Source: Lingula anatina
Taxonomy: Eukaryota > Animalia > Brachiopoda
NCBI GenBank assembly: GCA_051362555.1
Contig: CM120649.1
Coordinates: forward strand, 11,904,001 to 11,968,000
DNA length: 64,000 bases
Direction of reading: 5' to 3'
Shown piece by piece: positions 1-64,000 of the stretch. Positions within the stretch are counted from its first letter, which is position 1. Every line of letters starts with the position of its first letter. The position numbers and the translations under genes are program-made. Below the pieces are notes generated by a model that worked only from the letters and a program-made list of their open reading frames with translations, was not told the origin of the DNA and made no database searches.

Positions 1-1485
1 CATTGTGTACAGTGTACGGCTACAAATAAGCAGAGGGAGAAAGGCTTCTTTTCACCCAAAGAATACAAAATGCACTTAGCTGCAATAGTTGTAAATATTG
101 GATTTGGAAGTCCTTTCTTTTACAATAAATCACATGTTCCTTCAAAACTCAATGACACAGAGGTAATTTGATTGCCATTTTCTTAAATATAAGTACCATA
201 GAAGTGTTGAATCATCACAGCATATGAGTAAAATTCATTATCAGAAGACTTTTTTACATTCAGTTTTCTCATATTACAGTAATTTGCTGATGACTTGGTA
301 ATATACTGGACATCTACAACTAATGAATTGGGTTTTAGCTGCCGTCTACCAGAACATAAATTTTCTGAATGGCTGATTCAATCTAATGTAAAAAAAAAAA
401 AAAATCAGTAACAACATCATTTGCAGCTGCAGGGAGATTAAACACATGGTATATCGTGGTATATCTGATGTAGCCTCCTGATCTGAAACGAATCTTCTGG
501 AACAGAGGTTTTCTTTGGTATTTTCTGAAACCTATATGAACATTCTTGTGGAAATTCATCTGTGTAGTCTTTTGATCATGTTATAAGATTAATCTTTTCA
601 TGGCCCCTCATGGTATGGTATGGGGTGGGGTGGGGGGGGGGGTGGGTGGGCGGGGTGGGGGGGGTGGGGGTGGGGGGGTAAGGTGTCAACACCAATTGGC
701 ATAATAAATTATACAAAACCCACATTGCCCAGTTTTCTGAAACTTTCTTCTATGCCTAAAGAAGCCCTTATTATAAATTCAGAATGATAAAATTGGGGGG
801 TGTCAACCTACATGTATATCCATGCCCACAACCCAAGGCTGAACCGAGAGGGGATGAGACACCAATTGTCTCACATATAACATATAGAACAGCACTATTA
901 CTGAGACATTAGTGAACAGTGCTCAGTCTTATAGTAACGCACACCTTGGAAGGTCACGGAATGACCAAAAGCTCTATAAGATACAGCTTTGATTGTAGGA
1001 TCTGAAAAGTTAAATTTTGTAACACTCTATGTACATTGTTTGAGTCAAATATTTGTGCAACACGAAGAAAATTTTCAGTCCCAATGTGACCATGTTAGGA
1101 GGCAGGCATCTATAGTGCAACAGTTTCCCTTTATCTCTGATCCATTCAAGAAAACCCACTTAGTCTACTTCTCAATTCACAACTTAAAAAAAAAAGGATT
1201 TCATGCATAATTTTCTTAGATACCAGTAAGTCCTGTGGAGAGATCAGATCATCAAAACTGTGATATGAATAATGTTTCAACTTTAGCACCACCCTTAGCA
1301 AAATTTCATGGCTGCCGCAAACAAGCAAGCAAGTTCTTGCCAAGTCATTGTTCAGGAGAATAATGTTTTTTTAACCCGTTTCTGAATCAAAAATATATAT
1401 TGATGCCACTTTAAATGCTACAGTAAGCATTGCATCTATCAGAAATCTGGTTTAGCTAGCGGTAAATAAAACAGTCCAAGTTAAT

Positions 1486-4400
1486 TTATTTGGATTTTTC
1501 ATCTGCTTCTTCATTTGCCTTCTGTATTTTTCTCCTCTGGAAGCCAGATAAGTTGATATGTCCTCCTTGAAAATATTGAAAAAGATATTTTAGCTTCATG
1601 CAATTTGTGAAAAATATACATTAATCCAATATTCAAATGTTTTAAAACTAACTTTAAAAAAATTATAGAGGCAACAAATAATATTACAAGATTATATATC
1701 TCAAAAATAGCAAAAAAAAAAAAAAAAAAAAAAATTGAAACAGACATGGCACTTCTAGAAGTCACATGCATGCATATCTTTTGGTGCAATAAATTATACA
1801 AAACCCGAATTTCCTAGTTTACTGAAACTTCATTCTATACCTTAAGAAACCTTTATTCTAAATTCAGAATGATAAAATTGGGGGGAAAAAAGATAAAATA
1901 CAAACCTTTAGCTGCATCCACTAGGTACAACAGTACTGATGCTATTAAGGCAACTAAAAGAGAAAAAAAAAGAAGTTGCTATAATGTTAAGTCACTTTCT
2001 AAGGTGTTACAATGCATTGTGTTTGACATTGTGCTTATAAGTGAACCTTGGCACTGTGCCTAACTTTGTTTTGTTTGGCATTGTTTTTAGTCAGGCATTG
2101 TGTTTTAACACACTTAAAAGTGTGACAATTTGTTAATTATGACATAGTGTTTGGTGGAATTTGGTTCAGAGTGGCATTGTATAAATTTGACTTTGTGTTA
2201 GGTGAAATATTGGTTCATTGTGACACTTTGTTAGGTGTGATGTTGTGCCAAGACTTACATACACAGGGTGGAGTGTGAAACTTTATCAGGTGTGACATTG
2301 GACCAAACACTGTGTGTAATCCATTATATAAATAATGACATACATTTTGTTAGGTGTGACACTGTACTAAGCATTGTGTTGGGTGTGACACTGTGACACT
2401 TACCACACAACCATATGAGGAAGAACACTTCTAACACCAGATAACCTTTGGAGTCCAGAATCATGCCGGACACCATGGAAATCACCGCCAGACCCAGGTT
2501 TTGTACAGCTTGCATACTGCAAATAAACAAATAAAATATAAGAAAGAAAGAAATTAAGATTTTTATGATACAAAAAGTATAAAACCTAGCTCTAGAAGAT
2601 TAGTGATAATTTTTTGATATTAATAGGAAAGGTGTCCATACTGCTTCAAAACTGTCTGGAGTACTGTGTATTTTGCACATATGGCCCCAGCAACTATTGA
2701 GGTATCTGCATGGGTGGTATAAACTAACAATGAAGATGTCTAACAACTTTATATTACACTTCCTATTTAACAAGATAAAAAACAACTTGATTTCAAATCA
2801 TGAAAAAGAAAAATATCCAAAATATCCAAGATCACAGTTTAGATATAAATAAAAGAAAATGACAATGAATTATGTGCAAGTAAACAAACACCAAATGCTA
2901 TGGAAAATAGTTGCAAATATCTCATTTCTTTTTAGATTTATAGAATGCGTGCTCAAATTAATATATTTTCCGGCATCAAACTTACATCCCATAAGCTGTT
3001 CCAAGCTGATGTTCAGGCACTACCATGGCAACGATAGGCCACAATGCACTGGCCAAAATGGAGTAAGAAAATCCCATAATCACCTGAAAAAATGTTTTAA
3101 AATCGTAAAATCAATATGACAACAGTCTATGTTTTGAATGTACAACTTTAATCAAGACAGCTGATGAAATAAAAAAAAGATTATTGCTCAATCATTGTTT
3201 AGGAATTTTTAATGCGATTTTCACCACAGTAACAGAGTGGTGGCTTTGAGAATATTAAAGCACCATCATGATTATGAAACATAAAATAACATGATTCATG
3301 TTACTCAAAAATCCTGCTTACTTGCACACATACATACATTGGTATTAAAACAAATTGCTTATTTTATATAAAACAATAATTCCTTATATAAAAGAACCAA
3401 CCATGGGAACAAAAGGATTTATCCAGGTAAATGCAAGACAGGCATGGCAAGCTAACGTGATGATGACCCCAGTGATAACCCAGAAGATATTCTTGCCTAG
3501 CTTGTCTATACAGAAACCAAACAGAGGGGAGGCACCCGCTGAGATGATATAAACAACACTGAAAGAAAAATAAATAACATAAAACTAAAGCATTCTTTAT
3601 AAATACATGTTGATATATAATATCTGCAAATTCAGGTAAGATGGAAAATTAAGAAGTTAGCCAATATCGCCTTTGAAACTCCAGATATGCCATATGAAAT
3701 GTTAAAAGGATAACAGTTACTGTCATAATTTTAAAATTTAATAAATATAACATAAACAGATAAAACTTAGCTGAATACTTTTCATTTTTAATCAGAGTAA
3801 ACTACCAGTAGCTTATCAGCAACTGTAAAAGCATATCAACAATGTGAGCCAACTGGAGAAAATATTCTATGAATTTATTTTAAAGACTACACCAGTCATA
3901 CATAAATATTAAATACAAAGAAGCACATACCTATTACAAGCACTTGCTGCACTTGGAGAAAGTCCAAATTTCATTTCAAAGAAAACTCTGAAAGACAAAA
4001 ATTACAAGAGTAAAAGCAAAGGCTGGGGTATTTCTTCATTTCTTTCACTGTGCTTTTACTTTTCACTCAATTTTAAATTTAATTTAATTATTGGACAACA
4101 GAGGGATAATATTGACTATTTAGAGTGACCTTATCATACATGCTATTTCATTAATCAATCCCAATTCAAGTAGCAATAGTATACATACCACAAACTTTAT
4201 CTAAATTTCTATATTATAGCTTCCCAGGCTTTAGTAATTTAGTTTAATTTATATCAAACCCATGTTTTAGCAATGCATACATGTAGTTTATAACAATACT
4301 GATTGTTCCATGAATGATGATGTGTCCAAGTATCAACCATAAAACTATAAATGGTAATTACCCATCATTGCTAAAATAACTTATAAGTTAGAAAGAGAAT

Positions 4401-5704
4401 GGTATACTATGCTACGATTTTGATTGTATAGCTTTTAGTAATTTATATTTAAGACGGCATGTCTGTATGTATATTTTGTCTGCAGAGCAGAGCAAATGTT
4501 GGGCTTAGTTTAGAAGAACTCATTATAAAATTAGTATTATTATTAAAAACTGGTACTTACAGCCCGAGCCCAATAAAAGGAAATACAGCCACGTAATATG
4601 CCACGCAGATAATACACATCAGCCACACGCTGGCGGGAAAGTCTTTGATGTCTCGTAAAGATATCACTTCTCCTGGAAAGATTAAATTAAAGATAGATAT
4701 ATGAAAAATGCATCAGCCATGTGCTTGAGGAGATAGGGTCGCTGTGTAGTTTATGACATCTGACATTTAAAGAGAGAACAGTTCATCTGAAGATATATAA
4801 TACAAATTTGATATTTTCATATATGAAAAATTAAAAGATATTCATAAAATGTAAAAATAGATCTTATATACACATGTAAGACATACAAATGGCGAATCTT
4901 TAAAATTCTTTAAAATTTCAGCACTTTTCACTAAATCCCCTCAAGTATACCCTATCCAACGGCTCACTGAATTACAATATATAAGCACATAAATATGAAT
5001 AAGGATCAAATATGGCCAACCCACTTGAATGCTTGTTGCATAATCTCTGTGGGGAATCTATTCAGCGTCTAACCAGGAGTTTTTTTAAGTGGGTCACTAT
5101 ATTAGATCTGCAGATCTGTTAGTTTGCTGTTCTGAATGTACCCATAGATGGTAAGTTAAGGGCAAACTGCTGAAACTGCCAAAAATTCACTTTTTGCCCA
5201 TATCAAGATCTACCTTTGAAATTCATTTTATAGCTTAAAATGTGTAACTTAAATGGTAACTGTTGTAACTAAAACAGAAGAGAACATTATGATTTAAATA
5301 TTAATTTTTCTGTTATTTGTGAGTATAATGTGGTATGTCTGAGCTTAAAATATGCCACCAACCTGTTTTTGCTTCTTCTTTCCTGAGGATTCTTTCTAAT
5401 CTTTTGTCAAAATATGCCAATGCGAAGGAACAAAACAAGGAAGCTATACAGAAACCCACACCTGTAAACAGACATTTTATAGAGATCTGGAAATTATCTT
5501 GACAATAAATAAATAAATGAGGAAGCTATAACACAGACAATTTTATACATAATACTTGGACAATTCATACTGTCACAAAATAAATAAATAAATAAATAAT
5601 TAAATAAATAAATAAATAAGGGAGCTGTACAGAAATCAACACCTGAAAATGGACAATTTTATACAATATCAGGAAAATCATACTGACAATAAAATTAATA
5701 AAAA

Positions 5705-5740
<36 letters not shown>

Positions 5741-8080
5741 ACTCACCAATCATGAGTGTGCCTCCTAAAATCACATAACCTTGCTGATCTGGAAATGATT
5801 TCTTCATCGCATCATATAGAGGTTGCATGATATTCATGTTTACTGTACTTCCCTAAAATGTTTAGATATATATAATATATATTCATGTTCTGACAGTTAA
5901 AATAGTACTAGTCTGTCACATATGGATATTGTCATTGAATAAACATCTTGCAGCAACATCTTGCAACGCTGTAACTTTTTCCTTGCATTGAATAACATTT
6001 TTGATAACGATCTAATTTTTTTTTTAGTTTTTTTGTTTTTTGGTAAGCCATTTTTATTTTCTGGACAGACAGATTTCCCTTTGTTTATTTCTTTGTGTAA
6101 TATTTTGGATTGACCACTTACCACTCTTGAGAAACTAAGCTGCAGCCCAAATACCATGTTCAATTCCTTGTCCTTGAACCAGCTGACCGCGTATGTGTTT
6201 TGGGCCACACACAGAGACTCTCCACCAATTCTGAAGATGAAAAATTGTTTAAAATTTGACCAACAATTTTGAGAGCTCAAAGGGTTTATGAGAAGTAAAT
6301 ATCAGTGGTAAACTGTACATGGTTGAGGCTGTTGCAAAAAATGCTCTTTCAAAATGTCAAATTCTGTTTTTTTAACTAAAAAGTGAAAGAAAGTCACTTT
6401 ACGATTTAATTAATGTTAAAATAAAAAAGAATTAGTGTTAAGAACAATTCAAATACTTGTTTCACTATTTACAAAATTTAAATGATTCAAAACAAATAAA
6501 AATCTTTCACATACCCAAATATGAATCTTCCAATATGCATAACAATTGGAAGGTTAAAAAATGCCCCTAATGCAAAGACTACCTGCAAAGAAAGAATTAA
6601 ATAACTATAACTATGTGTCTTTTATATACAAAATGTAGACATAAGTGAAATCCACTTACTAGTACAATAAAAATCAATATCTTTTATCATGATAAAGACT
6701 ATCATAAACTTATGCAATGGATTTTACTATCAAAACAACGTGTTGTGAAAGATCTAAAACAATCTGCAAACATGGTGCTGAAAAATTCAAAATACAGCTG
6801 GATATTTGGACAGGCAGTTATAAAGAGTTTGCCAAACCATAGGACTTTTTGCTAGACTGACTTATATTAGTTAATTCTAAATGATGGGTGATAAAATTGT
6901 AAATTTGTACACTTTTTGAAAAAAATTCAGTCATGGCCAAGAGTATCAGACAATTATTGAGTAAATAAATAAATAAATATCTTAAAATAAATATCATAAA
7001 AAAGAAATACACAAATCTATATAATCAGCAACCTACCTGACCAGCAGTGACAAACAAACTGAAAATAATTGCCCCGAGTCTAATACCAAAGACACGGTCA
7101 ATCAGAAAACCTCCAAAGAAACACAAAATCACATTGGGCCAGGAGTACAGGGAATAGAACAACATGTAAATGGACTCATTGATGTTCAGGTCTTTGAGCA
7201 TAGTGTCCTGCAAGGCTGCTGGGTTGTCATAGCAGAAATAACTCCCTGAAAATACCAAATATCCATAAAAGTAATGGCAACCACCTGTACAAGTACAGTA
7301 TTTAAAAAGAATGTTAAAAAACAAACTACAATGACACATTTCGAACTTAAATGGGACATTTATCAAACATATTTTGTGGGTTTGCACTTAATATCAGACA
7401 TCTGAGATTCATCTACAATAGTCTACATCATCATAATGTTATTCAGATAACCAGAATGAACTATATCTGGTAACAGTGACTGATCCCATATAAATCCTCC
7501 TATACAGTACATGTATGTGCCACTGCGCCCCCACCCTTGGTTTCCCTTCATATGTTTTTGACAGCGGACTAAGCAAACAGAATTCTTCCTCCCCATGCCC
7601 CTTTAAACTCAGTTTTTCTTAGCAGTAGCACCAACACCCCCACCCACAACTCTCGATCTCTCTCTCACACACACACACTCCTTCCATCTCCGCCTTAATA
7701 TAAAAACCCTGGTTCCACAGTTGTGGAAAACTGGAGTTTCTTGGCCTCTATCACGAAATTATAACCACCAACTCCAAAAAAAAAAAAAAACATAAGCTAA
7801 TGTTAATAAAAAGTGGGTAAACATCAACGATCCGAAATACTGAAACTCCCCCACGTTCATTTTATTTGTGGATCATGGATGCAGACGATAAAATAACGCA
7901 TTTCTTACCAAAGCTAAGGAAGCACATAATGATAAGTATAAGGTATTTGTGAAGTGCCCTTCTAGGATCGCATGCCAACGTTCCACCACAGCCTTCGAGG
8001 ACAACATCGTCTTCTGGAACTGCGACAACTGGTCCATTGTCTCTGTCTCCCAACAGCGGCTTCTTTTCCTGGTCCTCCAT
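1486..8080 (-). CDS. MFSD1: Major facilitator superfamily domain-containing protein 1 (lysosomal MFS transporter), ~13 coding exons
   Basis: ATG at 8080 (MEDQEKKPLL, dileucine-type signal). Exons approx 7909-8080, 7037-7245, 6514-6582, 6122-6229, 5746-5852, 5363-5462, 4561-4672, 3931-3987, 3402-3559, 2985-3083, 2404-2516, 1905-1953, 1486-1565 with GT-AG ends. Peptides match MFSD1: CFLSFGSYFCYDNPAALQ, YSWPNVILCFFGGFLIDRVFGIR, GGESLCVAQNTYAVSWF, EHQLGTAYG, MQAVQNLGLA; ends GGHINLSGFQRRKIQKANEEADEKSK-TAA. Confidence 0.93.
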
Positions 8081-8440
8081 CTTGAAGTCATGTGATTGTG
8101 AGTACGATAATCTCTTGGTAGTCTTGTGACATTTGCTAATATACACTATATATCATTTATCTTTTATACGGTATATTCAAATAATATGTGCTGTCTGAGT
8201 ATAAAAATTATGCACAAATATTGCATTTGGTGTATATGATTTATATAACTTTGAATTGCGAGCATTTTGACGATTTATTTCATACTGTAGTTTGGAGACT
8301 AAGAGCCTCGCATCCGACACCGGCACAACTTCCGCTAAGCCGCGAAACAGTGACATGCTCATCAGTCGCAAAGCAATAACATGTAAATAAAGAGAAATAG
8401 AACATCTTTTTTATTGCATTGGTAAACGCATGGTGAGAGG
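8081..8440. promoter_or_regulatory. Bidirectional promoter MFSD1/BAP18
   Basis: Divergent ATGs at 8080 (-) and 8441 (+), 360 bp apart; locally CpG-rich, with an ETS-type core ACTTCCG near 8328-8334. Confidence 0.6.
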
Positions 8441-10294
8441 ATGAGCTCCGCAAGCAAGGTACGATTTTTTGACATATCGCTGAATGGCAAAATTTGAGAA
8501 CAAATCGTACAACTCGGTGCACAATGTCTGTGCTGTGTTGTGTTTTAAACACTGTTTATAATTCAAATCGATAGTGGATTTATTTTAACCAATACTTGTT
8601 TAAATTTATTTATCTATTACAGGTTGGGGAGATCTTCATAGCTGCTGGGGCAGCTTTTAACAGGCTTGGTGAGCTGACCATGCAATTGCATCCTGCAGCA
8701 GAACCAACTCCAAGCAGGTTTGTGTGTGTGTGTTAATTTGTGTGTGCGGAAGGGGGGGGGGGCAAGAGATTTAAACTGGCCATAAAACTGCATCCTGTTG
8801 CAGAAACATCTACTGGGTGATTTGTAAAAGGCAGAGTTTTAAGAGGGGGAGGGGGTGTTGCATTTTTTTCAATATGCAGTGATTCTTAAAACTCTGAAGG
8901 TTGAGAATGATATCATATTTTTTGTGTAATTATCCTAATCATCAGATTTTCATTTTTAATTGCATAGTGGCAAATGGACAGATGCAGAGATTGAAATGCT
9001 GAGGAAAACAGTGAAAAGATTTGGTGAAGACCTGGACAAAATCAGCGATGTCATTAAGTCAAGAACAGTGTAAGAATCGCATCAGTTTGATTTTTATTTT
9101 GATAATTATGTGGGGGAATCAACTTGAAATAATTATCATATGTATTGTACATAAAAACTACTTATCTTGAAGATTTTTTTTCAAAATATATTGTGCATTG
9201 TATATTTATACCTGTTGAGTCATAGTCATTATAAACATCTTCTGTTACTGAAATGAATTAGTAGAGATTTATGTTTTGCATTATATGCCACTTATGAGAT
9301 AAGAACTTAGCTCAACAAGAAAGTAAATAAATTTTTTGTAATTCTCAACAAAAAAAAAAAAAGATCAGCAGTATTGAATAGATATTGATATTTTGCAGTT
9401 CTCAGAAAAAAGCTTAATTGGTTCTCTGAGAACGTAGGTAGATAATAAATAGAAAAATAATGATATTTTACAGTTCTCAAAGAAAAATATTGATATTTTA
9501 CAGTTCTCAAATAAAAGCTCAGCTTCGTAAGAAAGCTTATGAAGATGCTGGACTGCCAGTCCCTGCAGAAGAGAAATCTCCAAAGAAAACTACACAGAAG
9601 CAGCAAGCTTCCGGAAGAGGAGAGCCTCAAGCAAAGAAACAGAAGACAGCTGGTGAGAAACTCTTGGAGATTTTATTACACATTTTCTTTAAAAAAAATA
9701 AAAATAAAATAAAATAAAATAAGATAAAAAAACGTTTCTAAAGCAACTTTATTTAAAGATATGAAGCAAGACTTTTTGACCCTCCACCAAAATGCCTTTA
9801 TCTTGACTCATCAAGCCTCAACTTCAGTTACATTTGATTCATTTTTTTACCATCATTACACAAGAGACAATGATGATAAATGATAAATCTAACATTTCAC
9901 ATCTCACGCTTGGTCAATAATTTCAGAGGTAACATTGAGTGCACTAAATGCACCCGAGGGTGATGTTGATATAGAGGGAATTGGGGACCCTCATCCCAGG
10001 AAACTAGATTTTGATTCAGGTGAGTATTGCCTTAGTGGATTACCCATTTTTGTTTATAAATCCATATGATGTCAAATATTATAACTTTCTATAGTGCACC
10101 AAAACATGTACAGTATGTCGTGTGATGAACCATATCATTCAACCATGTTCTCTGATTACCTGGCCAAACCTCTATCAAGATTTACATGAAAAACATAAGG
10201 CAGTTTACCACAATGAAAATCTAATATCTTTGCAGTTTTTTAACCCAAATACTTATTGATTTATTTCCTAGACGTAGATTCCAGCATGCTGTGA
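8441..10294 (+). CDS. BAP18: Chromatin complexes subunit BAP18 (SANT/Myb-like), 6 coding exons
   Basis: Exons approx 8441-8458 (MSSASK), 8623-8717 (VGEIFIAAGAAFNRLGELTMQLHP), 8968-9069 (KWTDAEIEMLRKTVKRFGEDLDKISDVIKSRT), 9504-9652 (SQIKAQLRKKAYEDAGLP), 9927-10019 (VTLSALN..VDIEG..KLDFD), 10272-10294 (stop TGA). Closely follows recalled human C17orf49/BAP18. Confidence 0.92.
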
Positions 10295-11936
10295 TGAACT
10301 GAAGACCAGAAAGATGTAATCACAGTAAATAACAGTGCCAGTCTGTGCTAGAAGGGACAATAAAAGCTTCCCTCAACTGAGGAGGTTATGTTGTCATCAA
10401 TTTGTTTATTTGATAATGGAACAATATGTCTTGAAATGTTTTTCCAAATTTTGTCTCTTGTTGATATGTTGCTGTAATGAGATTTTTCCATCTATCAGTG
10501 GATTACCAACTTCTTGGGAGCCAAAAATATCACTTTAGAGGTTGATGTAGAGGGCCCCCTGGACCCCCAAGCCATATTTTCAGACTTTTTCACTGAATGG
10601 CAGTTCCATCCCTGTTGTTGTCATTACAAACTTGTAAATACCATGACATAAGTGTAAGATGGGGGCTTTACTCACAGGATGCCATTAGTAATGGAGTTTT
10701 AAAAAATGTTATAAGAAACTGTATGAAGCTTGTTACTTTCAGTTGTTGTGCATAGTTATATGGTATACAAGGTACTTGTTAGTAGTGTAGATTATTAGGC
10801 TGATGTAAATTTGCCTATCCATGTAGATTTATTAATAACAACTTCACTTTTGTATTCTCTGGATTTAGTTACAAATTTAAAGTATTGTAAGCTCTCTGCT
10901 GCATCTGTGGTCTTTTTCACATTGACAGCTTGATGAGCAACTGAACAGTGCTTTTTAATTTTGATTCAAAATTTACCAAATTAAGCCTTGGTATTTTTGT
11001 ATAGTCTTCTTATGCAAGCAAGAACTTTTTGTGTATAGGTGACAGCCCACGGGTCTTTACTGCAGCAAATAGAACTTGGAACAAAAGTCTGTATTTATTT
11101 CTTAAATGAACAGTCTTACAGGCTTTTATTGCCAATCTGTAGCAAGCACACAGCAGGACTTTGGATATATTGTTTAATATTTATTAAGCAGTGTATAGAT
11201 TTCAAATATTGAGATTGACTGAATGTAATAAACACACCTACAAGCATTTACTTATGTCATGCCCTTTAATTGCTCTCTTTTTAAAAATTTCCGTAATATA
11301 CTATTATGAATTAAGACCTATGAAACGTCCCCATTTTTCTTTACTAGATTGTTTCATATTATCACTTTTATTTGCAAAAAAGTGACCTCATAAGACTAAA
11401 AAACTTTTTTAAGTCGCTTTGTCCACCCCGTCCCCCAACACACAGGATTTATTCTTAGGCAAGTCTAAAATTTCCATTTCTAAAGTTTTTTAAAGTTAAA
11501 ATATTACATTTCCAGCTTGCTAAATCTAAAACTAGCCACGCAAGTATTAGATAGATTTAGATAAGTTGTATAAGAGATTTTAGAAAGTTGGATTTACATG
11601 TATAAGAAATTTATTTGTAAAACTGTCAATGCTGGCAATGCTAACAAATTGGAATAGTGTAACAACAATATAATAATTATTTTTATTACTTTATTATTTT
11701 AGCTCAACTTTATTGAAACAGTCAATCCTTGGTGAATAAGTTTTTATCCGACTGATGTGTCGAGGAAACTATCTTTCATAATGCTCTTATTTATCCCAAA
11801 ACAGAAGCCATAAAACCACAATTTTATTAGTTGCAATTCTCAACATCAGGAATTAGTCCAGAATATATATACATCAGCTTTAACAACGTATTTGGTCCTG
11901 AACGAATATTAACTTAGTCCATATTGTTCAGTTCTA

Positions 11937-16858
<4,922 letters not shown>

Positions 16859-17269
16859 CTCTTTTGACAATTAATTGCTCTTGTTTGCAAAGTATCTGTA
16901 ATATACAAAAAAAAGGGGGGTAAAGATTACATTAAAATGCAGGGACGGGTTGAGCAATGATTCGTGTTGATGTGGAGCACGTCTTTTTCTCAGAAACAGA
17001 CAGTTACTGTTTTCGGAAGATAAAAAAGTAAAAGGTTTGAAGTTTTAGGTATATCCGTCTGTCTTAAAATCCCTCTTAATCAGAACTGTGACCTATTCTA
17101 ATTTCTACTAACACATGCCTAAACATAAACAGATCTTTATCATGGAACCTGTATGGAATATACTTGCTCAACGTTACATGTAAACAAATTTTTTAGCATT
17201 AGTCAATCAATCAAGTTTATCTCGCTTGTAACTTTGTTATAACCTTACATTCTGAAACCGCAGCAAAAC

Positions 17270-17325
17270 ATACGTACCGGAAGTGTAAATGAAATCTCGC
17301 GAGACATGCGAGATTTCACTCGGAT
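17270..17325. promoter_or_regulatory. Bidirectional promoter core NKAP/XRRA1 with ETS and TCTCGCGAGA motifs
   Basis: ACCGGAAGTG at 17276-17285 and palindrome TCTCGCGAGA at 17295-17304, lying between the NKAP ATG (16858, -) and the XRRA1 ATG (17509, +). Confidence 0.7.
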
Positions 17326-17508
17326 GTATATTATTTATGTTTTATTTTAGATTTAATTATAAATTAACCTGCCTTAAGTGGCGTTTTGCTTTCAAAATCG
17401 ATTATAAGATTTAGTACATTGAGAATATAAGCATTTGTACTCTATAATTATGAAAATAAAAAGATCGTCTATTTCCGGTAACATTCGTCTCCAGGGTGAT
17501 GTTTCAAA

Positions 17509-19434
17509 ATGGCGATACCAGGAGTGAAATATGACGATGGGGGTGTTGGAGTTCCTGGCAATTGCTTTCCTGTCAGAAGTATATTCAAACAATCTGAGGA
17601 AGGTCAGTGTACATTTCAATCTCACAAAATTGAAACTGCATAGTTTGATACTGCGTATACTGTTCAGAGAACGTACAAATATAGTCGTTTCAGTCGAGAT
17701 TGTGGTAAATAAGGTCATGGACATAAGAAATGAGAACAAATGCATATAGCAGGCTTCTATCCAATGATGGCAAAAGTGTATTCTGCTTTAATTTTACTAG
17801 AAACTTGTTGAGTGAAAATCGTAACGTTGCTGGGTTTAAAACTACCCACAGGAAATAGCGCGAAATGTGGAGAACCAACCAATGCTACATTTCAGTTGCT
17901 GAAAAATTATAGGAGGGGATTTGGAAGGGGTGGGGGTTAAAGGGGTACGGGGGGTTGAGTTGGAGAGACAACAAATTGTCACCTTATTTATTAAGCATAT
18001 TTGCATTAAAAAAAGATTCCCCAGGTATTTTTATAGGTATTGCAGCCTCAATGATCATTTTCCAATACTCCTACATGTACAGTATCAGTATATATTAGAG
18101 GATGATGCATCAACATGATGATGCATAGGCATCTATTACTCAAGTCTGAATTTGCATTTTCAGTGTATCAATTATAGAGAGAGCAACCCATGTAACCCCA
18201 ACCCCTAATTTTATGATTTAAAAATTTTCAAATTACATATTAAACAAACGTGATGGATATTATTATTATTGTTGTTGTTGTTGTTATTGTTATTATTAAT
18301 TTGTTTGTGAATATATCACAGAAATTTATTACATACAGATATGTGCTCTATATAGCTCTTTCTTAATTCTATTTCATATTTAAGAATATGGAAAATAGGA
18401 TTTTCATAATGGCAAAGCCATCATGCATTATTATTTAAAAGAAATGAAATTCATTTTCAGGAGGAGGCGCATGGCTGGTCTCATTACGAGCAGAACAGCG
18501 TCGCCGCTTCAAGGCTGTTCTTTGTTCAAAGCCAAAGACATACTCACAGATCAAAGAAGAGAAAAAGCAATCAGCTGCCCCAATAAGCACTCCAAGACTA
18601 CAGGGCAATCTCAGTGATGAAGAGGAAGGAGAGACTTTAGATGGCTTCTACTTGGTCAGTTCATTTGCATACCTGCAATTGTCCTTTCGTTTATTTCTTC
18701 TTCTTCTTTTTTTTTTTTTTTATCCCAGAGGTGTATCACAGATTTTTCAGAAATAGAAGGTGGTTGGCTTCTGCAGTAGCAAATACTCCTATGCAGTCTC
18801 AAGTATCCCATGCAATCTTATGATATCACCTGGCTTTCAGTAGGAATGGGACTATTTATCTTTAAAGAATTTTTTTTTGCATGTGAGGACACTGGGGGGG
18901 GGGGTTATGGGAACAAGTACATTATATTTTCTAGCAATTTTGCTTAAAAAAATATCTTGACCAGTGAAGAAAGCTAGCTGTCCAGCTATTTAGGGTAAAA
19001 ATTGAGTTGTCTTGTCAAATTGCATGGTATACTGTGATACAGACAAAGGTAAGAAGATATTACCACTCTGGTCGGAGATACTTTACCATTTCCATATTAT
19101 ATTCAACCTTTCAGCTATACCTAACTTTTGGTTTGGCCCTCTTTCGTTGAATAGAAAGTAAAGAACTTTAAGATAATTTTTAATTGATAAAAACTATTGA
19201 TTATACACCATTGGGGAAAATTTAATTCAAGATGACCCAAGAAAAAAGTCAGCAGTATAATAATAATTTTATTCCTCTCCTGCAGATGAAGCACAGCTGT
19301 GTAGAGGACCCCTCAGACCTGTGTTCTGTGAACATCTGTGGGAAAGGAATCACTGAGGTGAAGGAGGAAGATCTGGGCCTCTTTGACAATGTGGCTTATG
19401 TCAATGCAGGGGAAAACTTCTTGCCATTCGGTAA

Positions 19435-19472
<38 letters not shown>

Positions 19473-22400
19473 TTTTGTGCTTGGGTAGATCTTTTGGATA
19501 GATTTGTATATTACTTAAATATCAGGATTGTAAGATAATAATTTTTTTTATATATTTCATTTTTTGATTGTTACTGAATTTGAAATTCTTTTCATTTCAG
19601 ATAAATTAATCCATGCCTTTTTTCTCCTATAAATCCCTTACCTATACAGTTTGATAAATTATGTTGAATGATTTATCATTATGTACTCAAAATATTTTTC
19701 CTCTTTTAATTTTTAAAATCTAGCATAAATTTTTTTTTTTTCATTGCAGAGGCATTCCGTGGTTTCCCTATTATTCGTGAATTAGAGATTCCACTTAATG
19801 GGTTAAGAGGAATACGTATTACACGCAAGGATTTTCCTCATTTGGAGGTAAATATTTTGATATGTATTTAAAACTACTTTTACATTTTGTGGACTATGTT
19901 TGGAACATCTTTGTATATAATTTGTAAATTGTCTGTTTTGATATTTGTGAGATTAAAAGAAATAAGTATCATTCACATTCATTCATTAGTTACCAGCACT
20001 TCCATAATCAACTTTTCCCTTTTTAGGTCCTTGATCTGTCATATAACAACCTGGCCAAGGAAGATATTCTAATGCTTGGCGTCATTCCAAAACTAAGGGT
20101 GCTACATTTAACAGGGAATAATTTTAAAGAGCTTCCACCTGATCTAGCTCAACCTTTTAAATCAGAAAAGTAAGTATTAATTTTAAATAAGTGAACTGTT
20201 AGCAAATGATCACTTTGGATTTTTTTTTTTTTGCAACATTTGTTTAAGAGTTTTAAAAAGTTCATTCATTTTGTGTTATAGTATTCTTTCATTTATTTAT
20301 TTATTATTATTATTATTATTGTTGTTTTTATTGTTGTAATTTTATAATGTATAAATATTAAAAGTTGTTTTGTTACAATTTCTTTGTTTTAGAAAAGTAA
20401 TTGTTGATACTGAACAAAAGATAATCAGTTATTTAATAATTATTTTATTTATTCAACTTGAATTACACGATTTTCAAAGAATCTTTTATACTGTTACATG
20501 TACTGATTATGCCATTTTAATACTTTATTTTCAGAGAGAAAAGAATGGAAAGATTTCCTGCTTTAGAAATATTATTTTTAGATGACAACAAACTGTCTGA
20601 TCTTTCAACTTTTTCTGCATTAGCTGGACTGAGGAGGTGAGATAGGATTTCATATTTTAGATAGGTTTTATGATCAATTGAGAAAAGGAAAAGGAACTAT
20701 AATCTATGCTCAAATTTTTTTTCCTTTTAATCAAAATATGGATATAGATAAATAAACCACCGCAGTGAAAAATTCTGACACAATATAAGAATTATTTCAT
20801 TCTACATTTTAGGCTGCGTCACCTCAGTCTGGAAAAGAACAACATTTTCTCAGTGCCACAGCTGAGGTTGGTGGGAGGTAGACTGATTACGCAAGAAAGT
20901 CCAGCCTTCAAGAAGATGAAGAAAAGCAAGACACCAAAGTCCAGGCCACTCAGTGCTAGAAGTCAAAGAAAAATGGAGGAAGAAGACAGAGATGGTGAGT
21001 GGTTAGATCATTCAAGGACATATAAGACGTTTATCAATAAACGTCCTTGGATTATCCATAGCAGTACATGTACTATAATATAGCAGTAATGGCTAATCCA
21101 GTGGAGGACACTTGCCCCTTCCTTAGCAGTGAACTTTTTCTTGCCATACTGCAATGTAATGATTTTGATATCGCAAAACGCACAACTGACTTTCTTGATG
21201 ATTGTTTTAAAGCTAGGGATATGAAAATTGCATCTATGCTGAAGAAAACCTAGATAAACTGCCGATGCAGTTCTCATATCCCCCTAAATAATAGTTTAAT
21301 ATAAGGTTTAGTGTAGCCTATTCTAGTTGAATTATTATTATTATTTATTTTTTTTTTTTTGTGGGGTGATCCCCATATCGATATATATTGTGTAGTACTT
21401 CTACTTTCCCTGCATTAGTTTAGACATTATAATGTATATCTAACTGTTTAATCACTCTGCAGATTACTTCTTGTATTTGTATTTGATCATGCCCGGATGT
21501 AGGGTGATTGTCAATAAACTTCTGATTCTTGTTCCTTAGCTTCTGAGGTACCTACACCCCTCTCGTAAAATTTATTTATTTATTTACTTAATATTTATTT
21601 ATTTCTCTCTAGCCACCAATATCACACTTGATGAGCTAAAAGCAAAGTTAGAGCAGCTGGACAGGGAGGAGGCTGCTGAGTCTGCATACCAGAGGGCAGT
21701 AGCGGAAGAGACAAGCCACATCCAAGCCGTAGAACAGCAGCAGGAAGCACTGAGAGCACAGACACCCTCTGGAAACCAGCAAATACCCCCTACAGAGAAA
21801 CAAACAGTCAATGAGGACATATCCCCAGCTGAGGTGCTTCCATCAGAGCAGCAAGTACCCCCTGCAGAGCAGGAAATACCTCCAGCTGATGTCCCCAAAT
21901 CTGGTCAAGATGCAGCCCCAGAAGTGCAACAGGCTCCTCCTATGGAAAACCAAGTTCCCCCATCCAATCAGAACACAGCTCCAGTTGAACAGCAGGCACC
22001 CCCTGCAGAGAATCCTGCAGCCAATCAGGACTTACCCCCTGCAGAGGTCCCTCCGCCCAATCAGAACACACCATTAGTAGAGCAGGAAATGGCACCTGCT
22101 GAGATACCAGAGTTGCCAGAGTTACCATCTCCTTTTATGACAGAGAGAGCGAACATCCCCCCTGCAGAGTCTGTGGAGCCTCGCATTGACATTCCCGCAG
22201 ACCAGGCGGATGCAGACGGGATCGCCATGCCACCCCCCTTCCCTGAGCTTCAGTACCTTAATCTGGCATTTAACCAGGTAAGACTGTTCATCAATTGACA
22301 GAGTGAGGGAAGATCCTCACTGGTGAAGTTCAGTCAGGACCAGTAATTTATTTATTTTTTATTTTTTTGAGGGTCTCATAATTGTCCTTAAGTTTTTAAT

Positions 22401-25400
22401 TAAAAATGGAAACTGTTGAACATTGGTTCAATCCTCATGACAATAAACCTTAATGCCATAAAAGCTCACCCATAGCAAAATGAAACATTTTCAGCAAACT
22501 ATCTGGTTTGTGTCAAACACTCTCAGAGAATTTGCAAGAAAAATCTGTTGCTGCAAATTTGCAAAAGTTTTTCTTTCCTTTTTTTTTTTTTTTAAATTCC
22601 ATAAATAACCTTTTCTTCAGATTGAAGACCAAGAAGCCCTCCTTCCCGTGGCTGCCTGGCCCATGCTCAATGAACTGGTCATCCATGACAACCCGCTGAC
22701 CACTCGGAACAGTGGTGAGCCCCCGATACTGAAGCAGTACCTCCAGGACAGGTTGGGTATCAGGGTGGTCAGGAAGAAACCACAACCAGCCATTAAGCCA
22801 CATGTGGAGGTGCCACAGAAGGCCAGCAGGAAGGTCAGTGTCCTGGAAACTACTTTTAACGCATTAATAATCACCAGGGGTGGGGCTGGTTTTATAAAAT
22901 ATCTTTAGCCTGAACATTGGTCTAAATTTATTGGCCAAAATTATAATCTAAAGCAGGAAAATATTTAAAAAAACTGGCATTTTAAACCAGCTTTTAACCA
23001 TTACTTGAGCCTCCTTGAGAAATAGTCAGATGCATATAAGATAGATGTATTGCCAAAATAAAGAGCAGTATGCACTGATCACAATAACCATTTACATATT
23101 GCATGTTCTGTGCACTTTTTTTTTATCAGTTGAAAATTGTTGGTCGTTGCAATATAATTCATTTGAGTATTTGATGTATGTCACTTCTTGCAGGTAAAGA
23201 CAGTGGTGCCACCTATTCCACGGTGCAATGTTGATGAACTGCTGGCACTCGAGGCACCAAAGAGGATGAGATCCCTCCCCTCCTCCGCTCCTTCCTCTCG
23301 CAATGTCACCCCAGGGGGAATGGACCCGAGTAAACCCCTCCCTCCCATTGCCCAGTCTCCAAAGCAGAGGTCAAGGCCACAGTCTGCTGGGTCAGTACCA
23401 CATGACATGAGGTCAGAGGTCAAGGGTGAAAGGTCAAACCAAGAACCAGGAGAGGCATGGCCTCCTCAGCAACAAGAAACTGAAGAAGATGGAGATACTT
23501 TCTTCATGACACAGGTAGATTAATATTGGCTAAAGAATATATTGATGTTTATTTTTTCACTGGTTTTGAAATATCCAAGCACATATTGTCAGAACATTTT
23601 TATACAAATCTCAGTTCACAGGTACCTTAATCTGGCTATCATTATTGTTTTTGGAAACTCTTTTTGAAAAATAGAGTTGAATTTTTTTAAACATATAAAT
23701 ACACTGGTATTTTACATATGTCCTGTTTTAATGTGCAATTTGACTATTTTATGCATTTTTCAGATTGATGAAAACATCACAAAAGATCAACCTAGGCCTC
23801 CAAAGGAGACTCAGAAACCTGAAAAACAAAGGAAAAAGAAGACTGTCCCGGGGCATTATAAGGGATACGAAATTTTGTTAGATGCACCAGAGGACCCCAA
23901 TACTCATATCCCCAAAGGTAAACATTCCTCTAATATCTCTGTCTTTATCTGAAAATCAATCCTAAATCTGTATCTGCCAAATTTTCTTTCTCTCTCTCTC
24001 TTTATTTGATGACTTTTTTCTTTGCTCAAGACTCCCCTTAGATAAAGTGGATTCCAAATTCAAAAATACAGAAAAAAAATTGAAAGACTTTCAGTGCCAG
24101 GTAGATGGGCTTGATATATCCTGTATTTTGAAATTCCAAAAGGACAGTCACATTCTATAGACTCTGAGATAATAGTTATCTGCCATACTTCTGGTATTTT
24201 TTCATTATCTACATTACCATTATTATGTAGCAAAATTTCATTATGACAAATATTATTTGCAATAAACTGTTATTATATTTGTTTGCAGTAATTCATTATA
24301 ATCATTTTTTTTTATTATTACATTGCAGACCTACAAGGCAGTGTGCGTGCCCTAAAACAGATGCTGGATCACCCCATAGTATTCAGGGACAATGTGGTCC
24401 AGCTGGACAGGATACAGAAACCTTTTGAACCATATAAACAGGTGAGACATCTGCATTTCTTCTGGCACAATATGATTTTCGCCAGGCACACCTAACACAA
24501 TGCATTTCCTCTGGCCAGTCACACCTAACACAATGCATTTCCTCTGGCCAGGCACACCTAACACAATGCATTTCTTCTGGCTAGGCACACCTAACACAAT
24601 GCATTTCTTCTGGCCAGGCACACCTAACACAATGCAGCATTCAGAACAGTGGACTAACTTGTCTAAGGGTCAAATATGGCCTACCAACTTGAATACTTCT
24701 GCACCGGGTATCTATTCAGTGTCTATTAGTGGATAAGACGGCAAGCTTTAACACAATGTCCACTATTTTCCCATGTAATGGTGCGTTGCTTACCAATACC
24801 TTATAAATGTATTTTAAACACAATGTCATTCCTGAAATTCATCAGAAGGCCCTGGAACTGTATTAGAAATGGGAAATTTATTTCTCACATTGAAAGTTCA
24901 TCCATAATTCTACACTGAATTTCCTTCCAGCATAAATACCTTAGTGATGTCCCTCCCAAAACATACCAAGAGAAAGTAGACGACATGCTGACGGAGATGA
25001 AGACAAGGACCGCGGTAACAGAGGCTCCACTTAACGTGGCTTTGAAGGACAAGAGAAAGATGAAGGACTTTCCTGAGGCACCTACTTTACTTGGGGATGT
25101 AAGTACATTGTGGGTGGATGTTTATAGTTATGAAAGTTGAGCTAAATTTTGTCAGTTTGTTGTGGCTTCTGATTGGGGAGCCCATCTTTCTTCTGGCTCT
25201 GGTGTGACCTTTCACCTTTAACCTATGACATAAAAGAAGCATAATTTTTCAATGCTTCATGATTTTGTTAAGACCCTACATCACAGGATTTTTGTTGTGT
25301 TATGTCAAATAATTTTTATCTTGTTATGCAATATTATTCTTCATCTCAACTTATTCAATTTAAAATATATTTTGCATGATTTTTTGATATTTTCAGGTCC

Positions 25401-25507
25401 AGAGAAAATACAATGCTGTGAGAACAGCATCCATGCATGACGCCAGGGAGGCTAGGAAAGCACTGAAATCCACTTTAGATGAAGTGTCTAAGAAAAACCA
25501 GAAATAG
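17509..25507 (+). CDS. XRRA1: X-ray radiation resistance-associated protein 1 (LRR protein), ~14 coding exons
   Basis: Starts MAIPGVKYDDGGVGVPGNCFPVR (recalled human MAFSGIYKLDDGKPYLNNCFPAR). Later peptides: HSCVEDPSDLCSVNI, FDNVAYVNAGENFLP, LRR units (LDLSYNNL, LHLTGNNF, LDDNKLSD, LSLEKNNI), PPFPELQYLNLAFNQI, ALLPVAAWPMLNELVIHDNPL, TFFMTQ, YKGYEILL. Exons approx 17509-17602, 18461-18654, 19286-19430, 19750-19846, 20026-20169, 20534-20636, 20813-20994, 21612-22277, 22621-22833, 23194-23514, 23764-23917, 24329-24441, 24931-25098, 25397-25507. Confidence 0.88.
21095..21530 (+). mobile_element. Possible degenerate 3' fragment of a non-LTR retrotransposon in an XRRA1 intron
   Basis: Intronic peptide TCPFLSSELFLAILQCNDFDIAKRTTDFLDDCFKAR resembles in style the C-terminus of CR1/L2-type ORF2; followed by AATAAA (~21513) and a short TTCTGATTCTTG tail. 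No catalytic motifs seen. Confidence 0.3.
24460..24636 (+). repeat. 33-bp minisatellite (~5 copies) in an XRRA1 intron
   Basis: Unit GCCAGGCACACCTAACACAATGCATTTC(C/T)TCTG repeated directly after the donor at 24442. Confidence 0.9.
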
Positions 25508-26691
25508 CATAATGTATGACAATAATTCCAGTATGACACTTTGTTGGTGTAATTACGTAATATGTCATTATTGAAAAATGTGAAGCATTGTTTATCAGAT
25601 TAGATGCTTTCACAGCCAGAAGCAGTAACAGTTGAATTTCCGACAGATTTGAGGGCAAGAACACAGCACCATTTACGTATTATTGTACACACATTTAGAG
25701 TTGGTGCTGCTCTCTTTGTGTGTGTGTGTAGTACACTTTAAACACATATTGTGCTGCACTCTTCTGGTTGGACTGAACTTTGAATTGCTGACATAATGTT
25801 ATGTGATTTAATCATTAAAACAGTGGATAATCATGATTAACAAATTATCCTTATGTCACATGCATTATATGAAGTGAGATATGATTGCCATACTGAATTT
25901 GGAGTCAAATTTATGTATATTTATTAAGAAAATGTAGAAAGTGTAATATATCTTTGAAAATGAATGCTTGTATATTTATGTGTAATTTTTTCTAAAGAAA
26001 ATAAAAAAATATATAATATATTGTTCCTTTTTTTCTTCTTTTTGGGTGGTATTACAAGAACCATTTAATAGATATTCTGAAAAAATGTGATATGCCTTTT
26101 TAATATTAATTCTGATGTACAGCGGATAAAAAAAATACAGAAAAAGGATTAAAGTATTATGAAGTAACTTAACTGGATTTTATTTCAAAAAAATATGTTG
26201 ATGCAGATGAAGATAAAATTTGACACTCAAATGTTATAATCTGCATGGACTAAATTAAACAGAAATCTAAGTTCTTGTCACTGGTGAATAATCTAGGTGA
26301 TGGCTTTATCTATACAAGATATGATGTATAAAATTAAGGTATCTTGGTTCAACTGAGTGTTCATCTACTGTTATTCTTTTCATAATAATACATGGAAAAC
26401 TGAGAATTATTGTCTGTTCTCTATCAATCATGTCAATATATACACATAATGAATTCTTCTGTGAAACTTTTAAACTTTGAATATGTTGAGCAAAAATGTT
26501 CATTAGCTTGGTAGTTGGATATGTTACAAATATATTTATTCTTCAGTTGAAATGACACCAGCATTAAAAAAAAACATGAGGTAATGAAAGAAAACCAGAA
26601 ATAGTTAATTTTATTAACCAGACAATAAGGGGGTAAATCCTAGCATTAAAAGTGCCAGTATTTTGAATATAAATCATTTTTAACTGCTGTG

Positions 26692-29370
26692 TTAATTGTC
26701 AAGATCCTCAATTAGCGTGTCAACAAATGTCTGTGGTGTCAACTCTTCACCCAGGAGATCTGAAATAAAAAAGTGGTCATTAATCCGCAATACTCATTAC
26801 TAAACGATTCACAGGCATTAGTGAATAACAGTATGAAGAAAACAGATCTGTACCCTAACTGCTAAATGTTTTGCAAGTTACAGATGAATAAACAGAACAT
26901 ATGAAATAACCTATTTCTTTGATTTTATAAAATTTTCTGAATCGATGCACCTACTTATTCATTTCTTTCTTTACTTTCTTTTATTTTCATTATAATTACA
27001 ACTGTTATTATCATTCTTGTTACTACAAGATTGTTGTATATTATGTTTCTTGCACTTTGGTCATAATGCTGTCTGTACATGCCATGTATTATATGTATAT
27101 GTCAATCTGTATGTGTATTTCTACTAAGTGTTGATGTATCATGTATTCATCATGAACAGTTTGACAAAGAATTATTGTTCATAACTTATATGATACTTCC
27201 ATGATACACTTATAAAACATTATTCAACTTAAAGTATAATTGAACTGATGTGAAGCAAAGATCATTCGGCTTATTGAAATCTTGCCCATGCCCACCTTGT
27301 AAAAGCTCTAATGGCGGTTTCTGTCCTCCGTGAGCCAGCACTTTCTGGCGATATTGTTCGCCCATTGTTCTGAATGACAGGAGCAAATCAAGGTCAACTT
27401 CACTGCATTAAACATACGTTAATATGATTAACTATTTGTGTGAACTCAAAATTAGTTGTATGGATAGCAGTTCTGGGGACATTTTTCTTTTAATATGAGA
27501 GGAAAAATTAAATCTAATACTGGAAATGGGAAGTTATTAATATGCAATGATCCAACATTGTGATCGGTACCACTGATCTCCTGAAGCCCAGTATTCAATT
27601 TTTTTTTTTTTTCTCTTACATGACATCATTCTACTGGATGAATCAGAATAATCACTCTCATTTTTGAATATGGTATACATTGGTGTATAAGGGAAAAGTG
27701 TTGAAGTTTTTTTTTCCAATTCTTTTTTTTTTTGCAACATGAAGGTTTAACACAGCCTTGGAGGTGAACCATCTGGTAAGATGTCTTACCTGTTAAAGGG
27801 GTCATCCCTGAAGCACCTCTGCCAGATCTTGGCAGCCAGAGCCTTGGAGAGGAGATAGGAGTAATAGCGAGCACCATAACCAGCAATATGGGAAAACCTC
27901 AGCTGCCACGCCTGAAACATATACAATTAATCTGAGCCATCATCGTACAGAGTTGTGTCCTAGATTTTCAGTACTAAATACTAAATTGTGGAAAATTCTT
28001 AACTGTCCAGCATATGATTTATAAGACCGATACTGTTAGAATAAAACAGCTTTTTGAAACAACTTTTATTTATTCAATATGATGTTTATCTGCTATTGGC
28101 GAAAGACTTGTCAGTATCGTATTGCTCCAAAGGACAAAGTTTCCAAATTATCCCAATTTTTCTTGAACTACTTTAAAGGAATATTATGTCTAGTGACTCA
28201 GAAAAATACTTACAGTGCCTGGCACGTAGGGCACCCCCAGATACTCATTCTGTACTTCAGCTAAAATGTCTGTCGTACTTTTACCCAGAGGATGTTTTCC
28301 ATGGTAGACTTGGTCCAACATACTGTGGAATACTGACTGCTGGAGGGTCTGGAATCATAATACTGTGTCAATCACACATAGGTGCTTAGCATTTTAAAGT
28401 TAGAAACTCAGGGGTGGGGCTTAGGCTTCAGGAATACTGACTTTTAATGTATATATGTGATGAAAAACAAAATTAGTGTTGTGGCAATCAAATGGATGCT
28501 AAGTGTCAGTACCCTAGGGATGGTGCTCAGGCACCAGGAATAATGATTGTTGGAAAGACTGTGATAAAAAACAAATCAGCATTGTGTCAATCAAATAGAT
28601 GCTAAGCAACAATATCCTAGGGGCACACAAAATACTGATTGTCTGTGATGAAAAGCAAATCCAAACAGTAACTTTAAGGTGGAGCTCAAGCATATATTTT
28701 TCATGCAACATGCTATCACTTCTTTTTAATATTGCTTATTGCTTTTTGATATTGCTTAAAATGATGTGAGTTTCAAAATCATTTCTCTTAATTTTTTTTT
28801 CTGAATCATTAAATTTTGAATCAACAAATAATGACTCAAGTAAATAAAATTTACCAGAGCAGGAAAAGTTTTCTTTGAATTGTGTATCCCCTGCACCATC
28901 TGACTTGGCATTTCCTCCCCCGTCTTGTAATGGCGGGCAAAACTGGAAATCACCTATGAGAAAAAACGATTTTGATTTTTACTAATTCATTAACTTTACA
29001 TCTCTCCATACTTTGCCACAGAAGCCATCTGAACTAGTTTGTACTGTGGATACTAGGCTCTTAACATTTATTAATTATTACAAATCTGGCTTGAAGAAAG
29101 AAAACGAGCAACAGATCGTTGACTGCAAGTGCAGCTTTTAAGAAATTCAGGAACACATACCCTTGGATCAAGTGCAAAATACTCCATCAAGATTGAAGGG
29201 ACTTCAGCAAAGTCTGTGCTGCACCTCGTACCTAGCATGATAAAATACCAAAATTGAGAGAGAGGGGTCAACATGTTTTATCCACTGGCATGGGAAATCT
29301 GCACAAAAGTCTAACTACATAATTTTATAACAGTGGATACTTTTTCATACATTTTCATAAAATTCTCTCT

Positions 29371-29410
<40 letters not shown>

Positions 29411-32400
29411 ATGCACAAAATGTTAACAACCATATCTACAATGGCAGCTATCAACCATTGCATGCTAAGAATATCCTCATGCTTTATATTAGTTCTTAAT
29501 GTATATGTTTTTCTTCCCAGTGCCTAATGTGTATATGTATGTATGTATACATGCATGCGTGTCCATGCTCACTCATGTGCATGCACGCACGCACACACAC
29601 ACACCCTCCCCTATATGTACCTGTCACGTGCTGGTACCTGGTCCTGCCTAGCATGGAGTGCATGGCGTGCCCCATCTCGTGCCACAGGTTCTCCAGCTGG
29701 GAGTGTGTCAGCAAACAGGGCACGGTGCTCCCTGGGGGGACCAGGTTCATGTACAGGGCTACCTTGGGCAGCTGGAAGATATGATTAAGATATTACAGAG
29801 TAGAGTGTTTGGAAATAGGATCAAAAATGCACATATATATATATGTGTGAAGTGTGCTTTTTTGGGGCAGATAAAGAGGATGCAGTGTAAGAAATATATC
29901 ACGTATACCATTACTACATGTAGGCGCTGTATGTTACTGCCAGCGTTTACCGTAATTACTGTTCTTAGTAGATGACTGTTACTGTTTTTACTACATATAA
30001 TAGTTGAGATATAATAATAATTATTATTATTATTATCTTTTTATTTTATTTATTCATTTATTTTTTTTTTTTGGACTGTCCTACCTGATATTCACCATCT
30101 GGTAGCTGTCGTCCTCCCTGGATTGTGAAATGACACGGCTGAAAGTATACAACCAGTCTTAGTGTTATATTTCATAGACACCTATATTTTTCATATTCAT
30201 GAAGCAAAAGTTACATTATTTTATAAATGGCATGAAAATACTTTATAAACAGTTTGTCTAAATTGAAAACATGACTGAACAGTCTTTGATTATCCAAAAG
30301 CTGATCAGGAACAGGATTTTAACAGATAACCAACTTCAACAGTCAGTATTTTTATAATTACTGATGATTACTTGAATTATTTCCCTCCTCTAACGATATC
30401 AATTATTTGACATAATAATTTTTTAAAAATATAATGGTTATCCTTGTGAACAATGAAACGGTGCGAAATAAAAATAAAACTTCAGAAAAGCATACCTGGT
30501 TGTTTTTCCTATATCTCAAAAAGAAGTCACAGTATATATAACCCAGTACTCCCTCTGTTTTATGTGTTACTGCCTGCAATACAAACAACACAAACACTGA
30601 GAAATAAATTGTTTGAATAAATTTAAGTCTTTTTGGTAATAGCTCAAATGTAAAATCAGTTAAGCAAGACACAAATCAATAAATGAACTTTTTTTTGACA
30701 ATGTAAATGCTTTTATAATTTATAGAATTCATATAAAAAGAGACTAGGAAGAGCTATCAATTATACGAAACAAAAAATATAAAAGATAAATTTAACATGC
30801 ACGCAGACAAACTAAAAACAAACTAAATTGCCCAATAACCTGATATGAATTACAATCATTATTTGGTACATTTTACTGTAAAATACTACACATTGTACCC
30901 CAATGCACAGAACATAGATACTACCTCATCACATCCAACACCCTTACCAGTTTATGTACATCACTAGCCCAAAGTTCCCCTCGGGCAGGTTCCACATGAC
31001 ACAAGTTGATATCGTATAATTTACTAAACAACTGGTCCAGGCCGTCCATACAGGCACCCAGGGACAGGTAGGAGGCAGCCTCTATCTCGTTATAGCCGTC
31101 GCTCTGTTCTGCCACAGCCTGGGACATATAGTAAGCAAGGTCCCACGGCATGACCTCCTGATAGAAATTTAAGAAGAAAATATCAAATGGGTGAGGGGAG
31201 AGGAGGGGTCTAGAGAAAAATGGAATCAAAAGGAAAGGAGGGATGACCAGCAGGAAGGGAATTGCAAAGTAGCCCTTAGATGGCTTAATCTTCCAGCGCA
31301 ATTTCTATAACACTTTTTTTTCTATAATAAAGAAAGGAGGAATATATTTCAGCTAATCTTAATTTATTTTGAAGAACTCTAGCATAAAAATAAATATATA
31401 TTAGCAAAACTGAACACAGCAACTTTCCAGATTTAAGAGAATGATGTTTATTTTGTAAAAATGAACTGAATACCACAGTATTACCTTATTAGTAGCTGCA
31501 CTATCAAGACTTTTCATTTCTTTGATGATGTTTAATTCTTCTTTTACTCTGAAAAAAAAATCAGTGAATTAAGTGCACTCACAATTAAAAGACATTCCTC
31601 TAAATAGAATGAAGGGGAAAAGAAGAAATCGACCAACAAGGTTGGGTTCAACAAGATGAATCTACATACAGATTTTCGTTGATATTCGTAATTTGATATT
31701 GAAATGTCTGCTTAACAATCTTTTTTTTTTTTTTTATTGTTTTTATTACCCATTTTACAGAGGAATGCCATTGAACATAACAATTTTTACATTAAATCCT
31801 GAAATATTAATGAGTCAATATGCAAATTTCTATGTCCTAGAGTATTGTACCTCCTCTTACAAATCTTAAGTATTTTATAAACAAGAAAGTCAGGTTAATG
31901 AAGTCTAGTATTTTTGAAATCAATAAATCATAGCAATCAATAAATATCTATATAAAGGTATACAAAACAGATTTGTTCAAAGTGAGTGTGCAGGAAGGAA
32001 GAATGATGATTAAAACTAATATGAATTACGTATTTAAATCAGCAAAAACAAAAACATCACAGCACCTCTATAAAGTGGGTTTATATATAAACACATATTG
32101 ACATGGACAAGACATAGGACACCTTTCACTCACTCATTCATTCATATAGTAACAAGTCATTAATATACATGTATTAATTATATTTCCAAAGTTATGTGAT
32201 TCAAATATAGCCCCCACTTTTTTTCAAATTTTTGAAGACAATTATTTCTCTGAGAAATTTGTTTTTCTACTTTGCAATAATATTGTATTTCAAATTTCAA
32301 ACTATCCAGGCATGGCAGATTCTTTCTCATTTTTTGTTTATAAATATGTAATCTTGCTAATGCAATAAACAGATTTAGCAGTTTATACTTTTTCCCAATT

Positions 32401-35400
32401 TTTCCAAAAATAATATCTACTGGACTAAGATCTATATTGAATTGATGTAATTCACTTATCCATCCACAAAAAGATGTCCAGAAGGTATTAACATAATCAC
32501 ATGCTACAAAAAGATGGAGCAATGACTCTATCTCTACATTACAAAAGTCACACTTGTCCTCATTTACCAACCTAATTTTTTTTAGATAGCAATTTGTACT
32601 CAATATCCGATGAATAAGTCTATAATGGAACCATCTTAGCTTTACATCAATTGTGACAAAGAAAATAGATGAATAATATTTTTTTCCATAGTTCGTTATC
32701 TGCCGTGAAATTAAGATCTCTTTCCCATTTATATTCACTTGACAATTTCGATTGAGTTGTCGATAAAAAAACATTGTAAAATTCTTTTGCTCCTTTCTTA
32801 CTTTTATTCAGCCAGTAAAATAATATTGGTTGAGAAGGCAGTTGTTGCAAAGAGTTTATGATAGAATTAATAGTCCATTCACTCAAAATAGCATTTCTTA
32901 AACCCATAAAAATTGTAAAGGCCGGTCTGAAGTTGTATTTAATACAGAATTCGTCATAGGATAGAAAGTTTCCATCTTTCTTTATCAAATCCTGAATGAC
33001 CATTATCCTTTTCCTTATCCACGTTTCATACAAAATAGGTTTATTTTCAATTCTAATCCTGAAATTCAACCATAAAGGGTTCTGAGAACATACATTTAAA
33101 TCATCATCGATAATTGTTTTAAATTCATACAATGCCATAAGAGCATCTTTCCAAAAATTATTATTATTATTATTTGCAAATTCTTTTAGATTCCAGTTTC
33201 CATACACTAAAAAAGTCTCACAAAAGTTTGGCATCATTGACTTTAAAACTAATTTTTTCCAAGAGGAGTCACCTTCCAACAATCTTCTAAACCATGTAAT
33301 TTTCATAGATTTTAGTAAGAAAGATAAATGTGGCATTTTCAGTCCCCCATGACAATAATCTTGCACAATCGTATTCCTTGATACCCTGTCATTTTTATTG
33401 TTCCAAATGAATTTGAAAAATAGCTTTTCTAAGGATTTAATAATTTCAGCTGATGGATTGGGCAAACTTAGAAAATAATGGATGAGTTTGGGGATTAATA
33501 TTGTTTTAACTACTGTAATTCTCCCTATCACTGTAAGCATGCGCTTAGACCAATATGAAATGAGTTTCTTTATTTCTTCGATTTTGCCCTTATAATTTAA
33601 AGTAATCATATCTTTTAAGTTGAGACTAAAGACAACTCCAAGAACAGTGAAAGGTTCTGAAGTCCAGGATATATTATATTCTGGACATAGTTTTTCTGAA
33701 TTGTTTATTTTACTTCCAATCCAAATACACTGTGTCTTCTCAATATTTGGCATAAGGCCAGAAAACTTTGAGTACTGCTGTATAATATTTAAACATGACT
33801 TTAGCGAATTTTCATTGCCATCCAATAATATAACCGTATCATCAGCATATTGCATAATTTTGTATGATTCATCCCCTAGAGCAATACCTTTTATATCCGC
33901 CTGATTCCGAATCATTATACCCATGATTTCAGCACACAACAAAAACAAGTACGGTGAGATTGGGTCACCCTGGCGGCAGCCACGTCCTATGTTAAAAAAT
34001 TTACTAAATATTCCATTTTGAATAACACAAAGTTCAAATCCATTAAAAATCAGCTCTATCCACTTTTTGTATTTTGGCCCAAAATTAAAGAAGTCTAGTG
34101 TTTTAAAAAGAAATTTCCATGAAACAGAATCGAATGCCTTTTGAAAATCAACCAATAAAACCATCCCTGGGATATTATTTTCTTCTGTAAACTGCAAAAT
34201 ATCATAAAGTAGTCTAGTATTCTCACCAATATATCTTCCTGAAATAAATCCTTTTTGGTTTTCGTGTATCAAATCATCTAAGACTGTTTTGATTTTATTT
34301 GCTAAGACTCCTGCCAGTATTTTATATGTTATATTAAGCAGGGAAATTGGTCGCCAGTTCCTGAGGTATTCCCTGGGCTTATCCCCTTTGGGTAGTATAG
34401 ATATTATCCCTTGTTTTTGTGATATTGACAGATGACCTATATCAAAGCTATGCAAATAAGACCTGTATAGAAAAAATCTAATGTCATTCCAGAAGAACTT
34501 AGAAAATTCAGCTGTAAACCCATCAGGGCCTGGTGACTTATCATTACTCATTTTATGGAGAGATTTATGTATATCATCTAGTGTTATATCTTCATCTAAA
34601 GCTTGCCTTTGGTTATCCCTTAATGTTGGAATATTTAAATCTTGAAACATTTCATACAAGTTAACATCGTCTAGATTATCATCCTGTGATCGATATAAAT
34701 CTTTGTAGAAAGTTTCGATTTCTCCTAATATTAATTTCTGATCATTTATTTCCTGTCCATCTGTGTTTATCAATTTACGTATGTTTTTATTTATATAATT
34801 TCTCTTTTCTAAACTACAGAAATATTTTGTTGCCTTTTCTCCATCTTCAATCCATTTTGATCTACTACGTAATAAAAGTCCTTTCAGTTCATTTTTTCTT
34901 ATTTCTTCCAGTTGTAATTGTAAATCACTCTTCACTTCCATCAACGTTTCACTATGATCGAAATCTGTTAACTCTTGTATGATTTTTATTTGATTTTCTA
35001 TAGATTTTTTAATTTTCGATGATTCTCTTTTCTTTTTAGAACAGTATGAAATAGTCATACCTCTAATGTTCATTAATAACATTTCTAAAAACATTGCATC
35101 ATCACAAGAAAAACATAATTCCATCTCCGAGATGCTATTAATGGCATCCAAATTATATGGTAGAAGGGCATAATCCTTTTTTGTTTCCTCTATTACTTGT
35201 TTTACCTTTTTGACATATTCCAATTCTTCCAAGACCAAGTTATTAAACCTCCAAAAGCCTGCTCCTTTTGTCTGTTCATTTATTTGCACCTCTAATGAAA
35301 TATAAGCATGATCTGTTCTATATCCAGGATTTATCTCTGCCTTTTGTACCAAGTTCATGATCTCTCTAGTTATAAGAAAATAGTCTAATCTTGCTTTTTT

Positions 35401-36283
35401 GGTAGGATTTCTCCTAAACCATGTATATCGTTTAGTATTATGATTTTTTATTCTCCATGGATCAACTAGGTTATGTTTACTTTTCAAATCATGCATAGCT
35501 TCTCTGGCCCTGGGATTATTTACATTATCTGAATAGTTAAATGTGTCTAAGTTAACATCTTGAGTCATATTCCAATCTCCGCATATTATATTAAAATCCG
35601 TGTCATAATTCTCTAAATCTGATGCAAGCTTAGAGAAGAAATTTGGAGAGTCACTATTTGGTCCGTAAATATTTACAAGATTCACCTCAAAATTTTTTTC
35701 AATATTCATTCTTAACGAAATAAAATTACCGATATTATCAGTTTGCACACTTTGTACTTTATATTCTATTTTGTTGTTTAAAAGAACTGCGACACCTCTC
35801 GAGTCAGTCCTACCAGGACTTATAAAACATTCATAGCCCCACTGACTTCTTACATATGCATAATCTTTCTCTGAGAAATGTGTGTCTTGAAGGCAATAAA
35901 TATCAAATTGTTTTTCTCTCAAGACTCTGCTTAACAATCTTACCGAGGCTGCAAGGCTTTGGCTAAACTTTGCAAAAAACCCATGACAGCTTCTAAAAAA
36001 ACAGAGAATAAATGGTGGTAAAAAAGTATACATACCAGTCTAATGTCTATAAAACAATTTCAGACAGTTTTACAAACATGCTCAATTTTGTTGAACATAT
36101 CATCTCCCTGGTGAGCTTACTAAAATGTGTGATTGTGTGTGTGTGTATATATAAGTGTACTTGTCTCTTCCATGTTTTATCAGGTGTATCCATAAGTGTG
36201 TGTGCGCATATGCATATTCTTGTGTGTGCATGCATGTATGAATGTACTTGTCTTTTCCATGTTTAACCAGGTTTATCCGTAAT

Positions 36284-36317
<34 letters not shown>

Positions 36318-37529
36318 TGGATGTATGCCCACACATGCTTACAATTGTCCAGTCCATGTTTTACCTGGTTTGTCCATAATTGCATCTTGCAATGAGCGAT
36401 GAGCAAAGGTGGGGAAGCCGACCAGCTGAGCCAACTCGTGTCTGGTGCTCAGCAACCTCTCTAATATCGCCTCCTGGTGCTCCAAACGATACAGGTACAG
36501 GCGATAGGCAACCTCTCGCACCTAGGTATTATAAAGATGAGGAATTATTATAGCTGTTAATAAATAAATACAAGAACAAGTTCAATTTTGATTTGTGTTT
36601 ACATTTTAGTGTTTTCTTTGATGGATGAATGGAGGATTTATTTCATATATTCTTATATATATATAGTATTCTTGTCATAACTTTTATCATTATCATGAAT
36701 ACTTCAGGAGACTCCACATATAAACTACTGTACGATATTTTCAAGCCATACAATTTTCTCTTGTTATATCACGATTCCAGTTAATAGGCAAAGTATATGA
36801 ACTTTCAGTTAGAACCAAAGAAAAAGTCCATTCCACATGATTAATTTTTTTCTAGATCACAATAACTCAATTTAAAATGTGACAAATATTTTTTTCAGTT
36901 TTTACAACAGTTCTTTCCAAGTCCAGTGTGCTGGAGCATGGTAAACAATATCCCACAACTTGTTTCAAGGCCATGACTTATTATTTTGATAAACCACACC
37001 CATAGTTAACTCACTCTTTCTGACTGGTGGTATGGAAACATTCCTGTGACAGCAACATTGTCTCCATCAATACCAAATCTAGAAAAAAATCAAATCTTAG
37101 ACTTAGCCAAGTTTTTACTATAAACTACCTTTTATTTAATGATATATGTTTTTTTTGTTTTTTTTACTCTTTAACTCCTAGGGATATGCCAATAAATATA
37201 GTATGCACCAATATACATAAATATTCAACATGTCTTCACACAGTCAAATCTACAGCAGGTTCTAAAATATTAAAACCAAGTTTAAGTCTACTCTGGGCCA
37301 AGAGAAATCAACCGTACATTTGTTCATAATGTCCAGGCCAAGAAAAAATAATTTTAGAAAATAATTTATTGCTTCAGACTGATTGCTTCATTTGTATTGT
37401 TTGAGCCATTACCATGGTCCACATTAAATTAAATATATTTTAAGCCTGTCTTATGACAAACCTGGTGATTATTTCAGAGTGGACTTATAGTGAAGAAAGC
37501 TAACCTTTTCAGGCAAAATTTCTTTTCTA

Positions 37530-37579
<50 letters not shown>

Positions 37580-40350
37580 CAGTTTCAGTGGCTAACAACT
37601 TTGTTACCAAAGTTACATGCACATATCGTAGCCTATCAGGAACAGTGTTACAGCAACTGACTTATTTATGTGAAAAAACGGGCTAGTCCTCTGTCTATCA
37701 AAAAGTTGAAGTCATTTATACGTACACATATTGCAGGTTTTCTGGCAGGTGGTTTTTGGCAACCCTAATTGGTTCTTCTGTCCGTTGAGTGAAAGTGTTA
37801 CTCAAGTGAATGATCTTCTTGTTTAACTCCACAAATTTTTCTCTCTGCAAGTTTAAAAACACCCCATGTTTGATTATTTCATGATTAGGATGCAAGCACA
37901 CTTTCAGTGTGATTTTTTTAAAAGAAATACCACACCTATTCCTTGCAGGTTAAAAAGGCAACATACATCTTAGTTAATTTTCTTCAATCAATTAGCTTTT
38001 GTACCCTCCTCCCTATCTCCCACAGTTCATTATTTTTCACTGTAATAATTCCAGGCACTGAGCACATTATCACAAAATCACTTAACTTTGCTTCATTTCA
38101 AATTCTAAAAAATTTACGAACAAAATTAATGACCAATGTCCATTAGCGTAACATTGCATGCATAATTTCTATTCATAATCATTTAATATTCAATAAACTA
38201 AACAATTTGGAAATTCATTGTCAATGTCCATTGGTGTTCCATTGCATACATTTAAATTATCAACATTACAGTCACTTTTACCATTATTTACAACAGTTCC
38301 TTTTGAATGAAGTCAGATCAATACAAATACAGTAACAGCCCAATGTGTGTTGGCATACCGTTGTGTCATTCAGATCTATCCCACTTTTTTCAAAGTCCAC
38401 CAAGAAGAGCTCTATCACTCTCTTGTCTATGTCATCAGTGGGCATGGTGTCCCCCTCCAGGTGGACTTTCTTCAGGGCCTTGTACAGGGGAACGTTGGTG
38501 TTCAGTCTAAAATATATGACGAGACTTCAGTGACAACAGTCAACACATACACACATACATACACATGAACCTACATCACACACTCTCTCTGTCTCTATAT
38601 TTCTCTCCCTCACACACACACACACACACACACACATTCTCTCTCTCTATCTCTCTCTCTCTCTCCCTCACCCACTCTCTCACACACAAATACATAAACA
38701 CACAAACAAATACATACACACATATAAACAAATCATGACTTACATACCTCAGGTAAACAAGCATTTTGGCACACATACATACACAGACACAAATACAAAC
38801 AAATGTATAAACACACATGTACACATATACTTATATTCTCTTAGCGATAACATTACACAAACATTCACATATATACTCTCTCTGAAAACAAATATACAAA
38901 CACATAAAAACTCACGTGCACATACTGACACATACATTTGTCTCAGTACTGTACGTCTTATTCACATTTTATTTTGTAGTATACTTGACAGTAATAACCA
39001 CTGTAAACACTACTTGTATTCATTACTTTATATGTAACTTTGATAATAGAGCTTACTTTTCCACCAGATAATTCACACCAAGACAAGCTTCTTCTGCAGC
39101 AGTGGAATAGTTCATGTCTGGATGGGCAACACGGACAAATTCTGCCTTAAGAAAAATAAAATAAAGCAATTAAATTGCTTTCTTTAGAATTGATTGGTGT
39201 CAGTACCAGCAACACAAGCTCAGTTAACAAAATTTGGTTGAACTTTTTTTTTTTACAATAATGATGTTTCATACCAAAAAGTGTCAAACTATGTTCCATT
39301 ATGTTCGCTGTAACTGCTCCTTGAGACATCAAAAACCATCATGTTCTGTTAGCACGTGTTCAGAAACCAAAAGTCATTATGTTCAATGTAAATGTGCCTT
39401 CAAACATCAAAAACCATTACCATATCAGCAACTCTGCACAGCACGTCGGACATGTCATCCAGGACCTCCACCATTTTTCTGCTTCTCTTGTCACTGACGG
39501 CCTCGGACACAAGTTCATCTGTGATGTTTTCTGCATCTTCATATAGTATGTGGAAGCTTTTAGGCTCAGTGAGGCCTGGGATGCAGAACAATCCCTGAAA
39601 TTTAATAAGCTTTTTAAAAGTATTGAACTTCCCTATGCAAAATATCAGGCCTGCTGCAAATTTGCAGTGATTTTGAAGAAAATTTGCAGCAATATTGCTG
39701 CAAACTTTTCATTTTTCTAAGGGCTGATATGCTGAAAGCCAGTAAAATATGTCATTAAAGCAGTGTTTTAGCATCAATATTGAGGTGGTTTGAGGTCACA
39801 AGATTTTCAACCAAAAACTTGAATTCACTTTTTTTGGTACTAGTATGCATATCTGTCATGCAGAGGATGATAAACTCATTTCTTTCTCTTACATACTGTG
39901 AATCTGTTATATACATAGTAGTTACTAAATAAATTCACACAGTCTGAATTTTAATTAGGATTTAAAAAAAATAATAATGATAAAATAATAATAAAATAAA
40001 AAATAATGATTATTATTATTAATATTATTATTATTATTATTTACCTGATTAGTAAAGTCAAACCTAAATTTCTCTACAGGCTGGCTGTTGAAGACAGAAG
40101 CAAGCGGGGACCATGTTGTGACATTTCTTGTTTGTAAATGATAAGAAGTTGTCTGAAACTCTCCTGCATGGCTGAAAACAGGCTTCACTTTACTGTCTCT
40201 GTATCTGTAAAGATGGCCCTGCTGTCTAGGCGTGGAAACAGAGAGGCAATGGTGGTGTAAGGAAGATACTGTAGAAAGTCTTTGAACACTTTGTCTTCTG
40301 TGTTGGAGTTTTAACCTGCCTAATGAAACATTCCACAGTTTTGAAGTCAT
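26692..40350 (-). CDS. MIPEP: Mitochondrial intermediate peptidase (M3 zinc metallopeptidase), multi-exon
   Basis: Arg/Ser-rich presequence then [10 protein letters not shown]; [125 protein letters not shown] (HEXXH), [19 protein letters not shown]; last exon [25 protein letters not shown] at 26692. Confidence 0.95.
31721..35925 (-). mobile_element. 5'-truncated L1/Tx1-type LINE with poly(A) tail and target-site duplication, inside a MIPEP intron
   Basis: Poly(A) seen as T15 at 31721-31735, preceded on the minus strand by AATAAA. Direct repeat TCTGCTTAACAATC at 31707-31720 and 35926-35939 flanks the element. No ORF1; begins within the first endonuclease motifs of ORF2. Confidence 0.93.
32178..35925 (-). 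pseudogene. LINE ORF2 (APE endonuclease, reverse transcriptase, C-terminal Cys/His domain), N-truncated, one frameshift
   Basis: EN motifs [22 protein letters not shown]; RT motifs [44 protein letters not shown]; C-terminal [14 protein letters not shown] lies in ORF 32178-32774, offset by a frameshift near the A-run at ~32680-32687. Confidence 0.92.
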
Positions 40351-41908
40351 TTTTTGTGATTTTTAAAAGTATTTGAACACTCTCCTGTTGTTCTTGTTCT
40401 TTTTTAATTTCTCCTTTTTGGTAACTTCCTTGCTTCCTTGCTTCCTGCAACTACAGAAAAAGGACAGAAAAATGGTAAATATTTTAACAAATTTTCAGTG
40501 ATCACAATGAAAAATTCAAGTACACGTACATGTAGTCCCATACAGCAAGCAGCATATAATTCAGAAAGAATATAAGGATACATACATAAAAGGCTGCGTG
40601 AACCTTAATTGTTACTTCAATAAATTCTGGAATAAAATACAACGTAAGGTAATATTTTTAAACTCTCGAGTCGAGAGCAGTCGAGACGGGGATACTCCGT
40701 ACACTATGAAAAAAAGCACGATATTCAAAACATATACATAAGAGTAATTTGGTATAACTGACATGAAATTCGGCTTTCCTTCGGTATAATTACTTTATCT
40801 CAGCTTTAAAAACGATTAAAGGCTATTAATGTTACGTTATTCATAACTTACCTCACTCGCGAGTGTTTATTTCTGCATGATTGTTTGATAAGTAATATCT
40901 TCGTTCCTCCTGACACGGAAGAGTTGGCTCAACTAACACAATCTAAAACTATTAGCACTACTAACGCATTGATGTTATAAGACAACAAGGCTTTTTTTCA
41001 GTCTATTCTACAACTTTTATCAATATTATCTGCTAAGACAGTTCTTCTATTAGCGATTTTAAAAAGATGTTTTCTCATCAATTAGTTTTCTTTTAAAGAA
41101 AACAGCAATGACACATACTGGTGGGTGACATTTCAACAAAATTTATTTTTCACTTTAAAAATATTAGTGAAAACTCATCAACAGTTTAACCAATTTAAAA
41201 AGTAATTGTAAAATACATTACTGTTATTTAATATTATCACAAAAAATGCTTTTAGCAAAATGAAGAAGTATTATATATTCAACAGATGGTGATAAATTGA
41301 AAGTATTTCTGCACTATTCAAGTTATTCACATCTTCCAGTGCACACATTTTATACAAGAGTTAAATTTTTGAGCAAATCAACATCATTTTTAGAAAATAT
41401 ATATTTTAAAGAAAAGTTTTAAACCTTCAGATGGCATTTTGCATAGTTTTGTCACAACTCTTTGGAGAGTTGATGGAGCATTTTTTACACTGAATAGCAC
41501 TCTTTTACAACAGGATATGCTATATTGTGTTTTACCCTTCGATCATATATTTACATTTTGTAGCAATAAATATAAATACTAATTACACAAGATGACTTTC
41601 ATTCAATTTCAAACTTGTTAATTACTTATGACATTTTTTACAAGTCTTTGGGATTTCCATTAAATTTGCACAGCAGAATAACAAAAGTCAGTTCAGTAAG
41701 TTTCCCCGACATGGCAGCCAATGGGAATATCTTTCAACTTAACTGAAAGCAAATAATCTTTTCTCCAAAATAACATTGATCATGGCACAAATGACAAATA
41801 ATTGCTCCTGAACTTATACCCTTTTCACATAAATTTCCTATGAGAACACAATTATGTACAATAGTATTATTATTATATATATATAGCCTTTTTCATAAAA
41901 CCAGGAAC

Positions 41909-41912
<4 letters not shown>

Positions 41913-41986
<74 letters not shown>
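41913..41986. repeat. (TA)n microsatellite
   Basis: Uninterrupted TA run. Similar runs at ~53047-53086 and ~63094-63176; (CA)n at ~37534-37576 and ~53423-53461; (GATA)n at ~44036-44073. Confidence 0.95.
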
Positions 41987-41987
<1 letters not shown>

Positions 41988-42300
41988 ACTGACTCCAATG
42001 ATAGACATTTGCAAGAACAACTTTCAGTAAAAAAGGTAATGGGCAAATGCCATACATATCTGCCAGTGATAAAAGGACACAAAAGGCATGCACATTTTTG
42101 GAAATTATGCAAATCATAACACATGTGAATGAATGTACCAGTATATAAATTAAACAATGAAATACCAAAATACATACCCTGTCAATACAAATTCCAAGTA
42201 TTAATACTGGCAATTAAATACTTTTTTAATTGAGCTCATAGGGTGTAATTAACACTAAAACATTTCATCAGGCTTGTGGCCATGATAACCATACTTAGTA

Positions 42301-44034
42301 TCACGTATTTGTGAGCTCTTCCAGAGTGAGTAAGTCAATATCTATGGTCAGGGAGGCTTCTGCTCTTCGACTTGACTGTTTCACTTGATGCACAGAGTCA
42401 TTATTATTGTTGTTGTTTTGATTTAAATGGGCCAAATCATTATCCTGTTTGCTAATTACAGGGTTGGAATCTGGTTCTCCAGTTCCATCTGCAGTGTTTA
42501 GTGTTTCTTTGTTTTTATTTTCATCTTCTTCTTCAGTGACAAAGAACAGCACGCTATCTTGCTGCTTTGGATCAACAGTCATTTGATCCTCTCCAGTTTC
42601 CATGTCACCTTCTTTACTGGTTACTCCATCTTGATCTGTCATTGATAACCCTGTATTGGTCTCCTCTTGTTCTCTGCCAACAATGCCTTCAACTGCCATT
42701 GGTATGGACCTGTCTTTGATGTGGGCATCACCAGCACCCTCCACTGCCCTGTTTTCACTTTCATGTTGATGACTGTCTTCCTTGAGACTGACCTCATTAT
42801 TCAAATCATCCTTTGGTTCAGTAGCCTGTTCAGGAATAACTTGATTGGCAGGATCAACTTGTTCATCCTGACTTTTGTTGGCCTCATCAACCTCCTCAAT
42901 AAGCTCATCAAGGTCATTCCCAATGTCATTTGCATTAACTCCGCCTGTGACACTGCTGTAGTCCAGCATGCTATTACCCCTTGCTGTGGCGCTTTCTTCT
43001 GCAAGCCCAGTGTTGTCCTCTTCCACCAGAGTGCTCGGAATGGCCAGATCCTCTTGTGATTGGGATTTCCCTGTGGGAAAAATATATTTTTTATTAGCAA
43101 GGACAATTAAGGATCAAGGGCTCTGAAAAAGATATTTAATTCACACCATCCTTTTCTTGGATTTAAATAATGAAAATAATGAGTGTATCATATTGCATTC
43201 AACAAATAAATAAATATATTATACATGAAGAAGAAGAGAAAAACTGCCTCACCATCAGCTGCTGATTCTGGCTTCTCTTGTAAAGCTGCCACATTTTGCT
43301 CAGTGGTGACCCCTGGTGTCTTGGTGGTCTGTCTTGGAGTATTCACAGGTCTTGCTGTCACTGCATTAGGGCTCCACACGGATGCCTGGACACCCTGGAC
43401 TTCAATACTGTTCATTAGTGGGTTGTGGGCACTCAGTGGAACTGGGGCTTTCTGATATTTGGCGCCTTTCAGCTGTGCACCGCTGACTTTAACTCCTATA
43501 TAAATTAATTAACTAATTAATATTTTATCAAAATAACTTGGTTATTGATGTAAGGCAACAAGTGATTTCAAAATGAAAGTGAAAGTACTTGGTCAAACAT
43601 CCACAATTTACTGAATAAAACCTAATGAGAGAAATTGCCAACAAATTAAAAAGAAACAAAGTTTTTCTAGTGGTAATCAATTGGCTGCTGGTACGATATT
43701 AACTAACTGGATAATAATATATATCATTTTAATAGTCAAATCTTAATATAATTCATTGCCACATAAATACAGACCAAATATCACACTTACCCTTCAGTCG
43801 TATGTCCTTGGGCAAGTCAAAGAGGAACAGGTTCTTCTTGCTGTTGTCTCTGGCACTGGAGGGCCGTTTCCTGCTGTCCTGCATGCTTCTGGGTATGTTT
43901 GGTGTGGAGGTGGCTGGGGTGGGTCTGGAGAGATGGTGAGGATGAGGAGGAGGAGGAGGGAAGGAGTCGTGTCTACTGGAGAGATGGCCTGCCTCAGTCT
44001 GTGGGTGACCATGATTCCTGGAATGAGGGAAATC

Positions 44035-44074
<40 letters not shown>

Positions 44075-46364
44075 GGACAGAAAATGATTAGGTTAAACAA
44101 TTATTTTATGCCACTCCCTTAATTAACATCCATATTATTATTATTATTTATAAATGAAAATGCACTTTCTTAAAAGTTAAACTAAGAAACTAAAAGAAAA
44201 ATAAATAAATAAATAAACTTAAATGAATAAAAACATACAAATAAACTTGAGCTTTATTATGACTCACCTTGCATGCCTCTCATAAACTGGTGGGTAGGTG
44301 GAGGAGGCTTCAGGAAAGGTGGTCGCAGAGACTGAGGCATGGCCAGACCCTGAACCGGGAGTATTCTCTTCATCAGAGTCAGAGCATGTAGATTCTGAAA
44401 AATATTAACGATAAGTTTTGAAATAATAATCATACAATGTGCATGAACTACAATGAAAAATACCAGTTACTGAAAAATGAGTTGATCACATTTGTGTAAA
44501 ATATAAAAGATGTAACCATGTTATTTGAAATTAATTATCAGTGTTACATAAGAGTAAAATACATAATTGTTTTATAGCAGCAACAGCAGTAACTGCTTTA
44601 TTTCGACAGATTTGTAAATTCAGTGTCTTTTTTATCAAAAATATACAATTATGTTAAATAGCAAGTGTTTTACATTGAAAAAGTACTGTGATTTTGACAT
44701 TACCTCAAAAACAGAATGAGAAACTGCTTTTATAATGTAGGCATATTTAAAGACAGATGGTGGATAAACAGCAATTTCCATTACCAAATTAACAAGTGTC
44801 ATTATTTTACAAACCAAAAATTATTCAAAATCAATGGAGGAATTGAAGTCACAGGTTAAGTGAAATGCAAGTCACCATCAAGTGCTTTATTCTAATTAAA
44901 ACTAATGATTTCCAATAAAGCAACCATGTGTAACATTCAGCGTGAAATAATTGGAACATAGAGAAGTGGATTATCAAATGCAAATCCCATAAATCTGATT
45001 CTAGGGAAACTGAAGGGCCACAGGGTAAAACTGAATAAATATGGTAAAAATTCTTCAATCTTGAAATCATGCACTATTTGAATAATTAACCTATATGTAT
45101 AAATAAATAGATAATTGGCAAACAGGATATATTAAATAATGTTAAAATAAATGTGAAATGTGAATGGCATTTAGAAATACATTACCTTTCTTGTAAGTAG
45201 TAATCTGAGTAAAATAACATATCAACATTCAATTAAACTAATACTATGTAATATGTAAAACAGCAGCTATATATTTTCTGGTTTCACTCTGCTCATAGAA
45301 AATGATGTCATTTTTTATTTCTATTTTTTCCCATTTGAATACTTCTTCAATTTTTTTTATAATAGCCAATCATCATTTAACCAAATGTTGCAATGTGGCT
45401 GACATTAGTCATAAATATACAAAGTCTTGGCCTAAATCTAAAGACAAAAAAGAGAAAAAATGAAGCGATTATCTTTGTTTGCATTCAATTATCTTTAATT
45501 CCTTTCAAATTATGTTTTCTTTTTGCCTTTTCTTTTTTTTCTTTTTGAATTGATGGCAGTAGAGTGAATCCAATTACACTACAAAAGCTAATCATAAAAA
45601 GCAACAATACAAATAAACAACATTAATTAGATAAATATTATTAAATCATACATTCAAGTATTAGAAATCCTTAGCACAGTTACACAACAGATCGCAGCGA
45701 ACATGTTACTAGCAAATACATTATTAGTAATTTTAGTCATATTAGTTTATCACTTATAACCGTAATGACCCAATCTTTTCAATGTGGCAAAATTATCAAT
45801 TTTTTAAATGCATGATTTTAGAATCGTGAAAATAATTATACATCTCTGTGGCTTTTGTTGTGTTTTTTTTTCTATATAGAATATAAGTATGAAGTAGTCT
45901 TTGTTTGTGTTTAGTTGCAATAATAATGTACGTTCTATCTTTGAGAATTTATGACTTGAAAAAACACACAATCTGTAAAATTCACAATTTTTGCCCATTG
46001 AAAAGATAGAGTAATTACAGTACCTACGGGTCAGCCATACGGCAATTCCCTCACCTTGAGGTGTCCCAGGCGTGTGTTGGTCAGATCTATACTGGTCATC
46101 TACATGGTCAACTATATTGCCTTCAGCGTCCTTCATCTCTATGGTTTTCCTTATTTTCTCCACAAAGAAGGTCTGTCCTGGGTTACTGCGAGGCATGTAG
46201 ACACCAAACTTGAAAAGGCTTTTTGAATCTAGGTAGTGGGCACTGTAAATGAAATGCCATGTGATAATAATCATACTGTCAAAAATTTTTTTTTTCAGTT
46301 TGGATTAAGAATTTACCTTAGGTTCTTTTCGTAAAGAAAAAAAAAAGAATTCCAGGTGAAAAGA

Positions 46365-46405
<41 letters not shown>

Positions 46406-49278
46406 ATAATAATAATAATAATAATATTCATTTGAAAAAACAAATAATTAAATAACTGGCATAGCCATAATCCTTGTTGGTGGTGGAAAGTGGAGGGGGG
46501 GGGGGGGGGTACTTCCTGGTCATCCTTCATCCAGTGACTTAGTTTAATTCATACATAGACAAAATAATCCAAAATATTTCATTTGTCATGCTGTGAGGGA
46601 GGCTCACACTGTCACTAATAGGTAATATTAATTTTCATCTCTTCATTATTATTTAATTTTTTTTTTTTTTGACAGAACTTACTTGTTGTATCTTGCCCCA
46701 ATAAGAAAAGAGTGAACAGACTCTCCTGCTGGCACCTGAGGCTGAGGTCTGGAAGAATAACAGAGGTTAAACACATTTAAAAATTAATTTAAAATAGACA
46801 AATATATAAAAGCATAATTAATATGAAAAGTGTTGTTTTGTGCTACAGTAGTTTCTATATCTATTTTTTTTCAAATTCAGTCTTGTAACACAGGGTGTAA
46901 TGACCTATTTAGAAATTATTTGTACTTATTTAGAGCACATAACATAATAGAAGGAAAAAGAGTGAGACTGTTAGTCTTTGGTAGTATGTGGCCCGAATTT
47001 TTAAACATAATACGTGATAAAATTATTTTTAAAACTTACGCTCTTCTAATACCGCTGGATGCACTCTGCGGCCTGCTGACTGGTGGCACTGGAAACATTT
47101 TAATAAATATCATTACTGATAATTTACATCTGACTTATGAAATTAATATAAAAGACATTTGCCAAGAATGTGGTGTATTTTGATATGTTACATAACATTT
47201 TACTTCATCCATCTAAAAGTGGTAAAAAGTTCTTATGAAAATAATTTCTTTGAACCTCTCTCTCCCACGCAAAGTTATACTTGGGGAGTATACTGTACAT
47301 GTATATGCAGGATATGTCATGATGAAGTATTTACCTCTTGGTGTTTGTCGCCTTTGTTCATAAGCATTCACTGGTGCTGAACTGCATCTGTGTCTTGCTC
47401 GCAGTAAACTTTAAAAAAAATAATGACAAAACTGATTTATATACAGTTGTGACCTTGATTCTAAAAACTCTCCAGAAACAGAAATCCAGAATAAGAGATT
47501 ACAACTTGTTTCTTAACAAAAATGCATATGAAAAGGAATTTTCAAAAAGATCATAAATAATGAAAATATAAAATCATGATAAAAACATCATAGCCACAGT
47601 TACTTATTTTAGGGGTCACTCTACACGATTCATCAGTCCCAGTGCTTATGCATATAGTGTGTGTACTTACGATGCTCTCGTCGGCTTTCCAAGCTGCACA
47701 TTCACCTCATTCATTGCGCTGTTTTTGAGTTCTGTGGTTGTCAAATACTGATGAGTACTATTTGGTCTGTAAAATGTTTGCCCATTTTGCTTTAGTGGTG
47801 GAGCACATTTGTTAGGCTGAAGTAAAGCCTTGTGCCATTTTATTGGGCCATTTCGTTGCTCCAACTGAAATTTTATGGAATATTTTTAATTTGATATATT
47901 TTGTCTTCAAATGTTTGAAAAAATTAAAGAATGGCATGCTCAAAACTTATACATCAGAATAAAAACCAAGAAGAAGGACAAAGTTGGACCTATATCCAAA
48001 CATTTATTAAACCCCTTAAAAAAAAGTAAAAACTTTCTGACAATAATTTAAAACCTGTCTTATATCATTATTTCATGAATATTTATAAAAGGACTGCATT
48101 TTATCATATTTTATCAAATTCAGCAACAAAAAAATCCTTAAGTCTTCACTTTTATTAGAGAATTCTACCCCACACTTACCTTGTTTGCTGGCAGCAATTT
48201 TGACAAAAACAACGGCGACTCTCCTGAATGGGAGACCTGATTGCTGATATCCATCACATATTTTGGCGTGCCATGTTCTGCCGTGAACTCATCCTCCATA
48301 ATGTGGTTGATGTCATCTTGGAGTTCTCGGTGGTACTCTGCACTGTGGTTAAAGGAGTACTGACTAGGAGGGTGTCGCTTGCTTCCTGCAATTTATTTAT
48401 TAAAAAAATTTTGGTAATTTTCAACTAAAATTTTAAAGTTGAAGAACTATAAAATGAACTGAGATTAATAGTGGTTTTGAATAAGAGAAGGTATTGACAG
48501 GTTTAATTGACTTTTCTGGAAATAAAAAGTGATGAATTCAAGGACTACATGTACAAGCAGTTTTGATTTACACATGATATTTGTTTAATCTAAGCACATT
48601 TAACTTAAACTGAATTAAATTAAAAAATCCTTTTTAAATGAAAATATGAAAAAAGAGATCCAAGCAACTGTAATTTACACATCGGAAATTATTGAACTTC
48701 TTTATGAAATTCTTTTAAAATTAATTAAAAATCCCTTTTAAGCAGTTTTTAAGTGACAATCAACATTTCATCAAAAGTTTAAGTAAAGAAAAAACTGTTA
48801 CAGAAATATAATACATTGTATAATATCCCATTAAATTACCTAAAAAGTCAATTAAGCATTTCATGATTTATTTTCATGACTTACTTGATTTTAGAGAGAA
48901 TTATCAATAAATCTAATTAATTTAATTTCATGCCTTCATCTCAAATCAATTTTTTTAAATACATTTAATAATATTCAACCATTCCTCTCACAAAAATAAT
49001 TGTGAAAAAATACCAAATTTCTGACTAAATTGATGGTAATTGGTTAAATTTATCAATACTCAAACAAAACAAAAATCAGGAACTACTAGCAGCAAGATTC
49101 CACCACTTAAAAAAAAAAAAGAAAAACATTTCCAACCTATTGGTGTCAACTTTTTTCTCCCCATTTTTGGTCCTGAGCTACTAAGAAGCAAGGATAGGTA
49201 AGACTGGTCTCTGAAACTGCTACTTGTATTGGGTAGTGTCTGTACCCTTCGGCGTAAGATTTCCACTTCTCCATGCAT
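42301..49278 (-). CDS. Uncharacterised, largely disordered protein with acidic C-terminus, ~11 coding exons
   Basis: GT-AG exons join in phase: approx 49137-49278, 48180-48385, 47671-47864, 47335-47408, 47040-47088, 46683-46748, 46055-46242, 44268-44394, 43791-44017, 43252-43496, 42301-43070. No family recognised. A probable non-coding first exon lies at ~51606-51890. Confidence 0.7.
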
Positions 49279-51874
49279 TTTATCCTTTTTTAAAATTGTC
49301 TTTCTGGGAACAAAGTCATGTTCCTAATTCTCAGCAAAGCAAGTCACGAATCAATGTTTTTCTTCTCTATTTATCCTCAAAAAATTACATCTTTCCTTAG
49401 TTAATCCTTTTTTCTTAGCAACTAAATTTATGTACAAGTAACGCTTCTCACGTCGGTCTTCTGAATAATGACTTGAACCCAGCACAAATAAACAGCAGTC
49501 GCTAACCATTTTAAACACGCTAGACTAAGCTGACCAAAGAAAAACAAGTCTCATTGACTAACATAAATATTTAGGGCATCACCTGTAACAGACTGTATTT
49601 AGAGAACACACAACACTAACAATATCCTCACGCAACATCAAATAAGGTGGCACTTTTCAAATATGTTTTCGTTACTTTAAATCCTAAGAGGACCCCTTTG
49701 TTCAAGTAATAGGCGGCTTGTACTCAAACTAAGAAAGAGGTATTTGATATAAGCGGTGCCCGTTGAAAGCTGTTTAAAACAAAAGGCCTCCTGATTTTTA
49801 AGAAGTGTGCTTGGCCTATGTTTGAACCGACAAAACATGTATATGTATCATACCCCCTGCGTTTTAACAGTAAATACAGACATTTCTCACACCCTGTTCA
49901 GGTTCATATTTTTATCAATGAAGGTCACTTCTTGGTAACAATGCACATGTACAAGACCAATACTTTTGTTTCAGTGGCTTGGCAAAAACATCATCCTTAG
50001 CCTTTTGTGCAAATCACCATAAAATGTCCTGTGCTTTGTGTGAATTATGTGCGTATATTTACAGTAGGTCTACGTGCACAAAACCACATTTTTGGATTTT
50101 AAAGGAACCAAATGGTTCTAAACAGGTTAAATGGAAGAGCTTATTTCTAACTGAAAATGACTTGAAAACAAAATGTTATGTATTTTGACAAAGCACTTAC
50201 AAACACATGTACCCTGTACATACAGTACATGTATCTCAGATCTTCAGATTTTTATTCAACCTTTTAAAATAACATCAAACAACAGTAACAACATTTAGTC
50301 AAATTATAATTTAATTTCAGTACCTTAAAAAATGTACCATACAGAAAAGACCAAGAAATTATTATTTCCAGCTTAATGTTATTTACATTAAAATTCACAC
50401 TCAGCAACACAGCACAAAGGTGTTTGGGGGGTATAACAGCCAAAACTAAATACAGACAACAAAACAAACTAAGTTGTATAAAAAAGAAGAAACAATTAAA
50501 TAAGAAGAATATGAAAAAAAGAGAAATAAGATGAAAATACTGGGTAGATTACCATCAACTCAGCACTTCAAATTGTAGATTCAAAACCATGCATATGGGA
50601 ATAAAGATCACCATTTCACACTCATAAAATGGACAGTAACAGTATTCAATGACAATAAACCCAATTGTTACTCAGAACCTTACATGCAAATAAATTTGGA
50701 AGACAGGGGTTTGGGGGTAAAGTAAAGATTTAAACACATTCACAATAAAACAGTTTTACTTGTAACTTGTAATTAAGTCAAATATGAAAATCTACACACT
50801 GCCACAAGTACAAGAAAACAGCAAACTCCTTACTCTCTAGGGCAATTTTGTGAGCTGTAAACAAATAGACAGATTGAAATACTGGGGTAGTCGCTTTCAA
50901 AGCACAATTTTTACTTTGAATCTCAAAGCAAAATGTTAAATTTAAAATAAAATATTACTATTACTTGTCATCATAAAGTCATTATTTTATGAGTTATTAA
51001 TTATGTTTTTTTTTTTTTTCAAAAACAGGTATATCTGTAATTAACCCAGTAGCTAACGAACTATTACATGTACCCCACACAACACACAGTGCTACTGTAC
51101 TTAGTAGCTGTACCCTAGCTACCATACGCCAGTCTAGTATCACTACTGGAGTAGTGTCAACCATATGCTTTTAAAAGGAAATTGTGCAACCATATAAATT
51201 ATAATTTTAATTTACCAATTTCCACCATGACAAAACGCTTAAAACCCTCTAATAGTACTTCAAACTAGACAGAAATGTTGCACTGTCATACTGTACTGGT
51301 CAAAATGAATTTCTCAATTTTGATGGTTCTTTCTCAAATAAATCAAGGCACTGCCAATGAACATATTGACCATGAATATATAATCGTTCTTACAATCTCT
51401 CAGGCTAATTACATTTAACTGGTATTAATCAATGAATAATGCGAAAAGAAACAATTAGATATTGATTTCAATGCAACATAATTGCCATGATCAGCCAAAC
51501 AAATCCTAGCCTAGGATCTGCAGCGGATAGTTGGCATGCAGTCTGGTGATAACATTATTCATTTTTACCCTCGACAATAAATAATTTAATGAAATAATAA
51601 TTCACCTTTAAATCCCTGACCAATATTTGCATCGGAAGCGAACTGTCGCTGGCGGTCCTCGTATGAAAGATCAAGACCCAAATACCGCAATCCCTGACTT
51701 CGGGATTTTCGCATTTGTACGCCGCTGCGTGAATTGTTCTGATCGCTGAACACCATCTTGCGGTGTTGAGTCGGGGACTTAAATCATTCACTCAAATTTC
51801 CACTGCCAAACCATTTAGAGCGATATGTTTAACGTAATTCTAGCAGAACAATTGCGACTCTTCACTCTTGATGG

Positions 51875-51970
51875 CAGTCGCCATGTTGTTTGACCTTTGT
51901 CATTCCATAGCAACAGTGACAGCCCAGTAGTTGGCGCTGCCAGCAAGGAAAGTTGGGAATTCCCAACAAG
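51875..51970. promoter_or_regulatory. Bidirectional promoter with perfect NF-kB-type site, YY1-like motif and RFX-like half-site
   Basis: GGGAATTCCC at 51955-51964 within the 16-bp palindrome GTTGGGAATTCCCAAC (51952-51967); CGCCATGTT near 51879-51887; CATAGCAAC near 51906-51914. CpG-rich; flanked by splice donors at 51605 (-) and ~52023 (+). Confidence 0.6.
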
Positions 51971-52800
51971 AGGGGACAAATACTTGAGCAGAGCTTGAGG
52001 AGCATTTTGCTAATCAAAGCAGGTTAGTAGTCGCTTGACAGGGATGTGATTTTTTTATATTTATTTTTTGTTTAGATTTTTACCCTCCTTCTAGCACAAG
52101 TGTGTTCTCTTCGTATGAAATAAAAGAGTTGATAGAATATTCTTTCGCTTTCGCATGTCGTTGACGTCATCCTGATAACGTGAGTTAGATCTGGTGTAGC
52201 TGGCAGTATTATCGAGTATTACTATTAGGGCGTCGAATGTGCCGTGAGTATGTTTTTTCCTTATGATCAGTACACTGTACAAAAGGCAAAATATTTGTAT
52301 AGGCAAAATACTTAGTTCTGATTACGTACAGTACTTTGTACTGGGCATACCGGTAGTTGAGGTTGTTGAGATAATGACACTTACTTAGTTTCTATTCATT
52401 TTTTAAGATATTGAGTAGTATATGTGTCCATTTGGCTTCCCCTGCATATTACCGGTAGTACATATTATTATACATGTACATTATATCTCACAGTGGACAA
52501 ATTCTACTCGTACGTTGCATGTACCGGTACTGTATTTGTATCAATGTTGAATATTAAGATGTGTTTATATTGATTAAATAGTATATAAGTTTTAAAAGTG
52601 GGAAGGGAGCGAATAAAATCTATACTAAGTACAAGATTAGATTAAAACCTTGAAAATGGGAAATCGATACATGTGCATTAGTTAAAATGGCCAAAATTTG
52701 TCAAAATACTGGTACTGCAGTAGCTATTTTTCCCCTTATTTTATTATATATAATATACTTTCTCTCTTTATATACACATAGATAAAAAAAATCACAGAAG

Positions 52801-53041
52801 ATGGCGTCACCAACAAGCCAAGCAAAGCCTCCAGGGAACCAAGAATTTTTGAAGCGCCTGAATGATAAAGGTTATAAGAACTGGTTAAAAGGAGCACAGT
52901 GCCTCAAAGAGCTTTGCAACGGATTGGCATCTTTTTGTGAGAAGGAATCACAAGCATTACATCAACAATTGAAAAAGAAAGTTAACTTAAAGCAGACATG
53001 TGGGACGTGCAGGAGCAAAAATATTATCAAGGTACAGTAAG

Positions 53042-53089
<48 letters not shown>

Positions 53090-53421
53090 TCTGAAATTTA
53101 TTGTGTATATACCAAAGTCCTAGTTTAAGCTTTTGCCACTTTTGATATTTTTATTCTTAAAATTCTTGAGCTGTCAATGTTATCTTCAGCCTGAAGCCTT
53201 CCTAATTTTTAACATGACCAAAAACAAAATCAGTGTGCACTTACATGTAGCTACTAATCTCAGTACCGTATGGTAATTTTAGTATGTTACTCTTTTTTTA
53301 CCTTAATAAAGGGATCTATTGTTCCATGCTGATCTTATGAAGCCTTCTCAGATTAAGTGTCTTATTTTTTACACAAAAGATTTGGTGAACATGTAATTGC
53401 GATACCTCATAATCAATTTCA

Positions 53422-53467
<46 letters not shown>

Positions 53468-54115
53468 ATTATTTCTATTTTCTACAAGCAGAACCAACTG
53501 AAGAATCCCTGTCCTGTGGGTGTGTGTGATAAATGGGTCAAGGAAATAGTAGCTGTTCATAAATTGAAAGGTAATAATTTATCATATTTTTGCCACTGGG
53601 ACCTTCCAAGTGGAGACAAGGCTGGACAATGTTGCCTTCACTTTTTTTTAGCAGATATGTGATCTAAAGTGTGTGTGTGTGTGTGTGTGTCAGGGGTGGA
53701 TTTAGGCCGTCTTCTGGGTCTTCCGGAAGACGGTCAGATTTTTAAGTTTACGTTGTCCGGCATCTAATGTTTTCTGTCGGAAGACGGTAAAAATTGGAGG
53801 ATGGATCAACAAAAATAAATTGGAAGACTGTCAGAAATTACCTTTGGATCTGCCCCTGTGTGTGTGTGTTTGTGTTTGCGCGTGCATGTGTGCGTGTGTG
53901 TGTGTGTGTGTGTGTTTTCAATCTGTGATAGTTATACACAATGTACCAATAAGTTCTGAACATAAATCGATCCTCATTGTTGATACATGCACATTGGGTA
54001 TGTCTTCAGTACTGGCCGGTGTAATAAGAAAATGTTTGTTTTTGTATTTTACTCATGCTCATGCACACTTTTCCTTTATAAGAGGTAAGTTATTAGTATT
54101 AGTATATATTTTTTA

Positions 54116-54164
<49 letters not shown>

Positions 54165-57100
54165 TTCACATAAACTACATGTAAATTTTTCAATTAATTA
54201 TTTATAATTGTATTTTTTTTTGGCAGAAGTGTTTTGGACCAACTGTTCCCTGGATCAAGTGCCCACCATCCACTGGGAGGTGGCCAAGTGTTTTATGAAC
54301 CGTGGTCAAAAGTCAGCCAACACAGGAGCAGCAACCAGTGACACCTCTGCTCTCCTTAATCTGCTGAGAAACTGTAAGCCAATCAATGGCAAGTTTACAA
54401 ATAAATCCTGTCCAGAAAAGGTAGATATTTTTTAACGTAATTTATATTTGATTCAGTGTCAGCTACACTAAAAAAGGTTGTCAATCTGTCTGTTTTCATA
54501 AATCCCATGTTTTTACTCAATTTGTAAAAAAAAAAAGAGAAAAGAACCATGGGCATAGGCTGCAGGAGACAGATTGGGTGGGTGGGGGGAGTTGTCATTC
54601 CACCTGCTAACACATTACATTCTTTGATTTATTTATTTACCTAGGCTGCTCAAAAAAGAAATCAGTTGATGCATTCCTCTGATATGACATGGACTGACAC
54701 ACAGCTTCAAGAGTGTGTTGCTGCCTTGGTAACTTTACTGTCAGACACAGCACTGGCCCAAAACCAAGATGCAAAGAAGGCAATAGCAACCATCAAGCAG
54801 GTAGTGTCCGTGTGTGAAGGTGTTGGGCTGAAGTGTGTTAGTTGTGGCAGTGCTTTTGTTGGGTGTGACTGTGCTGAGCTTGAGTGTGTTAGGTGTGATG
54901 GTGATTGTGTTGGATGTGACTGTGCTGAGTAGGAAGCATCATTTTGATTGTGCTTGATGTACAAAAAAAATGAAGCATTTTACTTTATTTGTTTTTGTAG
55001 AAAAATCAATGATGGTTAATGTGTAGAGTGAAGTATAATAAATAGATATAGCTTCAAGACGCACTGGATATAAGATGAAAGAATTTCTGCAAATTTTCTT
55101 TAGATTTGTGGAAGTAAGTTCCATATAAGTGAGGAGGATTTGGAAAAGATTGAACTGGAAGTTCTAAAAAACAAGATGGAAGAAATTGAGGAAACACTGA
55201 ATGAAGCCCAGCAAATAACCCCAGAGGTAAAGAAACATTATTATTATTAAAGAAAAAGTGCTCTATAGAGTAACAGTTAGTAATCGCCTTGTGAGACAGT
55301 TAGTTACCACATGTTAGTAGGTTTATGTTTAAAAATCTTGAAGAAAATTTTTTCTTCACCAATGCCACTGCAAGCATGGAAGGACAAAGATGAACATTTA
55401 GTTAGAAAAAAAGACTGCTTGGGACATTTCATCAAGAAATTGATTTTTGTATCTTAAGATTATCCATATGTGCCTTAAGATTTTTCTCAGATGTTTCAAG
55501 ATATTTTTCCAGGTATTCCAAGATTTTTCAAGTTAAAATTATAATTATTCTCTTGTTGTTGATCTTTTTCAGCTTACAAGTGCCTTGGCTGCATTCACAG
55601 AATTCTTGAAGAAAAACCCTGACCTCTTAGACAAACTCAAAAGTAATCTTGAGGAGCTGCAGAATAACATGGAGACACTACAAGACAGGATGGATACCCT
55701 TGAAGGTATGCATTGTCAGTATCTTCTACTTGTTCAAAAAGAAAGAAAGAAAACAAAAAACAAGTGCTAATGGCAATTAAGCACTTAAATTGTGTCCCTG
55801 TATCATCCTCTGAAATCCAGTTTCACTTCACCAAATAAAGAATTTATTATATTTTCTTTGACGTTGGCTTGCCATTGCATGGTTTGCCACAAATATCACA
55901 AAACATTTTGCATTAATTCAGTATCTAATATAATTTTCAGAATGGACTGTTATTCAGAATATAAAAAAGGGAATACTTTTTCAACTGGTTTGGGGTCTTT
56001 TGATATATATGCATATGTGAGCACTCTCTAGTTCAGATCACTTAGCCAGAAATTTAGATTAAATTTCAATGTCATTTCCATAAATCTTTTAATTAAAAAA
56101 AAGATAGCACAACATGCATGTACGTGAAAATTACAATTGCTTACAATTGCTTAAGCTTAAAAAGACTCCCAATGTTGACCATTTTACATTTTGCCCATGA
56201 CATGTTGGAAAATTTGTGTATGGGACAATTTGTGTGTAAATGATATAGCATTATTATTATTATTATTATTATGTAAAATTGTCATATCTTAATTATTTTA
56301 TCACCAATTATACTTGGCTTATTACTTCTGGGAGCTACTAAACAAGATTCAAAAGTAAGAACTTGGTACTATACCAGAATATTGTATTTTTTCTAAATTC
56401 TTCTTTTTCAACATTCCAAAAAGGGAGGCAAGACCAACAACAAGAAAAACTGGAGGACTTAATCGATGCAGTTAATAACTTGAAGTTAGGGCAAGGCAAT
56501 AGCCCTGATGGGAGAGGTAAAGCAATGTGGAATATGTAGCATTAATATTAGCGTATAATTATATTTCTTTTTTATTAACAGTGAATTATTGACTCTTGCT
56601 TTACTACTTATTAAAATAAGATACATAATAGCATTATGGCGAATGAAAATATCTAGGCACTAATAAATTTTCCAAATAACTGAAAAAATTATTTTGATTA
56701 TTAAAATGAGTTTTTTTCATGATTATCAAAGATTGTGTTTCACTGTAATTCAGAAAATGATTCTGAATTAAACATCTTTTACTGCCCAGCTCTTTGTTTG
56801 TTTTTATGTTTGTTTCAAATTATCTAAAATTACAGGCAGTGCCTCAGTTCCAGTTGTAAACTACAAGAATGCCCTGCAGGACCACACGCAGAGTTCGGGA
56901 CTGAAGCTTCCTGTTTACACACCAGTCACACCACCAGATGGCAGAGGTGGCTTTATTTTCCAACACAAGCTTTAGCTTTATAAAATCAAAACAAAGATTA
57001 AAATAATCAAAATAAAGGTTTTAGAAAAATGAAAAACCATCTTGTTAGTTTGGTTGTTGAGATAATGACACTGAGTTTCTATTCATTTTTTAAGATATTG

Positions 57101-60047
57101 AGATATCATCTCAAGCGAAAAATAAAATATACTGTATGATACTATTGATAGTGTTATTGGAAAATTTTGTTTAAGTGTTTTAAAGTAATTTATGCACTGT
57201 AACATTACTTTGGATATTGCCTGGAATTGGTGTGTACATAGCTGGGTTACTTCTACCCCTCAGGTGTAGCAAAGACCTATGATGATCTTGTCTTACGACT
57301 TTTTGTTACATGTAGGTGGAATTTGTACGCTTTCCATTTTACAGTTCAGCACACTACTAATTTGTAATGTACAGGGAATGGTACCATACATATTATAATC
57401 TTTTCATTAAAAAACAGTGACATGTATACATTGTACGTGTACAATGAATGTCTGACTTTAGGTTATGGTTCCAAAGTCACTGTAGAAGGGAAGACGTATT
57501 GCAGCGAGAGTCAAAACCATCCACGCAAGAGAGCTGCAGAGCAGGATGCTGCTAGGGTGGCATTGCTGCAGTTAGGAAGACTGGGAGAACAATCGGGTGG
57601 GTCTCGGCTGAGAATGATGAAGGACCATTTCACATTGTGTGCTGTACTTACATTTACAAGTGCATCTGTATGGCAATGTTTTGACTTTTGGTACCCAGTA
57701 GATACTTGCTAGTATTTACACTACATGTATGGGAGGTTTTGCTGTCTTTTTTTCAAGTTTTCTTCCAACTGTTTGGACCTATCAAAATTAATCCAATTTA
57801 CTGTTTGAGTCAAGTGTAGGATCACATTTAGCTGACTCTCATATGTACATGTAATAGCCTGGCGTAGAATTTGTTATTATAGCAAGACTAATTAAATGTT
57901 GAAATTTAAGCCCAACCAAAGTTGCATGTGCATGTTTTAGTATGTAGTTTCATTACTTGATTAATGAATGTTTTACATGTATGTAGTAATGTTCCCACCA
58001 TTGATATTTCATAAGAAAACTTTCCTTTTTTTCCTGTAGAATCCAAGCAATCACCAAATATCTCGCCTGGAAGTAAAGCAGCACCAGAATCACATACAAG
58101 TGTTTCATCAGAACTCAAAAACCCATCTGTAAATTCTTTGAAGGCATTGCAGAGGCTTTCAGCCAGTCAGCATTGGAAAGAGCCACATTTTGACCTATCA
58201 AATTTGAAAACAGGAGAGGTCATCTGCATGGTAACCGTAGAAGGTGATCATATGATCCGCACCAAAGGTACCTCCACGTCTAAGAGACTAGCAGAACAAG
58301 CTGCAGCTGAGCTTGCTTTGAAGGCAATGAATATTGGCCAATCAGATAGTGGCAATGGCAAGGAAATTCTTTATCGCTACTGCTCCAGCAAAAGTAGTAA
58401 TAAAATTCTCCCAGTTTATTACAGCTATGGCGAAGGTACTGGTATATATTCATTAGATTTCTTTTTATCTCCTTGTTCAAGTTGCAATAATTTGATATTT
58501 CTTTAGCTCATTAAAGTGGATAAAAATTCTGTAGTTTGTTTTTATGGGAGGGGGTTAAAAGGACCAACACCCTATCAGCTGGAAGAACCCCACTTATCAA
58601 AATTTAATCAAGATTCTTTGCCATTTTTTTTACTCACAGGGACAGCGTTCAACTGCATTCTGAGGTGTGACTACCTCACAAACAGCAATATAAAGATCAC
58701 AGTCAAAAGCAACCCTTGTCCAGATATTAGTTCTGCAAAGGAAAATGCTGCAGAGAAAATCCTGAACATGCTGGGAGAGTTGGGGTTGTCTTCTGCTCCT
58801 GAATCATGTGACCCATTGAAGACAGTGGCTCCATCTGTGAGTGGTGAAAATGTGCATACCAGTAGGGTCACTGCAGGTAAATGCCTAGTCTGGTATCTTG
58901 GGCACACATACTGTTGCTTTATATTCAATTTTCATATGTTTAAATAATTATTATTATAATTTTTTGACCAAAAATGATAGAATTTAATTAATTAATTAAT
59001 TAATTAATTAATTAACCAGTTAATGCAGAATATCTGGTGCTATGGCACATAATTTCAGGCTCCCCAAACAGAGAATCACCTGAACCAGATGTAGACACAT
59101 CTACTGCAATGAGGGACATTGAAACTTTGCTGCTTAGAATAGGATGCCCTATGCCCAATTATAGAAAGACAGTGTCGCCCCCAGGTGGCCATTTTCTCTC
59201 GTCTGTCCAGTTTGTTTGCAAGTACGTGATGGCCAGTTCAACGGGAAAGTCCAGTAAGAAGATGGCTGAACAAGATGTGACAGGACAAGCTTTAGATTCC
59301 CTGCAGCTTGTAGTGCCACCTGATGGTAATAAAAAGGGTGCCCTTATCGAATATTGCTCCAGTCAGCCTGGGCGACACCAGCCAATTTTCTTCACTTGCA
59401 AAAGTTTCTCTGAGCCAGATTTGTTCAGTTCCTATCTATTTTCTCCCTACTTAAAAAACCAAATGGTGATAAGCATTCAAGGAAAGGCGCAACCTACTGA
59501 GGAATTGGCCAATCAGAGTGCAGCGTTCAATGCATACTTTATCATGAAACGGCTTAAAATGGATGAAATGCTGGAGAAAAATATGACTGTGACATTGGAC
59601 AATCATCTGCTTGAGAAAAAGCTTGACCCAGCCAAATACAGAGTTCAGCCTGCTGGAGATAAAAGTCAGTTCTTGGCAATAGTGCAGTTCAAGTATATCT
59701 TCAGTACAGAGGAAAGTGGTTATCCAACAAAAAAAGATGCAGAGAAAAAGGCAGCAGAGTTTGCCCTGAAAACTCTCTTCTCTGATGCAGACATTCCTAG
59801 TGATTTGAACCTATGTAAGAGCAAGCTGCAAGAAATTTGTTGCATCCAAAACCGACTGTTTGAACAGCCTGCAATTCAACTTAATCCACCAACATATGAA
59901 ACTGTTCCTGTTGCAGAGAAGAAATTTGTAAGTAGTGTCAGATTCCCAGTTGTCGTTAAAGGAAAAGCCTGTTTCAGAGAGGATTCTGCAAGACAGGTGG
60001 TTGCGCGGGAAGCCTTGTGCAAGATCGGCCTAATGGCTGAGATTTGA
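52801..60047 (+). CDS. CXorf38/DUF4559-like HEPN domain + coiled coil + ~7 double-stranded RNA-binding domains (~959 aa, 12 coding exons)
   Basis: Exons 52801-53031, 53489-53570, 54227-54420, 54645-54800, 55104-55226, 55573-55705, 56424-56516, 56836-56946, 57462-57596, 58040-58435, 58640-58876, 59059-60047 splice in frame (2880 nt). N-terminus follows recalled human CXorf38: RLNDKGYKNWLK, VCDKWVKEI, WTNC, WEVAKCFMNRG, DTSALLNLL, RNQLMHSSDM, EFLKKNPDL. C-terminus has repeated dsRBD signatures: NYKNALQ...PVY...KRAAEQDAARVAL; SKRLAEQAAAELAL; SKKMAEQ; TKKDAEKKAAEFAL; KSKLQEIC...PTY. Confidence 0.88.
53691..53858. mobile_element. MITE-like element (~168 bp) inserted in a (TG)n tract
   Basis: Imperfect terminal inverted repeats CAGGGGTGGAT ... 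ATCTGCCCCTG; internal repeats of GGAAGAC(G/T)GT including palindrome GTCTTCCGGAAGAC; TG microsatellite on both sides. Confidence 0.6.
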
Positions 60048-62063
60048 ATATATACCAGACACATGACTACATGTAGGGAGGTCAAGGGGTTGGACAAACC
60101 ACACTTTAACTTTGCAAAAGGTCCTCTCTTGGTACAGTTTGATCTAGGTACAAGAAAGTTTCATGGTAAAAGCCCCCCCCCCCCCCTGGTTTGGGACTGT
60201 GTACATTTACAGTACACTTAGCATAATCAGTTGTTCCAATGCTTTAATTGACTACATGTAAACATGCCTCTGTAAGAAAATAACAATTTTTCAGTATTCA
60301 ATTTATCATAGATCAATCATGCAATCAGTCATTTGCTCAATTAATAAAGATCCAACATGATAATGGCAGTATTGTTTATTTGGAGACTGAAATCAATACA
60401 TTTTCAGCAAACTTTACCGGTATGTCCTGAAAACATCTTGGGACAAAGTTATCAATGCTTACAAGCAACTTTCAAAGAAAGAATTTAAAAGTTTTGTATG
60501 CTCAAGTAATTGTCTAAGATCAAAACTTGATATGTAAAATCAGTTGCCCTTGATTAAAATGAATATAGATGGTAGATTTCAGTTTGATTTCTGTTATACC
60601 AGTATTACACTCAGAAGTTGTTGTTATTGTTTTTAAATATTTATTCCTAGTCGTCCATAACAAGTATTAAGAAAATTTACTGAACAGAATATGCCAGTGC
60701 ATGGGGGTTTATAGTATTAAACAGGTCACACCTGTTATGTATGAATTTTTGCAAGTCCAGGTTGATTGCTGTCATAAATCAATATACCATTGTAGTCGTG
60801 TGCAGTGCTGCTCATTTTGTTAAAGATAAACAAATGCAATGCTTAATGTGATTGTGATAAATGCACATATTTTGAAAAAATAATTTTTAGTTGCTCTTGT
60901 TACCAAGAGATGGAACTGTAAATTTCTCTCATGATAATAAAAACCAACTACTTAAAATTCCAAAACATATAAGTATGGTCCTTTTTTTGAAAGGGTACAC
61001 GTTTGCCTTTATGTTTATGATAAGAATGGTGCTGAAATTTCTGTGAAAATTTAACTTTCACTATATAAAAATGTAATGTTCTTTTTGTGTGCAATTAAGA
61101 TTTTGACATTGAATCAGTTGCTTACATTAGGGAAGTGATGCTTGATACAACAAATTGTTTTACATGTTATGCTTTATGTAATTAATTTTTACATGATATA
61201 ATTGAATTCATTGTTTTTTAACATTTTATAATTGATATAATTATTTGCTTTATGTTATAAATGTAAGATATAATTATTTGTTGCTCATGTTATACATAAT
61301 TATATATAATTATTTCTAGTATTTATCTGGCATCTGGTCAAAGTAAATGTGTTTCTACATGGTTTGTGTCGACTGGGTTTTGTAGGACTTTCAACAGCAT
61401 CATCTTTACAAGTAGTTGTGAGGCCTCTTTCACTTACATGTAACAACTTTAAACCAAAGTTGGTCAAAACTATAGTTCAATTTAACCCAAGAAAAACCTC
61501 ATTCAGTTACAGTAAGAATGTATTATGTAATGTTATAGAAATGAAAATGATAAATGAAATTGGTGTTTTCAGAGTTTTGTCCAAAAAACACAACAAACAT
61601 ATGTACATGTAACACTGCTTTGTCTACAAAGGTTTACTTTTACATTTATTTATACATTTTGTCTTTTTTAGCAATATTAATTTCCTGCATAGCTAATTTT
61701 TATAATTGAGACACACTACCCAAACAATGTAAACTGTACACTAACAACAGAAAAACTGATAGTACAGAGGTCGACCTCTGAAAAATGTCAATCGGAAAAG
61801 TGCTAGCCAGTCCAAATTGTTCTCATTATTATTTATTATTATTTGTCTATGAGAGTCCAATGACATCCACAAGCTTTGAGCAAATAAATATTATTTCACA
61901 GCTTGTGTAGTTGAGATCTTTCTATTTTATTCATCATCATCATGCTGAAGTTTAGGAGGAAAAGTCTGCCAATTGCCTTCTCATAGTCCAGTCATAACAG
62001 AGTTAACAAATCATCTGCACCAATCATAAAATGGCTTTCAGCTCTCAGAACAGAGCCGGCCAA

Positions 62064-63090
62064 TCAGACCTGGAGTTGATGGGAGGGGCTCCCATAATAC
62101 ACCCCTCGCGAGTACCCGGGTCTTACCATCACATCAAACCTGCGCCCAAAGCAGCAAATATAACTGGTGCCGATGATAGAGAATATGGCCGCCATCAGAC
62201 CAACTACAAGATTAACCCCCTCCATAACAAGGTTCTGGTTGAAGTTGGGGAAGCATTGGTCTTCTTTCCACCCCTGGCATACCCCCAGGCTCCAACCTGT
62301 GAAGGCTATGTTGAAGGCACACATTGTGATTCCTAAGTTGCTCAGGCCAAAATGGGCCAGTACCTGGAAAAAATTGAATTATTGGTTCAGTGATCGATAC
62401 TGAACTGAATTCTGATCGTTTTGGTCCATCCGCTCTGTTGGTGATATTTCTAAGATATTAGTGTGAGTGAAAAATTAAAGAAATGAAAAAAATCAAAGAA
62501 TTCTGTTATGGAAACATGTGCTTCGTGACTGAGTCGGGCATCAAATTTTGGAGAAAAATGCTTTAATTGAGACCAAAACTGCAAATTATACTCACTTTCT
62601 TTATTTCCATGCTTAACATACAAAGGCACATACTGTATCTTTATTGCAAAACTACAATTGGTAAACAGACCTTTTTTGCTTAGAAAAATACTGAGTACTT
62701 ACCAGAGATCTTAGTTTCCTGTTGTGGACACTTTTATAGGTATTATATTGTGTGGCAAAGCCGCATGCACCAGCTGCTGCCACCTATAATGAAAAAGTTA
62801 AAGTGAAAGTGAAAGCCTATGAACATATAATCTTAACATATTCTGCCTACTTCTGCCAACATTTTTAACTGTCATATAAAAGTTATGACAAACTGAAAGT
62901 AAACAGCAGTGTTCTTAAATTATCCATCATAAGACCTGTTGGATCCTAGATTGTAAATAGAGAAGCTATCTTATTAAGAGAAAAATAGCGATGGTGGGGG
63001 ATTTCCCTTGCCTCCCCCCCCCCTCATTCGTTTTACGCGTATGGCTGAACTTATAACCTCTAATCCCCCATAGGCCCTTCATGCTCCTAT

Positions 63091-63178
<88 letters not shown>

Positions 63179-63287
63179 TAAAGAAATTGAAAATAATAAT
63201 AATAAATGAAAATGGATAATTGAGGCCAGAATAAGGCCAGAAATAAATAAATAGACTTACTTACTGACAAACAAACAAACAAACCAA

Positions 63288-63318
<31 letters not shown>

Positions 63319-64000
63319 ACCAATCTCCACTTACCACAATACCAGACCATATGGGAGATCCAGAGACCAGGGGCCACCCTCCAGTGGGAAGGGCAAAGTT
63401 TAACATGACAATGCCAACGATGACACTGACTGTCCCTGTCCCTATCTGACAGAGGGACAGACGGACAAGGTGCGTGATTGCCCTCTCTATCGCCCTCTGG
63501 CGGCCACCTGGAAATAAATGACAGAGGTCGAGTTTAATTCAAATCCAGATTAAAATCGAGCTACAGAGGCATAAAATGTTATTTTACAAACTTCCAAGCA
63601 TTTTATCAATTAATTTTTACAAATATTTTATTTATTTCATTTCATATTTGGCATCGTTTTTAACCTTTACGCTTTCTAAAATACCTCCCCACTCATCAGA
63701 AGTTTCAAAAATGTTCCTTTTGTTTGTTTGAACTTCATCTAGGCCTATTAATTCATCTCTCTATTAAATCAATTATTCAAATGAGGCTTTTGTTTTATCA
63801 ATTAAACTTATAACAAATGATAAAGTAGATGGAGATCTACACAAACTACAAAAAAGTCGACGTGTATCTAAACAAATGTACAAGCAGAGCTAAATCCTTT
63901 GGAGATAAAATTCCTTTAAGTAGAGTATGCCGTGGGTCACGTGCTCACCTGTATCCTGCAGTGAGGGGGCGCCACAGTGGTGGCAGAAGTTGGAGCTGGT
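62064..64000 (-). CDS. CD20/MS4A-like four-transmembrane protein with N-terminal zinc-ribbon half-site (5' end outside window)
   Basis: Exons 63949->64000 (TSSNFCHHCGAPSLQDT), 63335-63507 (LSLCQIGTGTVSVIVGIVML...GSPIWSGIV), 62703-62783 (VAAAGACGFA...), 62064-62363 (two more hydrophobic helices with a C-x7-C loop, stop TGA) join in phase. Confidence 0.65.

Follow-up and report, generated by a model that had tools for sequence, protein, structure and literature searches.

The window (the whole 64-kb stretch of DNA analysed, positions 1-64000) carries on its plus strand a gene of 12 coding exons, which, when joined at GT-AG boundaries, yield a single frame of 958 residues and a stop codon (Table 1), in agreement with the 12 exons and ~959 residues of the original prediction. 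All 11 introns begin with GT and end with AG, with lengths of 182-718 nt, and every coding exon has a higher G+C content than the mean intron (0.37-0.53 versus 0.24-0.37). The 11 donors match 6-8 of the nine consensus positions (mean 6.5), as compared with 4.5 for the 442 GT dinucleotides in the span. Among the six combinations of alternative splice sites at exons 7 and 9, the frame stays open only in the model and in a variant shorter by 3 residues.

The remainder of the window is occupied by exons of other genes and by a LINE-type element (Table 1). No Pfam match was found for the convergent gene, which by eye we take to be MS4A/CD20-like, or in the frames scanned within the divergent gene. 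The sequence TACATGTA occurs 27 times in the window, versus 2.4 expected from base composition. In addition, a near-identical sequence of ~50 bp, probably a small dispersed repeat, is present in the 5' UTR intron (52362-52416) and in intron 8 (57052-57105).

Table 1. Positions of the features in the window (residue numbers refer to the 958-residue model)
Feature	Position	Strand	Content or evidence
MFS transporter exon	7028-7387	-	
RS-repeat exon	15884-16870	-	long
Pro/Glu-rich exons of a gene	21540-23520	+	
LINE-type element	32181-36039	-	intact 1130-aa endonuclease and reverse-transcriptase frame, zf-RVT frame; between peptidase M3 (MIPEP-like) exons 30924-31304 and 36342-38526
Divergent multi-exon gene	about 39900-51900	-	shares the CpG-rich promoter; long acidic exon 42304-43113
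CpG-rich region, likely common promoter	51500-52500		CpG observed/expected 0.86-0.91
NF-kB-consensus site, palindromic	51955-51964		GGGAATTCCC; motif match, post hoc
Probable 5' UTR exon	within 51500-52500, ending 52021		donor read from sequence
ISRE-like site, first (5' UTR) intron	52143-52152	-	GAAAGCGAAA; motif match, post hoc
Exon 1	52801-53031	+	first HEPN helix, first Cys pair (C67, C70); DUF4559 47.3 bits
CGTC	52999-53010	+	
Exon 2	53492-53570	+	C84 and C89, the second Cys pair in the predicted zinc ribbon; Cys invariant in 26/26 rows; 0/200 shuffles
CPVGVC	53510-53527	+	
Exon 3	54227-54420	+	WEVAK core, invariant D142 (54340-54342); DUF4559 44.7 bits
Exon 4	54645-54800	+	RNQLMH, then helices; DUF4559 21.8 bits
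RNQLMH	54657-54674	+	
Exon 5	55104-55226	+	exons 5-7 (55104-56516): helices conserved in the family (aa 232-290), then a coiled-coil extension reaching about aa 326
Exon 6	55573-55705	+	part of the same helical segment
Exon 7	56424-56516	+	end of the helical segment
Exon 8	56836-56946	+	dsRBD1, first part
Exon 9	57462-57596	+	dsRBD1, second part
Exon 10	58040-58435	+	GT-AG joined
Exon 11	58640-58876	+	GT-AG joined
Exon 12	59059-60047	+	stop at 60045-60047
dsRBD1 (aa 345-413)	56859-57580	+	KKxA-like; plant DRB/HYL1-like
Pair 1: dsRBD2 (aa 450-517), dsRBD3 (aa 524-597)	58132-58779	+	KKxA-like in dsRBD2, none in dsRBD3; profile
Pair 2: dsRBD4 (aa 645-713), dsRBD5 (aa 720-794)	59103-59552	+	KKxA-like in dsRBD4, none in dsRBD5; Dicer_dimer match in dsRBD5
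Pair 3: dsRBD6 (aa 804-871), dsRBD7 (aa 881-954)	59580-60047	+	KKxA-like in dsRBD6, none in dsRBD7
Convergent membrane-protein gene, exons	62000-63540	-	NF-kB-like at 62997, ISRE-like at 62805

The original prediction had placed the HEPN and dsRBD parts in one reading frame, and comparison with homologues bears this out. A profile was built from the N-terminal 371-457 residues of ten homologues with dsRBDs and contained no window sequence; it matched residues 17-412 of the model (profile positions 4-377 of 378) in one continuous run of 293 bits. Exons 1-9 all mapped in order on this profile, at 0/200 shuffles for eight of the nine and 1/200 for exon 7, and BLAST gave 33-35% identity to two hemichordate proteins over residues 16-417. 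Because the single run extends from the HEPN part into dsRBD1, the HEPN and dsRBD exons very likely form one gene, with the transcript deduced from sequence and with homologues that are mostly gene predictions themselves. The alternative that the two parts are separate genes was rejected on the basis of this collinearity and of the lack of an internal CpG-rich island; the CpG observed/expected ratio is 0.05-0.43 over the gene body (54001-60500), versus 0.86-0.91 in the upstream region. One of the public homologue models (P0006, Saccoglossus) contains, within dsRBD1, an intervening hydrophobic stretch at residues 325-350, which resembles an error in exon-boundary prediction.

The NF-kB-consensus and ISRE-like sites near the promoter were noticed post hoc. 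The window contains nine NF-kB-consensus strand-matches, versus 4.0 expected, and 14 ISRE-like matches, versus 6.2 expected. Both are present in 1.7% of the 500-bp tiles and in 0.3% of 5000 shuffles, and comparable pairs lie near 42753-43575 and 62805-63007.

The N-terminal part corresponds to the CXorf38/DUF4559 family, as had been predicted. Exons 1, 3, and 4 match Pfam DUF4559 (PF15112) in the order of the profile; the cut-off of 27 bits is passed by exons 1 and 3, and exon 4 stays below it. A full HMMER scan with exon 3 returned 41 proteins, of which 39 carry DUF4559 and the remaining two are unrelated repeat proteins; because of these 41 matches, the blank result of word-based homologue searches with exons 12 and 1 is ascribed to low sensitivity. 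In the alignment of 26 HEPN cores (the window model and 25 homologues, short fragments and near-duplicates being left out), C67, C70, C84, C89, N109, E121, A123, K124, D142, and C153 are invariant, and the first four of these cysteines make up a predicted zinc ribbon inserted in the HEPN domain. The RNxxMH motif, RNQLMH at residues 173-178, is the sole Rx4H in the protein, and R173 and H178 are each conserved in 25 of the 26 rows. Thus, CGTC, CPVGVC, and an intact Rx4H were all found where they had been reported. Judging from the spacing (31 versus 28 residues before the Arg), D142 appears to correspond to D134 of human CXorf38. Two bivalve members, P0024 (Potamilus) and P0060 (Mya), lack RNxxMH and may be inactive paralogues.

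The link to HEPN is drawn from the assignment of CXorf38 to this superfamily in 2013 (PMC3710099), from a preprint on human CXorf38 (TAMALE), from Pfam HEPN_Swt1, which matches 5 of the 41 relatives (one above its cut-off), and from the helix-terminal position of the motif. In the model of a Ptychodera homologue (P0013), the motif at 160-165 ends the helix 152-164 with pLDDT >90, and the N-terminal part is all-helical and confident (mean pLDDT 86 for the model). Fold searches with a whole homologue model of 668 residues gave no HEPN structure among their best 50 matches, all of which were driven by the dsRBDs, so that this outcome speaks neither for nor against a HEPN fold of the N-terminal domain. 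The N-terminal sequence profile gave two weak, unrelated matches and no HEPN structure among solved structures, and PADLOC gave weak helical or coiled-coil matches for the N-terminal domain.

For the segment after the motif, a heptad-like helical linker had been predicted. The heptad segment is present and long (residues 269-326, heptad score), but the coiled coil lies mostly within DUF4559: the helices at residues 232-290 are collinear with the homologues and present in short fish CXorf38, and only the last ~35 residues are extra. These features are relevant to an alternative in which the dsRBDs target rather than activate the enzyme, such that a constitutive HEPN dimer, linked by the coiled coil, would be brought to duplex or hairpin RNA and would cut at or beside it. 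The heptad segment and the long helices in the homologue model are consistent with such a dimer, and several RNA-binding repeats per chain would provide avidity without oligomerization. It was proposed in 2013 that these proteins act on dsRNA, for instance on the replication intermediates of viruses (PMC3710099); conversely, the characterized HEPN RNases described in a recent preprint cut pre-rRNA, mRNA, or tRNA, not duplex RNA (bioRxiv 10.64898/2026.02.22.705581). The exchange of the dsRBDs for NACHT/STAND domains on the same effector, described below, also suits a switch better than a tether. Targeting by the dsRBDs is rather unlikely, although it retains appreciable weight.

Seven dsRBD-like repeats make up the C-terminal part: a solitary first repeat, followed by three tight pairs with linkers of 6-9 residues. 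The predicted number of about seven therefore stands, but the repeats are uneven: KKxA is kept in repeats 1, 2, 4, and 6 and absent in 3, 5, and 7, so that in each pair the first member has the motif and the second has none. Only repeat 2 passes the Pfam dsrm cut-off of 23 (35.3 bits), whereas repeats 1 (half), 4, 6, and 7 score 17.8-21.2 bits; repeat 5 matches Dicer_dimer (24.2), and repeat 3 shows a weak DND1_DSRM match only. With leave-one-out profiles, the fair test, 0/300 shuffles were obtained for repeats 1, 2, 4, 6, and 7, 2/300 for repeat 5, and 6/300 for repeat 3; the iterated profile, which contains the window repeats, finds all seven at 29-65 bits. The repeats show the alpha-beta-beta-beta-alpha pattern of the dsRBD fold. 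For exon 12, the single-sequence fold was unusable (pLDDT 32.8) and the ESM Atlas returned generic dsrm clusters only (best 0.90). A search of a viral library gave dsRBD-type matches and long, poorly fitting ones.

Sequence comparison of pair 1 with pair 2 (z 15) indicates that they are duplicates. A tree was made of 36 repeats, to which the analyst assigned labels by position. Seven of the eight second-of-pair repeats group in it across the window, the hemichordates, and amphioxus (86/86, not starred), which suggests a probable early origin of the tandem dsRBD pair. In the first repeat of the pair in the homologue model, a strand of 11 residues continues directly into the following strand in place of the usual hairpin, and this could be a strand exchange between the paired dsRBDs.

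The closest solved dsRBDs, by both sequence profile and structure, are those of plant DRB4 and HYL1, with domains of DUS2 and DHX29 scoring close behind. This likeness is worth pursuing because HYL1-like proteins were inferred to have been lost in Bilateria (Moran 2013). Identity with cnidarian Hyl1Lb was considered and dropped, since the extra domain named there is NUDIX. In another alternative, the protein would belong to a small-RNA pathway, in which the DRB/HYL1-type repeats would bind Dicer or the duplexes that it processes and the HEPN domain would trim or clear these; we consider such a role improbable. The HYL1/DRB partners of Dicer consist of dsRBDs only, whereas the window protein carries a HEPN module and resembles them in the dsRBDs only.

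A survey of the architecture yielded 11 distinct dsRBD-bearing homologues: two amphioxus (Branchiostoma XP_019634616.1 and XP_066267097.1), two hemichordate (Saccoglossus XP_077869998.1 and Ptychodera XP_070539446.1), six teleost, and one other record. All 11 contain RNxxMH. DUF4559 is combined with dsrm in 4 of the 41 proteins of the exon-3 scan and in 9 of the 12 of a second homologue set, two of those nine being in the query. The original prediction described vertebrate CXorf38 as short and free of dsRBDs, which holds for the short forms only, since teleosts have dsRBD versions of 997-1167 residues; a member of the teleost cluster is named si:ch211-91p5.3, for which the literature search found no paper.

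The same N-terminal module also occurs with other C-terminal parts. NACHT or nSTAND3 is found on it in 6 of the 41 and 2 of the 12 matches, and NACHT, LRR, or nSTAND3-ankyrin follows the HEPN-helix-coil module in bivalves and amphioxus; among the NLRPs of Corbicula, 45 of 99 contain DUF4559 (PMC8298618). On the HEPN tree, the amphioxus NACHT/LRR (NLR-type) forms are sister to the amphioxus dsRBD forms (96/99), which indicates that the C-terminal part of CXorf38-type proteins is exchangeable. The dsRBD label requires at least three changes on this tree. The window sequence is a long branch in no supported group, and its HEPN domain may therefore come from a lineage outside those sampled.

These distributions also bear on a housekeeping or non-catalytic role, in which the protein, unconnected with infection, would process or bind structured RNAs of the cell in the manner of Las1 or of the inactive HEPN pair of Swt1. 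The gene is single-copy in the window, lies among housekeeping genes, and shares a CpG-rich promoter, and other eukaryotic HEPN families have such roles. However, the variation in repeat number (2-8 across the dsRBD-bearing family) and the repeated C-terminal swaps resemble conflict-driven evolution, and the intact motif speaks against a non-catalytic role. A role of this kind is quite improbable.

The fusion and its action on viral dsRNA had been presented as new, with the reservation that fusions may have been listed before. They had been: CXorf38-dsRBD fusions were listed, and action on viral dsRNA proposed, in Anantharaman 2013 (PMC3710099), which gives the layout for vertebrates, amphioxus, and acorn worms; the accessible part of its supplement text does not mention the CXorf38 family. 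The architecture and the broad idea are already known, and the gene adds a member to a subgroup described computationally in 2013. What is new is that amphioxus has the same effector with NACHT/LRR sensors, sister to the dsRBD forms; that, by sequence, the repeats most resemble plant DRB4/HYL1; and, post hoc, that the promoter has NF-kB-like and ISRE-like sites in its vicinity. Literature searches, with most subscription papers outside their coverage, found no biochemical study of any CXorf38 member, and the accessible main text of a paper devoted to human CXorf38 (PMC12196990) mentions neither HEPN nor a nuclease.

Overall, we propose that the gene product is a sensor and an RNase in one chain, switched on when long dsRNA clusters several copies, and we regard this as likely in the sense of about an even chance. 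HEPN RNases in general form a composite active site from two motifs. In the resting state, the helices that follow the motif would keep the enzyme closed, as in the model of human CXorf38. The four KKxA repeats would bind duplex RNA, and the three degenerate partners would brace them or bind protein. With several copies on one long duplex, the block would be relieved and two HEPN motifs would form the active site; single-stranded RNA in the vicinity, whether of the virus or of the host, would then be cut by the active dimer in an antiviral response.

N-terminal effectors are turned on when the NACHT/STAND domains attached to them oligomerize, and therefore a dsRBD array in their slot would most simply oligomerize on a long duplex. 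Clustering-type activation is favoured because NACHT/LRR sensors sit on the same effector in amphioxus. The resting state is supplied by the TAMALE preprint, in which human CXorf38 has a predicted autoinhibitory helix or occluding helical bundle and is predicted to form a canonical dimer once truncated; those helices are conserved in the window protein. The swap and the predicted autoinhibition thus lend indirect support to activation by clustering. DARNA is likewise a HEPN RNase with an occluded site that nucleic acid activates (bioRxiv 10.64898/2026.02.22.705581). The NF-kB-like and ISRE-like sites were also counted in favour of an antiviral switch, as a post hoc observation with similar pairs elsewhere. 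Human CXORF38 was one of 39 ORFs of low titre taken from a lentiviral library, a weak indication that could reflect toxicity (PMC3520899).

Conversely, several observations count against a dsRNA-driven switch. The coiled coil could give a permanent dimer, making assembly on dsRNA needless, and short CXorf38 forms (P0014, P0035) keep the motif without any sensor. Only four of the seven repeats have KKxA, and one alone passes the dsrm cut-off. No second copy or paralogue was found within the 64-kb window and, therefore, no local expansion of the immune-gene type. In addition, the accessible text of an amphioxus poly(I:C) pull-down study names only DHX9, DHX15, and DDX23 (PMC6759578).

A broader reading, which we put forward tentatively and hold to be somewhat doubtful, is that the dsRBD form would be the ancestral CXorf38, a single-chain dsRNA-switched RNase doing the job of OAS and RNase L without a second messenger. 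It would have been kept in some invertebrates and in teleosts, re-wired to NACHT in amphioxus and bivalves, and left as an orphan effector in humans; its plant-DRB-like array would include a conserved tandem pair, possibly with strand exchange between its members, and NF-kB/IRF control may apply. If the dsRNA-switched enzyme is real, animals would possess, in addition to PKR and OAS-RNase L, a third cytosolic effector of dsRNA, contained in a single chain, and a mechanism would become available for the orphan human gene CXorf38. The dsRBD-array versions are the easiest family members to test because their activating ligand is obvious, and the amphioxus, hemichordate, and teleost homologues would serve as well as this locus.

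Among known systems, the CXorf38 HEPN-dsRBD fusions of Anantharaman 2013 share the order of the window protein: a zinc-ribbon HEPN domain with RNxxMH, helices, coil, and dsRBD array. The hemichordate fusions are 33-35% identical to it over about 400 residues. Tight repeat pairs are common to the window protein, amphioxus, and the hemichordates; amphioxus has three pairs after its first two repeats (8 in all) and the hemichordates have one (4-5 repeats), as compared with one single and three pairs in the window protein; in teleosts, 5 repeats exceed 20 bits. The match of the window protein to human and short teleost CXorf38 covers all of DUF4559, with the helices that follow the motif, but the short forms, with 309-311 residues in two fish examples, end before the coil extension and have no dsRBDs, whereas the window protein has both. 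The DUF4559-NACHT/LRR and nSTAND3 proteins of bivalves and amphioxus have the same N-terminal effector and coil; their sensor is an NTPase with repeats, in place of which the window protein has dsRBDs.

Bacterial DARNA (PD-T7-3) resembles the proposed enzyme in its N-terminal HEPN domain, occluded site, and activation by a foreign nucleic-acid structure; however, it senses SSB-bound ssDNA via an unrelated helical domain, forms a dodecamer, and shows no homology to the window protein beyond HEPN. Plant DRB4/HYL1 and cnidarian HYL1-like proteins have the dsRBDs closest to the window repeats, but no HEPN domain and, as far as seen, no pair of a short-hairpin and a long-hairpin repeat. RNase L has a HEPN-type (KEN) effector that must dimerize, and PKR is clustered on dsRNA through its dsRBDs. 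Aplysia lacks OAS and RNase L (PMC9334734). No Pfam match to ankyrin, pseudokinase, or eIF2-alpha kinase was found in scans of the exons other than exon 7. The likeness to OAS-RNase L and PKR is thus a functional analogy only: the window model, without ankyrin, kinase, pseudokinase, or second messenger, is accounted for by DUF4559, the coil, and the dsRBDs.
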